Shown here in pieces: positions 1 to 64,000 of a DNA stretch of 64,000 nucleotides. The notes under the pieces are model-generated. The model saw nothing but the letters and a program-made list of their open reading frames with translations. It was not told where the DNA came from and did not search any database. The DNA is taken from contig JAVHQC010000017.1 of assembly GCA_036170915.1 (NCBI GenBank), positions 1 through 64,000 of the forward strand, in the 5' to 3' direction. The DNA is from Cyanobacteria bacterium auto_48_18 (GTDB lineage Bacteria > Cyanobacteriota > Vampirovibrionia > Obscuribacterales > Obscuribacteraceae). A program made the translations under genes and the position numbers. Each line of letters opens with the position of its first letter. Positions within the stretch are counted from its first letter, which is position 1.

Positions 1-55
1 CCATTCAAACACGCTGCCCGATTTCTTTTAACCACGGGTACAACCGGACGCACAC

Positions 56-298
56 TCAAATACAGACGAAGACAAGACTCTGTGGATCGACATTGATGCT
101 TGGAACGGGCTGGGCGAAAGAGTGCTTAAAGCCATAACCAAGGGGCGCGAGGTGGTGATAAATGGAAGACTCGCAATCTCCACTTATCCCAAAGACGTGA
201 ACGGAGTCAAAGTCCAGATGACAAAGCCCGTCATCAAACTCACTAGCTTCCACCTTTGTGGGAAACGTCCGGCAAAGGAGGACGTGCAGACCGCATAG
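56..298 (+). pseudogene. ssb: 5'-truncated single-stranded DNA-binding protein
   Basis: Hand translation of frame 2: SNTDEDKTLWIDIDAWNGLGERVLKAITKGREVVINGRLAISTY...KPVIKL...* matches the SSB OB-fold core. There is an in-frame TAA at 29-31 and no start codon or N-terminal strands before the conserved part. Confidence 0.75.
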
Positions 299-314
299 CC
301 ATAGGCATCCAGAT

Positions 315-357
315 GGGAATAGCAGTAGGGGCTTATGCTCCTGCTGATTTCCCTTTT
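315..357 (+). terminator. Probable intrinsic terminator after ssb remnant
   Basis: Stem CAGTAGGGGC-TTAT-GCTCCTGCTG with outer GGGAA/TTCCC pairing, followed by TTTT. Confidence 0.45.
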
Positions 358-457
358 GAATTCGGTTTCATTTCGTTTAGTCGACGCTGCAAAAACGGGT
401 TCGCAGAGCTTGATCGCCCCGCTGAGTGCTCGATTGGGACAAAAAAGAAATTCGCCC

Positions 458-1150
458 CTACTTAACCCCCAGGTAATCATATAAACCATTTAGCGAATGC
501 GGCTTTTCCTCTTTCTTGAAGTAATCTACCACGGGCGCAAGGGAGTAGCCCCATTGCTGGAAATTGTACCGTGGTGAGCAGGGCTCGACATTGCTTGGGT
601 TGAAGCGCGCGTCAATGAAAGTGAAAATCTCGGACTCGACGAGGCACCATCGCTTTGAGTCGGTCCTTCCAGCGGGATAACAAAGAAGCGGGCGGACAAT
701 GAATCCATCACAAGTTGCACCTCTCAACACAGCCTTAATGTCTACATCGGGCGCAAGAAGCGGTTCCAAATCTTTAGCAATTGACTTGATCTGCTGTTGA
801 TCAAATGCTCCCAACCATTGCAATATGTCTTGTCTAACCGATTCCTGTTCGCGAATTGGCTTGTTAAATTCTACGGGCTCCTCACTTTTTACCTCGCAAA
901 TAATGACATTCACAACGTCAGGTACAACGGCTAAGAAACTCGATGTTTCAGCCATTGGTAAGTCTTGCAAATGACGAGGAAAACGGACTGCAATGTAGTC
1001 GACATCCGTTCGGTTTTTTCCATACTCTTCGCTTTGAAGAATTAGACTTGTGGTTAAAAAACCATTCAGCCGCAAGTACAGATGTGCCAATGCTTCAGCT
1101 ACATTCGATTGCTTCCAGTTGATCGTTGCAGCCGGTTGAACCGCCGTCAC
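458..1150 (-). CDS. Hypothetical protein, PD-(D/E)XK nuclease-like
   Basis: AE..A..YL..NGF helix, TDVDYIAVR and ICEVKS motifs typical of the restriction-endonuclease-like fold. Confidence 0.55.
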   Translation of the reverse strand: MTAVQPAATINWKQSNVAEALAHLYLRLNGFLTTSLILQSEEYGKNRTDVDYIAVRFPRHLQDLPMAETSSFLAVVPDVVNVIICEVKSEEPVEFNKPIREQESVRQDILQWLGAFDQQQIKSIAKDLEPLLAPDVDIKAVLRGATCDGFIVRPLLCYPAGRTDSKRWCLVESEIFTFIDARFNPSNVEPCSPRYNFQQWGYSLAPVVDYFKKEEKPHSLNGLYDYLGVK

Positions 1151-1174
1151 ACCGAACCTCCTTTAATTACATCA

Positions 1175-2716
1175 TCAATGCACGGACAACGTGTGACGAG
1201 TGAATTTTCGTGGGCCTAAAACCCTTAGGCGAGTATCTTCCGTCAGCAATCCGTGCCGCTCGAGTATACTTACCTCGAACTCTTTCCCGCTCCAGCGAAC
1301 GCCTTTATCAATGGCTTTATCGAAAGGCTTCCAAAAGAACAAATTCAATAGTCGCCGCAGATCGCTGTCGCTCATACGCACGATTGTACCAACGTTGTTC
1401 TTACGGAAGTCGTATGAAGCGGCGAATGACACCTCGACGTCCGTCGTGTCTTCAACTGGCATGACGGACAGGTCACCCCTGATCAGTCGACAGATTCGAT
1501 CTACCGAAAACTGAGTCCACGTCTGCGATGGAATGTCGTACAAAAGCGAGACCTCCATGAAAATGTCGTCTTCATTTCGGACCGTCGCGATGTCCTTTTT
1601 AAGTTCAACATCGTCATGATCGCCAAAGTCAGTATCTTCAGGATCTTCCTCGTCAAGTTCGGTCTCAAAGAAGTATCGAGCAGTAGAACTCAAACCAGCC
1701 TTGATCAGCAGCGTAGTTTCATCGACCGATGCCATTTGAAAAATAACCGTTCTCGTTGGTTCGTCAACGTCCCAATCGATCATGTCCGCTCCATAAGGGA
1801 CGTCAAACAGGTTCGGGATATCTTTTTCAAACGCCTCGGACATTTCGTACCTGTAGTCGTTGTGCAACTGATAGCCAATCTGATCTGGATGGACTGTAAA
1901 TTCGAGCTGCCACTGCTGAACGACATCCGCGAGCAACGGCACTATAAGCCGATCTTCAAGTGAAGTCAAATCGGCAAAGAGCACTACCCTCTTATCGTCA
2001 ATACTTCTATTTTTTAAGTCTGCAATGAGATCAGGGTGCAACTCAATTTGCTTGACTGCGCTTGTCTCGCCCAGTGCCTTTTGCTTGGAACCGTCAGCGG
2101 CAAAATCCGCGATGTTGTTCGATAATAGAACAACCCTGAAGTCGCGCGCTTTAGCTTCATCGATTACTGTAAGCCACACCAGCTCATCACGGAAACCCTT
2201 TTCTTTGCAGTCGTTCGTATGCTTCTTAAATGGTTTTCTTTGTCGCAGAAGTTTTTCCAACACATCTGGAACTGATATGTCAGACCAGCCAACGAGTTCC
2301 AATTCGCAAGGAATTAGTTCGCGTAAGTACGCGTCAATACTTTCGTCGCTTACGTCACTCTCGGCGTTCAAACTTGATTCATCAATTGATTCCAAGACAT
2401 TTTGTAGAGGACCAAGAAACGCCGAAGGCAGATCGCGAAAGTTTCTTTTATGCTGCCGAAACGAATTCTGCAAATCATCGTACTGCTGCTTCAAGTGATA
2501 CTTGAATTCTTGACGCACCACAGGTGGAATTACAATGCGAATCGACCATTTCTTTGCATATGTCGCCAATCTCAACCAAGCCGTGTCGCCAAGCCTGCTA
2601 TGCCTCAGCAGCATGTTCGTATCGATAACGATCGCCAGGTCCGGGCCGCTTGGTTCAACGTACTCATTTGCGTTTTGTTCAGAAATCATTTGATCGCCGT
2701 TTTTTCGTTTGCTCAA
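1175..2716 (-). CDS. PIN-domain protein (DUF4935-like) with acidic C-terminal extension
   Basis: IVIDTNML, VIPPVVRQE, RKPF..KGFRDELVW and LLSNNIADF acidic PIN motifs. Confidence 0.75.
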   Translation of the reverse strand: MSKRKNGDQMISEQNANEYVEPSGPDLAIVIDTNMLLRHSRLGDTAWLRLATYAKKWSIRIVIPPVVRQEFKYHLKQQYDDLQNSFRQHKRNFRDLPSAFLGPLQNVLESIDESSLNAESDVSDESIDAYLRELIPCELELVGWSDISVPDVLEKLLRQRKPFKKHTNDCKEKGFRDELVWLTVIDEAKARDFRVVLLSNNIADFAADGSKQKALGETSAVKQIELHPDLIADLKNRSIDDKRVVLFADLTSLEDRLIVPLLADVVQQWQLEFTVHPDQIGYQLHNDYRYEMSEAFEKDIPNLFDVPYGADMIDWDVDEPTRTVIFQMASVDETTLLIKAGLSSTARYFFETELDEEDPEDTDFGDHDDVELKKDIATVRNEDDIFMEVSLLYDIPSQTWTQFSVDRICRLIRGDLSVMPVEDTTDVEVSFAASYDFRKNNVGTIVRMSDSDLRRLLNLFFWKPFDKAIDKGVRWSGKEFEVSILERHGLLTEDTRLRVLGPRKFTRHTLSVH

Positions 2717-2735
2717 TCATTCAACCGCGTCAGAC

Positions 2736-3644
2736 CTACTCGAAGAAAGCCTTCCGCTCGGCTTCTTCATGCAAATCATGTTTGATAATGTGGTGTCTAC
2801 TTGGTGTCGCCGAGTCCGAAAAGATCAGCGGCAGCTCATCGTAGTAGAGTTCTGCTATTAATGTGGAAAAATCTTTGTCGTAGCAGTCTTTCAGAATTTT
2901 CAGGTTAGTCGAGGGAAAGCTGTCTTTGAATTCCTTATTGTATTTTGGCTTAAAGTAGCGGATCAGCGAGGCTTCGTAAAGTGTGATACGTTCTGCTTCG
3001 TCAGTACCGAACAACTTGTCCAAGCCCATAGAAATTCGTTCGCCGTCCTCATCCTTTTCTTGTGCGCGCGGATTAAAAATCGTGAAGACGGTGTTGTCAG
3101 CTTCGACTTCCAGCAATAGAACATACAAAGCATGAGTGTCCTGGGGCTCTTGAATAGAGATCTTCTGAAGGGTCTCATGCTTCAGCAGCCGCTCAAGGGC
3201 GTTTCTTGAGCCGCCCGTGCCGTAAGCCTGACCAACATATAGGACCTTGAAGTTCAAGACGCCTCGCTGAGTTAGTTGACTCATTTCTTCGTTGTTATCT
3301 GGATAGACGGTTTGTCCCTGAGGACCGACCGGGAAGCAGAAATCGCCTTCCGTTCGTAAGGTACATTCCGGCGGAAACTCCCATCGCAACTCATGAGTTT
3401 TTCCAGCGACTTCATACTTAGTGAAAAGAGATGAGTCTTCTACCCGCGATCCAATCGTCTCGACTCTAGGCATCAGTCCAATCATGTAAACATGGCAGTT
3501 CGGAATGCGTGCGGCAAACTGCTCAAATTGCTCCGGTTCGTATATTGCCGAGGCGGGCATCAGAACGAAATCACTCGCGTGCATTCCGAGTGCGTGTTCC
3601 ACGTCAAAGAGTTTGTTATCGAACATGTTGCGAATACCAAACAA
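2736..3644 (-). CDS. Hypothetical protein, GIY-YIG-like nuclease
   Basis: HVYMIG ... VLYVGQA ... ERLLKH ... LYEASLIRYFKPKYN resembles the GIY-YIG motif set with a long insertion. Confidence 0.55.
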   Translation of the reverse strand: MFGIRNMFDNKLFDVEHALGMHASDFVLMPASAIYEPEQFEQFAARIPNCHVYMIGLMPRVETIGSRVEDSSLFTKYEVAGKTHELRWEFPPECTLRTEGDFCFPVGPQGQTVYPDNNEEMSQLTQRGVLNFKVLYVGQAYGTGGSRNALERLLKHETLQKISIQEPQDTHALYVLLLEVEADNTVFTIFNPRAQEKDEDGERISMGLDKLFGTDEAERITLYEASLIRYFKPKYNKEFKDSFPSTNLKILKDCYDKDFSTLIAELYYDELPLIFSDSATPSRHHIIKHDLHEEAERKAFFE

Positions 3645-3685
3645 GCAACAAGCTCTTGGCAGGTTGCGCGGCTGGGGAAATGGTA

Positions 3686-3743
3686 ATTATAAGCCACTTC
3701 CGGGGGGTGTCATAGCGGTAGACAAAATGGGTTTTGTCTACCG
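3686..3743 (-). promoter_or_regulatory. Sigma70-like promoter with adjacent 12-bp inverted repeat for the three-gene operon
   Basis: Minus strand ATGACA (3713-3708)-N16-TATAAT (3691-3686). Perfect IR CGGTAGACAAAA-tggg-TTTTGTCTACCG at 3716-3743. Confidence 0.5.
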
Positions 3744-4038
3744 TGGTGCCAGGTAGGAATTACACCCGACGAGACTTTTTAGCCTCTCTACGACTTGCCA
3801 AATCGGACGATGCTTCAACTAACTCGATGCGCCGCTCCTGCCTGACTTATATGAGTCGAGTGGGAATTCATTACATGATTGTTCTTCCTCTTGGTAATTC
3901 GATTTGGTCGCCACTGGCGAATACGACTCCATGCATTTTCCGCCCCGCACATTAATAGGGACGCAATCGGGGTGATATTCACTGTCCTTCCGGGACTGCA
4001 TTGCCTTAGCCGATCTTGGCTTGTTTCGTATTTCTTCA

Positions 4039-4134
4039 AGTGTACGGGGGCGGCGCCACCGTGCGTCAAGCGCGCAGCCGACCGTTTCTGATTCAGACAC
4101 ACACATCCGCTTGACCCACGGAGCCACCCCCGTG
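4039..4134 (-). promoter_or_regulatory. Putative Frpo-like single-stranded DNA promoter hairpin
   Basis: Imperfect IR 4044-4072/4108-4133 (23 Watson-Crick pairs). The minus strand carries TTGACG (4069-4064) inside the stem and TACACT (4044-4039) at its base. Confidence 0.6.
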
Positions 4135-4182
4135 CCCCGGTTTTTCGAGGCGAAATGCCCTCACTAACTGGAGGTAAACATC

Positions 4183-5010
4183 ATGGAACAATACGGTTTG
4201 GAACTAACCAATAATAGTAAGACATCGTGGGCATTCAGCTTGCCGCGCAGTGCGACTTGCATTGGCGCAACGGAACTATGTCGAAACGTATGTTACGGCA
4301 ACGGAGTGCGCTATCAAACGGCTGGACAAAAGGAAAAGCGGCATCGCAACTTGCGCACCGTCGAGCTGCTGCTGTCCAAAGGAGGACCAGAACTACTCGC
4401 GCAGAATCTTCTCGCGTTGATTGATCAAGCGAAGCCTGGGGATTGGCTGGCTGCCTCTGTCGCGGGAAGGAGGACGATGACGCCCTGGTCAATTAGGGTC
4501 CACGACGTGGGTGATTTTCATAAAATCTCTTACGTGAATGCATGGTGGATCGCGGCTATACAACGCCCTCAATGCTCTTTCTGGTTCTATACGAGAAGTT
4601 TTGTAGACAAGCACTTATTTGATGCCATGTCTGAACTCGCTTCCCTAGCCAATTGCCGAGGATGGCTGAGCATTGATTCCGAAAACTTCGAATCCGGTCT
4701 CCTTGCGTATTCAAAGCGGTCTGATGTTTGGGAACTGGCTCTGCTTCAGGAATCCGAAGATTCGCTCCACGAGAATTTATTGCCCGCACTTAATGCATGC
4801 ACGACTGTAAAGCAGGTCGTTTCTTTTCCTGTGCATCGCGGGCGATATCACGCTCCTCAGATCAAGCACAAGAGTCTATTCTCCTGTCCGGCAGTCTTGG
4901 GTTCGTACAAATTGGAACCAAACCCACGCAAACCGAGACCATGCCAGGCTTGCGCATTCTGCTTGCCTGCGCCGAGCACAACTACTTCTGTGGAGGTGCA
5001 CTATGAATAG
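4183..5010 (+). CDS. GP88-family (phage gene product 88-like) Cys-rich, radical-SAM-like protein
   Basis: FSLP...TCIGATELCRNVCY, RVHDVGDF, FWFYTRS, C-terminal CPA and CQACAFC; RBS GGAGGT upstream. Confidence 0.7.
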   Translation: MEQYGLELTNNSKTSWAFSLPRSATCIGATELCRNVCYGNGVRYQTAGQKEKRHRNLRTVELLLSKGGPELLAQNLLALIDQAKPGDWLAASVAGRRTMTPWSIRVHDVGDFHKISYVNAWWIAAIQRPQCSFWFYTRSFVDKHLFDAMSELASLANCRGWLSIDSENFESGLLAYSKRSDVWELALLQESEDSLHENLLPALNACTTVKQVVSFPVHRGRYHAPQIKHKSLFSCPAVLGSYKLEPNPRKPRPCQACAFCLPAPSTTTSVEVHYE

Positions 5011-5470
5011 CCGAACGCTCAAGAAGCAGCTGAAATACATCGTGCCGGAAATTCGTTTGGCTCTTATCAAAGAGCCGGGTGGTAAGCCGGTTGCAGTGGG
5101 CTGTCCCGAGGACCTAGAGAAATTCATCGAACCACTGAAGATACTCAGCGAAGAGCATTTCGTCGCTTACTTCTTAGATGCACGCAACAACGTGACGAAC
5201 GTGCAAGTGGTATCGCATGGCACAGCCTCTGCCAGTTTAGTCCATCCTCGTGAGGTTTTTAAAGGAGCGATACTGGCGAATGCGCATGCAATTATCGTCG
5301 CGCATAATCATCCAGCTGGATCGATGACTCCCAGCAGCGAGGATATCGAGACGACAGGGATTCTCATCAAGGCTGGTGACATTCTCGGCATGAAGGTCAT
5401 CGACCATCTCATCGTAAGCTCCAGCGGATTCTGCAGTCTGCGGGAAACGCACGGCTACCTCTGGGCGTGA
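5003..5470 (+). CDS. radC: RadC-like JAB/MPN domain protein
   Basis: EHF..LDARN, SLVHPREVFK, HNHPAG..PS.ED and DHLIV motifs; overlaps the upstream stop codon. Confidence 0.9.
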   Translation: MNSRTLKKQLKYIVPEIRLALIKEPGGKPVAVGCPEDLEKFIEPLKILSEEHFVAYFLDARNNVTNVQVVSHGTASASLVHPREVFKGAILANAHAIIVAHNHPAGSMTPSSEDIETTGILIKAGDILGMKVIDHLIVSSSGFCSLRETHGYLWA

Positions 5471-5484
5471 CAGGCGTAGGCGAT

Positions 5485-5527
5485 AGCCCGACGGGTCTTT
5501 CCTGGCGGGCTTTTGTCTATTTCTTTT
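5485..5527 (+). terminator. Intrinsic terminator after gp88-radC
   Basis: AGCCCG...CGGGCT stem followed by a T-rich tract. Confidence 0.6.
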
Positions 5528-5778
5528 GCAGCTGCGTGGCGTCGGCCGGCTGGTAAAGCTTTTCTGAAAATGTAGCGGAAATGCCAGGTATAACGCTTTA
5601 TACATGGCGAAAGCGCTACATCTTGCTGTTAGGTTCGAATTCGATAGTGCAAAGCAGCTGTTCTACCAAGCGGTGGAACAGCTGCTATAACATTTGTAGA
5701 AACGTTGGTGGCGCCCATCAGAAGTCGGCACGATAAAGCTTGTTGTGGAGACGTTAGCGGCGCCCAGGCGCCTGCATG

Positions 5779-6108
5779 TTATGACACCAGGGGTGGTGTT
5801 TTGCGTCTCACGGGAGGGAAGCGAAGAACTTTTTTGTCGCTCTTGCTTCCCTGATCTCGCGGTTCAGCAGCATTTCGCTTGCACCCGGTGCATAGCCGAA
5901 CCTCGTCGTCTGTCATTTTCGACAGGATAGTGAAAAGCTTGTCGGTGTGTGTCTTTGCCGAGAGGCAGTCGAATACCCAGTCCATACGGGTTAGGGGTAC
6001 AACACAAACCAGATTGTCGTCCGCATCAATGATTGCGCCGACCGTAGAATCAAATCCTTTTACGTTCAAAGGATTTCGTTTAGTGACCAATGTCAGTTTA
6101 ATTTCCAA
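5779..6108 (-). CDS. Hypothetical protein
   Basis: 109-aa ORF with GAGGA RBS-like sequence upstream of the TTG start; no recognisable motif. Confidence 0.4.
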   Translation of the reverse strand: MEIKLTLVTKRNPLNVKGFDSTVGAIIDADDNLVCVVPLTRMDWVFDCLSAKTHTDKLFTILSKMTDDEVRLCTGCKRNAAEPRDQGSKSDKKVLRFPPVRRKTPPLVS

Positions 6109-6425
6109 AATTCGTTCCTCCAGAGATTTTCATCTCTCTTTCTGTTTAAGAGCCGCCTCCGGCGCATTACAAAGCGCCGCGAGCGACCGGAAAACGTGCA
6201 CGACTTCTGGGGCGTTTCTTTTTGGCGAGTGGTATGCCACTCGTTCCACCAAAACCAGTATTTCAAATCGAGCTGGGAAGTGTTACAGGGAAAACCCTAG
6301 AGACAATTCCTGGAATTGGCTGGGAACCTGGGCTCAACTTCGTCGTCAGTGTCTCGCTTGGCAACATCTCCGAAATTGCGCCTTATTCCATTAACCACTA
6401 TGATTTTGCAGGCAAGGTGGATTAA

Positions 6426-7691
6426 ATGGACGAGATAGATAAAATCAATCGCGCATTCACTCCGGCGCACGAAATTCGAGAACCGACCCATTTCGTTGGA
6501 CGCCACGATGAAGTGAAAGCAGCGATTTTAGCGCTACCTGTGGATGGAGCCTTTCTGGCCGTCTGGGGGCCACGCGGCGTTGGCAAAAGTTCTTTCGCTA
6601 GGCAAATACAACTGCTCGCATCCGGAGACAATATTCTTGCGGAGGTTATCGGCGAGAGAAAGTTGGTTCCGAAAGAGGGTTTCCAATATATCGTCCAGTA
6701 TGTGGCTTGTGATCGTACCTCCATAAGAACCACAACCGATCTAATTGGTCGAATCATAAATGGGGATGCCCAGGCGAAACCTTTAGGAGCGTATCTAAAG
6801 GATGGCGATAAGCCAGCGGGCAAGCGCGAAAAGACATCGACGATAAAATCTAATCTCGGTGTTTATTCTGGAGAGATATCCGAGAAGTTCATTCCTGAGA
6901 CCGAACAGCCCAAAGAAAAAACACAGCAATTTATGGGATTGCTGCGGGATGTTCGAGAGCACAATAGGAGTTCAAAGCAAGGTCTTCTAATTGTAGTGGA
7001 CGAATTTGACCAACTTGCAGATAAGACTGGTTTTGCATCACTGGTTAAGACTTGCTCAAATGATTTCGTGAAGTTCTGTGTTGTAGGTATTGCAAGTGAT
7101 TTGACTACTTTGTTGGGAGACCACGCCTCTATTGCTAGACAGCTCAATTCAATTGCGTTAAGGCGCATGAGTCGACCTGAATTGCTCGCCATCATAGATC
7201 GCGCAAATACCGATCTATCTCCACGCACAGTACAGAAGCCATTGGCCGAAGAAATCGTACAGCTCAGCGAAGGGTTTCCCTATTTTGTGCACTTACTTGG
7301 GCGAGAATGTACTCTGGAGTCTCTGTCTGCTGGTGATAAAGAAGTTGGACTCGCTCATCTTGAAGTGGTGCTCGCCAAGCTCCGCTCAGGCACCTTGTCT
7401 CACATTTACGAACAAGCGTACAACATTGCCGTCAAACACTCGCCTCAACGGGAATTGCTTCTCAAAGCATTCGCGAATGAAGTTAGCGATGAAATTGAAA
7501 CCGGAGGGGTTTACGAATTCGTTAAGGGTCTTGGTGTGACCAATCCATCACAATTGATGAAGGAACTTACAAGTCCAGAGGGTTTTGAGCCCTTTTTACT
7601 TCCAGTTCGCGACCGATGCTACGGGTTCGCGGACCCAGTTTTCCGGACATATGTGAAAATCAGAAATCCGAAGTTCGGCGGCAGTCCCTAA
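6426..7691 (+). CDS. AAA+/P-loop ATPase (archaeal-ATPase/Cdc6-like) with C-terminal winged helix
   Basis: FTPAHEI..P.HFVGR, Walker A GPRGVGKSS, Walker B IVVDEFD, GFPYFVHLLG, C-terminal FADPVFRTY. Confidence 0.8.
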   Translation: MDEIDKINRAFTPAHEIREPTHFVGRHDEVKAAILALPVDGAFLAVWGPRGVGKSSFARQIQLLASGDNILAEVIGERKLVPKEGFQYIVQYVACDRTSIRTTTDLIGRIINGDAQAKPLGAYLKDGDKPAGKREKTSTIKSNLGVYSGEISEKFIPETEQPKEKTQQFMGLLRDVREHNRSSKQGLLIVVDEFDQLADKTGFASLVKTCSNDFVKFCVVGIASDLTTLLGDHASIARQLNSIALRRMSRPELLAIIDRANTDLSPRTVQKPLAEEIVQLSEGFPYFVHLLGRECTLESLSAGDKEVGLAHLEVVLAKLRSGTLSHIYEQAYNIAVKHSPQRELLLKAFANEVSDEIETGGVYEFVKGLGVTNPSQLMKELTSPEGFEPFLLPVRDRCYGFADPVFRTYVKIRNPKFGGSP

Positions 7692-8006
7692 TTGAAACCG
7701 TCCCTTTACGGGCGTCCGTAGTTGATTTCTCTAGCTTACCTATCCTTTTCCCCAGGTCCGGCTCAGCGAAAAACCCCCTAGTCAGAAAATCGAAATCGCA
7801 CGGTACAATGAAATTATGCGGCGAGATTGATGGCGCTGCAGCCCATTAGGTCGACCAACACCATCAACATTCTTTTTGCGCTCAAATCATATTGATGGTT
7901 TGAGCTTTTTCGTTTTCAACAAAAACTTTCACTCTCGCAATGCGCGGCACGGCTTTTCATCAGTAGTGCCGCCGACTTGTTGCGAACACTTACAGAGGTA
8001 TATCAA

Positions 8007-8279
8007 ATGAACTCAAACAATAACATTCCGTATGGAAAGAGCACGACTCGTTACGAATTGCTCACACGCCGAGAAGCCGCTGCGTATCTAGGAGTAGCCG
8101 AACAGACGCTTGCTGTCTGGAAATGCACGGGCAGATATTCACTGCCTTGCATAAAGATTGGTCGACTCATCCGCTACAGAAAGTGCGATCTGGATGACTT
8201 CATCAACCAGCACATGCAAGCGACGGAACAACCGCGCTCTGCATTCGGCAATGTTTCCCCAGGCAACAATCGCCAATAG
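8007..8279 (+). CDS. Helix-turn-helix excisionase-like DNA-binding protein
   Basis: LLTRREAAAYLGVAEQTLAVW...KIGRLIRY...DLDDFI; ATG at 8007 with GAGG RBS. Confidence 0.85.
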   Translation: MNSNNNIPYGKSTTRYELLTRREAAAYLGVAEQTLAVWKCTGRYSLPCIKIGRLIRYRKCDLDDFINQHMQATEQPRSAFGNVSPGNNRQ

Positions 8280-8290
8280 GAGAAACGGCA

Positions 8291-8554
8291 ATGGAAGCAA
8301 GTTCACCGCTCGGATTCATCGAGCAAATTCTTCTACTCATATTCATGCTCATGCTATTCGTTGGCATCGCGGGTGGAAATCCCAGCATGGTCATCAAACC
8401 AGTTTTCGATATCGTAGGACAATTGCTCGGCACAGTATTGAGTCTCTTATGCAGTTTGCTCCTAACAGTGTTCAGAGCGTCAATCACTCTGCTGACGTCA
8501 GGGTTGCAGGCACTCGTCGCCATGCTAACCAACTCACGCAACATCAATCGATAA
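8291..8554 (+). CDS. Small integral membrane protein
   Basis: Two long hydrophobic segments; AGGAG RBS. Confidence 0.7.
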   Translation: MEASSPLGFIEQILLLIFMLMLFVGIAGGNPSMVIKPVFDIVGQLLGTVLSLLCSLLLTVFRASITLLTSGLQALVAMLTNSRNINR

Positions 8555-8590
8555 GAAGCTGCGAAAAGCTTCATTCAAGAAATTCAATGA

Positions 8591-8837
8591 CGCGCAGCCT
8601 GTGCAAATAAACATCAAATTCGAATGCACAGCCGCGCGGAGTAGGCAACGACGCGCAACCAAGACCGAGCGAAGCGAGCCTTTACCGGAGGTGGCATCAT
8701 CGGATGGTAAGGCAAGATAAAAGGTCTCTCTAGTTATTCCGTATGCCACCACTGGCGGGGCTCTTAAGAAGAGATGCAACGGGCTCGCTTCGCAAAATCC
8801 ACTGCAAATACTCGAAGATGTAGGCAGGTTGCGCGTC
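8591..8837. other. Putative origin of transfer (oriT) region
   Basis: Nested inverted repeats and minus-strand TATCTTG^C (8719-8712), similar to the RP4-family nic YATCCTG^Y, directly upstream of the RHH and relaxase genes. Confidence 0.65.
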
Positions 8838-8855
8838 TTAAGAACCGGAGGCAGT

Positions 8856-9266
8856 ATGGCCAAACCAAACAAAGACTTCAAGTCAAAAGTAGAAACTTAT
8901 CTCTCAGGATCCGATCACGATCGTTTTTTATCGGTGTGCAAACAAAGACACACCACCAAATCTGAAGTAGCTCGCGAAGCTATCCGATGGTATCTCGATA
9001 ATCTCGATGAACGCAAATTAGGAAAGCATAATTCCGAGCTATCAAAAAACATCAAGAGTATGACAGATCGAATATGCGGCATGCTCGCACGCCAGGGCGC
9101 GCAGACCGGGACACTCTACGAACTAGCCTGGCAGAACCACGCAGAAAACAAAATGCAAGATCGCTTCATCGCCGCTGCCAATCTCGTCAAAGGCAAAATG
9201 CGCAAGCGCCTGGAGGACGATGAAAAGGCAATCGCCGAACGAATGAGTAAGGTAGTCGAAAAATGA
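8856..9266 (+). CDS. Ribbon-helix-helix relaxosome accessory protein (MobC-like)
   Basis: KVETYL...TKSEVAREAIRWYL RHH pattern; GGAGG RBS; overlaps the relaxase start. Confidence 0.7.
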   Translation: MAKPNKDFKSKVETYLSGSDHDRFLSVCKQRHTTKSEVAREAIRWYLDNLDERKLGKHNSELSKNIKSMTDRICGMLARQGAQTGTLYELAWQNHAENKMQDRFIAAANLVKGKMRKRLEDDEKAIAERMSKVVEK

Positions 9267-10549
9267 TGATCGTTCGCCACAGCTACATCTCAGTTAAGGC
9301 GAAGCAGCGAGGCGGAGTCAGTTTGAAAGCCGCAAGAGGATTGGCGATCGGCACGGCACTCGGACACGTCAAATACATCCAGCATCGACCCGGCAAAGAT
9401 CTAGAAAAAGGCGGTCGAGATGCCTATACCGATGCGGAGGATTCGGTAGATGCAAAAGAACTGCGGGACATAATCCGTGAGTACGAAGGAAGGGGAGTTG
9501 TCGTCCACAAGTTGACTCTATCCCCAGAGGTTAGCCCGAACGATCCGAAGGAATTTACGAGGGAGGTGATGAAAGAACTCGGATCGGAGAAGGGTCTGGA
9601 TCTCCAGTGGTGGGCAGTGACTCACGATAACACCGACAATCGCCACGTTCATGTTGTGGTTCTACCAAAGGATAAAGACGGGCGGCTCGTGCGGTTCGAC
9701 AAGAACGATTACAACAAGCTCAAAGAGTTTGGCGATAGATATCTTGAACGAACTCAATACTCAGACTGCCGAATGGCAGAGCTAGTAAGACAAGAGAAAC
9801 ACCGTCAACGCTCAACCGAACGCCAACAACAGTTAGAAAAAGAGCGGCAAGAACGAATTAGAAATGGCGAAGAGCTTCCCTGGCTGCACAAGAAAATCGT
9901 TAGAGAACAGCTCGAACCATATCAGCAATGGAACAAGGACCAGCCGCGCGATCCAAAGGATTCATTCGAATATTTAGGACAGCGTTTTTCAAAAGAGGAT
10001 GGTTACGAACGGTTGGCAGGTCTCCGTCGCCACCTGCATGAGAACACAAACAAATCGCTCAGGCTACCAAAGGAGGATTACAAACGCCTGGCGAGTTGGA
10101 TCGAACAGAAAGACCGAGCCAGATTCTCCGGTGAAATAGATCGACAGCTAGCAAGCGCAAAGGCATCTCAAACAGCAAGAGATGAAGCGCGAAATTCGCC
10201 GGCGGCAAATCGATATGTTTCTCCGCTACAGCAAGAAATGATGAGAAATCCAATCATGGGACTCTTCCTGACAGAGGCAGCCATCGCCGCAGAACTAGTC
10301 CGATGGATTCCGCTTACCGATCAACGAGACCGCCTCAAAGAGAATCGGGACGATCTCGAAGATGCGAAACGAGACGTTGAAGCCAAACAACGAACTCGCG
10401 GCAATCCAGACCAGAAGGCTGCCGACGAGGAGATCATCGAGAAGATTGATGGCGCAATCGACGACAACAAAAACACACGCAAAGATGCGCGAAAAGAGCG
10501 AGAAATCGAAGAGAGAAAACGCGATCGCGATCTTGACTTTATGGAGTAA
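9263..10549 (+). CDS. HUH relaxase, MOB(P)/VirD2-like
   Basis: Motif I HVKYIQHRPG, motif II HKLTLSP, motif III HDNTDNRHVHVVV; charged coiled-coil C-terminus. Confidence 0.85.
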   Translation: MMIVRHSYISVKAKQRGGVSLKAARGLAIGTALGHVKYIQHRPGKDLEKGGRDAYTDAEDSVDAKELRDIIREYEGRGVVVHKLTLSPEVSPNDPKEFTREVMKELGSEKGLDLQWWAVTHDNTDNRHVHVVVLPKDKDGRLVRFDKNDYNKLKEFGDRYLERTQYSDCRMAELVRQEKHRQRSTERQQQLEKERQERIRNGEELPWLHKKIVREQLEPYQQWNKDQPRDPKDSFEYLGQRFSKEDGYERLAGLRRHLHENTNKSLRLPKEDYKRLASWIEQKDRARFSGEIDRQLASAKASQTARDEARNSPAANRYVSPLQQEMMRNPIMGLFLTEAAIAAELVRWIPLTDQRDRLKENRDDLEDAKRDVEAKQRTRGNPDQKAADEEIIEKIDGAIDDNKNTRKDARKEREIEERKRDRDLDFME

Positions 10550-10555
10550 ACAAAT

Positions 10556-12649
10556 ATGCAAACAACAGCACAAGACATGGGCATCGTAGACTCTACGCCA
10601 AAAGAATTACCGGTACTCGCAGTTAATGTTCTGGATCGGCTTGGATACCAGGTTTCCAGAGCGAGCAAACAACTCGATCAAATACTCGCCGTAGAAAGAC
10701 TAGACGAGCAGGTCGGAAGAGATTGGTGGAGACACGAGTATAGAGTCGTTCTCCGGTGGTCAGAGACATCAAATGGAGGCTCACTGGTCGACGTTGAAAT
10801 CTCAGAGAAGAAAGGAGGTGGTACACACGAAGACTGCCGAAGTCGATGCAAACAAGTTATTGCAAAGCTGCAAGAAGACGCGCAACGCGCAAAGCGTGTT
10901 TCCGCAACCAAAGCGAAGTCCACCATCCATGGTGGCGCAACATGGGGTGATGAAAACGAGATTCGCAAAGCCGGATACATCACGCATAAGCCTGAAGCCA
11001 CTCGATTAATCATCGGTAAGACACAGAACAACGAGTACATCTCGGTACCGGAGCTGGTGACAAATGCGCACGCGATTGTCTGCGGACGAACCGGCGTAGG
11101 CAAGTCTAGAGGCTTCTTCATCCCGAACCTTATGGAAAGACTCGGAACCAACATGATCGTCACTGAAGCCACGCCCGGATACGAACCAGGCGAACTGTAC
11201 ACACTCACTTCGGGTTGGAGGAAACAAGCTGGTCACCGAATTTATTCGTTCAACCCCGCCGATATGTCCTCCACCCGAATCAATCCGGTCGACCGAGTAA
11301 GAATGGCGCCGCAACTCGAAAAAGCCAAGGAAGCCGAAAAGCTCGCCGACTTGATCATCATGAACGGCAGCGGCGAGGAACAACGCGTCGACCCAACATG
11401 GGACCGCTCTGAAAAACAGCTCCTCGTGTCACTGATACTGCACGCAGCAGCAACTGATCCAGAGATGGGACATATCGGCGCAATCAGATGGCTGCTTCTT
11501 TCTGGAATCAATCGAGTCCGCGAAACGATGGCAAAGAGTAAGTCCGAGCTTGCGCAGATGGAGTTCGAAGGTTGGCTTGGATCGACATCCGAGAACTTCA
11601 GATTCGGTGTGCTCTCGGGGCTGATGACGAAACTCAATCCTTGGATAACTGACCAGCTCGTAGCGCTAACGGAGAAGACAGACATCGACTTTGAAGAGCT
11701 AAGAAATCAGTTGTTCACCTTCTACATCGCGGTGCCGAGCCGCTCGCGCGATAGCAAGTTGATCGGCTCCCTCCTGGTGAACTTCCTCCTCGATTACTTG
11801 CTCGACACTAAGGCCACTATGAAGTATCCGACAGCGATGTTCCTCGATGAATTCACCAACTTCGGAAAGATCGCAAACATCGCCAACGTACTGTCAATCG
11901 TCAGAAAAGCGAAGATAAGTCTCGTGCTTGGATTTCAAAATTACTTCCAGCTCGAACGAGTCTACTCACAGAAGGAGGCGCAAATAATCTTCGATCAACC
12001 TGCAACGCAGATTTACTTCAGGCAGAAGAACTTCCGCGAAGCCCGCGCCCTGAGCGAAGCACTCGGAAGAACAACAATCGAAGAAGTCACCGTAAATGAT
12101 ACCGGTCGAGTGCACGAATTCATTCAAGGTCGAGCACTCGCCACACCGGATGAATTGATTAATCTGACCGGCGAAGTTATCGCATTCACGAACGACACCT
12201 GGCCGCTCAAGCTCCCGCTCACCGCGCCATATGCATACGAACATGCATTGGCATATCCACCGCCGGAACGCCCAGATCATGAAATTACCGAGCACGTTCG
12301 CCGACGCGGCAGAACCGCGGAGCAAAAGGAGTCGCAGCAACATCAGCAGCAAGAACCAACAAACAACACCACCGAAAATCCATCAGGCGGAAACACCAGA
12401 AACCGCAGAAACAAAGACCGCAACAACAGAAGTCGTGACGGTGGAAATTTTGATAGCAGAAACCGCAATGACGAAAATCGCGACAACCGAAATCGACGCA
12501 AGCGAGATTCCGCAAGCCGCGATCGCGATAATCGCAACTTCAATTCAAGCGCGCGAGAAACTCATGAAGAGCGCTCGCACGAAGACCAATCCTCATATTC
12601 ACAACCACTAGACAACTCACCGGAGGTCGACGACGTATGGCCATCATAG
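10556..12649 (+). CDS. Type IV coupling protein, VirD4/TraG/TraD family
   Basis: HGGATW, Walker A GRTGVGKS..FIPNL, FNP..S.RINP, Walker B FLDEFTNFG, Q...QL..VY, A..LS..LG..T. Confidence 0.9.
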   Translation: MQTTAQDMGIVDSTPKELPVLAVNVLDRLGYQVSRASKQLDQILAVERLDEQVGRDWWRHEYRVVLRWSETSNGGSLVDVEISEKKGGGTHEDCRSRCKQVIAKLQEDAQRAKRVSATKAKSTIHGGATWGDENEIRKAGYITHKPEATRLIIGKTQNNEYISVPELVTNAHAIVCGRTGVGKSRGFFIPNLMERLGTNMIVTEATPGYEPGELYTLTSGWRKQAGHRIYSFNPADMSSTRINPVDRVRMAPQLEKAKEAEKLADLIIMNGSGEEQRVDPTWDRSEKQLLVSLILHAAATDPEMGHIGAIRWLLLSGINRVRETMAKSKSELAQMEFEGWLGSTSENFRFGVLSGLMTKLNPWITDQLVALTEKTDIDFEELRNQLFTFYIAVPSRSRDSKLIGSLLVNFLLDYLLDTKATMKYPTAMFLDEFTNFGKIANIANVLSIVRKAKISLVLGFQNYFQLERVYSQKEAQIIFDQPATQIYFRQKNFREARALSEALGRTTIEEVTVNDTGRVHEFIQGRALATPDELINLTGEVIAFTNDTWPLKLPLTAPYAYEHALAYPPPERPDHEITEHVRRRGRTAEQKESQQHQQQEPTNNTTENPSGGNTRNRRNKDRNNRSRDGGNFDSRNRNDENRDNRNRRKRDSASRDRDNRNFNSSARETHEERSHEDQSSYSQPLDNSPEVDDVWPS

Positions 12650-13203
12650 CGATAGCAATAGGAATCTTTGTGTTCCTCCTCACCGGAGCCGTAACCAACG
12701 AACTCACTCACGATCCAGGAGCAGGCGTTTTGTCAGGACTCATACTCGGCTTCCTGGCAGCGTCTCCACTCTTCAAGCTCGCCGCACAAGAACGATCAAG
12801 CTTCTTGCACCCGGCACCTCGCGAATACAACATCCCCGCCAAGCTCGCCTTCGCAAAAATCCGCGACTACCTCGCCGAAGTCTCCTATAACTACGGCGAC
12901 AAATGGCACGTCGTCACTGCCGACACCCAGTCCGGCCGCATCACCGCCAACCTGCGCTTCACGGACGAATTCACCCGCATCGAAGGCGACGCCCGCGGCA
13001 ACATCCACACCCGAAAGGAGCGTTTGCAACGCTTCCTCGCGCTGGATGTTCATGTCCGACGAACCGAGGATGGGACAACGCTAGTACAACTAGACTTCTC
13101 TCCTAAAGTCGAAGGCATGACCTACTCGGCATGCGACTCAATCGTTTCTTCCGTGGGAAATCAGATAACCGCGATCCTCGGAGAAGCAATCTATACGAAT
13201 TGA
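12637..13203 (+). CDS. Membrane-anchored hypothetical protein
   Basis: Two N-terminal TM segments plus a soluble alpha/beta domain; overlaps the T4CP 3' end; GGAGG RBS. Confidence 0.7.
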   Translation: MAIIAIAIGIFVFLLTGAVTNELTHDPGAGVLSGLILGFLAASPLFKLAAQERSSFLHPAPREYNIPAKLAFAKIRDYLAEVSYNYGDKWHVVTADTQSGRITANLRFTDEFTRIEGDARGNIHTRKERLQRFLALDVHVRRTEDGTTLVQLDFSPKVEGMTYSACDSIVSSVGNQITAILGEAIYTN

Positions 13204-13415
13204 ATATCGAACTCGAAGCCCTTAGACTAGTAGAGACATCTACCGGACCAATCAACTTGAAACTTTTGAAGAGAGCATTCTTACGTTGAAGGTCACGCAG
13301 ACGAGAGTCCGAACTGGTGCTCAGTGAGGGTTGGGCTGCCTGAAACTTGACGTTCGGTCAGTGGAATAGGCATCGTGGCACGATTTCATTAAAGATTGGG
13401 GTTTCGAGTAAGTTT

Positions 13416-15083
13416 ATGTTTTCCGAAAAAAACTCATACGAGCCGGACGCTCTTCGGGATGCATACAAGGTTCTGCTTGGAACACTTGGTTTCCAGTCGA
13501 TCGAGAGCCTTAATGAGGAGACCGCAGACTGGAAAGTTGATACCTTTGACAGCTCTTATCTAGTGAAAGTCCTAACGGATCACAACATACGTTCGCTATA
13601 TCAAATCGTGCGAAATTTGCATTACAGGCAACTTGAGCTGGGATTAAAAGGGAGCATTATTCTTTATCATCGAATAATCCCTAAACCAAAGTCAGAGTAT
13701 TTTGTTGGAAATTTTCCTTTGAAAATTCTGGATGCGTGTGCGATAGGTGCACATTTGGAAATTCTGCTTGCTTATTCGCAAAATTTAGAAGACGAAGGAG
13801 ATTTTGTGTCCAGTGGACATTACGCATTGGAAGGAGACGATCTTCATAGATCTGCAACCATTTTTGTAGACTATTTGCCAGAGGGCCACTTGCGCTTCTC
13901 TGGGAATGCTACGTACGGAAATCTTCGCGGCTTTGGTCCCAACATGGGATTTTTTGAGTTTGTAGCTGATGATCTGAAAGATCGAAATTCGAGATTATTC
14001 ATCTTGGACGAGGACTGGAAAATTCCAGAACAGTCAGCAGCAAGCTATGGAAATACGGTAATCTTTGAATCTACGGCTTATTCCGATGAACCGTATCGAG
14101 CGATATTCACATTCAAGAAATTCGGCTTAGTGGTGGAGGAACGCAATTTTCAATATGCACCATTCGGACACAATGTGTCCTTGAGTGGATTTTACGAAAA
14201 GGCTATTTTTCCTAGCGCTACGCGAGAATACTCTGCTGTTTCCGATGACGAGATTTTTAGCCTATCTTGGAACTTCAAAGGAGTCTTTCGATCAATCCAG
14301 GTGGGCGCATTAGAAATCAGATTATGGCTGAACCAGTTTGCGCCAGATGAGCGACGACCGATGTTCTATCTTCTTCAGCGCGTTCGATTCTTCAACAACT
14401 TAATGGTGCGAGAAGCCGTTGAATGGTTGCATTTAAACACTCTGAAATCACTTGAGATTCAAAGAAATGACACTGAGAGCGAAAAGAGTTTTCTAATTAC
14501 GGCTTTTGGAAATCCAGCAAAGAGTGGGTCAACACTTGCAAGAATCTATCGATCAACCAATCGATTAGTCCCGGCAAACGTTGCACACCTCGATGATATC
14601 AAAGAACAACTTGAGCAGAATACTGAGATCAAACATGTTGTTTGCGTTGAGGATGTAATTGGTTCGGGAGAGGACATGCTCAATTTTCTTAGAGCACTTG
14701 ATCGAAAGTTTGGACTGCTCTTAGCCGAACGCAATATTTCGGTCATCATTCAATCCATTTGCGCGCTCACTGACGGTGTGAAGAAAATTGAGAGTGAAGC
14801 AAACAATCTCAAATACAAATTTACGCTGAACTATTATGAGCTGATGGACAAATGCTTCTCCCAAAAACCTGAGTATTGCAACATCGATGAAGATTGGGAT
14901 GAGATCATGAGGATAGCTGAAAAATACGGACGGCGGCTTCGGCCAGACAAACCCCTAGGTTATGGCGATAGCCAAATGCTCGCTGTCTTTCACGACAATT
15001 GTCCGAACAACACACTACCGATTTTGTGGGCGCAGTCGAAAGAAATTGAGTTTTATTGGCAGCCCTTATTTCCTCGGGAATGA
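13416..15083 (+). CDS. Multidomain protein with C-terminal phosphoribosyltransferase-like (PRTase-CE type) domain
   Basis: GNPAKSG, VVCVEDVIGSG (PRPP-loop-like), PLGYGDSQ...FHDNCPNNTLPILW; start taken at ATG 13416. Confidence 0.7.
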   Translation: MFSEKNSYEPDALRDAYKVLLGTLGFQSIESLNEETADWKVDTFDSSYLVKVLTDHNIRSLYQIVRNLHYRQLELGLKGSIILYHRIIPKPKSEYFVGNFPLKILDACAIGAHLEILLAYSQNLEDEGDFVSSGHYALEGDDLHRSATIFVDYLPEGHLRFSGNATYGNLRGFGPNMGFFEFVADDLKDRNSRLFILDEDWKIPEQSAASYGNTVIFESTAYSDEPYRAIFTFKKFGLVVEERNFQYAPFGHNVSLSGFYEKAIFPSATREYSAVSDDEIFSLSWNFKGVFRSIQVGALEIRLWLNQFAPDERRPMFYLLQRVRFFNNLMVREAVEWLHLNTLKSLEIQRNDTESEKSFLITAFGNPAKSGSTLARIYRSTNRLVPANVAHLDDIKEQLEQNTEIKHVVCVEDVIGSGEDMLNFLRALDRKFGLLLAERNISVIIQSICALTDGVKKIESEANNLKYKFTLNYYELMDKCFSQKPEYCNIDEDWDEIMRIAEKYGRRLRPDKPLGYGDSQMLAVFHDNCPNNTLPILWAQSKEIEFYWQPLFPRE

Positions 15084-15125
15084 TCAACCTGATACTACAA
15101 ACGGAAATCCAATTCCATCGGATCT

Positions 15126-18100
15126 TTAGCTTACCTTGTGATACTTTGAATCTCTATTGTCAAACGCCGGTCGTGTGCCCTCAAGGATATCCACGACCTT
15201 TTTGTTGATCAATGGTTCCTCAAGTGAGCCTGAACTGTACTCAATATTGATATCGTTTGCCTTCTCCAAGTGAGCGTGTATCACCTGCTCTGCGTCGCAG
15301 ACAACGGCCAGGTTAGGATTATGCGTCACAATTATGACTTGTCGCCGTTGCTTTGCTTCGGTTATTGCCGGCACCAGCGTTTCGAAGACCGTCTGGTTAT
15401 CTAAGTTCTCTTCGGGTTGATCGATGACCAATGGGATGTCTGACTGATCAATTAGCAGATAAAAAACAAGGAGAAGTAGCCCCCTTTCTCCTGGAGATAA
15501 CTGCTCTATGTCCTTATTGCTCAGGCGAAGCTTATACTGCGGAATCAAGTATTCCAATCCGTAAAGAAAATCGTATAGCTGTTCTAACGAAACACCTTTC
15601 TTCAATTGGGTTGCCGGATCCGTATTGAATGCACCATCATCGGTCAAGTTATTGAACATACGAGTCAGAAAATCTATGACGTCGTCGCGATCGTTCCAGT
15701 CGAACTCTTGAAGAATCTCCTGTAGCCTGCGTGGTCCGCCTTCGCCGTAGTAGAACCCACCCGTCCCTCGGGAAATGAAGTCAAAAAATTGCCGCTCGAA
15801 GTCTTCCATTTCAAGCGAGACCGCAAATGAGAGCCCTATTTTGTCCTTAAGGAGTGGATGCTGTTCGGCAAATTCGCGAACTGGACTGTAATACTGTTCG
15901 TAAACTTTCAAGATATCTTCCAGCTTCTCGTGTATTCCAAATACAATCTTTTCTCTTTCCAATCGAAGTGCACTAATCATTTGAGGCACGGTGTCGAGCG
16001 CGGTTAACTGTGCTTGCAAATACCCGAGCGAACCATCCAGCTCTTCGGAGCCAATCAAATTATTGCGAGCTTCAGTCCATAGCCGCTTCTGCTCCAAATA
16101 CTCTTGGTACAGCAAGACTGGCTCAGAAAGCTTTTCTTCCAGCTCGCCGATCTGGCTGTCAATCTGGGCAAGCTGCTTAGGAAATCCGCCATCTAATTCT
16201 GTAGAAAGAAGTCCATCCAGATGCGCTCGGTTCAATTTCAGCTGCTCGCGTACGGTTAAGATCTGCGTATCGTCGAGCCGGACTTGAAATACTGATGCGG
16301 CATCAACACCAAGTTCTTCAAGATCTTCGGACGAATCTCTTTCAACTTCATCCACCATTGTCCGCAAGTTTGCAAGACGCTCAACAAGCCGATCGCAAAT
16401 AGCTAGTTTCCTCACGACCTGATGAAGCTGCTCTTCCGCTTCCTCAATTTTGCTTACAACCTGCTGGCGCTGTAGTCGTTGTTGTTCCAACGCTGCCACA
16501 GTAATCTTGTCGACATTGTCAGCTGACGGTTCCTTGATTTCCGCCGGAACATTTTTCTCATGTACTTGCAATTCTTCTTTCTTCTGGTTTAACTGCGCTT
16601 CAATTCTCTTGCGGTGCTCGGGCAACAGTCTCTGTTCATTTTGAACAATGTCCACGTTTACCTTCGATAACTTAGCTCTATCAACATTTATTGACTGTTG
16701 AATCTGTTCAGTTTTAAAACCAATGAGACCATCAAGTGAGCCTTGCCCAAGTTTTTCCGCCGATGGAACGTGCGAGTAGATTACTGACTTAAGCTCGCCC
16801 TCAAAGCTTGAAGTCCCTTTCGGATCATTGCAGATTTCTTCTAAGAAATTCTGTGGAACATACTTGACCAGTTCGACGGCTGATGGATCCGGATTTTTGT
16901 CCATCTCGGCGCGCGTTGAAACTCCGCTGAGCCAAATTAACGTGGTTTCAAAATGGACAGACAAATTGTCTTTGCCCTTCCTGCGAAACTTGTGCTCATT
17001 TAGAAAGGAGAAGCACCTTGATGCTTGCGTGTTGCCCGCAAGCGCAATGCAGTCTGCGAGAGCGCTTTTCCCGCTTCCTTTGTTTCCTATGATGGCAACC
17101 AACGCTGCATTCAGCGGCAGCCGTGCGGCAAACCATGTTTCCTTCAGCGTCGACAGCGACTTCTTTTCTATCACAATTTCTTGAATGTACTTCGTTGCGT
17201 TGTTCTTTACTCTCGCTACAGGTGGCGGGACAGACCCGATGAAAACTCTTTGATCAAATTCCTTAAGAGCATGCTGCAACCCTTTAAATGTCGGATCAGC
17301 TTTCATCCACGTAAAACAGTTACCGATTCGATCTTTCTGTCCAGAGTTCTTGAGATGATGGGCATCACTGCAATCAACAAGATGATCGTTAACTTGCGCA
17401 TTGGTCAGAACTTTCCGGTGCCTTGAATAATCCTTATGGTTATCCAAAGCACTGAATACAAGATCGACGGAGTTGATCAGGTCCTTTTTCGTTGCAGCAG
17501 CCTGAGCCGTCCAAGTCATTGCAGCCCACTCAGCCTTTCCCACCGCAGTAGCGAATTTCCCTTCGAAATATGGACTTTCCAAAACCTCTTCAACTACAGT
17601 CGGTGCAACACATAGATTATTGAAGCCGGTTATCAGTGCCGAAGGAAAGGTGGCTTGCACTCCCGGCGGACTCGAATCTATTACCTTTTGTCCAAAGTCG
17701 GTAAGACTTTGCCGGTCAACGACACCGTTCCATTGCCCATGGGCTATACCTGGAGCCAATTGATATTTAGGTCTAAGGGCCGCAAGAAACTGTGCATCAA
17801 TCTGGTCAGCAGTGAGCTCATCGGAGAAAATTACATGGTAGTTAATCCTGCTGAGATCACCATCGGCACCGGCAAATGTTGACAGTCGCAGTTCAATAAC
17901 GGGCAGTACACAGGCAATATTCTTGAGGCGACCGTTCTGTCGCGCCGCAACCACCTTCCGGTAACCGTCCAGAAAGAGGTAATCGTTTATGCCTATCACC
18001 GCGAATTCCGGAGGCAGAGATTCAAGATCTGCGAGGAATTGCTCCCACTTATCGCCGCCCCCTGCTCCATAAGTTGTGTTGACCAGAGAATCAGGAGTAT

Positions 18101-18242
18101 GAACATGTAGGTCCCATCTTCTCCATTCCGATCCACGAGGGTATTTGGCATTGGTCAAAGTCTGCGCGCTCCCGTAAACAAAGCAATTGTCGTATTTCTT
18201 TCGATCTCGGCTAAGTCCCAACTGAACTCTTGATGGCACCAA
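15126..18242 (-). CDS. PHP-domain plus SMC/ABC-type ATPase (TrlF-family/Ppl-like)
   Basis: GSEWRRWDLHVHTP, GINDY, SDAH (PHP); GNKGSGKS, long coiled coil, LSPGERG, VIDQPEENLDN, IVTHNPN (ABC ATPase). Confidence 0.85.
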   Translation of the reverse strand: MVPSRVQLGLSRDRKKYDNCFVYGSAQTLTNAKYPRGSEWRRWDLHVHTPDSLVNTTYGAGGGDKWEQFLADLESLPPEFAVIGINDYLFLDGYRKVVAARQNGRLKNIACVLPVIELRLSTFAGADGDLSRINYHVIFSDELTADQIDAQFLAALRPKYQLAPGIAHGQWNGVVDRQSLTDFGQKVIDSSPPGVQATFPSALITGFNNLCVAPTVVEEVLESPYFEGKFATAVGKAEWAAMTWTAQAAATKKDLINSVDLVFSALDNHKDYSRHRKVLTNAQVNDHLVDCSDAHHLKNSGQKDRIGNCFTWMKADPTFKGLQHALKEFDQRVFIGSVPPPVARVKNNATKYIQEIVIEKKSLSTLKETWFAARLPLNAALVAIIGNKGSGKSALADCIALAGNTQASRCFSFLNEHKFRRKGKDNLSVHFETTLIWLSGVSTRAEMDKNPDPSAVELVKYVPQNFLEEICNDPKGTSSFEGELKSVIYSHVPSAEKLGQGSLDGLIGFKTEQIQQSINVDRAKLSKVNVDIVQNEQRLLPEHRKRIEAQLNQKKEELQVHEKNVPAEIKEPSADNVDKITVAALEQQRLQRQQVVSKIEEAEEQLHQVVRKLAICDRLVERLANLRTMVDEVERDSSEDLEELGVDAASVFQVRLDDTQILTVREQLKLNRAHLDGLLSTELDGGFPKQLAQIDSQIGELEEKLSEPVLLYQEYLEQKRLWTEARNNLIGSEELDGSLGYLQAQLTALDTVPQMISALRLEREKIVFGIHEKLEDILKVYEQYYSPVREFAEQHPLLKDKIGLSFAVSLEMEDFERQFFDFISRGTGGFYYGEGGPRRLQEILQEFDWNDRDDVIDFLTRMFNNLTDDGAFNTDPATQLKKGVSLEQLYDFLYGLEYLIPQYKLRLSNKDIEQLSPGERGLLLLVFYLLIDQSDIPLVIDQPEENLDNQTVFETLVPAITEAKQRRQVIIVTHNPNLAVVCDAEQVIHAHLEKANDINIEYSSGSLEEPLINKKVVDILEGTRPAFDNRDSKYHKVS

Positions 18243-18251
18243 CGAAGTTGT

Positions 18252-18857
18252 CTAAGGCTGCTTTTGCGCCGTCAAAATCCGCTCGACCAGCTTGTACACT
18301 GTGGTGCCAAAGGTGCGTGGCCAATCTACGCACGGTGGACTGTCTCGTGTCTTGGCCCGCTCTATCGCAGCGACAATGCGATCGTCAGTAAATTTGCGAA
18401 CGTCGATCCCTTTTGAGTAGTTGGGCAAATGCCTTTCCAACTTTTCTGAACATTGACGAGAACCACCGATGGTTGTGTCCTCGAAGTGCAGAAGCAACCA
18501 GTACTCGAACTTCGGGTTGCTCAAAGCAAGTCCATACTGCGCGCTTTCTTGAGACCACGCAAACAAAGGAATTAGCTGTTCTTCGGTCCAATCGTCCTTG
18601 TCCACGACGAGCCAGGCTTCATCAGTCTTTCGCAATGCAGTTCTTCTAATTCTTGCTTTGAGCCGCTCCAATACTTGTGGCGGAGAGGTCGCTTCTTCAC
18701 CCGGAATACATTCGACTCGTACTACTGCATTTCCTGCGTTGAGCATCGCGAAATACTGAGGCTCTGTTTTAGAACCTTCTACTGCGACAAGAAACAGCTT
18801 GCGATATCTGCGCTCACCGAGAGGGCGGCTAAATGATCGTCTCTTCTTCAATGCCAT
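18252..18857 (-). CDS. RloB-family (TOPRIM-like) protein
   Basis: VEGSKTEPQYF, WLVVDKD, LSNPKFEYWLLLHF, TTVYKLVE. Confidence 0.9.
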   Translation of the reverse strand: MALKKRRSFSRPLGERRYRKLFLVAVEGSKTEPQYFAMLNAGNAVVRVECIPGEEATSPPQVLERLKARIRRTALRKTDEAWLVVDKDDWTEEQLIPLFAWSQESAQYGLALSNPKFEYWLLLHFEDTTIGGSRQCSEKLERHLPNYSKGIDVRKFTDDRIVAAIERAKTRDSPPCVDWPRTFGTTVYKLVERILTAQKQP

Positions 18858-20194
18858 TAGACACCCTGCTTACACTCGTTCTCGTGCCAAGAATGCACGT
18901 TACGACCGTCAAAGAAAACGCGAGGAATTCCGCCCAAGCGCCCTTGTAAGTAGCTCTTGCGAATGTCCTTGTCATAACGAACATCCTTGAAGTCGCTGAA
19001 CGATGTTAGGCTAGAGCCGCCCTTCTCGCTCCGCTCTGTTATCCACATTTCGTCCCGCCGCAGCAAATCCTGATCCATGAGCAACACATCGTGAGTGGTG
19101 AACAACAATTGCGCCCTGGTTTCGGATTTGCAACTCGACAGATATCCTTCCAGCAGATGACGAGTGAGCAAGGTGTGCAAGCTGCGATCGAGCTCATCGA
19201 TAACATAGACCTTTTGCGATTTCTCGACACAAAGATCCAGAAAAACCGGCAACAGATCTATTACGCGCCTCGATCCATCAGACTCAAACTCCATGCCGAA
19301 CTTGACGCTTTCACCGACACTGTTGGAGTGAAACGTCACTAGCTTTTTTGCAAACAGTTCACCATCCTGGCGCGACAAGGCAATTGGATCCCGGAGCATG
19401 AGCAATGCTACGTCTCCATCCTTCAAATTCTCTTCAATATCTGCAATGAATTCCTTCGGCAATCGCAAGTCGTCGAGACTTATTGCTTCGAATTCGAGAT
19501 TCGTAATTCCAGTATCTAAATGCGCTAGCGCATCTCTCATCGCACAGAGCGTCGGGCTGCCATCCTCTAGAAATCGCTCAAATCGGCCGAAGCGAGAATC
19601 TGGTGCCACCAGCTGAAGGTGATTCTCGAACCAGTCGTACACAGCTCGAAAACGCTCTACCTTTTGAGAAATTGAGTTCGTCAAAAAGAGTTGATTGTCT
19701 CTAGTTCCGCGAAAGACGAATTGGAGAGCTTGATCTTTTTCGAGACTCTTATCGAAAACGATCCTGGAGCCAATCCGCTCGTACAGCACTTTCTCGCTCG
19801 ATGCCAGTACTTCGACAAGCTTTTCTTCTAAGACAGCTTTCCTCGTTACGGCAAAACTGAATGCATAAATCTTCTCCTCAACAAGAACTTCGAGAGAGAA
19901 CCGCGCTGGCTCCGTTGCGCTTGTTGGATCAAGCAAAAAATTTTCTACTGGAATTGCCGAACTTGGATGAGTGCCGCGTACGACCAAGTTCTTGATAAAG
20001 CTCAACGCCTTGAACAGATTTGTCTTGCCCGACGCATTGCCGCCATACACAACAGCCAACGGAAGGATTCTGGTTCTATATTTGTCGACTGCAGGAATTC
20101 TTTCCCCGTGCTGCTTTTCCTTACTAGCAACCAAAGACAACGAAGCTTCCGTTTGGAAGGACATCCAATTCTGCAAAGTGAAGCTTATTAACAT
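18857..20194 (-). CDS. RloA-like AAA_21/ABC ATPase
   Basis: Starts MLISFTLQNWMSF; YGGNASGKTN, ESDGSRR, IDELDRSLH, QLLFTTHD, SYLQGRLGGIP; TAATG coupling to rloB. Confidence 0.9.
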   Translation of the reverse strand: MLISFTLQNWMSFQTEASLSLVASKEKQHGERIPAVDKYRTRILPLAVVYGGNASGKTNLFKALSFIKNLVVRGTHPSSAIPVENFLLDPTSATEPARFSLEVLVEEKIYAFSFAVTRKAVLEEKLVEVLASSEKVLYERIGSRIVFDKSLEKDQALQFVFRGTRDNQLFLTNSISQKVERFRAVYDWFENHLQLVAPDSRFGRFERFLEDGSPTLCAMRDALAHLDTGITNLEFEAISLDDLRLPKEFIADIEENLKDGDVALLMLRDPIALSRQDGELFAKKLVTFHSNSVGESVKFGMEFESDGSRRVIDLLPVFLDLCVEKSQKVYVIDELDRSLHTLLTRHLLEGYLSSCKSETRAQLLFTTHDVLLMDQDLLRRDEMWITERSEKGGSSLTSFSDFKDVRYDKDIRKSYLQGRLGGIPRVFFDGRNVHSWHENECKQGV

Positions 20195-20260
20195 ACGGGT
20201 CCCCTTGCCTCTTCCGAGGCATTTCCTCTTTGTGAGGGCGTTTTTGCCCCTTAGGATCCA

Positions 20261-20296
20261 ATTGTAGCACAAGACGAGAAAAATGCTCGTCTTGTG
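20261..20296 (-). promoter_or_regulatory. Extended -10 promoter overlapped by an 11-bp inverted repeat (candidate operator)
   Basis: Minus strand TGCTACAAT (20269-20261); IR CACAAGACGAG-N7-CTCGTCTTGTG at 20268-20296. Confidence 0.55.
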
Positions 20297-20382
20297 TAAA
20301 ATATTCGCTTCGAGCTTTGTGTTCCAAGAGCATTTGGCAAGACCGACGCTCAAAACCGGTCCAGACATGTCTTGTTTGAGAA

Positions 20383-20470
20383 TCCCGACACTTTTCCCGA
20401 CAATTTGTCGGGATTTGCGCCTCATTGAAGCCAAAAGCTTAAGTCCCGACACTTTCCCGACATTGTCGGC
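20383..20470. repeat. Duplicated TCCCGACA repeat clusters
   Basis: TCCCGACA at 20383, 20395, 20444 and 20455; inverted TGTCGGGA at 20406 and TGTCGGC at 20464. Confidence 0.8.
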
Positions 20471-20550
20471 GGTTCTTGGCGGCACAATTTCCTGTTTGCG
20501 TCGATTTTCTCGCGCGAGAAATTGGGCACTTTCTGGAAAATGTACAGGTG

Positions 20551-21144
20551 TCAATCGTAGGAACGTATCTCAGCAGTCGGCTGGGGTCCGGCTTCGATGA
20601 TGGCAGCGATTGTTTCCAGTTCGACCGGTTCGAAGTTCCAGTTCTCGACGCTGACGTTGATCTGTCGTCCAGAGAGCTTCCACCGATTGTGAACGTGTCC
20701 ATGAATCAACCAGCCTCCAGTGTCGACAGGACGCTGACCATAGTACTTCTGCATTGGCTCCTTTTCTGCGCGATATGGAAAGTGGTGCAAGAGGACGATC
20801 TCTCCAGCAATCTCCATGTGTGTTTCGATCTGCACCGAATCGAATCCGGCATCGATATAGGCCTGCAGCCATTTGTTTGGGCTGCCGATCTTCGGATGAC
20901 AACGATCGTGGTTCCCTGCTATGAGAAGCTTCTTTCCGTTCAATTGAGGCAAAATGTCTGCCACTAAATGTGGTTGCATCGCAAAGTCGCCCAGGTAATA
21001 TACCGTGTCCTCCGGCGCTACAACTCCGTTCCACGAACCAATCATGGAGGCGTTCATGTGAGCGACCGAGTTAAACGGGCGTTCAGTGTATTTGATGATG
21101 TTAGCGTGTCCGAAATGATGATCGGATGTAAACCAAATAGCCAT
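20551..21144 (-). CDS. Calcineurin-like metallophosphoesterase
   Basis: FTSDHHFGH, YLGDF, GNHD, HHFP and HGHVH motifs; ATG 21144 with purine-rich RBS. Confidence 0.9.
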   Translation of the reverse strand: MAIWFTSDHHFGHANIIKYTERPFNSVAHMNASMIGSWNGVVAPEDTVYYLGDFAMQPHLVADILPQLNGKKLLIAGNHDRCHPKIGSPNKWLQAYIDAGFDSVQIETHMEIAGEIVLLHHFPYRAEKEPMQKYYGQRPVDTGGWLIHGHVHNRWKLSGRQINVSVENWNFEPVELETIAAIIEAGPQPTAEIRSYD

Positions 21145-21429
21145 TTCTCTTCCTCTCAGCCGCGCGCAGATACGCAGGTTCTCGGCAGCGTCATCGGCAA
21201 AGTTGGAATCGAAAAATTTAGTCCAGTCATAATACACGACGACGCTACTCTCTAGCCTCTATTGGCTGGCAGCGCTTTGACGGTCGTTAATATAATCAGA
21301 TGAACTTTCATAAGCCGTATCATATCATGCACTTTGATAGCGCGCTGACAGCACTCCCGCGTTTTCTTGCTGGCACCGTATCTGGTGTCATTGTCTCGGG
21401 CTTCATTGCCATTATGCTTGGAGCGCCAT

Positions 21430-21626
21430 GGGTAAGGCGAAAGGGTAAGGCGTCGCTGAGCATCGCGAACCGCCGCGGGTTAGGCAGTGGGTTAGGCGAG
21501 AGGGCGCCGGAGGTTGTCGCCGCGTTCTTAATTTCGCGATCCACAAACAATAGACAAATCTCGTTGATAGTGGTTCTTCACACTCAACCAAACTGATCGC
21601 ATTTTCGCTAGGCAAAGCGTTAGGCG
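21430..21626. repeat. Paired direct repeats near the att junction (candidate integrase arm-type sites)
   Basis: GGGTAAGGCG at 21430 and 21443; GGGTTAGGCR at 21477 and 21489; TCGCTAGGCA/GCGTTAGGCG at 21605 and 21617. Confidence 0.6.
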
Positions 21627-21646
21627 CAGCGTTTTGCCCTACCCCA

Positions 21647-21680
21647 ATAAAAAACCGGCACCTCTTTCGAAACTGCCGGC
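21647..21680 (-). terminator. Terminator downstream of tRNA
   Basis: Minus strand CCGGCA...TGCCGG stem followed by TTTTTT. Confidence 0.55.
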
Positions 21681-21696
21681 CCTTCAAGCTTTTAAT

Positions 21697-21773
<77 letters not shown>

Positions 21774-21894
21774 GAGCTATCTTACACTGAGATGATGAGA
21801 TAATTCGACCTGCCGCCTTAGAATTCTCTTGGCTAGGCTCCGCTTGGCATTAGGCGGAATGAGTAAAACCCAGACCAGTACAGGAATCTAAGCA

Positions 21895-22368
21895 ATGAAG
21901 GCAGTGTTACAGAGAGCTTCACGTGCGAGCGTCGTTGTCGACGGCGCCGTAGTCAGCCAGTTTGAGTCAAGCAACGATAGAGCCTGCGGTTTGCTGATTT
22001 TGCTTGGTGTGGAATTAGGTGACAGTGAGGCAGACAGCATCTATCTGGCCACGAAAGCTGCCGACCTGCGCATATTTGATGATCAAGACGGCAAAATGAA
22101 CCTTGCTCTGGCAGAAGCCGGCAGTCAGGTGATAGTAGTTTCACAATTCACATTGCTGGCCGACTGGAAGAAAGGCAGGCGTCCTGGCTTTCAACAGGCG
22201 GCTCCACCGGCTGAAGGCGAACGGCTCTATCTGCATTTCTGCGAGCAATTGCGGCAGAAGAATCTCACAGTGGGCACAGGAGTATTCGGCGCGCACATGG
22301 CTGTGAGCCTGGTTAATGATGGTCCGGTGACTATTTTGCTCGAAGCCCGCCAGGGTAAACCGGTCTAA
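21895..22368 (+). CDS. dtd: D-aminoacyl-tRNA deacylase
   Basis: MKAVLQR, SQFTL, KGRRP, FGAHM, NDGPVT. Confidence 0.97.
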   Translation: MKAVLQRASRASVVVDGAVVSQFESSNDRACGLLILLGVELGDSEADSIYLATKAADLRIFDDQDGKMNLALAEAGSQVIVVSQFTLLADWKKGRRPGFQQAAPPAEGERLYLHFCEQLRQKNLTVGTGVFGAHMAVSLVNDGPVTILLEARQGKPV

Positions 22369-22384
22369 GTATATTCGTCCCTGT

Positions 22385-23095
22385 TTAAACGCTTGAATGC
22401 AGTTTTTTGTCTGAAAGCACGGTGGCTAGTTTTTTGCGCAGTGCTTTCTGCACCAGGTCAACCGGGTCGTCAGCGGCGATGGTCTGAAATTTAAATTCGT
22501 CTGCCATGCGCTCGTATTCGAACAATATTTGCGATTGATAAAGTTTGAAAGATTGATACAGATCGGTAGACATGCCGATGTCTCGGCCTGATTCGTAAAA
22601 ATCAAGGCCACCGCGGGTGGTGATGATGCGACGTAGCAATGGCTCCAGCGGCATTTGAAAATAAATCACTAAATCAGGATCTGGGGCGAATTTATAAAGC
22701 TCGCGCACCCAGTCGGCATCAGCTCCGCGCACTACGTCACGTGCTAAAGCGGTGTAAAAATAACGGTCGGCAATAACTATGTGGCCTGCTTTCAGGGCCG
22801 GAATAATGCCATTGTGCAGACGGTCAGCTAAATCAGTGGCATAGAGAAGAGAAAAAGTAATAGTGTTGAGAGCATTTTTCTCTTTAGCTTTATCAATCAC
22901 TCGCGACATTAATAGTGACGATTTCCACTCACTGCGAGTGACACCGTAGCCTTCCACGTTGAGCCAGTTCTGCAATAGTTCTGCCTGAGTAGAGCGGCCG
23001 ACACCATCTGTTCCTTCCAGCACAATCAATTTGCCTGGATAATCGTGTTGCGGCTTTTTGCCGCTGATGACGCTGGTTTCGTTTCTCTCCATCAT
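22385..23095 (-). CDS. tmk: Thymidylate kinase-like protein (second copy, variant P-loop)
   Basis: LEGTDGVGRSTQ, IADRY. Confidence 0.8.
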   Translation of the reverse strand: MMERNETSVISGKKPQHDYPGKLIVLEGTDGVGRSTQAELLQNWLNVEGYGVTRSEWKSSLLMSRVIDKAKEKNALNTITFSLLYATDLADRLHNGIIPALKAGHIVIADRYFYTALARDVVRGADADWVRELYKFAPDPDLVIYFQMPLEPLLRRIITTRGGLDFYESGRDIGMSTDLYQSFKLYQSQILFEYERMADEFKFQTIAADDPVDLVQKALRKKLATVLSDKKLHSSV

Positions 23096-23106
23096 TTATT
23101 TTGGCC

Positions 23107-23763
23107 TCAAACGTCCATCAATTTTGTTGCGATTTCTCTAAACATCATTTGCTGTTCGTGAATAGGCTTGATGGCAGGCATAGTGTGGAAGCCGAATTCA
23201 CCTACCATTTTGTCGTATTCTTGAATGATGCGAGATTGAAAAATTTGAAACGATTCCATTGGGTCGGTCGATAGGCCTACATCCATTCCTGCCTCGTAGT
23301 AGCCTGGCATGCGACTATTGGCGATGCGCGCTAGCGAAATTTCCACCGGCACCTGAAAGTAAAAAGCGCCGTCCGGGCGAATGGCAAATCCGTAAAGGCT
23401 GCGCACCCACTCACTGTCGACGCCGCGTGCAACGTCGCGCGCGAATGCTGTGTAGCAGTAGCGATCGGCCAGAACAATGAGACCAGCTTTAAGCGCTGGG
23501 ATAATAATATTTTCTAGTCTGTCGGCAAAATCGGTGGCGTGTAAGAGGCTAAAAGTGGCCGGAATCAATGAGTTAGAACGCTTAGCTTGTTTGATAGTTT
23601 TGGAGATTAGAACCGATGAATTCCATTCGGTAAAAATTACACTTTTGCCCCGGGCCTCAAGCCAGTTGCGCAAAAGGTCAAGTTGCGTTGATTTGCCGGA
23701 GCCGTCCACCCCTTCTACTACAAAGAGTTTGCCTGGAAATTCATGGTGGTTGTGAAGGCGCAT
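23107..23763 (-). CDS. tmk: Thymidylate kinase
   Basis: VEGVDGSGKSTQ, LADRY. Confidence 0.88.
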   Translation of the reverse strand: MRLHNHHEFPGKLFVVEGVDGSGKSTQLDLLRNWLEARGKSVIFTEWNSSVLISKTIKQAKRSNSLIPATFSLLHATDFADRLENIIIPALKAGLIVLADRYCYTAFARDVARGVDSEWVRSLYGFAIRPDGAFYFQVPVEISLARIANSRMPGYYEAGMDVGLSTDPMESFQIFQSRIIQEYDKMVGEFGFHTMPAIKPIHEQQMMFREIATKLMDV

Positions 23764-23907
23764 GAAATTGCTCTTGCTGAGTGCTCACCAGTGCTTGCTG
23801 CGGTCACGCCTGCGTATGTGATCTATTTCACAGTGGCAGCGGCAATCCTCGCTATTATATAGGCGCTTCTGCGTTTTTATCTGATTAGGAACTAGTTAGG
23901 ATTCGCT

Positions 23908-25521
23908 ATGAAAAGTCGGCTCAATTTAAAATCAAATGCAATCTTTGGCTCAGCCAGAGCACGTGCCGCCATGTTGGCGCTTTCGTTGACGGTTGGAGTC
24001 AGCGGTCAAGTTAGCTGCGGGCAAGGCGCCTGGGCATTAAATCTGAAAATACCCACTTTTGGTCGCAAGTCCGAAAAGGCTGATGCCGCTAAGGCTGACA
24101 CAGCCAAGGGTGACACAGCTAAGTCCGACACAGCGAAAACTGACACCGCCAAAACTGCTGCGGTAAAAGCCGCCCCGGCGGCCAAAACTGCTGCATCTCC
24201 TGCACCGGCGCCAGCTTCGGCTGCTACCCCTGCTCGCGGCAAATTACATTTTGGTTTCGGTTTCGGCTTGGGTCGCAAAAAAGATGGCGCTGAAGCTGCA
24301 CCTGAGCAGCCTGCCGCTGAAGCAAAAGTTACACCCACCGCCCCAAAATCTGATGCAAAAGCACAGCCCCAAGCTCAATCGCAACCCCAAGCTCAATCGC
24401 AACCCCAAGCTCAATCGCAACCCCAAGCTCAATCTGACGTAGAAGCCGACGAAACAACTGTGAAAGCTCCGCTGCCAGGTGGCGGCGCCGCCAGCGCTGA
24501 AGCCGCCCGCACCGAGCCGCCAGAGCCCATTGAGCGCGCTGATCGCCCTGCGCAAATAGATACCGCTGTTCCGGCCGCCGGCAGTAATCCTCTTCAACTT
24601 CCTAAGGCTGCAGCGCCTGATGCTGCTAGCGAAGTTTCAGAACCCGTAAAGGCAACAACAACAGCTCCACAGATGGCTCCTGATGAAGTCGACGAAGCCG
24701 AAGCTGCACCGGCCAAAGCTGAAAAGCCCAAAGCTAAAGCTCCCGCCAAGTCTGACGATGATCTTCAAGAATCAGCCAGTGCGGCTCCTGGCGAGCGAAA
24801 ATTCAAATACACTCCGCGGCGCAAAGACGAAATCGATGATGCTGAAGAGATGGAAGAGAGCGAGTATCGAGATGAACAGGCGAAGAAAGCTAAAGAAGCG
24901 CAGTTGCGCGAACTGACAGCCCCGGCCATACCTGTACATTTGCGTGATCCTGAGCCACATTTGCAGCGGGCGCAAAGGCTGACCAAAATGGGTCGATTCA
25001 GCGAGGCTCTTAAAGAGATCAATATTGCCCTCGAATTGAAACCAATGTATTGGGAAGCGCAGTATCAGGGCGCTCTGATTTATCAGGTTCAGGAGCGCAA
25101 TAAAGAGGCTATTGAGCGCTACAAATATTTAGTCGACAGACGGCCTGACTACACTGAAGCCTACATCAATTTGGGTTCGGTGCTGAGTAAAGAAAACAGA
25201 TATGTGGAAGCTGAAGAAGCTTATCGTAAGGCCATTGAGCTTTACTTCAATTCGATGTCGGCTCACTATAACCTGGCTAATTTGCTGATCAAGCAGAATA
25301 AAACCAATGAAGCTTTGAAAGAGCTAAAAATTTGCGTCAAGTTAAAGCCTCAAAATGCCTGGGTGCATAATAACCTTGGTGTAATTTATCTCAAGCGCAA
25401 TTATCTTGAGGAAGCCGAAGAAGAATTCACCAAAGCAAGCAATCTAGAGCCTGCCAACAAAGCATTCGCTTCTAATTTGCTGCTGGTTAAAAATAAAAGG
25501 CGCAAGCCGGTTCAAGCTTAG
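23908..25521 (+). CDS. Exported tetratricopeptide-repeat protein with long Ala/Pro-rich linker
   Basis: Signal-like N-terminus, low-complexity middle, about five C-terminal TPRs (AYINLG, AHYNLA, VHNNLG). Confidence 0.85.
   Translation: MKSRLNLKSNAIFGSARARAAMLALSLTVGVSGQVSCGQGAWALNLKIPTFGRKSEKADAAKADTAKGDTAKSDTAKTDTAKTAAVKAAPAAKTAASPAPAPASAATPARGKLHFGFGFGLGRKKDGAEAAPEQPAAEAKVTPTAPKSDAKAQPQAQSQPQAQSQPQAQSQPQAQSDVEADETTVKAPLPGGGAASAEAARTEPPEPIERADRPAQIDTAVPAAGSNPLQLPKAAAPDAASEVSEPVKATTTAPQMAPDEVDEAEAAPAKAEKPKAKAPAKSDDDLQESASAAPGERKFKYTPRRKDEIDDAEEMEESEYRDEQAKKAKEAQLRELTAPAIPVHLRDPEPHLQRAQRLTKMGRFSEALKEINIALELKPMYWEAQYQGALIYQVQERNKEAIERYKYLVDRRPDYTEAYINLGSVLSKENRYVEAEEAYRKAIELYFNSMSAHYNLANLLIKQNKTNEALKELKICVKLKPQNAWVHNNLGVIYLKRNYLEEAEEEFTKASNLEPANKAFASNLLLVKNKRRKPVQA
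24367..24434 (+). repeat. In-frame 18-bp tandem repeat (PQAQSQ)
   Basis: CCCCAAGCTCAATCGCAA x3 plus a 14-nt partial copy. Confidence 0.95.
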
Positions 25522-25534
25522 AACGTCTCACGAT

Positions 25535-26449
25535 CTAGTTGATTTGCACGCCTAGATCGTTGGTCAATTGCACTTCCAGTTCTTGTCCGGGCGCGAGGCT
25601 AACATTGTCGCCTGAGCGGAAAATGGCAATCGCTGAGCCACCAATGGCAGTGGCAATGGCTGGTGCTCCGAGTGTGGCAACGTTGGCAGCAATCAATGCA
25701 CCTCGGGCGGTGCCGGTAGACGACATGCCGGTGACAGCTCGTACGCCGCCTTCCACTCTGGTACCAAAATTGGTGCCGGGGTCTAGTTGGCCTTTCTGGT
25801 TGGTCAATCCCTTTTGAAATTCTAGAGCGGCGTCAAGCGGAATTACTTCGCCTGCCGGAGTAACAATTTGCTCCAGACGCAGACCAATTTTTGCCGCGCG
25901 GCTGAGAAGTCTGGGTTTAGTTACTTCGAAGACCCTGCCTCTAACCAGTGTGCCTTTAGCCAGCAACAAGCTGGTGCCGTAAAACAAATCGTCTTTGACG
26001 TGGGCTTCAAAAAGGTCGCCGGGGTTGCTGGCTTTAGCGTCGACAAAAGTTTCAAGTACCAGCTTTAGCCTGGTTTGCACAGGCAGAGATGCCGAAGAGG
26101 CATCAGCGCGCAGTGCTGTGCCGGAACTGCCAGTGCTCGCATAATCAGAGGGAGCGGCAATTCGTGTAGACGACGAGGAAGAGCGGCTGGGTGCCACTGC
26201 CGGGGTGTTGGACGGAAAATCAGGTACGTTTTTCGGGTCCATGGTCTCTATACGACTCATGGTCGCCGACGGCGCGTAGCGCGGTTGGGTAGAATCAGGC
26301 TTGGCAAAGGCGGGCATGGCGATTATGATCGTACAGGCAGTAATCGCTGCCTGGCGGGCGGCAGTTCTGCGTAAACTCTGTAAACCCGGTAAAACCTGTG
26401 AATTTTGGCAATTTCTGTTCAAAACAAAGGCTCCTCTGCTGTTCTGCAC
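25535..26449 (-). CDS. Exported hypothetical protein (TrbI/VirB10-like beta domain)
   Basis: Signal peptide; GTLVRGRV..V.KPR, G.NV.L.PGQELEVQL; Gly/Ala hydrophobic hairpin. Confidence 0.6.
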   Translation of the reverse strand: MQNSRGAFVLNRNCQNSQVLPGLQSLRRTAARQAAITACTIIIAMPAFAKPDSTQPRYAPSATMSRIETMDPKNVPDFPSNTPAVAPSRSSSSSTRIAAPSDYASTGSSGTALRADASSASLPVQTRLKLVLETFVDAKASNPGDLFEAHVKDDLFYGTSLLLAKGTLVRGRVFEVTKPRLLSRAAKIGLRLEQIVTPAGEVIPLDAALEFQKGLTNQKGQLDPGTNFGTRVEGGVRAVTGMSSTGTARGALIAANVATLGAPAIATAIGGSAIAIFRSGDNVSLAPGQELEVQLTNDLGVQIN

Positions 26450-26680
26450 ATTGTAAACGAATCTCTTGCGACCATGGTCAAAAGCTGGTTTGTATGGCCC
26501 CTTCTGTAAACAACGACGGTTTTGGGCACAAAAAGATTCGCGGCCGGCAACAGGCTTCCTAATTTATGCGTCTAAATAGGTAGGCCTCCTACAAAGATTA
26601 CTGATAATTATCCGCCGAATGTGGCAAGAGATATACAGAGCATTAAATGGTAGAGACGATCAAAAACTTGGAGACTGCTC

Positions 26681-27229
26681 ATGGAACATAGCTCAGCCGC
26701 TTGCGATTGCTGCGACCGCAAGACCATGAATGCCCAAATACGTGAGACCCTCGTTGCTTGTGAGAACGAAGTTATTGATGTTGCAAGAAAAGTGGTTAAG
26801 AGTGCCTCTGATCCATTTTCAGGGGTGATTAAATTTTTGGAAGGCCGTCCGGAGAACAGTTCTCTGCACGGATATCACGTCAACCGAGTGTTGATGGAAA
26901 CCTTTGGCTCACGAGACGAGATTCCGGGTTTGATTAGAGCCATTGCTTCACACGTTCGCGAAGTAATTCGCCAGTCAAACGTGATCAGCATTATTAATGA
27001 GCATCCCACAGCAGAGCGCTGGGGCAATTTCATTATTAAACAGAAAGAAAAAATTCGCTTTGAAGTTGGCCGCGAAAAAGACTGCCTGGTTTTGAAAAAC
27101 ATTGCCGGACTGGTAGGTATCGAGCATGGCATCGAATGCCCACTTGAAAAAATACTGGTGCAAAACGGCAAGTTAGTGGTCACTCTTAATATGGGTTTCC
27201 TTCATCCGCAGAAGGTGCTCGATCTCTAA
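26681..27229 (+). CDS. Hypothetical protein
   Basis: 182-aa ORF with GGAG RBS. Confidence 0.7.
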   Translation: MEHSSAACDCCDRKTMNAQIRETLVACENEVIDVARKVVKSASDPFSGVIKFLEGRPENSSLHGYHVNRVLMETFGSRDEIPGLIRAIASHVREVIRQSNVISIINEHPTAERWGNFIIKQKEKIRFEVGREKDCLVLKNIAGLVGIEHGIECPLEKILVQNGKLVVTLNMGFLHPQKVLDL

Positions 27230-27971
27230 GCCTGAAGACGTAAAGGTTATCGCCCATCGGGGCGGGCGACTCTGGGCGCCTGAGAACACCATGGTCGCTT
27301 TTCAAAAAAGCCTCGAGCTTGGTGTAGATATCGAGCTTGATGTTCAGCGCTGTGCCAGTGGCGAACTTGTTGTCATTCACGATGAAGATCTCGCGCGCAC
27401 CACCAATGGTGTCGGTCAGGTCTCTGATATTAACTATGATGAAATCAATAGATTAAGTGCTGGTCTCTGGTTTGACAGCGATTTTAGCAATGAGAAAGTG
27501 CCGTTGCTGAGCGATTTGCTCAATCTGGTTGATGGTCAGGTCACCCTCAATATTGAAGTTAAAAATGCGCCGGTGGCTTACGACGATATTGAAGAAGAGC
27601 TGCTGACAATGCTTTCAGATTATGGTCATAACGACAAAATAATTGTCAGCTCTTTCGATCACTACGTCATTCAACGGCTGCGCTCTATGGATGCTTCCCT
27701 GCAATTGGCTCTGCTCCTCGATGGCGTGCTCATTGACATGGCTCAGTATGCGCAAAATCTTGGTGTCAATTACTTTCACCCATGCCTCGGTTCATGTCGG
27801 GCAGATATTGTCAAAGAGGCTCAAGCCGCTGGTCTAAGAGTTAATGTCTGGAATGCAAATGGACGACGTGCCTGGTCACAAGCTATAAGAATGGGTGTTG
27901 ACGGCATTGTTACTGATGACCCTGCTGGTCTCATGGTCTTGCTTGGCCGCGCGGTCTTAGTAGAAGACTAG
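27222..27971 (+). CDS. Glycerophosphodiester phosphodiesterase
   Basis: VIAHRGG..APENT (in frame, upstream of ATG 27291), IELDV, VIHD, NIEVK, SSFD, GVDGIVTDDP; start proposed at ATC 27222. Confidence 0.88.
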   Translation: MSKPEDVKVIAHRGGRLWAPENTMVAFQKSLELGVDIELDVQRCASGELVVIHDEDLARTTNGVGQVSDINYDEINRLSAGLWFDSDFSNEKVPLLSDLLNLVDGQVTLNIEVKNAPVAYDDIEEELLTMLSDYGHNDKIIVSSFDHYVIQRLRSMDASLQLALLLDGVLIDMAQYAQNLGVNYFHPCLGSCRADIVKEAQAAGLRVNVWNANGRRAWSQAIRMGVDGIVTDDPAGLMVLLGRAVLVED

Positions 27972-28023
27972 AGGAATAAAAGACTAGCGGAATAAGTCGA
28001 TTAATTGGCATGAGCAAAAGCTC

Positions 28024-28773
28024 TCAGCGCGGCCTCGCCAGCTTATCTAAACCCTTTTGCGCCAGTTGTTTCAGCCTTAGTGGTGCCAGTTTATCGTTCA
28101 GTACTTTTTGGTAATGCACCTCTGCTTCAGCGTTGCGGTGCAACATTACCGATGAAACGCCCATTAAGTATTGCAATTCAATGGCGGCTGGGTTGCGTGC
28201 ATACATGCTCTGTAAGTGATTTAAAGCCGCCTCATATCTGCCTTCGCGAATATCAACGAGAGTTGTTCTAATGGGGCTGTCGGGCACCACTTTGAAAAAA
28301 TTGGCTTCTCTAGAAGCGTTATTATTTTCGCTTTTATCGTTGCCGAACATGCTGCCAGGCCCATCATCTTCGCTGCGTCCGTCACCTTCATCTTTGGCGA
28401 GTTGTTGCGCTTTTTTCAAAGCCTCATCGGCGCCGGGGGTGTTGCCGATGGCGCCATTTGCTGGTGGTGCTGCCAGATTATTTATATTAGACAGATTGGG
28501 GTCGACTGGCGCCGCATCACTGATGGCGTCAGGCGTAGGTGTGGGAAGTGTGTTGAGGTTGGGAAAATCAGCCGCTCTTGAGGGGTTTGGATCATCAGTG
28601 CGACCCAGGCCCTCTAAGGGATTGCCACCACCAATGGCCTCAGGTCGCGGTGGCAAAATGCTCTGTGCCATGGCCGCTGGTGAAATTTGTGAATATTCCC
28701 CCAGGCAAACGCATACGCTCAAGCAGAGAAGAGCGGTTCGGGCGGTGGGTAAAGATGGCTTGCGTTTGATCAT
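28024..28773 (-). CDS. Exported hypothetical protein with C-terminal TPR-like helices
   Basis: Signal peptide, Pro-rich linker, helical repeat end. Confidence 0.65.
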   Translation of the reverse strand: MIKRKPSLPTARTALLCLSVCVCLGEYSQISPAAMAQSILPPRPEAIGGGNPLEGLGRTDDPNPSRAADFPNLNTLPTPTPDAISDAAPVDPNLSNINNLAAPPANGAIGNTPGADEALKKAQQLAKDEGDGRSEDDGPGSMFGNDKSENNNASREANFFKVVPDSPIRTTLVDIREGRYEAALNHLQSMYARNPAAIELQYLMGVSSVMLHRNAEAEVHYQKVLNDKLAPLRLKQLAQKGLDKLARPR

Positions 28774-29192
28774 CGCAAATTGCTGCGCACAATCTTTGAA
28801 ATCCAGGGTAGTTCTAAATATTTGCCACGTAGTGACTGCACGATACCAGCGATGATCAAGATAGAGAAAGAGTAGCCGAGCATACGAATGGCAAAGGCCA
28901 CAATGCCTAAAGCGCCCGTAGAGTTTTCTAACGCGGCAGGGCCAAAGAGTCCGATAATTCCACCCAACGTGCTTAAAAGCGTGCTACCGGTCCAGGTAAT
29001 AAAGGCACAAAGCATGCCGGTGAGCAGAGCTTGGAGAAAATGAAAACGGAAAAACATCGCTTTATTGTCTCTGCCGTTGGCGATGATATAGATAAAACCC
29101 GCCAGACCGGCGGTCAGATAACAGAGGGCCGACATCACCTTGACCATCAAATCTGAACTCTGTACTTTTTTCGGTGCGTATTTCGCAGGCAT
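28770..29192 (-). CDS. Tic20/DUF4870-like membrane protein
   Basis: ALCYL, FFRFHFLQA, GKYLELPWI; several TM segments. Confidence 0.7.
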   Translation of the reverse strand: MPAKYAPKKVQSSDLMVKVMSALCYLTAGLAGFIYIIANGRDNKAMFFRFHFLQALLTGMLCAFITWTGSTLLSTLGGIIGLFGPAALENSTGALGIVAFAIRMLGYSFSILIIAGIVQSLRGKYLELPWISKIVRSNLR

Positions 29193-29306
29193 TTTATTGA
29201 TTCGCTCCTTCGCTCACCTTTATTTTAGCGTTTTGCTGCCGCTTCGCCGCATTTACTAGCTAAAATCACCTATATTGATTGACCTGACAGATTCTGGGAA
29301 CATTTA

Positions 29307-30977
29307 ATGGCAGGTATGTCTTCATCTGAGCAAATACAACAACGAATAATTGACTTGCTTTCGGCCTTTGAGCTGGAAGATGTAATGGAGCGCGTCGGTA
29401 ATGCCGTGCTTGAAGTTTCAGGCGCTCAATCGGCTGCTATTTTGATGTGGGATGCCGATTTAGAGACATTTGCCGACCGTGTCTATGTTGGCGATAAGCA
29501 GAAAGATTTACGCGCCCTGGCCGAAGCTTTTGTAGAAAAATACGACGGCGATGATTTTGAAGCTGGTGATGTGGAGCTCAAAGTCGAAGATTTGCGCGAA
29601 GTCGAGGGTCTGACACTGCCTCCTTCGCTGTTGAAAAATCTTGGCGACGCCTATCTTTTGACGGCCGTTAACCAGGGTCAAAGACGTGCTTTTGTGCTTT
29701 TTGCCGGCAGCGAATTAAAAAGTGTGGACGCTCTGGAAGAGGATATTTCGCCTTATCCATTTTCTCTAGCTCTCGGTCGCGGCTGGGAGAGCAAAGAGTT
29801 GCAGCGTGAGAACGAACGCTTGCGCAGCCAGTACGAAGAAATTGAAGACAAAACCAGCAGCATGGAAGAGCAGACACGCAAGCTCATCCACGATATCACC
29901 GCTCGTGATGCCATTCGCATGAAGCACCTTGAGCGGGAGCGGCTTGTTTACTGGATTAGCAATGCTGTGCGTAGTTCTGTGCATATCAAAGAAGTGCTCG
30001 ATACAACAGTAGAGAAAATCGGCGCCACATTTGGCGTCAGCAGATGTCTTTTGCTGCGGCCGCATAACAGCCTCAATGAGCTTGATGTTTTTGAGTATAC
30101 TCAGGCTAATGTTGCCCCTGTGAAAGATGTTTTTCACACAGATCTCGGGCGCGATTTTACCCTCAAAGCTTTGAGCAAAGAAACTCCTGAGAATATTGAA
30201 GACCCTGATTTTGACGAGCGCACCACTTATGATCGTGGTTTTCTCAAAGAGCTAAATCTGCGCAGCGGCTTAATTGTGCCGCTGGTGATGCGCGATCAAG
30301 TGCTCGGCGTTTTGTTTTTACAAGACACCACTGTCAGTCGCGACTGGAGCATTGATGACATTTCACTGATTGGTTCACTGGCAGACAATCTCTCGGTAGC
30401 TATTGAAAATGCCGAGCTGCATCAAGAGAGAGAAATGCAAGCGGTGATGGACGGTCTCACTGGTGTCTTTAATCGTCGAGCATTTACCGAAGCCTTGCAT
30501 AAAGAATTTGAGCGAGCTAAACGCTACGATCACACACTCTCGTTGATTATTGTTGACCTTGATTTTCTCAAAAAAATTAATGACAATTTCGGCCACATGG
30601 CAGGCGACGAAGCGATTCGTTCAATTGGCCAAATTTTGCGTCAATCTTCGCGTTCCATCGACTTTTGCGCCAGATATGGCGGGGAAGAGTTTTGCTTACT
30701 TTTGCCTAACACTGAAATAGATATGGCTGAACAGCTTGCTGAGCGTCTCAGACGACTGATCAGTGAGATTACGGTGGAAGGCCACGGTAATATTTCGGCA
30801 AGCCTTGGAGTGGCCAGCTATCCGCTTCATTGTGATTCGGCTGACGACCTTTTCCATAAAGCTGATGAGGCGCTGTATTGCGCCAAAGAAGGCGGGCGTA
30901 ACTGCGTCAAAGTTTCTACGGCCAAGGGTTCAGGTCGCAAAGCGGGCGAGTCTGAAAGCACTGTCGACGTTCGCTAA
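29307..30977 (+). CDS. GAF-sensor diguanylate cyclase
   Basis: GAF domain, coiled coil, DGLTG..NRR, I-site RSID, RYGGEEF. Confidence 0.93.
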   Translation: MAGMSSSEQIQQRIIDLLSAFELEDVMERVGNAVLEVSGAQSAAILMWDADLETFADRVYVGDKQKDLRALAEAFVEKYDGDDFEAGDVELKVEDLREVEGLTLPPSLLKNLGDAYLLTAVNQGQRRAFVLFAGSELKSVDALEEDISPYPFSLALGRGWESKELQRENERLRSQYEEIEDKTSSMEEQTRKLIHDITARDAIRMKHLERERLVYWISNAVRSSVHIKEVLDTTVEKIGATFGVSRCLLLRPHNSLNELDVFEYTQANVAPVKDVFHTDLGRDFTLKALSKETPENIEDPDFDERTTYDRGFLKELNLRSGLIVPLVMRDQVLGVLFLQDTTVSRDWSIDDISLIGSLADNLSVAIENAELHQEREMQAVMDGLTGVFNRRAFTEALHKEFERAKRYDHTLSLIIVDLDFLKKINDNFGHMAGDEAIRSIGQILRQSSRSIDFCARYGGEEFCLLLPNTEIDMAEQLAERLRRLISEITVEGHGNISASLGVASYPLHCDSADDLFHKADEALYCAKEGGRNCVKVSTAKGSGRKAGESESTVDVR

Positions 30978-31079
30978 ATTTTTCACTTTTAGGGCCGGTT
31001 TTGGCAGGTTCGCTTTTTTCCTGGCAAGGTATAAGGTGAAGTATGAGACTTTATTCGCTTAGTTAAGGGAGACTCCATC

Positions 31080-31604
31080 GTGAGCATCATTGATAACGTC
31101 ATCAACACTGTTACTAAAGAGGTCAATAAAGTTCAATCCCGTGCCCAGGAGGGCATACAAGCCTTTAATTTAGCCAATCAAATTAAGGAGCTTGAACGCA
31201 AAAAGCATGCCAAGCTGGCCGAAATCGGCAAGTTGGTCTTTGACAAGCATCAAAATAATAAAGATATCTCCGACGATTTGTTGAAAGAGCGCTGCAGTGA
31301 AATTTCAGCTGTAGATCACGAGATTTCAGTGTTGCAGTCAGAGCTTGATCAAATCAAGGTCAATCATGATCCTGATGCAACTCCTGCTCAGAAAGCTGAA
31401 GCAAAAGCCGGATACAGCGCTTCGCCTGGTTTTACATGCGAAAGTTGCGGCGCTCCTGCTAATCGTGAGCGAGCTTTCTGCCCAGCCTGCGGTTCATCGC
31501 TCAAGAATTCCGGCGAAGAGAAATCTAAAAGCAACGGTGATTCTGGCACTGAAGAGGTTGACGTAGAGCCTGAAGACGACCCTCCGCACACATCAACTGT
31601 TTAG
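31080..31604 (+). CDS. Coiled-coil plus zinc-ribbon protein
   Basis: CESCG...FCPACG. Confidence 0.8.
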   Translation: MSIIDNVINTVTKEVNKVQSRAQEGIQAFNLANQIKELERKKHAKLAEIGKLVFDKHQNNKDISDDLLKERCSEISAVDHEISVLQSELDQIKVNHDPDATPAQKAEAKAGYSASPGFTCESCGAPANRERAFCPACGSSLKNSGEEKSKSNGDSGTEEVDVEPEDDPPHTSTV

Positions 31605-31625
31605 GCTTTCAGGCATATGCCAATT

Positions 31626-31657
31626 AAAAAACTAGACTGATATCAGTCTAGTTTTTT
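31626..31657. terminator. Perfect 32-bp palindrome, bidirectional terminator-like
   Basis: AAAAAACTAGACTGAT|ATCAGTCTAGTTTTTT. Confidence 0.75.
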
Positions 31658-31794
31658 TTAGCCCTGCGTATCCCCTGCCTAAGCTATGTTTCAGCGCTTT
31701 TATAATGACATGTCAGGGGTACCTTTTAAGGGGTGCTTTCAGGGGTTCTCTGCCGGTGCTTGAAGGGTATATATTGCTACAGCGCTAGCTAAAT

Positions 31795-32340
31795 TTGACC
31801 AACACTTTAAAGGGTGAAAAAGTGAGTAGCATTCTCAATCTGGCCCAATTTCAGCTTAGCGAAATGCCGCCAGGCTGGTTGGCTCAGCCCATTGACAGTA
31901 CTCTTGGTAGCGAACGAGTGGTGCAGGAGTTCTATCTGCAAGCCGAACCTGAAGTGAAATTTCTCTATTTTTATCGCGGTCAGCCGCTCTCTAAAATCGT
32001 AGCTGATGATTTTGTCGACCTTCTATCGCTGGCACCTCATGCACTTAGCGATGAAGAGTTCAGCAATATTGAAATGGTCGTGCGCGATGCCTCTGAGCCT
32101 GAGTTTTTTGAAATGCTCGATAAACACACTGAGAGTCTGGGTGGTCGCAACGCGCTGGTGATTGAAGGCATTTGGAAATTTTCAGACGTTCAAGACCTGG
32201 GAATATTTATTACAGGTAGCGATGCTCGAGTGATTGACGAGTTGCACTTTACCGCCCCAAAGCAGCTCTTCAAGCACTTCAAAGCCAATCTTCACGATAT
32301 TCTTGCACTGGTGGAATGGAGGCAAGAAAGACATTTCTGA
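31795..32340 (+). CDS. Hypothetical protein
   Basis: 181-aa ORF with ordinary globular composition. Confidence 0.65.
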   Translation: MTNTLKGEKVSSILNLAQFQLSEMPPGWLAQPIDSTLGSERVVQEFYLQAEPEVKFLYFYRGQPLSKIVADDFVDLLSLAPHALSDEEFSNIEMVVRDASEPEFFEMLDKHTESLGGRNALVIEGIWKFSDVQDLGIFITGSDARVIDELHFTAPKQLFKHFKANLHDILALVEWRQERHF

Positions 32341-32347
32341 GATTACC

Positions 32348-33511
32348 GTGTCTATTGAAAACGAATCAAACGAAACACTTTTAGCTATGAAGCAAAGCTT
32401 CGACAGCTTGCTTATGGGATGCAGTCTTGCCGGTGTGCAATCACCATCAGAGATCGAAGATCAGTTTTTGCAAGTGCAGGCCGAACTCGCCAGACGTGGT
32501 GTTAGCAGTCAGAGAGCAACATCCAGCTGGACCGACCTGCTCGGTCAGGAAATTGGCAATTATCGCCTTGACTACTTGATTGAAGAAGGCTTTTACTTTT
32601 ATTTGTTTCACGCAGTAGAAATTGGCACGAATCTAGAATTTACAGTGAAGCTGGCTAAAGCCCGCCATGAATTTGGACCCCAAGCCGGCGCGCTTATAAA
32701 TCCAACCAGGTTGCTTGGTATTACCCATGATGTCATTCGCGAGCTTGTACCAAAGGCTCAACTTTTACTTCGTTGCGAAGTCAATCGTCTGGCCTTACTT
32801 CATCCGCAGCTACCTGTGGTCAGCTGCGCTCAAGATCAGTTCTATAGCACCACATTTAGTGCCGGTCGCACATTGCGCGATATTATCAAACACGATGTCG
32901 ATTCCGGGCCGCAAGTATTGTCTGCGGCGGTTGATATTTGTACCGTGATGGCTGAATTGTCTGAGAATACAGCTTTTGTTCAGCACGGTAATCTCAAGCC
33001 TGAGAATATTCTGGTTACCAAAAATGGTTTGCTCTTCCGCGAACTAGGTTACTTTGGTGCCATGGAAGTTGATGAAGGAGAATTAGAAGAAGGCCGAATT
33101 GAAGCTGAGGCCATCCTCACCACTCCCCAGTATTATCCGTGGCTCGATTGCGACGACATTACTGCTTTAGGCATCATTCTCTGGGAAACTTTTGTCGGTT
33201 TTAACCCATTTGCCGAGGGCGCGGCCAATGTCGCTTCTCCCGAGCAGACCAATTGGGCCAGTGATTCTCTCAGGGCCATGATCGAGATGGAGCTCGCTAT
33301 GTCTAATCCGTATCTCACTCCATTATTGTCATTGCGCCGCCCTTCAGAGCTATTGCCCGATTTGTCGAGCGGTATGGAGGAATTGCTGTTGAAAACCCTG
33401 CGATTGCGCATCGGTACTGACGGCAAACTTCATGAAAGTGAGGGATACGAGTCATTCTTGGCATTGCGGGAAGACCTCAGCCGTTTCTTAGAACTGACTA
33501 AGACTGACTAA
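32348..33511 (+). CDS. Ser/Thr protein kinase-like protein (probably a pseudokinase)
   Basis: IGNYRL, TVKL, QHGNLKPENIL, TPQY, DITALGIILWE..G.NPF; start uncertain (GTG 32348 chosen). Confidence 0.75.
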   Translation: MSIENESNETLLAMKQSFDSLLMGCSLAGVQSPSEIEDQFLQVQAELARRGVSSQRATSSWTDLLGQEIGNYRLDYLIEEGFYFYLFHAVEIGTNLEFTVKLAKARHEFGPQAGALINPTRLLGITHDVIRELVPKAQLLLRCEVNRLALLHPQLPVVSCAQDQFYSTTFSAGRTLRDIIKHDVDSGPQVLSAAVDICTVMAELSENTAFVQHGNLKPENILVTKNGLLFRELGYFGAMEVDEGELEEGRIEAEAILTTPQYYPWLDCDDITALGIILWETFVGFNPFAEGAANVASPEQTNWASDSLRAMIEMELAMSNPYLTPLLSLRRPSELLPDLSSGMEELLLKTLRLRIGTDGKLHESEGYESFLALREDLSRFLELTKTD

Positions 33512-33600
33512 TTGCTTAAATGAGCAATAATTGATTCAGCTAATTGAACTTTTTACCCTGTTAGATCGTCTTCAATTAGACGAAGCAGATTCAGGAAGTC

Positions 33601-35448
33601 ATGAAGTCAGGTTTTCGTTCGGTTCTCTTAGCGCTCATATTGAGCTCAGGCCTTGCCGCCGCGGGTGAGAATGCTCTGGCGCAAAATTCGCAGAATAACG
33701 TTCTAACGCAAAAGCCTGATACTGGTCCTGATCCAATCGCTGACCGCAAAGCCTTAGACAAGGGTGGTGTGGCTAACACCGGCCTTGAGCGCATAGCGCC
33801 GCCGATTTCTGAAATCCATGACAACTCACTGCCTTCGCAGGCTCCACTGACTCCAGCAACTAATTTAGGCGACGCACCAGCGCTACCAGATAGTCGGGCC
33901 AATGAAGCGACCTCTCGCTCTATGTTGCGCCCACCTGGCAATGCCAGCTTGGGTGACTTGTATCCGGTCAAGCCCGGGCCAAATTTTTCAGCCGAAAATA
34001 CCGACATGAAATTGACCAGCACTGAGCTCGATAAAGCGCGCTCCATTTCGCTGGGTCAAATCAATATGTCTGAGCTTTTGCCTATTGGTAAGGGCAAATT
34101 GCCGCCTATTAAACTTGAAGCTGCCTATAACGAGCAGCTTACCCTCAAGCAGGCTCTGCTTTATGCTTTGAGCAATAATTTGCCCATTCGCATTTCTCAA
34201 GCGGCTTATCAATCGCAGCGCTATCAGTTTTTCGGCTCAATGGCACAGGCTCTACCTGATTTCACTTTGACATATCGCGGGCAGCGCACAGACACGCAGA
34301 ACGGCGTAGGCACTCCCTTTTTCACCAATGCAGCTACTGTTCGCTATCCTGTTTTTCAGGGTGGTGGCATACTTTTTAATTCGCTGGCTAACTTGAGTCG
34401 CGCTAAAGCCGGCAAGAATGCTTATAAAGCCAGTATTAATGACACCATGCTTAGTGTCTATCAGCGCTATAACGATCTTTTGCTCAATCATCTGCTCTTG
34501 CGCATTCGCATCAAGTCTGTAGAACTTTCCCGTGCTCAGGTGCAACTTAATCAAGAGCTGAAAGATGCAGGAGTGGGCACAAATTTTGCCATCTATCAGT
34601 CGCGCACTCAGCTGGCTTTAGACAAGCAAGCCTTGCTGCAGCAGCAAGTTAATTTGCGTCAAGCGGCTCTGCAGCTTGCTCTTCTGCTAAACACTAATAT
34701 CGCCATCAACTTCTTACCTGATCAAGATAGAGTAAGCGAAGCGCATTTGTTTGGAGACGCCATCGATATCAATAAACTGACAGTGGCTGCCACTCGCTTT
34801 CGGCCAGAGCTAAAGCAATTCGAATATCTTCGCCGTGCTGCCGACCGTAATATTCAAGTTGCCGCCGCTCCCCTCTATCCGACTTTTCAGTTTTTCACCA
34901 CTCAGACTGTAACCAAGTCTGGTAGGTCCGGCGGTGCCGGCAACAATTTAACAGGTTCCACCGTCATTATTCCTACTGGAGGTAATGGTGGCGGAATTGG
35001 AGTCAGCGGGGGCGGTGGGCGTTCGTTGAGTGCCGGTTTTGACCTCAGTTGGAATATAAATGGATTTGGTTTGCCAGATGTCGCCAATACTTTGTCTGCC
35101 CGCGCTCTGGCCCGCCAATCAATGCTGCAGCTCAATCAACAGGTAATTACAGTTTTGCAACAAGTACGCAGCTCTTATCTCAATATGCTCACTGCCGAAG
35201 CCCAGGTTGATGTGGCTGGCGAAGCGGTGGTGGCAGCCACAGAGCAATTGCGTCTGGCTAATTTGCGTTTGCGTTATGGTCAAGGCATCAACCTCGAATT
35301 GATTCAAGCCCAGCGCGAATATATCAACGCCCTTACCACACAAGCGCAGGCAATCATCAATTACAATGTTGCCCAGGCACAATTGTTGCGCGACACTGGT
35401 TTGATTTCCGTACCTACTCTTACCGCCGAAGTCAGGCCAAGTCTATGA
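33601..35448 (+). CDS. TolC-family outer membrane efflux protein
   Basis: Signal peptide; two OEP repeats (RPELKQ, G....ELIQAQ); operon with adaptor and ABC genes. Confidence 0.9.
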   Translation: MKSGFRSVLLALILSSGLAAAGENALAQNSQNNVLTQKPDTGPDPIADRKALDKGGVANTGLERIAPPISEIHDNSLPSQAPLTPATNLGDAPALPDSRANEATSRSMLRPPGNASLGDLYPVKPGPNFSAENTDMKLTSTELDKARSISLGQINMSELLPIGKGKLPPIKLEAAYNEQLTLKQALLYALSNNLPIRISQAAYQSQRYQFFGSMAQALPDFTLTYRGQRTDTQNGVGTPFFTNAATVRYPVFQGGGILFNSLANLSRAKAGKNAYKASINDTMLSVYQRYNDLLLNHLLLRIRIKSVELSRAQVQLNQELKDAGVGTNFAIYQSRTQLALDKQALLQQQVNLRQAALQLALLLNTNIAINFLPDQDRVSEAHLFGDAIDINKLTVAATRFRPELKQFEYLRRAADRNIQVAAAPLYPTFQFFTTQTVTKSGRSGGAGNNLTGSTVIIPTGGNGGGIGVSGGGGRSLSAGFDLSWNINGFGLPDVANTLSARALARQSMLQLNQQVITVLQQVRSSYLNMLTAEAQVDVAGEAVVAATEQLRLANLRLRYGQGINLELIQAQREYINALTTQAQAIINYNVAQAQLLRDTGLISVPTLTAEVRPSL

Positions 35449-36986
35449 AAAGTTTAAATGAGAAAGCGACCACACCTGCGGGTATCGTGCGAATGAAAAA
35501 AGCCGGCAACAAAGTCTGGATAGCCGTTAGTTTGCTTGTGCTCATCGCCCTGGCAGCGGCTGCCTATTTCTTTTTTGGCCAGAGCAAAGAAAGCAATGAT
35601 TGGAAGAAAAATACAGTACTAGTTAAGCGTGGCAAGGCTGATATGAAAGTTGTCGCCACCGGCATCATTCGCCCTGAACGTGAAGTAAAAATCAGCCCTA
35701 AACAAACCGGTCTTCTAAAACAATTACTGGTCAAGCAAGGCGACAGAGTTAAAGCCGGCCAGCTCATTGCTCGCATGGATGACAGCAATTTGCTTGGTCA
35801 AGTAGAGTCGGCCAAAGGAGCATATCTTGCTTCGATGGATAATTATCGCAAAATGAAATCAGGCAATCGACCTCAAGAAGTTGCTGCTTCCTTCTATCAA
35901 GAACAAAAAGCACGCCAGGGTGTAAGCAATGCCGAACGCAATATCAATCGGCTAAAAGCCCAGATGGAGGCCATTCGCGCTACCCTCGCCCGCGACGAAC
36001 AGTTTGCTGTTACCCAAGCTTTTCTTGCGAATAATGGTGCCATTTCAGATCAAGATCGCATTAACGCTGAAACTCAAGCTCGAGTTTCGCGCTCTAATTT
36101 AATGGCGGCAGAAAGCGAACTTTCGCAAGCCCATTCAGCCAAGGCTCAAAGCGAAACTGATTTGCAAACCATCAAACAGCAAAACAATATGATGAAAGTC
36201 GGCTTCAGGCAAGAAGATATTTCTGCAGCTCTGCACAGTGCCAGCCAGACTAAAGGCAGCTTGCAGCAAATCGAGAGTGTATTGCACGATACTCGCATTC
36301 TGGCTCCATTTGACGGCATCATTACGCAAAAATATGCCGATGCCGGGGCCATTGTTACTCCTACAACTTCATCATCCACCACTTCTGCCACATCAAGTTC
36401 AATCGTTGCTTTGGCCGGACGTTTAGAAATGGTGGCACAGGTTTCAGAAGCCAATATCACTAAAGTAAAAGTGGGGCAAGAAGTCGAAATTACAGCCACT
36501 GCCATTCCAGACAAAGTGTTCAAGGGTAAAGTTACCCAGATTGCTCCTGCTGCCATCGTCACTACCAATGTCACCACTTTTGAAGTACACGTTCAGTTGC
36601 TTGAGGGTGCCGAAGATGCCCTGCTGGCCGGCATGAACGTCAGCGCTACTTTTATAGTTGGCCATGACGATAACGCACTGACTATTCCGGCAATTTGCGT
36701 AGTTTCAAAAAGAGGGCAGGCTGGCGTTTATGTGCCTGACGCTAAAGGCGAACCTCAGTTCAAAGAAATTAAAACTGGCGCATCACTGGGCCGAGCGATT
36801 GTGGTGCTTTCTGGTTTGAAAGAAGGCGACGTGGTGCTCAAGGGCCTCAATAAAACACAGTTGAATGCTGAAGGCTATGGCTCTGGTGGAGGCCCTGGTG
36901 GCATGCCAGGGGGGCCTGGAGGCGGTGGCCGTGGTGGTCGTGGTGGCGCTGGTGGTGGCGCAGTGCCCCGTGGTTTCGGTCGTTAG
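35445..36986 (+). CDS. Periplasmic adaptor subunit (MacA/HlyD family)
   Basis: N-terminal TM, VKQGDRVKAGQLIA, ILAPFDGII, GMNV. Confidence 0.92.
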   Translation: MKSLNEKATTPAGIVRMKKAGNKVWIAVSLLVLIALAAAAYFFFGQSKESNDWKKNTVLVKRGKADMKVVATGIIRPEREVKISPKQTGLLKQLLVKQGDRVKAGQLIARMDDSNLLGQVESAKGAYLASMDNYRKMKSGNRPQEVAASFYQEQKARQGVSNAERNINRLKAQMEAIRATLARDEQFAVTQAFLANNGAISDQDRINAETQARVSRSNLMAAESELSQAHSAKAQSETDLQTIKQQNNMMKVGFRQEDISAALHSASQTKGSLQQIESVLHDTRILAPFDGIITQKYADAGAIVTPTTSSSTTSATSSSIVALAGRLEMVAQVSEANITKVKVGQEVEITATAIPDKVFKGKVTQIAPAAIVTTNVTTFEVHVQLLEGAEDALLAGMNVSATFIVGHDDNALTIPAICVVSKRGQAGVYVPDAKGEPQFKEIKTGASLGRAIVVLSGLKEGDVVLKGLNKTQLNAEGYGSGGGPGGMPGGPGGGGRGGRGGAGGGAVPRGFGR

Positions 36987-36988
36987 GC

Positions 36989-38215
36989 ATGGGGCTGCGT
37001 GAATTATTTCTGATTGCCTGGCAAGGTATTTTAAGTAACCGGCTACGCAGCGGACTGACCGTGCTTGGTATCGTTATTGGTATCGCTTCGGTGATTACGC
37101 TTATGGGCATCGGCGAAGGTGCCAAGCGTGAAGCTGAAAAACAAGTGCAAGCTTTAGGTGTCAACCTAATTTATATTCGGCCTGGTTCAGTGGGCGCTTC
37201 TGGTATTTCTATGGGTCAGGGAACGGCTCCTACACTGACTTATGAAGATGCATTGGCCATTAAAGAGAACTGTCAGGCGGCAGAAGATGTAGCAGCGCAA
37301 TATACCGGAACTTTTCAGGTGCAGGCTGGTGAGAAAAATACTTCCACCACAGTGGTTGGTACTGACGCTTCTTTCCCTGATATTCGCAATTTTCACCCTG
37401 CCCAAGGTCGCTTTTTTACCCAGCAAGAAGCTAACGACAGCGCAAGAGTATGCGCTGTAGGTGATGGTGTGGTAGAAGATTTGTTCTCTGGTGAATCGGC
37501 TATCGGACGGCAAATTTTAATTAGAGGTGAACTGTTCACCATCATTGGTGTGATGGAACACAAGGGTGCCAATGCTACAGGCGATCAGGACGATCAAATC
37601 TTTATACCGATACAAACCGGCTATTCCACTCTCTATGGTTTGAATCTGGTCTCAGGACGCGCCGTTAAAAGTATTCTGGTACAGGCAAAATCAGGGGAAG
37701 ATTTGCAGGCGCAGTTTCAAATTACAAACTTGTTGCGCTTACGTCACAACGTGCAATCACCTGATGGAGACGATTTTACTATTCGCACGCAAATGGATAT
37801 TTTGCAAACAGCTCAATCAATTACTGGAGTGTTCGCACTTTTGCTTGGTGCCACCGCATCAATTTCTCTTCTTGTTGGTGGCATCGGCATTATGAATATC
37901 ATGCTTGTTTCGGTGACAGAACGCACCAGAGAGATAGGTATTCGCAAAGCCATTGGTGCTAAGTATCGAGATATTTTGATGCAGTTTGTTATTGAAGCCA
38001 TCACCCTATCGCTCACAGGCGGCGTTCTCGGTATTTTACTAGGGCTTGCTAGCGCTTACTGGATTGGCAGTCTCGGTCAGTGGACTACAGTAGTCACTTC
38101 TTCGTCAGTGATTATGTCGTTTCTCGTATCGCTGGCCATCGGTTTATTCTTTGGCATCTATCCCGCTCGCAAAGCTGCTTTGCTCGACCCCATTGTTGCT
38201 TTGAGGTCTGAGTAA
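36989..38215 (+). CDS. MacB-like ABC transporter permease
   Basis: RSGLTVLGIVIGIASV, GGIGIMNIMLVSVTERTREIGIRKAIGA, YPARKAA.LDP. Confidence 0.95.
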   Translation: MGLRELFLIAWQGILSNRLRSGLTVLGIVIGIASVITLMGIGEGAKREAEKQVQALGVNLIYIRPGSVGASGISMGQGTAPTLTYEDALAIKENCQAAEDVAAQYTGTFQVQAGEKNTSTTVVGTDASFPDIRNFHPAQGRFFTQQEANDSARVCAVGDGVVEDLFSGESAIGRQILIRGELFTIIGVMEHKGANATGDQDDQIFIPIQTGYSTLYGLNLVSGRAVKSILVQAKSGEDLQAQFQITNLLRLRHNVQSPDGDDFTIRTQMDILQTAQSITGVFALLLGATASISLLVGGIGIMNIMLVSVTERTREIGIRKAIGAKYRDILMQFVIEAITLSLTGGVLGILLGLASAYWIGSLGQWTTVVTSSSVIMSFLVSLAIGLFFGIYPARKAALLDPIVALRSE

Positions 38216-38908
38216 ATGAGCAGTTTAATTGATTTAAACGCTGTTACCCGTGTCTATGAAATGGGCGGCGAAGCTCTGTACGCATTGAAAGGCCTGACTT
38301 TGCAAATTGATGCCGGCTCTTACGTGGCTATTATGGGCACTTCCGGATCTGGCAAATCAACCCTGATGAATATTGTCGGCTGTCTTGACAGGCCGACGTC
38401 GGGCTCATATTCGCTTGATGGGGTTGATATTTTAAGTTGTACTGACGATCAGTTGGCCGACGTGCGCAACGCCAAAATTGGTTTTGTTTTCCAGCAGTTT
38501 AATTTGCTGCCCAGTATGTCTGCCATGGAAAATGTGATGTTGCCGATGGTCTACGCTGGTGTGCCACCAGTTGAGAGAGCCGAGCGTGCAGCTTCGGTAC
38601 TGCAACAAGTTGGTTTGGGTGAACGGATGCACCACAGGCCCAATCAGTTATCTGGTGGACAACAACAGCGTGTCTCAATTGCGCGCGCGCTTTCTAATCG
38701 CCCCAGCATTTTATTAGCCGACGAACCTACCGGTGCTTTAGACAGTCATACTGCTGCTGACACCATGCGTTTATTCAATGAACTGGTCAGTCGTGGTATC
38801 ACCGTCATTGTCGTCACCCACGACCAGGACACCGCCAATCATGCTCGCCGCATCGTGCGCATGAAAGACGGCGAAATCGTGGACGATGCTCTTAATCTTG
38901 TTAGATAA
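38216..38908 (+). CDS. ABC transporter ATP-binding protein (MacB/LolD-like)
   Basis: GTSGSGKST, LSGGQQQR, LADEPTGALD, VTHD. Confidence 0.96.
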   Translation: MSSLIDLNAVTRVYEMGGEALYALKGLTLQIDAGSYVAIMGTSGSGKSTLMNIVGCLDRPTSGSYSLDGVDILSCTDDQLADVRNAKIGFVFQQFNLLPSMSAMENVMLPMVYAGVPPVERAERAASVLQQVGLGERMHHRPNQLSGGQQQRVSIARALSNRPSILLADEPTGALDSHTAADTMRLFNELVSRGITVIVVTHDQDTANHARRIVRMKDGEIVDDALNLVR

Positions 38909-38952
38909 TGCCCACAGCCGGGCAGGTGTAAAAGTAATCTTGCTGGTGCGCA

Positions 38953-41058
38953 ATGTCGAAGAAGCAAATCCTAATTTTGGGCGGTGGTTTTTCGGGGGTG
39001 AAATGCGCCCGGGCACTGCGAAAACAGCTGCACGTGGACGATTATAATATCGTTCTTTTTAATCGCGAAAATCATATGGTTTTCCACCCTCTTCTAGCTG
39101 AAGTGGCAAGCGCTGCTGTGCAGCCCAAAGATGTAGGCGCACCGCTCAGGCAGCTTTTAGATCATGTGCAATGCCGCACTGAAGATGTGCTCAGCATTGA
39201 TCTCGACAATAACCAGATTGAATACGAAGCACACGACGGCAAGCGTCAACAAATGAAGTATGACCAGCTGGTAATTGCCTGCGGTAATGGTGCCAATTTG
39301 GCCCTGGTACCAGGCATGGACGAACACGCTTTCGGCTTAAAAACAATCGGTGATGCACTTGCGCTGCAAGCTCATGTAATGCAAAGGATGGAGAAAGCTG
39401 AAGTCTGCGACGACGATGAAAGAAGACGCTGGTATCTTTCATTTATTGTTGTGGGTGGTGGTTTTAGCGGCGTGGAAGTGGCAGGAGAGGTTAATGACCT
39501 TCTGCGCAAGAGCTTGAAGTTTTTCCACAATATTAAGGCCGAAGATATTAACGTCACCATGATTCATTCGCGCGATCAAATTTTGCCTGAAGTAAATGAA
39601 TCATTGCGAGTACGGGCTCGAAAACAAATGGAAAAAGCAGGCGTCAACATACGCTTAAATTCACACGCCGCTCGAGCTACACCAGAAGGCATTGCTCTGC
39701 GTGATGGTACTTTAATGCCTGGCGGCACAGTAATTTGTACCATCGGTACAATTGTTTTGCCGCTGGTAGACCGACTCACGGTGCCGAAAAAACATGGACG
39801 CATAGCAGTAGAAGCAGACATGAAAGTGCCGGGGTATAAAAATGCCTGGGCAATTGGTGACTGTGCCGCCATCGTTAATGCCTTGGACAATACCCTTTGT
39901 CCAACAGTGGCTCAATTTGCCGAGCGACAAGGTGTGCAGGTAGCAAACAATATTGTGCGGGCGATTAAGGGGCGACCCACTGAGCCTTTTTCATTCAGAA
40001 TGCAAGGTCAGCTTTGTTCTATTGGTGGTCGCAACGCCATTGCTGAAATATCAGGTCTGCATATTTCAGGTTTTCTTGGCTGGTTTTTGTGGCGCGGCAT
40101 TTACTTAATGAAATTGCCGTCGATTTCGCAAAAAATCAAAGTGGGTTTAGAGTGGGGCTGCGATTTGATTTTCCCGCGCACCCTTGCCCATTTGCGCGCT
40201 GATCCGACCAGGCGCGTGTCTCGAGCTTACTATGCCGCCGGTGATTATATTTTTGAACAGGGTGACGCAGCAGTAGACTTTTTCATGATTGAAGAAGGTG
40301 AAGTCGAAGTTTTGAAGAAGCGCGAGGACGAAACCCTTGATGTGCTTGCTGTGTTAGGCACCGGTGACTTTTTCGGCGAAGCTGCTTTGCTTGACAATCG
40401 CCCGCGCAACGCTACTGTCAGGGCGCGTACCGATGTTGAGGTGGTGGTGCTTGGACGCGGAGTGTTCACGCAAATATCAATGGCTTTAGCACCTTTGCGC
40501 GACGCTGTGGCTAAAGCTGTTAAAAGGCGTGGGTTACCGGCTAAAAGCTTAGATGAATATCGCGATGTGCTTGAAGCTATAACTCTAGAATCAGTTATCG
40601 ACGCTTTGCCCGGCGCTCCGCTGCGACCCCAGAGTTCGGTGGAGGAAGCAATTGAGCGTATCAACAAGCACAGACTAGATTTCTGCTGCGTTGTTGACGG
40701 GGACGGGCTGCTCATTGGTCTGGTGACTCGCTCAGATTTACTGGCGGCCATTGAAGCTGCTACCTCCAGTCGGGCAAAGAACATTCCAGCTATGACAGTA
40801 AATGAAATAATGGTCAGAGATCCCATTGCTGTGACGATGGCTGATTCAGCTCTGCTTGCCATGTTGACTATGCGTGAACATGGTTTGAAGCGCCTGCCCG
40901 TAATTGAAAGTCAAGAACGCCGCATTGCTACCGGTTATGTGCGCATTGAGAATATTATGGACAGAGTTGTGCGCGGCATTGCCGCTGAGAAACTCGTAGG
41001 TTCAGCGCCCATGACTCGTGAGTTAGATTTTCCAAAATTTGAGTCACGCAAAGATTAA
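38953..41058 (+). CDS. Type II NADH dehydrogenase fused to cNMP-binding and CBS-pair domains
   Basis: Two GGGFSG Rossmann motifs, AIGDCA, AQFAERQG; FFGEAALL..RPRNATVRA; two CBS repeats. Confidence 0.9.
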   Translation: MSKKQILILGGGFSGVKCARALRKQLHVDDYNIVLFNRENHMVFHPLLAEVASAAVQPKDVGAPLRQLLDHVQCRTEDVLSIDLDNNQIEYEAHDGKRQQMKYDQLVIACGNGANLALVPGMDEHAFGLKTIGDALALQAHVMQRMEKAEVCDDDERRRWYLSFIVVGGGFSGVEVAGEVNDLLRKSLKFFHNIKAEDINVTMIHSRDQILPEVNESLRVRARKQMEKAGVNIRLNSHAARATPEGIALRDGTLMPGGTVICTIGTIVLPLVDRLTVPKKHGRIAVEADMKVPGYKNAWAIGDCAAIVNALDNTLCPTVAQFAERQGVQVANNIVRAIKGRPTEPFSFRMQGQLCSIGGRNAIAEISGLHISGFLGWFLWRGIYLMKLPSISQKIKVGLEWGCDLIFPRTLAHLRADPTRRVSRAYYAAGDYIFEQGDAAVDFFMIEEGEVEVLKKREDETLDVLAVLGTGDFFGEAALLDNRPRNATVRARTDVEVVVLGRGVFTQISMALAPLRDAVAKAVKRRGLPAKSLDEYRDVLEAITLESVIDALPGAPLRPQSSVEEAIERINKHRLDFCCVVDGDGLLIGLVTRSDLLAAIEAATSSRAKNIPAMTVNEIMVRDPIAVTMADSALLAMLTMREHGLKRLPVIESQERRIATGYVRIENIMDRVVRGIAAEKLVGSAPMTRELDFPKFESRKD

Positions 41059-41138
41059 AGATTAAACCGGCTTGGGATCGATTTTCGCAACTAGAACGTA
41101 TACGTTTTAGATCTTGAATACAGCCAGCAGCCGCTTTG

Positions 41139-41167
41139 AAAAAAGGCCCCGACCAGAGGTCGAGGCC
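41139..41167 (-). terminator. Intrinsic terminator for the M48 peptidase gene
   Basis: GGCC.CGACC-AGA-GGTCG.GGCC stem preceded by an A-tract on the plus strand. Confidence 0.6.
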
Positions 41168-41213
41168 CAATTAAGGCACTGAATGTAGTGCCGCGGGAAC
41201 TACAAGTTACTGG

Positions 41214-42155
41214 CTAAATGCGCACATTTTTGCCGCAGTCAGGGCAGAAGAAGAATGAAGGGGCAATCTTACTTGCGCAATGCGGGCATGCGCGTAAATT
41301 GACTTCACTCTCTGAAGTAGGATAGCGGCCGGCCATAATTTCTTTAAAAGCTTTGGTTTCAGACCAGAGCTTAATTTCTTTGGCACGGTAAACCGGAATT
41401 GGATGAGAGCGGAACAGTTCTTGCAAAAGTTTATAGACTTTATTCAGTGTGCTGTAATCCATCTCTTCGTAGCTGTCGGCTTGTTTAAGAAACTCAGCAC
41501 CGCTCATCTGTTCGAAAACAGTTTTCGAACCGGCAGACAGCTTCATATGCACATTCAAACAGATGTTGACGTCTTGAGCCACCAGCAATTCTGCCCGATC
41601 GGCGGTCATTTCTGACTTACGGTACCAATCGAACAGGGCAATTTGCAAAGCGATACTGGCAAATCCACGAATAGGAATGATCATGTCAAACAGTCTAATC
41701 AGAATAATGGCAAGACTGCGGTAAAGCACGTGGCCAGCTTTAACGTGACCCAGCTCGTGGCCCATGACGGCCATCAATTCTTGATCATCAAGCAAGTCAA
41801 CAAGCCCTGATTGAATCACCACAAAGGGCCGCTCGACCCCGAATGTATAAGCATTGACGATCGGGCTCGAGGCCAAGAACAAGTCGGGCTCATGCACATC
41901 GAGAATTTCGCAGGCTTCCTTGAAGAGCTTGTAAACGCGAGGGCACTGTTTTGGGGTGATGTGCACCGAGCCGCCCAGGAGCTGCACGCGCATCATTTTT
42001 TCCACACCCAATTCCAACATCTTGCGAATCAGCTTGTCAATTCCAGGAATCTTTCTCAGCGCTTCCAGGGCTTGTCTGTCGGCGGGATGCTCAAAGGCGC
42101 TCGAGCATAGACGTGGGAACCTCCGACGGGTCGACGTTTCGGTAGCGCTCATCAA
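41214..42155 (-). CDS. M48-family metallopeptidase with C-terminal zinc ribbon
   Basis: NAYTFG, GHELGH, EMTADRA, SHP, CPHC...FCPDCG. Confidence 0.92.
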   Translation of the reverse strand: MMSATETSTRRRFPRLCSSAFEHPADRQALEALRKIPGIDKLIRKMLELGVEKMMRVQLLGGSVHITPKQCPRVYKLFKEACEILDVHEPDLFLASSPIVNAYTFGVERPFVVIQSGLVDLLDDQELMAVMGHELGHVKAGHVLYRSLAIILIRLFDMIIPIRGFASIALQIALFDWYRKSEMTADRAELLVAQDVNICLNVHMKLSAGSKTVFEQMSGAEFLKQADSYEEMDYSTLNKVYKLLQELFRSHPIPVYRAKEIKLWSETKAFKEIMAGRYPTSESEVNLRACPHCASKIAPSFFFCPDCGKNVRI

Positions 42156-42263
42156 TTAAACCTCCAGGGGCTAAAAACTAGGACATTGGTCCTTGATAAA
42201 GAATCTACCCACTTTTATAGCGCGCCGCTGCAGATATTGCTTAAATTGAAAATTTCTGACCGT

Positions 42264-43745
42264 TCAGGCGCTGACCGCGGGCAGCGTAAAAAGGAAGTTA
42301 CTGCCCTCACCTGTTTTGCTTTCCACCCAGATTTCTCCGCCATGGAGGTTAATTATAGATTTACAGATAGTCAGGCCCAAACCCGAACCCACATGTCTGC
42401 CATGACCACCACTTCCATTCTGGTCTTCCACCTGTTGAAAACGCTCAAAAATAGCTTTTTGCATCTCCGGTGGAACGCCTTTACCCTGATCGCGCACTGA
42501 AACTTCAACCCAATCTTCGACTTGCTGTGCGCTCAGCGATATGGTGTCGCCCCGGCGTGAATAATTCACCGCATTTGATACCAGATTGAAAATAACTCTC
42601 GCGGCCAGATCTTTGTCTGCTAGTACATAAGCATCGCTGTCGGCAATTTTTAATTTGATGCCTGCTTCTGCCAACCAGACTGAGAGAGTTTCATTGACTT
42701 CCTCAAATAACTCATTGATGAAAAATTTCGACTGATCAACAGGCATCATGCCTGATTTGATTTTTTCAATATCAAGCAAGTCATTTAGCAGTTGCATCAC
42801 TCTTTTGCAATTCTTCTCAGCCAGCGGTGCCAGTTGGTTGCCTTTATCATTTAAAGTGCCCAGCTGCCTGGTGTTGAGCATATCCAGGCATCCTTGAATT
42901 ACGGTCAGAGGTGACCGCATATCGTGGGTAATCATGTTGACGATTTCTTGATGCTGATTTTCAGTTTCTAAAAGTTTCTCAGTCATCTGATGAAATGATT
43001 TGTCCAGTTCGGCCAGCTCATCGCCGCCGCCAATGGGCCGGTGCAGCGACTGCCTTTGCGAAAATAATCTGGTGTTGGCGGTCATTACTCTTAAACGGGA
43101 GGTGATGCCTTTTACAAGCAGGAAGGCAATTACCAGATTAAATATGACATTGATAATCAAAGCTGCGGTAGACAATTGCAGCAGTTGGCGACGAATCAAG
43201 GCCTGTCGTTCTTGACTGTATTTCGAGACTTCTCTTTCGTGCCGCTCAACCAGTTTGAGCTCTTGAGAAATTACGGTTTTGAACATGGCTTTAAGTTTCG
43301 CGTAGTAGTCTCGATTAATTTGCAGCACCAGCCTTAAGTCGCCGGCTTCTATGGCAGCAACAGCTTTGTCGAGAATTTGAGTCGCTTTAGTGACGGTGGC
43401 ATTAGACTGTTTGGCTACTGCATTTAGTTCTGGTTGATCAGCAGTAAGCTCGTCAAGCTCTTTGTAGTCGGCTTTTAGTTTGTTCACCGTGCCGTGATAT
43501 GTTTTTTGCAAATAGCCGGTTTCGAGCCAACTGCTTTTGCTTGATGCTCCCACGGTGATCCAGAGATCATACAAATCGCCGGTTAATCGGTTTATGCAAT
43601 CTGAAATTGCATGGGCCTTGATCGCTCGCTGAGCGTCTTGCTCCGCCTCCTGCTGCAAATAGGCCACAGTACCGGCTAAACCAATCTCGAAGAGCAGCTG
43701 AAAACCTAACAACATTAACACTTTGGCGGTGAGTGATAATTTCAA
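42264..43745 (-). CDS. Membrane sensor histidine kinase (HAMP-HisKA-HATPase)
   Basis: Two TMs, DELAEL, THDMRSPL, NLVSNA, DQGKG, GSGLGL. Confidence 0.95.
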   Translation of the reverse strand: MKLSLTAKVLMLLGFQLLFEIGLAGTVAYLQQEAEQDAQRAIKAHAISDCINRLTGDLYDLWITVGASSKSSWLETGYLQKTYHGTVNKLKADYKELDELTADQPELNAVAKQSNATVTKATQILDKAVAAIEAGDLRLVLQINRDYYAKLKAMFKTVISQELKLVERHEREVSKYSQERQALIRRQLLQLSTAALIINVIFNLVIAFLLVKGITSRLRVMTANTRLFSQRQSLHRPIGGGDELAELDKSFHQMTEKLLETENQHQEIVNMITHDMRSPLTVIQGCLDMLNTRQLGTLNDKGNQLAPLAEKNCKRVMQLLNDLLDIEKIKSGMMPVDQSKFFINELFEEVNETLSVWLAEAGIKLKIADSDAYVLADKDLAARVIFNLVSNAVNYSRRGDTISLSAQQVEDWVEVSVRDQGKGVPPEMQKAIFERFQQVEDQNGSGGHGRHVGSGLGLTICKSIINLHGGEIWVESKTGEGSNFLFTLPAVSA

Positions 43746-43828
43746 TCGATTTTCCTGGTGTGCATTTTGTCTTGCCTGGGTATTAAAGCAGCATTGCAGT
43801 TTGCATTATTGTAAGGGTTCTTTGCATA

Positions 43829-44521
43829 TTGGAGTTTCGATTGCCGAAGATTCTCTTGGTTGAAGATAACAAAGATTTGACGACATTGATTGGCGTATCT
43901 TTAAATCAAGACTACGCTATAGACGTTGTTCATAATGGTGGGGAAGGCCTTGAGTGTCTGCGCGCTGGTCGTTATGACGTGGTGATTTTAGATTGGGAAT
44001 TGCCTGAGCTGTCGGGCCCGGAAATTTGTCGACAGTTCAGGGCTGCAGGAGGCACCACACCAATCTTGATGCTGACCGGAAAGTCTCAGATTGCCGAAAA
44101 AGAGAAAGGTCTTGATGCTGGTGCCGACGATTATTTGACTAAACCTTTTGATATGAGAGAGCTTGCCGCTAGGCTCCGGGCTTTGACCAGGCGCTCATCG
44201 GCGGCGCCCAGTGCGACACTGACTTGTGGCAATTTACATTTGGATCCAGTCAGACATTCTCTCAAAAGAGGTGATGAAGAGATTCATCTTCTGAAAAAAG
44301 ATTTTGCCCTGCTTGAATTTCTCATGCGCTATCCTGATGAAATTTTTGGCACAGAAACTATTTTAGAGCGAGTTTGGTCTTACGATTCGGAAGTGACAGC
44401 CGATGCTGTGCGCACTTCGATCAAACGGATTAGAAAAGCGCTTGATAAGAGTGATGATGAATCAGAATCTATCATCGAGAACGTTCGCCGAGTAGGTTAT
44501 CGCTTGAGATTGTCGCGCTAG
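43829..44521 (+). CDS. OmpR-family response regulator
   Basis: LLVED, LDWELP, LMLT, GADDYLTKPF, RRVGYRL. Confidence 0.95.
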   Translation: MEFRLPKILLVEDNKDLTTLIGVSLNQDYAIDVVHNGGEGLECLRAGRYDVVILDWELPELSGPEICRQFRAAGGTTPILMLTGKSQIAEKEKGLDAGADDYLTKPFDMRELAARLRALTRRSSAAPSATLTCGNLHLDPVRHSLKRGDEEIHLLKKDFALLEFLMRYPDEIFGTETILERVWSYDSEVTADAVRTSIKRIRKALDKSDDESESIIENVRRVGYRLRLSR

Positions 44522-44889
44522 GCCCGGGCAGTCACATCTGGAAAAATTTCCTTTAAAGGTAATTTTCTGAAAAAAAGAGCTGGCGCAGAAGACCTAATTT
44601 TTAAACCAGTGGAGTGCCTGGATCTTCAACGATGCCCCAAAAGGACCGCAAAAGATATATGGTGTGAAGGCGCCTTCCCCAATGGTATGCACTCTAAAGC
44701 AGCTAGCGGTGCTGCTTTGGCCGATTGTGACATAATTGCCCCTTCAGCTTTACTTAACATTTTCTTGCCAGCTAGTTGGTCTTAGCCAATAATCAAATAC
44801 TGCGCCAGGGTTTACGTCACTGACAGACCCTGTGCTGTATCTCGAGGCTGGCCGCTTTCGGCCTGCCGTTTTTTATTGGAAAAAGCGCT

Positions 44890-47800
44890 TTGTTTGAAAG
44901 CAATCATATAAACCCAGAAAGCGATGCTTGTGGAGTTGGCTTTGTCTATCGGCCAGTCAAAAGCAATCAAGCGGTCTCGGACGCGCTCGGCGCTCTTAAT
45001 AGAATGGAGCACCGGGGCGCTTGCGGCGCTGACGGCATCACTGGTGATGGCGCCGGCATCCTGACTGAAATTCCCTGGCAACTTCTAGCCGCTGAAGACT
45101 TGCGCGCTAGTGCGCTGGGTATGATTTTTTTACCTCAGGCTGATACCGCTTTTTGTCGCCAGAACACCGAACGATTAGTGGAAGAGGAAGGTTTTTCCAC
45201 TGTCTGCTGGCGCAAAGTTCCGGTAGATAGTAGCGCGCTCGGACCACTAGGCCGAGCAACCTGTCCGGTAATTGAGCAACTCTTACTGGGGGCTCCAGGA
45301 CATTGGACTACTGAAAAAATTGAGCAAAAACTCCTTTTTGCCAGAAAGAAAATTGCCAACTTTTTCTATGCTTTAGGTGAAAAATATTCCGACTATTATG
45401 TAGCCTCGCTTTCGAGCCGCACCGTTGTCTACAAAGGCATGGTGCGCTCTTATGATTTAGCCAGGTTTTATAGAGACCTGGCTAATGTCGCCTACACCAG
45501 CCAGTTTGCTGTCTATCACCGTCGCTTTAGCACTAATACAATGCCCAAGTGGCGTCTGGCTCAGCCCTTCCGTATGCTGGGGCATAACGGCGAAATCAAT
45601 ACACTGCTCGGCAATCGCAACTGGATGAAATGTCGTGAGATGGTACTCGAGCTGGGTTCGCTGCCGCTGGTGAGCGCCAATACATCTGATTCAGGTAGTC
45701 TTGATAATGCCCTGGAGCTGCTGGTTAAACTGGGTCGTAGCCCTGAATCAGCCTTGATGCAACTAATACCCGACGCTGCAGGAGCCACTATAGCCGGTGC
45801 ATTGAGAGCATCGGCGCAAGAGCAACAAGATTTGCAAATCGCTGGATTCTATCAATATTTCTCAGGCATTCAAGAGCCCTGGGACGGGCCGGCTTTAATA
45901 GTTTATAGCGATGGATTGACTGTAGGAGCCAAACTTGACCGCAATGGTATGCGACCGGCTCGCTATACAAAGTTGAAAGATGGCAGCGTTTTTCTCAGCT
46001 CAGAGACCGGTGTGATTGATTTAGATGAACGCCAGGTGGTGCAGAAGGGCAGACTGGGTCCCGGTCAAATGCTCATGGTAGATATTAAGAGCGGCCAGGT
46101 GAGCGAAGACCGTGCCGTGAAAATCGATGTTGCTCGCGAACAGCCTTACGCTAAGTGGGTGGTCAGTGAGCGCCTTAATTTAGGACGCTCGTCTTTTGCC
46201 GACCAGATTAAGCTGGCTGACAGCGACTTGATTGGTCTGCAAACAGCATATGGATACGGTAATGAAGACATTGTCCGCATCATTGTGGCCATGGCTGCCA
46301 CTGGTCATGAGACAGTTTATTCTATGGGTGACGACACACCGCTGGCGGTGCTTTCCAGTCAGCCGCGATTACTTTACGATTATTTCAAACAGCGTTTTGC
46401 TCAGGTTACCAACCCACCTATTGATCATCTACGCGAAAAGCTGGTGATGTCACTGGATACTTATCTTGGTGCTCAGTGCGGCTGGCTCAAGCCGTCTTTC
46501 CATGGCGCCAGGTTGGTTCATTTGTCGAGCCCGATTTTAAATGAAGGCGAACTGAGGCAGTTGCAAGAGCTTGGTGCATTAAAGCAAGAAGTTGAGCCAG
46601 AAGTAGAAGATGAAGAAGAACTAGAACAAGAGCTAGAAGAAGAACTAGAAGTAACATCTAATTTCGCCTCTCAAACAGTATCGCTTTTATTCAACCCACT
46701 TGAGGTAAATCTTGATAGCGCCCTCAGTCACGTGGTTGCAGCAAGCGTTCAAGCCGTAGAGAGCGGCAAAGCTCTTCTCATTCTCAGTGATCGGGGTGTT
46801 GATTCAGAGCGAGCAGCAATTCCAGCTCTTATGGCCGTGGGCGCCGTGCATCATGAGCTGATTCGTCGGGGCCTCAGGCTTAGCGCATCTTTGATAGTTG
46901 AGACCGGCCAGTGTTGGACCACTCATCAATTCGCCTGTCTTTTTGGTTTCGGTGCGCAAGCCGTGTGCCCTTACATGGCTCTTGAAATAGTGCGGCACTC
47001 TTGTGCTGATGCTGAAATCAAGAGTCTGGTTGAACTTTCTAACCATGATGCTCAAGCTAATTTTATAGCCGCAGTTGAAGAAGGTCTGCAGAAAGTTCTA
47101 TCTAAGATGGGCATTTCTTCTCTCACCAGTTATATTGGTGCACAAATTTTTGAATGCATTGGCCTAAGTGACAATGTAGTGAACCGGTGCTTTACCGATA
47201 CACCTTCTAGAATCGGTGGTCTCGAAATTGAAGACATCGAAAAGGATGTTTTGGCTTTTCATCGCAAAGCTTTTCCGTTCACGCATAAGCGCCTGATTAA
47301 TTACGGCATGATGAGCTCAAGACCTGACGGTGAGTATCATGGCAATAATCCAAAAATTGTCAGAGCCTTGCACACTGCTCTTGGTATCAGCCAAAAAGTT
47401 GTCAGCGTGCAAGAGCGACAGGAAGAATTTAAACGCTATTCGGCTCTCGTGCGTGAAAGGCCACCACTGGCCCTGCGCGATATGCTGACATTTAAGTCAG
47501 ATAGACCTCCTGTAGCTCTAGACGAAGTTGAACCGGCGGCTGATATTGTCAAACGCTTCTGTACTGGTGGTATGTCGCTTGGTGCGCTTTCTAAAGAAGC
47601 TCATGAAGTGCTGGCCATTGCCATGAACCGGCTTGGCGCAAAATCTAATTCTGGAGAAGGGGGAGAGGATCCGCTCAGGTATTATCCCATTGAAGATGTC
47701 ACCGCAGACGGTACCAGTGCCAGTTTCCCTGGTTTGCGCGGCCTTAAGAAAAACGACGATGCCGGCTCTGCTGTAAGGCAGGTGGCTTCAGCCAGGTTTG

Positions 47801-49527
47801 GTGTTACTCCCGAATATCTGGTCACTGCCAGACAACTGGAAATCAAAATTGCTCAAGGGGCTAAACCTGGTGAAGGCGGGCAACTCCCAGGCCACAAAGT
47901 CTCAGATTACATTGCCAAATTGCGCCGCGCCAAAGCTGGTGCAAGTTTAATTTCTCCACCGCCGCACCACGATATTTATTCTATTGAAGATTTGTCGCAG
48001 CTGATTTTTGATTTGCGCCAGGTCAGTCAGAAGGCCCTGATATCAGTCAAACTTGTAGCCGAAATCGGTATTGGGGCTGTGGCTGCCGGCGTCGCCAAAG
48101 CCAATGCCGATATCATTCAAGTATCAGGTAATGATGGTGGCACGGGTGCCTCTGCTTTGAGTTCCATCAAGCATGCTGGAGCTCCCTGGGAACTCGGTTT
48201 AACTGAAGTGCATCAATCTCTGCTCACTAACGATTTGCGCCACCGAGTGCTATTGAGAGTTGACGGCGGTTTGCGTTCTGGCTGGGAAGTAGTGATGGCG
48301 GCCATGATGGGCGCTAACGAATTTGGTTTTGGTTCTATTGCCTTGATTGCCGAAGGTTGCATCATGGCCCGTGTTTGTCACACCAATAATTGCCCTGTTG
48401 GTATCACCAGTCAAAAAGAAAAACTGCGCGAGAAGTTTACCGGCGTGCCGGATCAAATTGTGGAATTTTTCTTGTTCATTGCTGAAGAAGTACGCTATAC
48501 CCTGGCTGAACTCGGTTATCGATCACTCCATGACGTGCTTGGGCGAACAGATTTATTGCAAAGCAAAAGCGAACTCAAACCCCATAAAGTAGAACGCGTC
48601 AATCTCAATTATTTGCTCAACACTCACAATAAAGATTTTTCGCATACGAAAAATGCCGCATGGAAAAGCCCATCTTTAGAGCCTCATCGTGACCTTGAGA
48701 GCTTGACCGACTATATTTTGAGCGAAGATGCTGTGCAAGCTGCCATAAAGACTCATGGCACAGTATCTCTTCGTTATACGATTAATAACACTGACAGAAG
48801 TGTCGGTGCACGACTGGGTGGTACCCTGGCCAAATTATATGGAGATAATGGCTTCCGTGGCCATATTGATCTCAATTTTAGCGGCTCCGCCGGGCAAAGT
48901 TTTGGTGCCTTTATTGTTGACAATGTCCGATTAAGCCTCACCGGTGAAGCCAATGATTATGTAGGCAAAGGCATGAGCGGCGGCGAAATTGCCATAAAAT
49001 TTGCAGCGCGCTCAAACTTAAAATCATGGCAGAATGTAATCGTTGGCAACACATGCCTTTATGGCGCTACAGGTGGTGCGCTCTTCTGTGCTGGTCAGGC
49101 TGGCGAAAGATTTGCTGTGCGCAACTCTGGTGCTGTGGCTGTGGTTGAAGGCAGCGGTGACCACTGCTGCGAATATATGACAGGTGGCGCTGTAGTAGTT
49201 TTAGGTCAGGTAGGTCGTAACTTTGGTGCCGGCATGACTGGTGGTCTGGCTTTTGTGCTTGATGCGAAGCAAGAGTTTAGCGAACAATATTGCGGTGAGC
49301 CAGACAAAAAATTGCAAAGAGTATCAGGCCCCGCCAGCGATTATCTGCATGATTTAATCGAGCGCCATTATCTGGCTACAGGAAGTGTGCGAGCAAAGAG
49401 TATTTTGGATAACTTTGCTATTTACTTGCCACAGTTCTGGCAAATAGTGCCGCAGGGTGAAGAAGACTATGCATACTCGTTTGAAGGCAGTGGTGGCATG
49501 GCTGCCTTGCAATTGAAGATCGGCTAA
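44890..49527 (+). CDS. gltB: Glutamate synthase large subunit, ferredoxin-dependent type
   Basis: DACGVGF, HRRFSTNT, HNGEINT, AQVTNPPID, GMSLGALS, CHTNNCPVG, GXGXG repeats. Fd-type loop after GEGGEDP; no gltD adjacent. Confidence 0.96.
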   Translation: MFESNHINPESDACGVGFVYRPVKSNQAVSDALGALNRMEHRGACGADGITGDGAGILTEIPWQLLAAEDLRASALGMIFLPQADTAFCRQNTERLVEEEGFSTVCWRKVPVDSSALGPLGRATCPVIEQLLLGAPGHWTTEKIEQKLLFARKKIANFFYALGEKYSDYYVASLSSRTVVYKGMVRSYDLARFYRDLANVAYTSQFAVYHRRFSTNTMPKWRLAQPFRMLGHNGEINTLLGNRNWMKCREMVLELGSLPLVSANTSDSGSLDNALELLVKLGRSPESALMQLIPDAAGATIAGALRASAQEQQDLQIAGFYQYFSGIQEPWDGPALIVYSDGLTVGAKLDRNGMRPARYTKLKDGSVFLSSETGVIDLDERQVVQKGRLGPGQMLMVDIKSGQVSEDRAVKIDVAREQPYAKWVVSERLNLGRSSFADQIKLADSDLIGLQTAYGYGNEDIVRIIVAMAATGHETVYSMGDDTPLAVLSSQPRLLYDYFKQRFAQVTNPPIDHLREKLVMSLDTYLGAQCGWLKPSFHGARLVHLSSPILNEGELRQLQELGALKQEVEPEVEDEEELEQELEEELEVTSNFASQTVSLLFNPLEVNLDSALSHVVAASVQAVESGKALLILSDRGVDSERAAIPALMAVGAVHHELIRRGLRLSASLIVETGQCWTTHQFACLFGFGAQAVCPYMALEIVRHSCADAEIKSLVELSNHDAQANFIAAVEEGLQKVLSKMGISSLTSYIGAQIFECIGLSDNVVNRCFTDTPSRIGGLEIEDIEKDVLAFHRKAFPFTHKRLINYGMMSSRPDGEYHGNNPKIVRALHTALGISQKVVSVQERQEEFKRYSALVRERPPLALRDMLTFKSDRPPVALDEVEPAADIVKRFCTGGMSLGALSKEAHEVLAIAMNRLGAKSNSGEGGEDPLRYYPIEDVTADGTSASFPGLRGLKKNDDAGSAVRQVASARFGVTPEYLVTARQLEIKIAQGAKPGEGGQLPGHKVSDYIAKLRRAKAGASLISPPPHHDIYSIEDLSQLIFDLRQVSQKALISVKLVAEIGIGAVAAGVAKANADIIQVSGNDGGTGASALSSIKHAGAPWELGLTEVHQSLLTNDLRHRVLLRVDGGLRSGWEVVMAAMMGANEFGFGSIALIAEGCIMARVCHTNNCPVGITSQKEKLREKFTGVPDQIVEFFLFIAEEVRYTLAELGYRSLHDVLGRTDLLQSKSELKPHKVERVNLNYLLNTHNKDFSHTKNAAWKSPSLEPHRDLESLTDYILSEDAVQAAIKTHGTVSLRYTINNTDRSVGARLGGTLAKLYGDNGFRGHIDLNFSGSAGQSFGAFIVDNVRLSLTGEANDYVGKGMSGGEIAIKFAARSNLKSWQNVIVGNTCLYGATGGALFCAGQAGERFAVRNSGAVAVVEGSGDHCCEYMTGGAVVVLGQVGRNFGAGMTGGLAFVLDAKQEFSEQYCGEPDKKLQRVSGPASDYLHDLIERHYLATGSVRAKSILDNFAIYLPQFWQIVPQGEEDYAYSFEGSGGMAALQLKIG

Positions 49528-49529
49528 AT

Positions 49530-50777
49530 ATGAATTTGAATATTAATCCTGGAGATACAGCCTGGGTCTTGATGTCTTCATCGCTGGTGATGCTCATGAC
49601 TCCGGCTATAGGCTTGTTCTACGGAGGCATGGTGGAGCGCAAAAATTTGCTCTCTTGCATCATGCTTGCTTTTGGCACTCTACTCATTGTCACCATCCAA
49701 TGGGTGCTTTTTGGCTATTCACTATCATTTGGCAGTGACACTGCTCCTCTGATTGGTGACCTCCGCTGGTGTGGCTTAACCGGTATCGGCATAGCCGACA
49801 CCACTGGCTATGCGCCGCAAATTCCACACCTGGCTTTCATGCTTTTTCAAATGAAATTTGCCATTATCACTCCGGCCATTATTGCTGGTGCGTTCGTTGA
49901 GCGAGTACGCTTCAAATCTTTCATGTTATTCACTTTGCTCTGGACCACTCTTATTTATGATCCGGTTGCTCACTGGGTTTGGGGTGATGGTGGCTGGCTT
50001 AAAAAACTCGGTTCACTTGATTTTGCTGGTGGCACAGTTGTGCACATTACTGCCGGCGTGGCCGCACTCGCTATGTGTATTGCCTTGCGAAGAAAAAAGC
50101 GGGCCGTTGATGGTCGCTTTCAGCCTGACAGCGTACCGTTAACCTTATTTGGCGCTGTGCTGCTCTGGTTTGGTTGGTTCGGCTTTAACGGCGGCAGCGC
50201 GCTGGGAGCCAATGCGGCGGCGGCGCAGGCACTGGTTACAACAACTGTGGCAGCTGCGGCCGCTGCGCTCACCTGGATGGCAATCAGCGCCCGCGAAGGC
50301 AAGAACACCGCTGTTGGTGCTGCTACCGGGGCAGTGGTAGGGCTTGTGGCTATTACTCCGGCCTGCGGCTATGTCGATGTGGCCGCCGCTATGGTCATTG
50401 GTGCCATAGGCGCGGTGGTGGCATTTTTCTCAATCAAGCTTTCGGAAAAATTGAAAATCCAAGACTCTCTTGATGTCTGTGCTTGCCATGGTATGGCCGG
50501 CACCTGGGGCGCGCTGGCCACAGGAATTTTCGCCAGCAAAGCAATTAATCCGGCCGGCGCTAACGGCTTGCTTCACGGTAGTACCGATCTATTCGTGGCC
50601 CAAGTAATATCTGTCTTAGCGGTTTGGATTTTTACTTTCGGCGGCACTTACGCGCTGGCCAAAATCATTGATCGTTTTATGCATTTCACTGCTAGTGAGT
50701 CTGAACAAGAACTTGGACTCGACCTGTTTCATCTGGCCGATGAGACCACAGACCGGGAGCCGGTGCACTCTTACTGA
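49530..50777 (+). CDS. amtB: Ammonium transporter
   Basis: FQMKFAIITP, DFAGGTVVH, WFGWFGFNGGS, GLVAITP. Confidence 0.96.
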   Translation: MNLNINPGDTAWVLMSSSLVMLMTPAIGLFYGGMVERKNLLSCIMLAFGTLLIVTIQWVLFGYSLSFGSDTAPLIGDLRWCGLTGIGIADTTGYAPQIPHLAFMLFQMKFAIITPAIIAGAFVERVRFKSFMLFTLLWTTLIYDPVAHWVWGDGGWLKKLGSLDFAGGTVVHITAGVAALAMCIALRRKKRAVDGRFQPDSVPLTLFGAVLLWFGWFGFNGGSALGANAAAAQALVTTTVAAAAAALTWMAISAREGKNTAVGAATGAVVGLVAITPACGYVDVAAAMVIGAIGAVVAFFSIKLSEKLKIQDSLDVCACHGMAGTWGALATGIFASKAINPAGANGLLHGSTDLFVAQVISVLAVWIFTFGGTYALAKIIDRFMHFTASESEQELGLDLFHLADETTDREPVHSY

Positions 50778-50823
50778 GCTGATACATAGTTGAAGTCGAG
50801 AATCTTCGTCGCTCATGCTCTGC

Positions 50824-52101
50824 CTAATTCACGGTTGCTGCAACAACTTCCGTCTCACTGGGCAAAACCAAAGGCTTCTCGGCAAAGACTCCTTCCCACC
50901 GTGCCACCACCACTGATGCCAGGCAATTGCCCAGTACGTTGACTGATGTGCGCGCCATGTCCATGAGTGTGTCTACGCCTAAGATTAGTGCCACCCCTGC
51001 CAGGGGCAGATCGAATGTTGCTAGTGTGCCTGCCAAGATCACCAGTGAGGCTCTCGGTACAGCGGCCACACCTTTGCTGGTTAACATTAGAGTCAGCATC
51101 ATCAATATTTGTTTTTCAATCGACATTTGCACACCCGCAGCCTGAGCCACAAACACTGCGGCCAGTGATAAATAGAGAGTGGTGCCGTCTAAATTAAATG
51201 TATAACCGAGGGGCAAAACAAAGCTGACGATGGGCCGCGGTACTCCCAGAGCTTCCATGTTTTGCAAAGCTTTCGGTAGGGCCGCTTCAGAACTGGTGGT
51301 TGAAAATGCAATTAAGAAAGGCTCTTTTACCGCAGCTGCAAAACGTTTAAGCGGTACTTTTGCAATCAGTGCTACTGGTAAAAGTACACAGGTAATGAAA
51401 ATAAATAGGGCAAGGTACAGCGTGCCAACCAGCTTACCGAGAGAGAAGAGCACCAATAATCCGTGTTTGCCAACGGTGCTGGCCATGGCACAGGCGACGC
51501 CAATGGGTGCTACTTTCATTACATAGCCTGTATATTTGAACATCACTTCTGCCAGGCTCTGACAGAGATCAACTATTTGCGTCGCTCTAGCGGCTTTGAC
51601 ACCAAGGGCAAAAATGATTGTGAAAACTACAATCTGTAAAACGTCTCCGCGAGCCATAGAATCAATCACACTGGTGGGGAAAATATGAGTAATCAAATCT
51701 CCCACACTGGGTTTTTTCGCTAGCAGATCCTGGGCCTCGCCGCTATTGAGCGCACTCAAATCAATGCCGGCACCTGGCTGACAAATATTAACCACTAGCA
51801 GACCAACAGCCAGAGCAAAGGTAGTAATTACTTCAAAATAAATCAAACATTTGAGACCGACTCGGCCCACTGAAAACGCACCGCTGGAGTTATCGAGGTC
51901 ACCATGTCCGTGACCACCAGCGATACCAACAACTAAAGTGGAAAACACCAGTGGAGCGATAATAGTTTTGATCAAATGTAAAAAGATATCTGCGCCGGGA
52001 GCCGATGCCATGCCGATGTGGGGCCATTGCCAGCCCACTAAGATACCCAGGGCCAGACCGATGAAAATCTGAGTGGTCAGGGCCGGTGCTTTCATTGACA
52101 A
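50824..52101 (-). CDS. Dicarboxylate/amino acid:cation symporter (GltP/DctA family)
   Basis: FSTTSSEAALP, GYTFNLDGT, SKGVAAVP, DMARTSVNVLGN. Confidence 0.95.
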   Translation of the reverse strand: MSMKAPALTTQIFIGLALGILVGWQWPHIGMASAPGADIFLHLIKTIIAPLVFSTLVVGIAGGHGHGDLDNSSGAFSVGRVGLKCLIYFEVITTFALAVGLLVVNICQPGAGIDLSALNSGEAQDLLAKKPSVGDLITHIFPTSVIDSMARGDVLQIVVFTIIFALGVKAARATQIVDLCQSLAEVMFKYTGYVMKVAPIGVACAMASTVGKHGLLVLFSLGKLVGTLYLALFIFITCVLLPVALIAKVPLKRFAAAVKEPFLIAFSTTSSEAALPKALQNMEALGVPRPIVSFVLPLGYTFNLDGTTLYLSLAAVFVAQAAGVQMSIEKQILMMLTLMLTSKGVAAVPRASLVILAGTLATFDLPLAGVALILGVDTLMDMARTSVNVLGNCLASVVVARWEGVFAEKPLVLPSETEVVAATVN

Positions 52102-52130
52102 AAATCCTGTTTGCGAATTACTTGAGATGC

Positions 52131-54329
52131 CTAGCTGAGAGTCAAAATCTCCAGACCACGACCGCCTAATACTGCCAATTGATCTCTTATAGCTACTGAA
52201 GAAACTCCTTCAATAGCTGGAAGAGTGGCAATGATTTGTGGAGCGCTGGGTTTTTCAAAACTAATAATCGTGGCCACGTCTTTGCCGTCAAAACCGCGAC
52301 CTACAGCCACTGCCCGCGTGCCCTGGCAGCCAAGGGCGAGACCATCATGCGGTAAATCAATGGTGCCAAGTACATGCAAATCTTTGTCATTTCTTTTTAA
52401 AACCAAAAAGAATCCTTTTGAATTTTGATCAATAGCCGTGACTAAAATTGCTTCATCGGCAAAAGCAATATCGCGCACTGCCAGGTTTTCAAAATGTCTC
52501 ATGCCAATTAATTCCATGCCGGCAGCATTGATTTCTTTGTCTCTGATTTCTTTTTCTTTGGCGTCTTTGCTTGCTGTTTTTGCACTGCTTGCGCTGTTGA
52601 AAGCGTTCACTACTGGCTTTACCACAGAATTAACCGCAGAGCTAACGGCAGAATCTACTGGGCTGGCACTGCCGCTGCCACTAGCATTGCCTGTGCCTAA
52701 TGGGCCGTATATAGCAATATCATTCAATCCACCCAGCATCAGCTGACCTTTAGAAGCCTGACAGCGGCTGTATATTCCAGGTACTTCAAATGGTTTCAAT
52801 TGTTCCAATTTGTCTGTGAAAACTTTTAGCGGCTGAACCCGTGTGGTTTTGTCCAAAAATTTGATGGCGTAAGCGCGCATCTGTCCGATATCAAAACAAA
52901 GTTGGTTGGCTTGCAATTTAGAAGTGGTGACCACATTTTGCAGGCTGTCCATTTTGCGCAACGAGAGATCTTCTTTCGTTAAACATAAGACAAAACTACC
53001 GGCACCAACCATGGCTCTAATGGCCTGGGAGGGAGCGGCTGAATTCATCATTATTGGGCGCTCCGGGCGGCCGACGTTATAGAGCTGCAAATCACTTCCG
53101 GCAAGCACCACCAGGTCTTTGTACACTGCTACACCAGCGGCCGCCAACTTTGGAATGCTGTATGAAGAAGTAATTGCCCAGGCACTGTCTTTGCCACGGG
53201 TGAGCAGTTGCACACCTGACCAGCCGGTGGCCACATAAGCAGACATGTCGCGCATTACAACAGAGCAATTTTTGCCGCCATCATTTTTGCCCACAGGCAT
53301 CTTAATCACTTGTTCCACAGAGGCGTTGCGAGCACGATCCAGTACTAGAGAGATTACCTGTCTATCGCCTCTGCTGCGGCCGACCACAAGAAAACGATCT
53401 TTTTGGGCTGCGGCCGATTCCACAGTGCTGACTTGATCTAGCGCCAGTTTCGACAATAACTTTGGTGCCACACCACCCATCAACAGCTGAGCCTGGCAAG
53501 CTTTTGTTTTGCCACTGCCATCGGTGCCTGCGATTAAAATCATTTCTTTAAAGCGAGCTATAACTCGATAATCGCCTTCAACAGTAATTGATTTTGTAAT
53601 TTCAGGAGTGTCCGATGTGCTCAAATTGACAAAGTCAATTTGAGATTTGGCGCCGCCGTTGGCCGACGTCAGAATAATCAGTTGCTTGTCGGCTATGTCA
53701 ATGGCACGCACTGGCATTTGCGTTGACATACTCGAGATGAAAGTGGGTTCTTTAGCACCACGTTTGGCACTGTAAATTGAAACTAGATTCTCGCCACTGC
53801 TGGTGATACCGCTGACACAAATCAAATCGTTAGCGCTGCAGATGTTGCCCGCTTCGTTATAGCGACCGAGGCGAATGTCGCTCAATATTGACGGCGATTC
53901 AATGGGGGTGAGCGAGACTGATACCAGATTCACCACCGCTTCGTTCTGCTCGCCTTCTTTGTAGGTTAGGCCGTAAGCGGCATAGGGTGTAACGGCAAAA
54001 TCTACCATTTTGTTGCCGAGGCCGGAGAGTTCGGCCACAACTTTAACGGGCGTTTTGAGCGAAACCGGTTTGCGCATGTCGACTACGGCCAGCCGGCCGA
54101 ATTCGTCGGTAAAACAAATGTAGCCTTTATCGGCTAAGCCAACGTGATCAGGCACAATCGCCGGTGCCCATTCTTCACGTGAAAGAGTGTGCGGCCCGCG
54201 AATAGTAGGGCTGCGCGGAGTCTTTTTAGCGAAGGCGGGTAAATCACCTAACTGGTCTATAAGTAGTAGGGTGCCGCAGGTCCACGACAATGATCCAAAA
54301 AGGAAGGAACGTCTAGATTGCATTGCCAA
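52131..54329 (-). CDS. Tat-exported beta-propeller-like hypothetical protein
   Basis: SRRSFL twin-arginine motif; beta-rich LVIVD-like repeats. Confidence 0.65.
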   Translation of the reverse strand: MAMQSRRSFLFGSLSWTCGTLLLIDQLGDLPAFAKKTPRSPTIRGPHTLSREEWAPAIVPDHVGLADKGYICFTDEFGRLAVVDMRKPVSLKTPVKVVAELSGLGNKMVDFAVTPYAAYGLTYKEGEQNEAVVNLVSVSLTPIESPSILSDIRLGRYNEAGNICSANDLICVSGITSSGENLVSIYSAKRGAKEPTFISSMSTQMPVRAIDIADKQLIILTSANGGAKSQIDFVNLSTSDTPEITKSITVEGDYRVIARFKEMILIAGTDGSGKTKACQAQLLMGGVAPKLLSKLALDQVSTVESAAAQKDRFLVVGRSRGDRQVISLVLDRARNASVEQVIKMPVGKNDGGKNCSVVMRDMSAYVATGWSGVQLLTRGKDSAWAITSSYSIPKLAAAGVAVYKDLVVLAGSDLQLYNVGRPERPIMMNSAAPSQAIRAMVGAGSFVLCLTKEDLSLRKMDSLQNVVTTSKLQANQLCFDIGQMRAYAIKFLDKTTRVQPLKVFTDKLEQLKPFEVPGIYSRCQASKGQLMLGGLNDIAIYGPLGTGNASGSGSASPVDSAVSSAVNSVVKPVVNAFNSASSAKTASKDAKEKEIRDKEINAAGMELIGMRHFENLAVRDIAFADEAILVTAIDQNSKGFFLVLKRNDKDLHVLGTIDLPHDGLALGCQGTRAVAVGRGFDGKDVATIISFEKPSAPQIIATLPAIEGVSSVAIRDQLAVLGGRGLEILTLS

Positions 54330-54375
54330 TTTGTTGTAGCGCTTTCTTTGAAGGATAAAAGTAAACGGTCACACT

Positions 54376-54690
54376 TTAGTGACTGAGTAGCATGTGGGCA
54401 AAATTGGCCACCACATTAAGTAGCATCCACAGCACAATCGGTGAAAGGTCCATGCCCCCAATGGGCGGCACCACTTTTTGAATGGGAGCCAAAATCGGGC
54501 GCATGACGTTGTTCAAGGTGACGAAAGGCTGTTGTTGCCAGTTGATATTGGGAAACCAGGAGAGCAGGCACCAGACAAATAGTGACATACTGATCAGGCT
54601 GACAACGCCGTCTATAATTTGCAAAACTGGGTTCATAACAACACCGCGCAAAACTAGGGTATTAAGCGAAATTGTAGCATTTTTGATCAA
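54376..54690 (-). CDS. yggT: YggT family membrane protein
   Basis: LLSWFP, P.LAP...VPPIGGMDLSPIV. Confidence 0.93.
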   Translation of the reverse strand: MIKNATISLNTLVLRGVVMNPVLQIIDGVVSLISMSLFVWCLLSWFPNINWQQQPFVTLNNVMRPILAPIQKVVPPIGGMDLSPIVLWMLLNVVANFAHMLLSH

Positions 54691-54708
54691 TAGTTACGTT
54701 GAGTTGAG

Positions 54709-55743
54709 TTGGTTGTGGTCACTAGAGAACAGGCACTAGTAAAGAAGATCAAAGAGTGGACCGGCAGCACGCAAATAGGCGATGACTGTGCCGTTCTGGA
54801 AGGCGGCATGCTGGTTAGCACCGACACCCTGGTGGAAGGCACGCATTTTCGCCTAGATTGCATCGACTGGCGCCGTCTGGGTTGGCGCAGTTGCGCCGTC
54901 AATTTAAGCGATATCGCCGCCATGGCGGGCCGGCCGCGTTATTTGACCGTGGCTCTGACGCTGCCCCGAGCTGAAGCAGGCTCAGCAGCCGATCAGCAAA
55001 TGCAGAGCAATTTAGAGCAGTTCTATGGCGGTTTCACAGCCTGCGCCAGCCTTTATCAGGCTCAAATTGTGGGCGGCGACCTGACTGTGGGCGAACATGT
55101 CATTGTGAACGTCACTGCTATCGGCGCCGGTCATGCAGCGGGCACGCTTCGGCGCAGTGGTGCCAGGGTCGGTGACGTAGTAGTCGTCACTGGTGTTTTT
55201 GGCGCCAGTGCTGCCGGTTTGCAAATTTTGCTCAGTGAAAATACTAGTGCGAAATCAAAATATAGTGAGCTGGTAACCGCCCATCTTGAGCCAAAACCAA
55301 GATTATGCGAATCATGGGCCCTGGTGCGAATCACCGGAGAACGCGGCGCACTGATGGATGCCAGTGATGGTCTGGCGGACGCCCTTTATCAAGTAGCCGA
55401 ACAATCAAGTGTTGATTTTGATATAGACCTGAGCGCCATTCCTATCAGTGGGGCTACGCTGGAATACGCAGCTAGCGTGGACAGAAGCGCTGATGCGATT
55501 GAATGGGCTCTTTATGGGGGCGAAGATTATGAGCTGGTGGCGACGATGGCCGCAGATTTATGGGAAGCCCAGAGCCAGGCTGATTTTCCCTTTAAGAAGA
55601 TTGGAGTTGTAGTTGAGAGGTCGGCGGCCTCCACCAATATTGAAGTAAATCAGCCTACCATCAGGCTATTAGAAAATGGCGCCGTGAGCAAAAGTAACTC
55701 TGGTGTAGTGGACTTAAACCATTGCTTTAAGCATTTCTGCTAG
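54709..55743 (+). CDS. thiL: Thiamine-monophosphate kinase
   Basis: IGDDCAV, DTLVEGTHF, NLSDIAAM, GGD, MDASDGL, GGEDYEL. Confidence 0.96.
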   Translation: MVVVTREQALVKKIKEWTGSTQIGDDCAVLEGGMLVSTDTLVEGTHFRLDCIDWRRLGWRSCAVNLSDIAAMAGRPRYLTVALTLPRAEAGSAADQQMQSNLEQFYGGFTACASLYQAQIVGGDLTVGEHVIVNVTAIGAGHAAGTLRRSGARVGDVVVVTGVFGASAAGLQILLSENTSAKSKYSELVTAHLEPKPRLCESWALVRITGERGALMDASDGLADALYQVAEQSSVDFDIDLSAIPISGATLEYAASVDRSADAIEWALYGGEDYELVATMAADLWEAQSQADFPFKKIGVVVERSAASTNIEVNQPTIRLLENGAVSKSNSGVVDLNHCFKHFC

Positions 55744-55772
55744 ATTTGATACTCTAAAATTTTGCGAGATTA

Positions 55773-56678
55773 TTGATGGATTCACCAAACACAACTCTGG
55801 CCGACCCTAAAATTATTGACGGCAAAGATATTTCACAGGCAGTCAAGAGTGAGCTTGCTCTTGCCGTAGCTGAAGCGATCAAAGGCAAAACCCGCAAACC
55901 CGGGCTGGCGGTGGTGTTGGTGGGCGACAATCCGGCTTCAAAAGCCTATGTCAAAAGCAAAATAGCCGCCTGCAAGGCTGTAGGCATCGAAAGTTTTCTC
56001 ATTGAGCTGCCTGCTGATACGGCACAAGCAGTGGTGGCCGAACAGGTCAAAGCCTTGAATCTTGACCAGAAGGTAGACGGCATACTTGTGCAATTGCCTC
56101 TGCCAAAACAAATTTCATCTGCTGCCATCCTGGCTTTGATTGATCCTGCCAAAGATGTAGACGGCCTCTGCGCTGTTAATGCTGGTCTGCTTTTGCAAGG
56201 GGCGGATGGGCTATTTCCCTGCACTCCCCTTGGCGTGATGCGGCTTCTGGCTCACCACAAAGTGGCACTGTCGGGCAAGAATGCCGTGGTTGTTGGGCGC
56301 TCACACCTGGTGGGAAAACCACTGGCGATGATGCTTTTGCAAGAAAATGCCACTGTCACCATTTGCCACAGCAAAACTGCCAATCTGCCCGAAGTCTGTC
56401 GCCAGGCTGATGTGCTTGTAGCTGCGTGCGGCCAGGCGGAAATGGTCAAAGGCTCTTGGGTCAAGCCTGGGGCTGTGGTTATCGATGTAGGCATCAATCG
56501 AGTTGATAGCGCTGATGGAAAAGGCCGGCTGGTGGGCGACGTTGCTTACAGTGAAGCTTACGAACACGCCAGTTTAATTACACCAGTGCCGGGCGGCGTG
56601 GGCCCCATGACTGTGGCAATGCTTCTCAGTAATACCCTGAAGGCTTTCAACAGCCGTATGGGCGTCGAATCCAAATAG
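55773..56678 (+). CDS. folD: Methylenetetrahydrofolate dehydrogenase/cyclohydrolase
   Basis: GILVQLPLP, KDVDG, PCTP, GRS..VGKP, TPVPGGVGPMT. Confidence 0.97.
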   Translation: MMDSPNTTLADPKIIDGKDISQAVKSELALAVAEAIKGKTRKPGLAVVLVGDNPASKAYVKSKIAACKAVGIESFLIELPADTAQAVVAEQVKALNLDQKVDGILVQLPLPKQISSAAILALIDPAKDVDGLCAVNAGLLLQGADGLFPCTPLGVMRLLAHHKVALSGKNAVVVGRSHLVGKPLAMMLLQENATVTICHSKTANLPEVCRQADVLVAACGQAEMVKGSWVKPGAVVIDVGINRVDSADGKGRLVGDVAYSEAYEHASLITPVPGGVGPMTVAMLLSNTLKAFNSRMGVESK

Positions 56679-56680
56679 AA

Positions 56681-57292
56681 ATGACCAGCCTCTCTTCAGA
56701 CGCGGGTGCACCGCTTTTAAAAATCACCACTCCGGTAAAAATGCTTGCCGCATTGGCTGCTTTTTGCATCATTGCTGCAGCGGTCTCGGGAGTTTGGGGC
56801 ATTGTCATGATGCGTGATTTTTTTAAAAAATCTGTCAACCCGCAAGCCATGAGCGAGGTCAGCACCTATATCACCGGCAGCGCCGACCCATTGCCTGGTT
56901 TTACCAAAGTGATGGCCGCCAGCATAAACCCTGGTGCAGTGGTGTTCTTGCAGTCACCTGACCATACAGAAGTTCTCTTCTGGCGCTATCAGCGTTCTAG
57001 CGTGGTAGATCCTGATGAAGAACTTGAGCGGATGTACGATAACGGCATCTGGACACCAACAAAATGGGCCCATTTTCAATCTGCGGCCAAGGCCAGCAAA
57101 AAGGAAATTGACGGCCGCACAATTACCTACTGGCAGGGGCGGCTCAAAGATCAGGACGGAACGATTTATGAAGGGCTAATTGCCTGCCTGGCTGAAGGCA
57201 AAATGGTGCGCATTATTGAGGTAATTCAGCCTTCCGACCGTCCCTTTGATACCAATAAAGCGCTTGGTTGGCTGGCTCAGATTGGAAGATAG
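56681..57292 (+). CDS. Membrane-anchored hypothetical protein
   Basis: Single N-terminal TM; cotranscribed with folD. Confidence 0.7.
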   Translation: MTSLSSDAGAPLLKITTPVKMLAALAAFCIIAAAVSGVWGIVMMRDFFKKSVNPQAMSEVSTYITGSADPLPGFTKVMAASINPGAVVFLQSPDHTEVLFWRYQRSSVVDPDEELERMYDNGIWTPTKWAHFQSAAKASKKEIDGRTITYWQGRLKDQDGTIYEGLIACLAEGKMVRIIEVIQPSDRPFDTNKALGWLAQIGR

Positions 57293-57386
57293 GCAGCCAA
57301 GCGCTTATACTAAAACCAGATTGCCCACTTTTGAATTTTTCGATTTTTTGCGATTTTATTGATTTTGTTTAGGAGATTTGCCGGAT

Positions 57387-57539
57387 ATGAGCGCAGAGAC
57401 ACACAGCGACCCTTCCAAAAACTGGTTGATCGCTTTCATGGTGGCATTTATGTGCACTGTGTTTGCCATTGGCGTATGGGCTATGATGAATTATCACGTC
57501 GATGCAGTTGAAGCACCTGCTGCCGCCGGCCACCACTAA
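57387..57539 (+). CDS. Small (50 aa) single-pass membrane protein, not in the ORF track
   Basis: Hand translation MSAETHSDPSKNWLIAFMVAFMCTVFAIGVWAMMNYHVDAVEAPAAAGHH*; AGGAG upstream; ends 8 nt before cinA. Confidence 0.65.
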   Translation: MSAETHSDPSKNWLIAFMVAFMCTVFAIGVWAMMNYHVDAVEAPAAAGHH

Positions 57540-57547
57540 GGCAAACC

Positions 57548-58933
57548 GTGAGTAGAGCAGAAGTCGTTTGCATCGGCACCGAGCTTCTGCTTGGTGATGT
57601 ACTTGATACCAACTCGCAATTTTTGGCTCAGCAACTAGCATTGCTGGGCCTTGACTGCTTTTATAGGGTCACTGTCGGTGACAATCCTGAACGCATCAAA
57701 GCCTGCATGAAAGAGGCTCTGAGCCGCTCTGATGTGCTTATCACTTCCGGCGGTCTTGGGCCTACAGCTGATGATTTAACCACTGAATGTCTGGCTCAGC
57801 TTTTTGGTGCCCCGTTAGAGACAGATCAAGAATTGCTCGCTTTTATCACAGGCCTCTTTGCCGCTCGCGGTTTTGCCATGCCCGAGTCAAATAAAAAGCA
57901 AGCCTTGCGCCCGCATGGTGCCGATATTTTGCCCAATCCGGTGGGGTCTGCGCCTGGTGTTGTCTGGCGGCTCAGTGACGAAAATTTGGCTTACGCCGGC
58001 ATTACCCCAGGCGATAAAGTAAAAACTGTTTTGACTTTTCCTGGTGTGCCATCAGAACTTAAAGCAATGTGGCAGGGCACTGCTTATGACTATCTGGCGA
58101 AGAATTATGCCGCCAGCACTATCTGGTCGCAAGAGTTAAAACATTTTGGCATCGGTGAATCGGCTCTGGCAGAGATGTTTGCCCATTTGCTCGACCTGGC
58201 TAATCCAACTGTGGCACCATATGCCGGCCGCTGGGAATGTCGTTTGCGCGTTGCCGCCAAAGCTGAAACACAAGCAGCTGCCAGAGCTCTGGCGCAGCCT
58301 GTGATTGACGAAATCAAAAATAAAAGCGGAGTTAAATGCTACGGCGTCGATACTGAGACCCTGGAATCTACAGTTGGTGCTCTTCTGACAGAGAAGGGCC
58401 TCACTCTGGCAACAGCAGAATCATGCACAGGAGGCCTCGTAAGCGAAAGGCTGACTGATGTTGCCGGCAGCTCCAAATATATTATGCTCAACGCCGTCAC
58501 TTACAGCGATCGCTCAAAGCAAGAATTGCTGGGAGTAGACGCCGCCCTGCTAAAAGAGTTTGGCGCGGTCAGCGCTCAGTGTGCCGAAGCTATGGCCCAC
58601 GGAATGCGCAAATTATCGGGCTGCGATCTGGCCTTAAGTGTGACCGGCATTGCCGGCCCGGACGGCGGCAATGATGAAAAACCAGTGGGAACGGTTTATA
58701 TTGGTTTATCGGCCGCAGGCACTGCCGAAAGTGGTGGAGCTCCACTTTATTTCGGCCGTACATTGAAGCTGGGAGCCCGTCTGCCACGTGCCGAAGTAAG
58801 ATGGCGCACGGCCAATGAAGCACTAAATATGGTGCGGCTTTATTTGATCGATGCGGCCGAATTTGGTCGTGAAATCGCCGCTCAATCGAATCTTTCATCA
58901 CAGGTGCCACAAGCCCTGCCCAAATACCTTTAG
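57548..58933 (+). CDS. cinA: Competence/damage-inducible protein CinA
   Basis: GTELLLG..DTN, GGLGPTADD, PGVPSE, AESCTGG, TGIAGPDGG..KPVG. Confidence 0.96.
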   Translation: MSRAEVVCIGTELLLGDVLDTNSQFLAQQLALLGLDCFYRVTVGDNPERIKACMKEALSRSDVLITSGGLGPTADDLTTECLAQLFGAPLETDQELLAFITGLFAARGFAMPESNKKQALRPHGADILPNPVGSAPGVVWRLSDENLAYAGITPGDKVKTVLTFPGVPSELKAMWQGTAYDYLAKNYAASTIWSQELKHFGIGESALAEMFAHLLDLANPTVAPYAGRWECRLRVAAKAETQAAARALAQPVIDEIKNKSGVKCYGVDTETLESTVGALLTEKGLTLATAESCTGGLVSERLTDVAGSSKYIMLNAVTYSDRSKQELLGVDAALLKEFGAVSAQCAEAMAHGMRKLSGCDLALSVTGIAGPDGGNDEKPVGTVYIGLSAAGTAESGGAPLYFGRTLKLGARLPRAEVRWRTANEALNMVRLYLIDAAEFGREIAAQSNLSSQVPQALPKYL

Positions 58934-59102
58934 ATTAGAATCGAATAGATTAATATTGAATAGAACTAATTCCTGGCCGGTTTTTAAACTAAGATTATCC
59001 CGGTAACAATCTGGGTAATATTGATGTTGGCAGGATTGTGACACCGGAGACCTATTTTCTGTTTATCAGTCAGTTTGAATGTTTTATAAAACCTGAGTAA
59101 AT

Positions 59103-59816
59103 ATGGCGCAGCTTCCTAATCAACAACCCGACAGAACTTTTGTCAGAGACGGCATTTTTCACCGCAGTCTTTCTAATGTGCGAAACTCGGTTTTCACCGA
59201 CGCCAGAAATAAAGAGGCAGGAGAAAATGGTCAGTCAACGCCTAAAGAAGATGTTTTCTCGCACATGCGCGACGATGACGAACATCTAATCAGCGAAGAT
59301 GATCTCGAGCTGATTGCCTTTTTTGAGGGCCTTCCCGGCTGTTATAACTTCCGTTATTTAATGCGGCGCCTGTCTCGTGAGCTTAAGCGCTCTAAGCGTT
59401 ACAATCGCCCGACCACGGTAGTAATCGTCGGCATTGATGGTTTTGAGAACGTAGAGCCTAATTACGGTGAGCTGGCCGGTGATACTGTGGTCTTTTCTGT
59501 AATTCAATTTTTGCTCGATGGCATCAGGTCTGATGTGGACATGGCCGCGCGTTTATCTGACGACCGTTACATTCTGGTTTTGCCCGAGACGCCAGGGCGT
59601 GGTGCCGCCATTCTCTGCGATCGTCTGCGCAAAAAATTCGAATCGGTGGAGCTGAAGCATAATTGGCACCGCATTCCGGTGACACTCAGTTTTGGCATTG
59701 GTTATTATCCAATCCACGGCGAAGATCCACGCGAGTTAATTGCCCGTGCCGACTTGGCCTGCGAATTTGTGCAGCAGCGCGGCGGCAATGGTTTCGCCTA
59801 CGCCCCTGAAGGCTAA
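59103..59816 (+). CDS. Degenerate GGDEF-domain protein
   Basis: GGDEF fold motifs, but the active site reads RLSDDRY. Confidence 0.85.
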   Translation: MAQLPNQQPDRTFVRDGIFHRSLSNVRNSVFTDARNKEAGENGQSTPKEDVFSHMRDDDEHLISEDDLELIAFFEGLPGCYNFRYLMRRLSRELKRSKRYNRPTTVVIVGIDGFENVEPNYGELAGDTVVFSVIQFLLDGIRSDVDMAARLSDDRYILVLPETPGRGAAILCDRLRKKFESVELKHNWHRIPVTLSFGIGYYPIHGEDPRELIARADLACEFVQQRGGNGFAYAPEG

Positions 59817-59823
59817 AGAGCAA

Positions 59824-60816
59824 TCAAACTTTTTGCTTTAGGGTTTGTTCAATGTTTGCTAGAGTCTTAGCGAATAATTCTGGCCGCGCATCCGCCACGG
59901 TGAGAAATTCGAGCAAGCTATTGAGATCGGCTAATCGCGACAGTTGTCGCCAATTTTCTGGTAATTTCGCGTCGTCTTTTGCAGCATTCTGGTAAGCGGC
60001 AATAAAAGCCGTGCTCATGCCCGGATATTTTTCTTCGTTGCGCAAAAAATTTCCCACGTCAAATAGTGCAGTGCCTGCGTGAGCGAATTCCCAATCAAGA
60101 ACGGCGCTGACGCACCATCTGTCTCTATTTTCAGTAACCAGAATATTGAGAGCATTAAAGTCGCCATGTACTAATGACGCTTCTTGGCCGGCCAAATATC
60201 GATTTAAATGTGGAGCCGCTGCATCAACATATTCACTTAAATGCTCGTGTAAAGCAGCTCCCAGTCGCTCTTTCACTAGCGAATTAGTCAGGCATGTGCG
60301 TAAATATGCTGAGGCGTCGTCTGCAAATGTTTGCTCGATTTTCAAGTCGGCGGCAAAAAATCCAGCTCTGGCAAACTTATAAGAGCCAATGGCCGCAAGC
60401 GTTTCCCCCACCGCTGCCATGACGTCAGTTAAATAGGCCTTTGATTTGAGATATTTGCCACCATCAAGAAGTTGTTGCAGAAGAATGCCTTCGCACCACT
60501 TCAAAATCGCGTAAGGTCTGGCATTGTCATCACTAGTAGTGCCCACGTGCAATACATCGGCTACAGGAACAGTGGCTGCCACTAGGTTGATTACGTCTTC
60601 TTCGACTTTATTGCGGTCACTTTCTGTCGGCCCTTGCTGCCCGTACAGGCGCAGTAAGATGTTTTTACCGTTGTCGAGAGTGACTTTGTAATTGCTGTTG
60701 ATGGCACCGTGAGTCATTAGTTCAAAGTCGACTACGGTGCTTGTCATAGCAGGCCTAATGAGACTTTTAATCTGCTCGAGATCCAGTTCGATTATTGGGC
60801 AACGGCGTTGAGTCAC
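59824..60816 (-). CDS. Aminoglycoside phosphotransferase (APH)-family kinase
   Basis: HGAINSNY, LVHGDFNALNIL, AVLDWE. Confidence 0.88.
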   Translation of the reverse strand: MTQRRCPIIELDLEQIKSLIRPAMTSTVVDFELMTHGAINSNYKVTLDNGKNILLRLYGQQGPTESDRNKVEEDVINLVAATVPVADVLHVGTTSDDNARPYAILKWCEGILLQQLLDGGKYLKSKAYLTDVMAAVGETLAAIGSYKFARAGFFAADLKIEQTFADDASAYLRTCLTNSLVKERLGAALHEHLSEYVDAAAPHLNRYLAGQEASLVHGDFNALNILVTENRDRWCVSAVLDWEFAHAGTALFDVGNFLRNEEKYPGMSTAFIAAYQNAAKDDAKLPENWRQLSRLADLNSLLEFLTVADARPELFAKTLANIEQTLKQKV

Positions 60817-60852
60817 TTAACTTCCTTAGTTGAGCGCTCAATTTTACCTCGC

Positions 60853-61638
60853 CTAGTACTTAAGGCGTGGGTCACCTTCAACAATAGTGAAGCTGGGCAG
60901 GTTATCTGTTTGCTTAGCGATCACTTCAAAGGCCGGGTTTTTAGTGGCACCACCATAAGCTGCTTTTTCTTTAGCAGTTAAGGCTTCCGTGCGCATCATC
61001 TGGTAGCTCCACTCGGTGGGCTTGGCTAGTTCTGCAGCCTTCTGGTCTCTGATGACAAAGCTATCTGTGGGCTTAATGGGCTCGATGTATGGTTTTGTTT
61101 TTACCAGGTCACCGCCCACGTTGCGCGCCTCTTCCTTACTCACTTCTTTGAGCAGAGCCTGAAAATCTTCAGGTTTCATGCTCTTGCCGGCCTGGCGCAA
61201 TTCTTCTGCAGCTGCATGTGTGTCACCGTTATCCATACGGCGAGCGATATGGATCGCCTGGTTTTTCATTTCGCTTACAGCTTCGATTTTTTTCATGCCG
61301 GGCTCTGTTTGCGCAACATACAGGGGTGCTGCGTGCCAGACTGAATCTCCCAGCGGACGATCTTTAGTGGTCAACTGCACATAAAACTGATTAGCCAGTT
61401 TTGGATTCTCGCGTATAGCCGCAGTTGATGCAGAGGCTACTTGCAGGTCTGCGCCTTCACCTTTGGTCTCACCGTTTCTTATAGCTACAATCAATTGACG
61501 CTTTTCGTCTGCGGTCATAGTGGTAGAAGCAAATTCTTTTCTCAGCATTTCAGCTGCTTTTTGCGCGTGGTCATCGCCTGATTGATCCATCTCTTTGACG
61601 ATTTCGCGGGCTTTTTGTTCGATGTCGTTATTTTTCAT
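60853..61638 (-). CDS. Hypothetical protein with a duplicated helical unit
   Basis: ATG 61638 with AAGGCGG RBS-like site; two similar segments (A..I...MD.G....AAE.LR...MxADE/MKPED). Confidence 0.65.
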   Translation of the reverse strand: MKNNDIEQKAREIVKEMDQSGDDHAQKAAEMLRKEFASTTMTADEKRQLIVAIRNGETKGEGADLQVASASTAAIRENPKLANQFYVQLTTKDRPLGDSVWHAAPLYVAQTEPGMKKIEAVSEMKNQAIHIARRMDNGDTHAAAEELRQAGKSMKPEDFQALLKEVSKEEARNVGGDLVKTKPYIEPIKPTDSFVIRDQKAAELAKPTEWSYQMMRTEALTAKEKAAYGGATKNPAFEVIAKQTDNLPSFTIVEGDPRLKY

Positions 61639-61759
61639 TTCTTGGCCGCCTTGGTGGGGGAATGGGTTTGTGACTTTGAGATTACGGCGGCAAAATAACA
61701 TCCACATGACATTTGTGAGATTTCTCAAATGTCGGCTTGAGTTTCCCCATGGCTGGCCA

Positions 61760-61789
61760 TTGACGATTACTAGCCGACTCGTCTATTAT
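61760..61789 (+). promoter_or_regulatory. Sigma70-like promoter with TetR operator-like palindrome
   Basis: TTGACG (61760)-N18-TATTAT (61784); near-palindrome TAGCCGACTCGTCTA (61771-61785). Confidence 0.55.
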
Positions 61790-61819
61790 AGAACTACACA
61801 CAATGCTGGGAGAGTGCTA

Positions 61820-62419
61820 ATGGCCAGGCAAACAGGTACGAAAGAAGTGACGAAGACGGCTTTACTAGAAGCCGGCACACGCATCATGTTGACGAAAGGC
61901 TACAACAACACCGGCATTCAAGAAGTGCTCGAGGCCACAGGGGTGCCCAAAGGCTCGTTCTACTACTATTTTGACAGCAAGGAAGATTTTGCTCTGCAAA
62001 TCATTGACCATTTTGATTCTACTTATGCTGAAACTCTCAAGCATTTCCTTGATGATAAAAAACTCAATGCCCTTGAGCGTCTCAAGGCTTATTGCAATGA
62101 GGGCCGTAAGGCTCTAAAAGAAAATCAGTGCCGCAATGGTTGTTTAATAGGCAACCTTTCGCAGGAAATGTCTGATCAATCAGAAGTGCTCAGAGCCAAG
62201 CTTGAAGAAGTATTGACCCGCTGGCGCAATCGTTTCGCTTCAGTAATTAAAGAAGGTCAGGAAAGCAAATTGATAAGCAATCAATTTGATCATGTGGTGA
62301 TGGCTGAATTCTTCCAGAGCGGTTGGCATGGCGCCATTTTGCGCGCTAAGACCACAAAGACCACTGTGCCTCTAGATTCATTTATGACTTTGATGTTCGA
62401 CAAAGTGATGAAACCGTAA
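61820..62419 (+). CDS. TetR/AcrR family regulator (NemR-like)
   Basis: KGYNNTGIQEVL..GVPKGSFYYYFDSKE, GCLIGNL. Confidence 0.93.
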   Translation: MARQTGTKEVTKTALLEAGTRIMLTKGYNNTGIQEVLEATGVPKGSFYYYFDSKEDFALQIIDHFDSTYAETLKHFLDDKKLNALERLKAYCNEGRKALKENQCRNGCLIGNLSQEMSDQSEVLRAKLEEVLTRWRNRFASVIKEGQESKLISNQFDHVVMAEFFQSGWHGAILRAKTTKTTVPLDSFMTLMFDKVMKP

Positions 62420-62437
62420 GCACGGTCAGCTCTTAAT

Positions 62438-63526
62438 TTAAACAATCAGCATGGCGTCGCCATAACTATAAAAGCGATATTTCTCGGCAATCGCTTCTTT
62501 ATATGCGCGCATAATCAAGTCTCGCCCAGCAAGTGCCGCAACCAGCACCAGCAAGCTCGAGCGACTGAGATGGAAATTAGTAATCATGCCGTCGGCCACC
62601 GCAAATTTGTGACCAGGTTGAATGTAGAGGGCGGTTTTTTGATCGTCTGCGGTTTGTACAAAACCACTGGCTCCGGCAGTTTCAATGGTGCGCAGACTTG
62701 TGGTACCAACAGCTATCACTCGCCGCCCCTCTTTTTTTGCCGAGTTAATTGCATCAGCTGCCTTTTGCGAAACAGTGTAAGACTCTTCTTCTATGGTGTG
62801 AGTGTGCAGGTCTTCTTCGATTGGCTTAAACGTTCCAGCCCCCACGTGCAAAGTAACTGTTGTCAGTTCAATACCGGCCGCTTCCAGGGCTGATAGTACA
62901 GCGGGCGTGAAGTGCAGGCCGGCGGTAGGTGCTGCAACCGCCCCTGGTGCCTGAGCAAACACAGTTTGATATTGAAAGAGGTCTTCCTGGCGATGCGTCG
63001 GTTTATCTTCGCGATAGTCTCTGCTGATATATGGCGGCAGCGGCGCGAAACCTACCCGACTGAGCAAATTGTAGACATTTTCAGGCGGGCCTAAATCTAC
63101 CAGTAATCTTTTAAAGCCGTCGGCACCTATGACAATGTCTTTGACTGTGATTATGCTGGGTTCGCTGCCATCTTCGCTTGCCACCAAAAGCTCTTGCCCC
63201 GGTTTAAGACGCTTAATCGGCGTCACCATGGCTTCCCAGATAGAGACATTGCGACTTTGAGGCTTCAATAATAAAAGCTTGACTGTGCCGCCTGATTTGC
63301 GTGTAGCAATCAGGCGTGAGGGCAAAACTTTGGTGTCATTGACCACCAACAAATCACCTTTTTGCAAAAGCTCAGGCAACTGGAAAAACTGCTTGTGAGC
63401 CAGTTCACCGCTGTGCCTGTTTACCACCAGCAGCCTTGACTGGTCTTTATTTTCCAGGGGCTTCTGCGCGATTAGAGCCGGGTCTAAATCGTATTCGAAG
63501 TCATGAATGGTAAGTGTCTCGGCCAC
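62438..63526 (-). CDS. queA: S-adenosylmethionine:tRNA ribosyltransferase-isomerase
   Basis: IAQ.P, NDTKV, PLPPYI, AAPTAGLHF, VGTTSLR, TNFH, YRFYSYGDAM. Confidence 0.97.
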   Translation of the reverse strand: MAETLTIHDFEYDLDPALIAQKPLENKDQSRLLVVNRHSGELAHKQFFQLPELLQKGDLLVVNDTKVLPSRLIATRKSGGTVKLLLLKPQSRNVSIWEAMVTPIKRLKPGQELLVASEDGSEPSIITVKDIVIGADGFKRLLVDLGPPENVYNLLSRVGFAPLPPYISRDYREDKPTHRQEDLFQYQTVFAQAPGAVAAPTAGLHFTPAVLSALEAAGIELTTVTLHVGAGTFKPIEEDLHTHTIEEESYTVSQKAADAINSAKKEGRRVIAVGTTSLRTIETAGASGFVQTADDQKTALYIQPGHKFAVADGMITNFHLSRSSLLVLVAALAGRDLIMRAYKEAIAEKYRFYSYGDAMLIV

Positions 63527-63598
63527 GGAAATCTCTTTCTATAAGCTCTTATCTTGATTGCTTAGTATAGTCTGCTCTGGTCGGCTATAGTCTTTACC

Positions 63599-64000
63599 AT
63601 GAGTTTGAAAGAAACAGTCTTAGCAATTGGCGGCGAGCTTGGCTTTCATCAGGTGCAAATCGGTTCAATCGCGCCGATGACTCAGGCCGCAGACCATTAT
63701 CAGCAGTGGCTTGATAACGGTTACGCTGCCGACATGGAATATTTGAAACGGGATCCGGCGCGACGCAGCGACCCGGCTAAAACGTTCGAGCCGGCAAAAA
63801 GCGTAATTATAGTTTCGGTGAGTTACTACAGTGTGCCGCCGCCGCCGCCCCCGGGCAGTTACGGCCGCGTGGCCCGCTACGCCGTGGGCCAAGATTATCA
63901 CACCGTAATTCGCAAGAAGCTCGGCGATTTTTGTGCACTGCTTGAAAAAGAAGCGGGCAGGCCCATTGCCGCCAGGTCCGTAACCGATGACGCCGCCCTT
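63599..64000 (+). CDS. queG: Epoxyqueuosine reductase, 5' part (runs off window)
   Basis: Hand translation: WLDNGYAADMEYL..R.DP...AKSVI...GRVARYAVGQDYH; divergent from queA. Confidence 0.88.
   Translation, partial: MSLKETVLAIGGELGFHQVQIGSIAPMTQAADHYQQWLDNGYAADMEYLKRDPARRSDPAKTFEPAKSVIIVSVSYYSVPPPPPPGSYGRVARYAVGQDYHTVIRKKLGDFCALLEKEAGRPIAARSVTDDAAL

Follow-up and report, generated by a model that had tools for sequence, protein, structure and literature searches.

A conserved hairpin with the features of a single-strand DNA promoter in integrative mobilisable elements of Obscuribacterales-type hosts

The hairpin at positions 4039-4182 of the window (the whole stretch of 64,000 nucleotides analysed here) is very probably a single-strand DNA promoter of an integrative mobilisable element, Frpo-like in function, as covariation, strand bias, a -10 signature, the position of the downstream genes and the polarity of the putative nic site all favour this reading of the sequence. 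It stands in front of gp88 (4183..5010, plus strand; PF17338 confirmed) and a RadC-like JAB domain gene (5003..5470, plus strand; PF04002 confirmed) which overlaps the gp88 stop, and it belongs to a family which, judged by its alignments and distribution, is strongly conserved in a non-photosynthetic cyanobacterial lineage. The preliminary description of this DNA had gone further and proposed that gp88-radC is expressed only from incoming single-stranded DNA. The computable tests are favourable to expression from such DNA, but "only" is too strong, as the transferred strand is single-stranded in the donor too, during the relaxase-driven unwinding of conjugative elements, and read-through from upstream is possible.

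The hairpin is formed by a 5' arm (4108..4133, minus strand), which by fold and covariation is the predicted template arm of the transferred strand, and a 3' arm (4044..4072, minus strand), the predicted non-template arm, which carries the -35 and a 19-nt spacer. The arms pair as the preliminary description had them: the helix runs from 4072/4108 to 4059/4121 and from 4054/4123 to 4044/4133, and between the two segments a single T at 4122 faces TGGC (4055..4058, minus strand), the 4-nt side of a 1x4 internal loop. On the minus strand, the plus-strand mismatch C4051/A4126 turns into a G·T wobble, as previously noted, while a second mismatch absent from that account, C4064/C4116, becomes a G·G on the minus strand and involves the last base of the -35. 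This -35-like hexamer (TTGACG, 4064..4069, minus strand, read from 4069 to 4064) is paired save for that base, and is followed after 19 nt by the -10-like hexamer TACACT (4039..4044, minus strand, read from 4044 to 4039), the partner arm spanning 16 nt, exactly as had been described. The -10 lies at the stem foot and is mismatched from -11 on, in agreement with the claim that folding leaves most of it unpaired. The apical loop (4073..4107) is unconserved in sequence in the alignments, with a family median of about 34 nt.

When each strand was folded as DNA, a comparison suggested in the preliminary description, the minus strand folded better than the plus strand. The minus-strand fold of 4039-4182 reaches -34.9 kcal/mol (z -3.25), with 1 of 200 shuffles equally good, versus -28.1 kcal/mol (z -1.98) and 9 of 200 shuffles for the plus strand. 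The 95-nt core (-29.0 kcal/mol on the minus strand versus -22.7 kcal/mol on the plus strand) exceeds in stability every one of 2556 windows of 95 nt taken along the 64 kb on both strands in steps of 50. In duplex DNA the rightward promoter is without a -10, as had been stated, and a sense-strand -10 occurs in 0 of 73 copies in four registers. A search of 3600-4300 gave no sigma-70 duplex promoter for gp88; the sole match there is leftward (3713-3686) and serves the neighbouring gene. Neither blastn nor the covariance model identified further hairpin copies in the same genome, and no Rfam family scored above its gathering threshold for the window or for 15 homologous loci.

Homologues of gp88 are encoded in 20 of 61 genomes, one of them weak. 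Among 30 gp88 loci, 26 include the gene start, and all 26 contain the hairpin core (the four loci without a start were dropped). The covariance model detects the hairpin in 68 of the 104 host-family genomes (167 matches), in 0 of 97 genomes from other families of the same class and in 0 of 150 genomes of a phylum sample. Viral contigs gave one match to the hairpin pattern, and the named records matching this pattern are mostly titled Obscuribacterales or Melainabacteria, which suggests this lineage for the hosts, with some well-paired matches labelled otherwise. Sixty larger loci, which were picked for contig room around the matches and extend about 17 kb towards the expected oriT and 3 kb in the opposite direction, contain 79 copies, 73 of them distinct; 16 extra flanking stretches of relatives, together with C18 (the contig bearing the other end of the element, see below), added 0 copies.

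Both conservation and compensatory changes were found upstream of homologous gp88 genes, where the preliminary description had proposed to look for them. A plain alignment of 24 copies (the 26 gp88-linked copies minus one duplicate and one long-loop copy) has 85.2% of its cells paired and double changes in 14 of 25 pairs, and its covariation score of 0.379 compares with 0.168 for shuffles (0 of 500 as high) and at most 0.141 for slid registers. As kin inflate cell counts, events were also counted on a gp88 tree of 25 copies, which gave 20 double changes from one Watson-Crick pair to another (null mean 1.8, maximum 10; 0 of 1000) and 27 changes between Watson-Crick and G·T versus 4 between Watson-Crick and A·C. 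Three or more Watson-Crick types occur in 16 of 25 pairs across the 73 distinct copies, the wobble cells of which (119 G·T versus 13 A·C) favour the minus, transferred strand; the transferred-strand fold is the better one in 70 of them. In the 40 copies not preceding a recognised gp88 start, G·T outnumbers A·C by 72 to 1. Covariation and strand bias together show that the predicted minus-strand fold has been under selection.

The 3' arm carries a promoter signature, in which A(-11) is present in 72 of 73 copies, T(-7) in 72 and both together in 71, while -10, -9 and -8 are free. Conservation of A(-11) and T(-7) around a variable middle is typical of the -10 elements read by primary sigma factors. 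T(-12) takes part in a pair in 69 of 73 copies, and A(-11) in just 13. TTG is found 19 nt upstream of the -10 in 61 of 73 copies, although 4 of the 26 gp88-linked ones have lost the -35, and a spacer of 19 nt on the 3' arm versus 16 nt on the partner arm occurs in 58 of 73; RNA polymerase would read this 19/16 spacer as about 17. The internal loop is T/TGGY in 66 copies and T/TGGGC in 5, a near-invariant sequence which exceeds what the geometry requires. As the covariance model included the -10, a control was run with a pattern lacking it, which gave 120 matches in 118 loci; where at least 11 of the 15 free positions pair, both bases are present in 90 of 90 matches, versus 2 of the 30 that pair less well, in a set that shares genomes with the 73 copies and is independent of the -10 filter only. 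The signature is likewise present in 38 of the 40 copies not preceding a recognised gp88 start. Transcription is predicted to start at 4145..4147 (plus strand), where the pairing register would place +1 at 4145 and the nearest purine is 4147. A Y-R step occurs at the predicted +1 in 37 of 73 copies, and is weak evidence for that position since it is about as common at -11 (39), -6 (33) and +8 (31). Public RNA-labelled runs contained short contigs of relatives only, with no start, strand or level in them.

A ribosome-site-led ORF lies rightward, 29-46 nt past +1, in 77 of 79 copies, and a leftward one is present in 3 of 77. The downstream genes encode gp88 (32, plus one fragment), ECF-sigma-like proteins (15), RadC (12), ribbon-helix-helix proteins (6), a small family without assigned function (5) and DUF2958 (2), in addition to four singles. 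The structure model of gp88 (pLDDT 82) is nearest to radical-SAM partial barrels, such as QueE (Z 9.2, rmsd 3.9, 187 aligned) and spore photoproduct lyase (Z 8.9), while a model from the single sequence was poor. The protein contains the invariant cysteines C26, C33 and C37, with a spacing unlike the usual CxxxCxxC, and a second, C-terminal cysteine cluster; it has no sequence match in the PDB, and Foldseek returned nothing at E <= 0.001. In some relatives (L018/L028, L026, L027 and L004) gp88 is in two pieces kilobases apart, and in L004 the end of a group II intron precedes the hairpin by about 350 nt.

The 15 copies directly preceding divergent ECF-sigma-like genes are those in L065, L073, L082, L084, L087, L089, L092, L099, L100, L103, L105, L106, L110, L114 and L116. 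Region 4 is present in 9 of 9 of these genes scanned and region 2 in 8 of 9; in the fetched loci the hairpin stands before 15 of 16 ECF-sigma-like matches, the remaining one being a fragment. An ssb gene is the next after the ECF-sigma-like unit in L089 and L105, and the leading region of L105 also contains, on the opposite strand, a T7-like single-subunit RNA polymerase gene (5373-7700; PF00940). In the window, a partial frame at the contig start (2-296, plus strand), with a stop near its beginning, is SSB C-terminal-like by eye, and the gap between this contig start and C18 could hide a second hairpin. Two repeats that follow radC, a 27-bp inverted one and a 24-nt direct one (5567-5624 and 5694-5766), have no match to the hairpin model. 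In the literature searched, which left most subscription titles outside, no description was found of this hairpin family or of a sigma factor behind a single-strand DNA promoter.

A second hairpin is predicted at 4134..4176 (plus strand), the outer arm of which (-11 to -1) can pair with GGAGG, the ribosome site of gp88 (4170-4174), while its inner stem carries a GAAA-type loop. Across 71 copies, the median unpaired value of the ribosome site is 0.62 in RNA from +1 versus 0.21 in read-through RNA; the site opens by more than 0.1 in the +1 RNA of 59 copies and is lower in 1, and the corresponding values for the window itself are 0.54 and 0.22. In arm controls, the ribosome site is unpaired at 0.25 with its own arm, 0.42 with a shuffled arm and 0.37 with a swapped arm, the own arm giving the lower value in 45 of 71 copies against the shuffled and 42 of 71 against the swapped arm. 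These folding models lend modest support to the view that, in read-through RNA, the ribosome site can be masked by the bases preceding +1. The second hairpin has no strand preference (sense better in 38, T-strand better in 30 of 71; G·U 93 versus 98), so that formation in RNA and in DNA cannot be told apart.

The preliminary description had independently placed nic at 8712-8719, where GCAAGATA is indeed present, and had regarded its polarity as agreeing with the strand of the hairpin; a putative MOBP-type core (TATCTTG/C, 8712..8719, minus strand) is conserved there with that polarity, and by MOBP analogy the cut is predicted between 8713 and 8712. Read on the minus strand, the core is TATCTTGC in 23 of 24 aligned oriT regions and TATCCTGC in the 24th. 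A motif on the plus strand, which we take to be MOBQ-like, was considered as an alternative nic and is disfavoured, because GGTAA is lost from the one variant oriT, in which the MOBP core becomes exact. A 16-nt oriT-proximal motif (8663..8678, minus strand) is common to ColE1 with one mismatch; with the ColE1 nick where we assume it to be, the motif lies in both 3' of the nic core, on the same strand and the same side relative to the mobilisation genes. The stretch 8637-8709, which on the minus strand is 3' of the putative nick, contains highly conserved oriT blocks and an inverted repeat. The MOBP nick core consensus, given as (C/T)ATCCTG(C/T) in the available part of PMC3772185, is the form found in the variant oriT, so that the 23 oriT regions differ from it by one change and the 24th is exact. 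For MOBP, the same part of that source describes the inverted repeat as upstream of the nick; here the best-conserved one at oriT is 3' of the putative nick, a point against this nic assignment.

The mobilisation genes (8829..12649, plus strand) comprise a small ORF in the MobC position (no Pfam match), a relaxase (PF03432, 9263-10549, plus strand) and a coupling protein (PF02534, 10556-12649, plus strand). In the window, gp88 and radC are oriented towards the oriT region, beyond which these genes lie. From the conserved motif and the gene order we infer minus-strand nicking and leftward transfer. Wherever the locus includes mobilisation genes, in 42 of 42 copies, the hairpin is on the strand opposite to the sense of these genes, which is the predicted transferred strand; the count covers 42 of the 79 copies, the other 37 having no mobilisation gene in the fetched DNA. 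Thirty-nine of the 42 lie upstream of the relaxase, and with their rightward ORFs are placed in the leading region facing oriT, as far as the predicted nic position defines it, while 3 lie downstream of the coupling-protein gene, outside the leading region. The latter are the hairpin-sigma units of L082, L099 and L116, about 3 kb past the coupling-protein gene, on the T-strand and on the last-transferred side. According to the available text of PMC11541004, transfer typically reaches the relaxase gene last, and the T-strand encodes the leading genes.

The carrier is, by its sequence features, an integrative mobilisable element at tRNA-Met. The tRNA-Met gene and a 56-nt att repeat occupy 21691..21773 (minus strand), with the repeat of the tRNA 3' end at 21691-21746, and the second copy of the repeat (G000:C18:13793-13848) adjoins a tyrosine integrase; with att repeats on the window and on C18, the element would span about 35 kb or more across a contig gap. 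In a complete 31.5-kb relative the two repeats, the integrase and the mobilisation genes are all present, and its scanned ORFs of at least 100 aa included no mating-pore families; a VirB4-type PF03135 protein had no match in the present, 86%-complete genome. The tRNA-3'-end att repeat, tyrosine integrase, HTH_17 gene and oriT are shared with integrative mobilisable elements encoding a MOBP relaxase and a coupling protein. Neither such elements nor single-strand DNA promoters were found described for this lineage in the literature searched. The cargo (13347-21237 and G000:C18:3075-11834) includes PRTase-CE, SMC-like/AAA ATPases, an RloB-like pair and a type I restriction-modification cluster.

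Experimentally shown single-strand DNA promoters are, in the accessible portions of the literature found, those of the enterobacterial F and IncI1 plasmids only. Class 1 comprises Frpo1/Frpo2 (ssp1a/b) of F and ssi1-3 of ColIb-P9 (available parts of PMC9849209, PMC11541004 and PMC12672017), and as described there shares with the present family a stem-loop of the transferred strand with -35 and -10 boxes, located before leading-region genes oriented towards oriT, often in several copies per element. However, the two have no sequence similarity, the covariance model reaching at best 9.8 bits in the F leading region (52-68 kb) and blastn against this region giving a ribosome-site match only. The present hairpin is also shorter (about 95 nt versus about 330 nt for the listed class 1 sequences), lacks the AT-rich inner stem, and is hosted by an integrative mobilisable element of Obscuribacterales-type hosts instead of an enterobacterial plasmid; no hairpin homologue was found in PLSDB plasmids.

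Class 2 (ssp2/Frpo3) is found upstream of ardB/klcA/ardA (PMC12672017, 10.1101/2025.04.03.647016 and 10.64898/2026.01.09.698686, in their available parts). In our own parse of the F sequence, ssp2 resembles the present family in a TTG-type -35 near the loop, a paired T(-12), an open A(-11) and unequal spacer arms, but its asymmetry is mirrored (15 non-template/19 template versus 19/16 here), its stem extends far beyond the -10, it has no GGCTC/GGTGGYGC core, and the covariance model has no match at the F copy. This mirrored 15/19 asymmetry suggests that unequal spacer arms may generally keep a reverse duplex promoter off. The class 3 hairpin (the M.EcoGIX promoter) is conserved in F according to the part of PMC12672017 available, and the covariance model of the present family gave no match in F 52-68 kb, but the class 3 copy may begin outside that stretch. 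In sequence terms the present family is no member of class 1 or 2, yet its features are functionally Frpo-like; the principle is the one known from E. coli plasmids, and the family is an unrelated one.

The single-strand origins (ssos) of rolling-circle plasmids, which are primed by RNA polymerase, and sso1 of ICEBs1 also have a strand-specific fold on the nicked strand of a mobile element, and polymerase recruitment is described for plasmid ssos (available part of PMC4595007). Those structures prime DNA synthesis, whereas 77 of 79 copies of the present hairpin have a translated gene at a constant distance behind them. It is improbable that the present hairpin binds polymerase mainly to prime the complementary strand (single-strand origin) or to stall it (roadblock), with expression secondary: Frpo transcripts do prime DNA synthesis and ssp2 stalls it (10.64898/2026.01.09.698686, available part), ICEBs1 has an sso (PMC4595007, likewise) and 3 copies are on the lagging side, but a pure origin has no need of translation signals (ribosome site, start codon) at a constant 29-46 nt, or of multiple copies in one orientation with a separate gene behind each, and the hairpin is much smaller than F ssp2. 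The priming and promoter roles are not exclusive, and second-strand priming may be a second role.

Since both hexamers are on one strand in duplex DNA, with a spacer of 19 in 61 of 73 copies and a near-invariant core, they could also be read as a leftward duplex promoter of MerR-like type, dependent on an activator at the conserved 19-bp spacer and producing an antisense or non-coding RNA, the hairpin being incidental. This is very unlikely, as a leftward ORF is present in just 3 of 77 copies, the leftward gene here owns an 11/12 promoter, the partner arm, which would be upstream of such a promoter, covaries with the spacer, and a gene stands at a fixed distance on the other side. Slighter still is the chance of a structured RNA, either a minus-sense antisense RNA, which would give the same G·U bias, or a 5' leader of the gp88 mRNA, the plus strand folding too (z -1.98); a plus-sense leader would show A·C mismatches in place of the G·T excess recorded above, no Rfam family fits, and the A(-11)/T(-7) pair with its free middle outside the stem and the TTG at fixed spacing are unaccounted for by either RNA. 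A rightward duplex promoter for the ECF sigma of the element, with GGAGCC as its -35, can be virtually discounted: GAGCC is near-invariant and 15 copies precede ECF-sigma-like genes, but the sense positions -6 to +5, the site of its -10, carry at most 0.37 bits, and covariation and the minus-strand -10 would be unexplained.

For the single-strand DNA promoter, the following course of events is proposed. The relaxase would nick the minus strand at 8712/8713, and the strand would be unwound and transferred 5' end first, leftward. About 4.6 kb later, it is predicted to fold into the hairpin, on the 3' arm of which the -35 would be double-stranded and the -10 mismatched beforehand from -11 on. By its geometry, the 1x4 loop absorbs the 3-nt surplus of the 19-nt spacer, and polymerase would make use of this. 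Host primary-sigma RNA polymerase would then copy the 5' arm from about 4145 into gp88-radC, and this RNA may also prime the complementary strand. After conversion to duplex, expression should stop, because the rightward promoter is without a -10 and a 19-bp spacer leaves the leftward one mis-spaced; read-through RNA would tend to bury the ribosome site, for which the folding models above speak modestly.

A more elaborate version, in which the family is a compact class of single-strand DNA promoters with a double lock and a sigma relay, is tentatively put forward, and its elements jointly are rather doubtful. A sequence-specific T/TGGY bulge would let the 19-bp mis-spaced promoter work in the folded state only, and polymerase or a dedicated factor may recognise this bulge; the untranscribed anti-ribosome-site arm would silence read-through RNA. 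In part of the family, an ECF-type sigma of the element, fired on entry, would start a second transcription wave from duplex DNA.

The 73-copy natural alignment shows the rules that have been selected in this family, namely a duplex -35, unequal spacer arms, a paired -12 and an open stretch from -11 to -7, and such rules for the reading of a folded strand by polymerase are testable on an oligonucleotide of roughly 110 nt. If the hairpin acts as proposed, entry-triggered expression would be a property also of integrative mobilisable elements, in a deep lineage of non-photosynthetic cyanobacteria, and gp88, RadC and the ECF-sigma-like proteins would be candidate establishment factors.

Follow-up and report, generated by a model that had tools for sequence, protein, structure and literature searches.

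The genes gp88 and radC, which overlap in a 64,000-nt stretch of DNA from an uncultured member of Ca. Obscuribacterales (the window), are very probably part of a leading-region operon: they lie on the first-transferred side of a mobile element, behind a hairpin that resembles a single-strand promoter, and GP88 is predicted to adopt a radical-SAM fold. This leading-region reading is well supported; the reading of GP88 and RadC as a functional pair is not.

Position of gp88 and radC in an integrated element

Annotation of the window revealed the following features, in order of position.

1-55: terminal part of a probable repeated insertion element, truncating ssb at the contig edge
53-295, plus strand: 3' part of ssb (profile of related SSBs, hmmsearch, E 5e-37, profile positions 51-129 of 143; family name via Pfam)
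458-3644, minus strand: three cargo genes between ssb and the gp88 hairpin, one a PIN_12 nuclease and two without assignment
4039-4133, minus strand: Frpo-like single-strand promoter candidate; 25-pair stem, variable loop, about 95 nt
4039-4044, minus strand: -10 box, read on the transferred strand, 3' arm of the hairpin
4064-4069, minus strand: -35 box, read on the transferred strand, 3' arm of the hairpin
4170-4174, plus strand: ribosome-binding site GGAGG of gp88, from the sequence
4183-5010, plus strand: gp88, 275 aa (Pfam GP88, PF17338, E 1.3e-22; 81.2 bits against a cut-off of 24.4, profile 21-227 of 230)
5003-5470, plus strand: radC, 155 aa (Pfam RadC, PF04002, E 2.5e-37; 127.9 bits against a cut-off of 22.1)
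5476-5520, plus strand: probable intrinsic terminator after radC, a hairpin with a T-rich tail (-26.3 kcal/mol)
5779-6108, minus strand: convergent gene of 109 aa, with 69-98% identity across 8 related loci (closest clade)
7977-8279, plus strand: HTH_17 (excisionase-like) backbone gene (Pfam)
8711-8719, minus strand: nick-site-like motif of MOBP type, TATCTTG^C
8829-9266, plus strand: mobC-like accessory gene directly before the relaxase, conserved, with no family over cut-off
9263-10549, plus strand: MobA/VirD2-like (MOBP) relaxase (PF03432, E 3e-9; MobP models below cut-off)
10556-12649, plus strand: VirD4-like coupling protein (PF02534, E 9e-50)
21691-21746, plus strand: right attachment site, within the 3' portion of the tRNA-Met gene (21697-21773, minus strand)

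The first 21.7 kb of the window form the right part of an element integrated in tRNA-Met. A 56-nt att repeat, 98% identical, recurs beside a tyrosine integrase on a second contig (C18:13848-13793), and between this integrase and the end of C18 lie type I restriction-modification genes and the backbone genes that precede ssb in relatives. From the repeat and the gene order of relatives, and not from contig overlap, we infer that C18 is joined to the window contig (C17). The element combines an integrase and att repeats with a relaxase, an oriT motif and a coupling protein, and no mating-channel gene was seen among the ORFs scanned (window 1-21.7 kb and part of the C18 ORFs); it is therefore probably an integrative mobilizable element, of about 36 kb. 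Its left arm (L091, G000:C18, 2480-13643) carries the integrase, a methylase-specificity fusion, type I hsdM/S/R and HTH, TPR and DnaJ-domain genes, and defence-like cargo fills the right end (13347-21237): a PRTase-CE protein, a TrlF-family PHP/ATPase, an AbiLi/AbiLii-like pair and one gene without assignment. Two tRNA arrays of 9 genes each were also found in this genome (G000:C33, 15652-16458 and 164122-165603).

The direction of transfer was read from the motif at 8711-8719 by means of YATCYTG^Y, which we take to be the consensus of MOBP nick sites. It lies on the minus-equivalent strand in 23 of the 24 loci with mobC and relaxase and on the other strand in 1/24, shuffles giving a mean of 1.8/24. 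From this site, transfer in the 5'-3' direction proceeds toward radC and gp88, both of which have the transferred strand as template. The original prediction had placed the genes on the first-transferred side, pointing toward oriT, and the nick motif supports this. A set of 41 intact gp88 loci was then compared, consisting of the window and 40 loci chosen from the best near-full matches, with many kin among them. Wherever the relaxase is in view (21 loci) it is downstream and co-oriented; ssb is co-oriented in 36/41, and radC is present in 23/41 and directly adjacent in 8.

Within the locus, the 8-nt overlap ascribed to gp88 and radC was recovered (shared positions 5003-5010). The terminator ascribed to them folds at about 5476-5520, but it is absent from the terminator-scan output and is therefore rated as plausible only. 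Both genes are under purifying selection, with dN/dS of about 0.08-0.13 for gp88 and 0.03-0.07 for radC (each against three relatives). The ssb remnant, also predicted, is real and on the same strand, but it lies 3.9 kb away, beyond three opposite-strand cargo genes. This 458-3644 block is absent from close relatives, in which ssb ends 0.3-0.5 kb before gp88 (8 loci); the interval from ssb to the hairpin looks like a cargo hotspot. The 5' end of ssb has probably been replaced by the end of a repeated insertion element present at roughly four times the depth: ssb DNA of relatives matches only from 55-57, and a 2887-nt contig that ends on 1-55 has a depth of 52.6 versus 13.7 (one run, possibly of the source sample). 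The 109-aa gene at 5779-6108 has no match in Pfam, PHROG, NCBIfam or PADLOC. Short inverted repeats, perfect or near-perfect, occur in intergenic DNA at 5653-5686 and 3716-3743.

A candidate single-strand promoter upstream of gp88

A hairpin overlooked in the original prediction precedes gp88 at 4039-4133, and its design makes it likely to work as a single-strand promoter. Folding as DNA gives a long imperfect stem (z -3.35), and the plus strand folds as RNA too (z -3.7). Comparison of 32 copies shows a covarying stem and a freely varying loop: 92.5% of cells are paired and 8 pairs show double changes (0/500 shuffles for both cells and score), with slid controls at 38-50% pairing. Read on the minus strand, wobble pairs are G-T in 64 cases and C-A in 3, which indicates that it is the transferred strand on which the structure is conserved. 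In 32/32 copies TTGACG is followed on the 3' arm, after 19 nt, by TAnnnT; these copies are a training set of kindred loci that was chosen by a pattern demanding TTGAC and not TAnnnT. A -35-like box is present on the coding strand, but a -10 box follows it in 0/32 at spacers of 16-19. Among 45 copies outside the model, 44 retain A2 and T6 of the -10 box (counted from the table) and 24 the full TAnnnT, with 0 in shifted controls; a narrow -35 pattern matched only 6 of these 45 and was replaced by a position-based test. The 19-nt spacer is longer than usual, and would span about 16 bp in the folded stem owing to a 4x1 loop.

The placement of the hairpin is also consistent with this role. It stands directly before gp88 in 35 of the 41 intact loci and on the template strand in 31/31 cases with the relaxase in view; in 70 of 77 copies an opposite-strand gene starts within about 70 nt downstream, and only 1 copy has a mapped gene on its other side. 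Elsewhere it precedes radC, an RHH gene or a sigma-factor gene. One copy was found in this genome, and the hairpin occurs in 66/107 genomes of the order. Rfam returned no match to 4039-4133, and a search of 36 phage-type gp88 loci with the hairpin model gave one weak match (E 0.016). Short-loop variants were seen in tandem at L068 (1217-1247, 1559-1589 and 2224-2254) and at L120:8256-8286, in both cases ahead of genes without assignment.

Comparison with known systems places the hairpin close to Frpo: it is a stem-loop on the transferred strand of a leading region, it lies before co-oriented genes, and it presents -35 and -10 boxes in folded form, a pair that is absent from the coding strand. 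The Frpo/ssi leading-region islands of F and ColIb-P9, as described in the accessible text of PMC11541004 and PMC9849209, likewise combine genes beside oriT that are read from the transferred strand, ssb, and an upstream stem-loop with both boxes. The present locus differs in its Ca. Obscuribacterales host, its short (about 95 nt) hairpin with a 19-nt spacer and variable loop, and an operon devoid of known anti-CRISPR, Ard, Psi or methylase genes. Promoter activity of the Frpo type is demonstrated by experiment, within the accessible text of these two papers, only for F and ColIb-type plasmids (PMC9849209, PMC11541004). In the searchable supplements of the leading-region survey (PMC11541004), GP88 is absent and RadC marginal.

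RadC and its linkage to gp88

The RadC of the window is a short JAB-only form, with PF04002 and an E...HxH-x7-S-x2-D metal site. This site had been described as intact, correctly so (E51, H101, H103, S111 and D114), and it aligns with that of PDB 2qlc. Matching to full-length chromosomal RadC covered profile positions 91-209 and 95-215 only, below cut-off, and a second radC lies on C35 of the same genome. According to the accessible text of PMC5512222, the RadC JAB domain is predicted to process nucleic acids or nucleotides. The RadC JAB proteins of conjugative elements (PMC5512222; Tn4371-like ICEs, PMC3414803), so far as these sources are accessible, are similarly short, JAB-only and borne on mobile elements, the ICE radC containing a RIT insertion site; here, in contrast to the RadC JAB of PMC5512222, radC is a stand-alone gene and not part of a polyvalent protein, and in both cases function is predicted. 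Neither RadC nor GP88 gave a match in PADLOC, which covers the defence side.

The original prediction treated GP88 and RadC as one coupled module, and this claim fails on linkage. Of 59 near-full gp88 copies, 10 abut radC, 18 more have radC within 10 kb and 31 have none in view. Conversely, 12 of 83 mobile-type radC genes (our own cut at E 1.8e-50, with linkage taken from genome coordinates) abut gp88, and 46/83 are without gp88 within 10 kb, a figure that contig ends inflate. Twenty of these 46 loci were fetched; at least 11 have mobC and relaxase downstream, and in 11/20 the hairpin lies directly before radC. Sister elements without gp88 show the order hairpin-radC, and radC occurs in 0/70 phage gp88 loci. 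Prediction of a GP88-RadC complex gave no support and carries no weight as evidence. An obligate pair was thus rejected on the linkage counts, which instead mark ssb and radC as constant early genes and gp88 as an optional one.

GP88 has a predicted radical-SAM fold

Two cysteine motifs had been reported in GP88, and both are present: Cx6Cx3C (C26, C33, C37) and CxxCxxC (C254, C257, C260), the latter accompanied by C235. Cx6Cx3C is kept in 117/120 close and 91/110 distant homologues, and CxxCxxC in 119/120 and 100/110. The structural model of GP88 (pLDDT 88) has six parallel strands with a cysteine loop after strand 1, and predicted models thus show the partial (beta/alpha)6 barrel of the radical-SAM fold. 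QueE is the best fold match (Z 9.8, rmsd 3.7, 187 aligned), followed by spore photoproduct lyase (Z 8.9, rmsd 3.5, 192 aligned) and MoaA (8.6); the top 14 structural rows for GP88, and the top 26 for a distant relative, are radical-SAM enzymes. The radical-SAM likeness claimed for GP88 is therefore borne out at the level of predicted fold. Since the Z values are moderate and tied, they identify a fold and not a reaction: at 8-10 they stand modestly above the tool background of 7-8, with about 10% identity to solved structures. Foldseek against the PDB found nothing at E <= 0.001, profile searches of the PDB with both GP88 alignments found nothing significant, and the ESM Atlas search returned GP88 clusters only.

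The canonical motif Cx3Cx2C is replaced by Cx6Cx3C in GP88, which we accordingly describe as having a radical-SAM fold and not as a proven member of the superfamily. The GP88 profile scores one DUF5131 protein above cut-off (29 bits), but the GP88 of the window has no DUF5131 (PF07505) match at E 0.05 and no Cx6Cx2C, and a profile comparison with DUF5131 is weak (3.5%); DUF5131 is a related family only. In the accessible text of PMC9477430, DUF5131 is listed as a radical-SAM subgroup (Megacluster 5-2, Cx6Cx2C) beside spore photoproduct lyase, and the cysteine-motif variants given there all retain a second gap of two. With the radical-SAM superfamily, in which DUF5131 is the nearest listed subgroup and QueE the nearest solved fold, GP88 shares a six-stranded partial barrel whose first strand is followed by three cysteines; it differs in having neither Cx3Cx2C nor Cx6Cx2C, in an extra C-terminal CP...CxxCxxC, and in the lack of a methyltransferase-like or Que partner.

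Invariant or near-invariant positions in distant members comprise K13, C26, C33, C37, Y38, R105, H107, G110 and D111, together with Y136-R138, S163, D165, C235, C254, C257 and C260; the conserved basic residues suggest an anionic substrate. Conserved HDxGD, YTRS and SxD lie at the ends of strands 2, 3 and 4, where they may be counterparts of the GGE, TNG and ribose motifs of SAM binding. The most likely ligand of Cx6Cx3C is a [4Fe-4S] cluster that binds SAM, and C235/C254/C257/C260 would hold a second cluster or a zinc. GP88 probably binds Fe-S and cleaves SAM, and the chances that its substrate is DNA or a nucleotide are evenly balanced. The accessible literature contains no functional account of GP88, although the fold assignment may already stand in Pfam or InterPro text.

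Distribution of gp88, phage relatives and RIT insertions

The first search returned 278 gp88 homologues, and the names of homologues place the host in Ca. Obscuribacterales. Matches occur in 56/107 genomes of the order and in 11 of the 401 genomes of a phylum sample, where 6 are over cut-off and one of those is DUF5131; bacterial context outside the order rests on this 401-genome sample and on phage collections. A plasmid collection gave one weak Streptomyces match. The family (PF17338 / phrog_1392) comprises 1313 clusters at 50% identity, and is named after gene 88 of mycobacteriophages L5 and D29. In L5, gene 88 comes second after the early lytic promoter Pleft (accessible text of PMC5712189), and in D29 it serves as an infection marker (bioRxiv 2025.11.21.689395 and 2021.10.21.465286, accessible parts). 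In phages gp88 lies within about 6 kb of a genome end in all 60 listed of 392 records, and in 38 of the 40 listed in a second listing; Streptomyces phages carry it twice, one copy at 4-6 kb, which fits their terminal repeats. The GP88 of the window resembles that of phages in its score over cut-off, its cysteine motifs and its early or terminal position, and differs in its mobilizable host element and a clade-specific insertion before strand 2.

The neighbours of gp88 in 68 IMG/VR loci belonging to one subclade are mostly family-less genes, often with an AAA/DUF3150/DUF1257 block nearby, and element-derived profiles detected no radC, ssb or relaxase in these loci. No queuosine-pathway enzyme, methylase or glycosylase was found in phage gp88 loci (145/206 neighbour clusters scanned) or among the recurring neighbours of gp88 in the elements. 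A role for GP88 in a base-modification pathway was rejected, no Que, methylase or glycosylase partner having been found among these 145/206 clusters or the recurring element neighbours. Fused forms were absent from 8000 longer candidates, which is weak evidence. DUF932 genes lie near GP88 in three phage-like loci (L126:9024-10028, L128:10798-11856 and L173:6952-8043), and a few elements (L033, L066, L075; e.g. L066:6610-9591) carry a ThiF and diadenylate-cyclase (DAC) block near gp88.

Many copies of gp88 are interrupted. By our own count, 32 of 117 matches in the order break at residues 104-119, and in 10 of 20 loci fetched for the purpose a RIT junction falls at the G110-D111 codons, bounded by shared inverted repeats (L031, L032, L033, L034, L037, L041, L043, L048, L049 and L050; e.g. 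L032:4096 and 16428). Tyrosine recombinase trios are found inside the insertions wherever the interior is in view. Recurrent RIT insertion at G110-D111 marks gp88 as a landing site that is both conserved and dispensable; the accessible text of PMC3414803 describes a RIT inserted into the radC gene of a Tn4371-like ICE. Next to the junction, one end of the RIT in gp88 bears a short palindrome and a 7-mer that resembles the target in inverted orientation, and the cargo of some of these elements includes an RND efflux pump and a two-component system. At L037:5750-10563 a RIT is flanked by two inverted gp88 3' halves, their junction 7-mers swapped, as if both ends had recombined with different gp88 copies.

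Proposed role and alternatives

Our best explanation, which we hold at about even confidence, is that the locus is an establishment operon expressed early, and that GP88, an optional member of it, is a stand-alone Fe-S enzyme acting on DNA or nucleotides and aiding survival against defences. The minus strand, nicked at 8711-8719, would enter the recipient 5' first, and about 4.6 kb in it would fold into the hairpin, the 3' arm supplying the -35 and -10 boxes. With the 5' arm of the folded stem as its template, host RNA polymerase could proceed into gp88 and so transcribe gp88-radC from single-stranded DNA; it would cease once the second strand is made, as the sequence design suggests. In the first minutes after entry GP88 would help the invading DNA to outlast host defences, most likely by applying a 5'-deoxyadenosyl radical to the incoming DNA, a nucleotide signal or SAM itself. 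RadC is a separate, more constant member of the early set, a predicted nuclease or nucleotide-processing JAB enzyme.

Early expression in phages and an entry-timed, promoter-like hairpin make gp88 a good candidate for a new counter-defence enzyme. Judged by position, the chance that its benefit is counter-defence falls just short of even. Single early genes that disarm SAM-dependent or DNA-scanning defences are known in the phage T3 SAM lyase and T7 Ocr; the analogy to GP88 is functional only, as the folds are unrelated, and bulk SAM depletion is a less likely mode for GP88 because a radical-SAM enzyme is slow and reductant-dependent. We propose only tentatively that GP88 is a stand-alone radical-SAM counter-defence family common to first-expressed phage regions (L5/D29 gene 88, terminal regions of Streptomyces phages) and to leading regions of mobilizable elements with single-strand promoters, and it is equally speculative that host immunity is disarmed by its radical chemistry, applied to the incoming DNA or to a cofactor or signal of nucleotide type. 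No account of radical chemistry in anti-defence proteins was found in the literature searched. Several points count against the best explanation: the cysteine spacing is non-canonical, gp88 is missing from many sister elements and often broken by insertion, the hairpin boxes could also drive leftward transcription of double-stranded DNA, not all genes of leading regions are anti-defence genes, and the AAA/DUF3150/DUF1257 neighbours in large uncultured phages are not known anti-defence genes.

The same early operon could instead supply GP88 as a repair or housekeeping establishment enzyme that reverses a lesion in incoming single-stranded DNA, much like spore photoproduct lyase with its own lesion, or clears a damaged nucleotide and has no defence target. 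The travel of gp88 with ssb and radC fits this, as does spore photoproduct lyase among the tied top folds (Z 8.9, rmsd 3.5 over 192 residues); QueE, MoaA, SuiB and others nevertheless tie within 1 Z, so that the fold singles out no repair enzyme, and a glycosylase neighbour is absent from the scanned gp88 loci. We regard a repair role as unlikely on balance. The stand-alone, early nature of GP88 and its lack of pathway partners would also suit an enzyme that modifies or inhibits a host protein (cf. glycyl-radical activators, RimO), or a non-catalytic Fe-S protein, either of which would reprogram the recipient. PFL activating enzyme and peptide-modifying enzymes are indeed among the top folds, but hosts as distant as Melainabacteria and those of Actinobacteria phages would better fit a universal small-molecule or DNA substrate, and either role seems to us quite improbable.

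The remaining alternatives concern the hairpin and the pair. If the hairpin were a priming site, an mRNA leader or a leftward double-strand promoter, gp88 would be a passenger without special timing. The stable RNA fold of the plus strand (z -3.7) and the 19-nt spacer would agree with this, and Frpo itself reportedly primes replication too, going by the title of Masai and Arai 1997 listed in PMC9849209. The wobble pairs (64 vs 3) favour the minus strand, however, and with 70/77 copies within about 70 nt before an opposite-strand gene start, and 1 with a gene on the other side, we give such a hairpin only a slim chance. Least credible to us is the original view of GP88 and RadC as one two-component system: the 8-nt overlap here, adjacency in the closest clade (the first 7/7 loci) and radC within 10 kb of 28/59 gp88 copies speak for it, but only 10/59 copies are adjacent, 46/83 mobile-type radC genes are without gp88 within 10 kb (contig ends inflating this number), complete sister elements do without gp88, and 0/70 phage loci have radC.

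Implications

The layout of this leading region is of a known kind, and what lends itself to testing is the chemistry of GP88. Its family is widespread among viruses, has no function described in the accessible papers and takes in gene 88 of L5 and D29, both model phages; a predicted radical-SAM fold combined with early-entry placement in two unrelated kinds of mobile DNA calls for direct experiment on one enzyme. The hairpin, if it acts as its design suggests, would extend Frpo-like promoters to an uncultured lineage of Melainabacteria and may serve there as a marker for other early genes.
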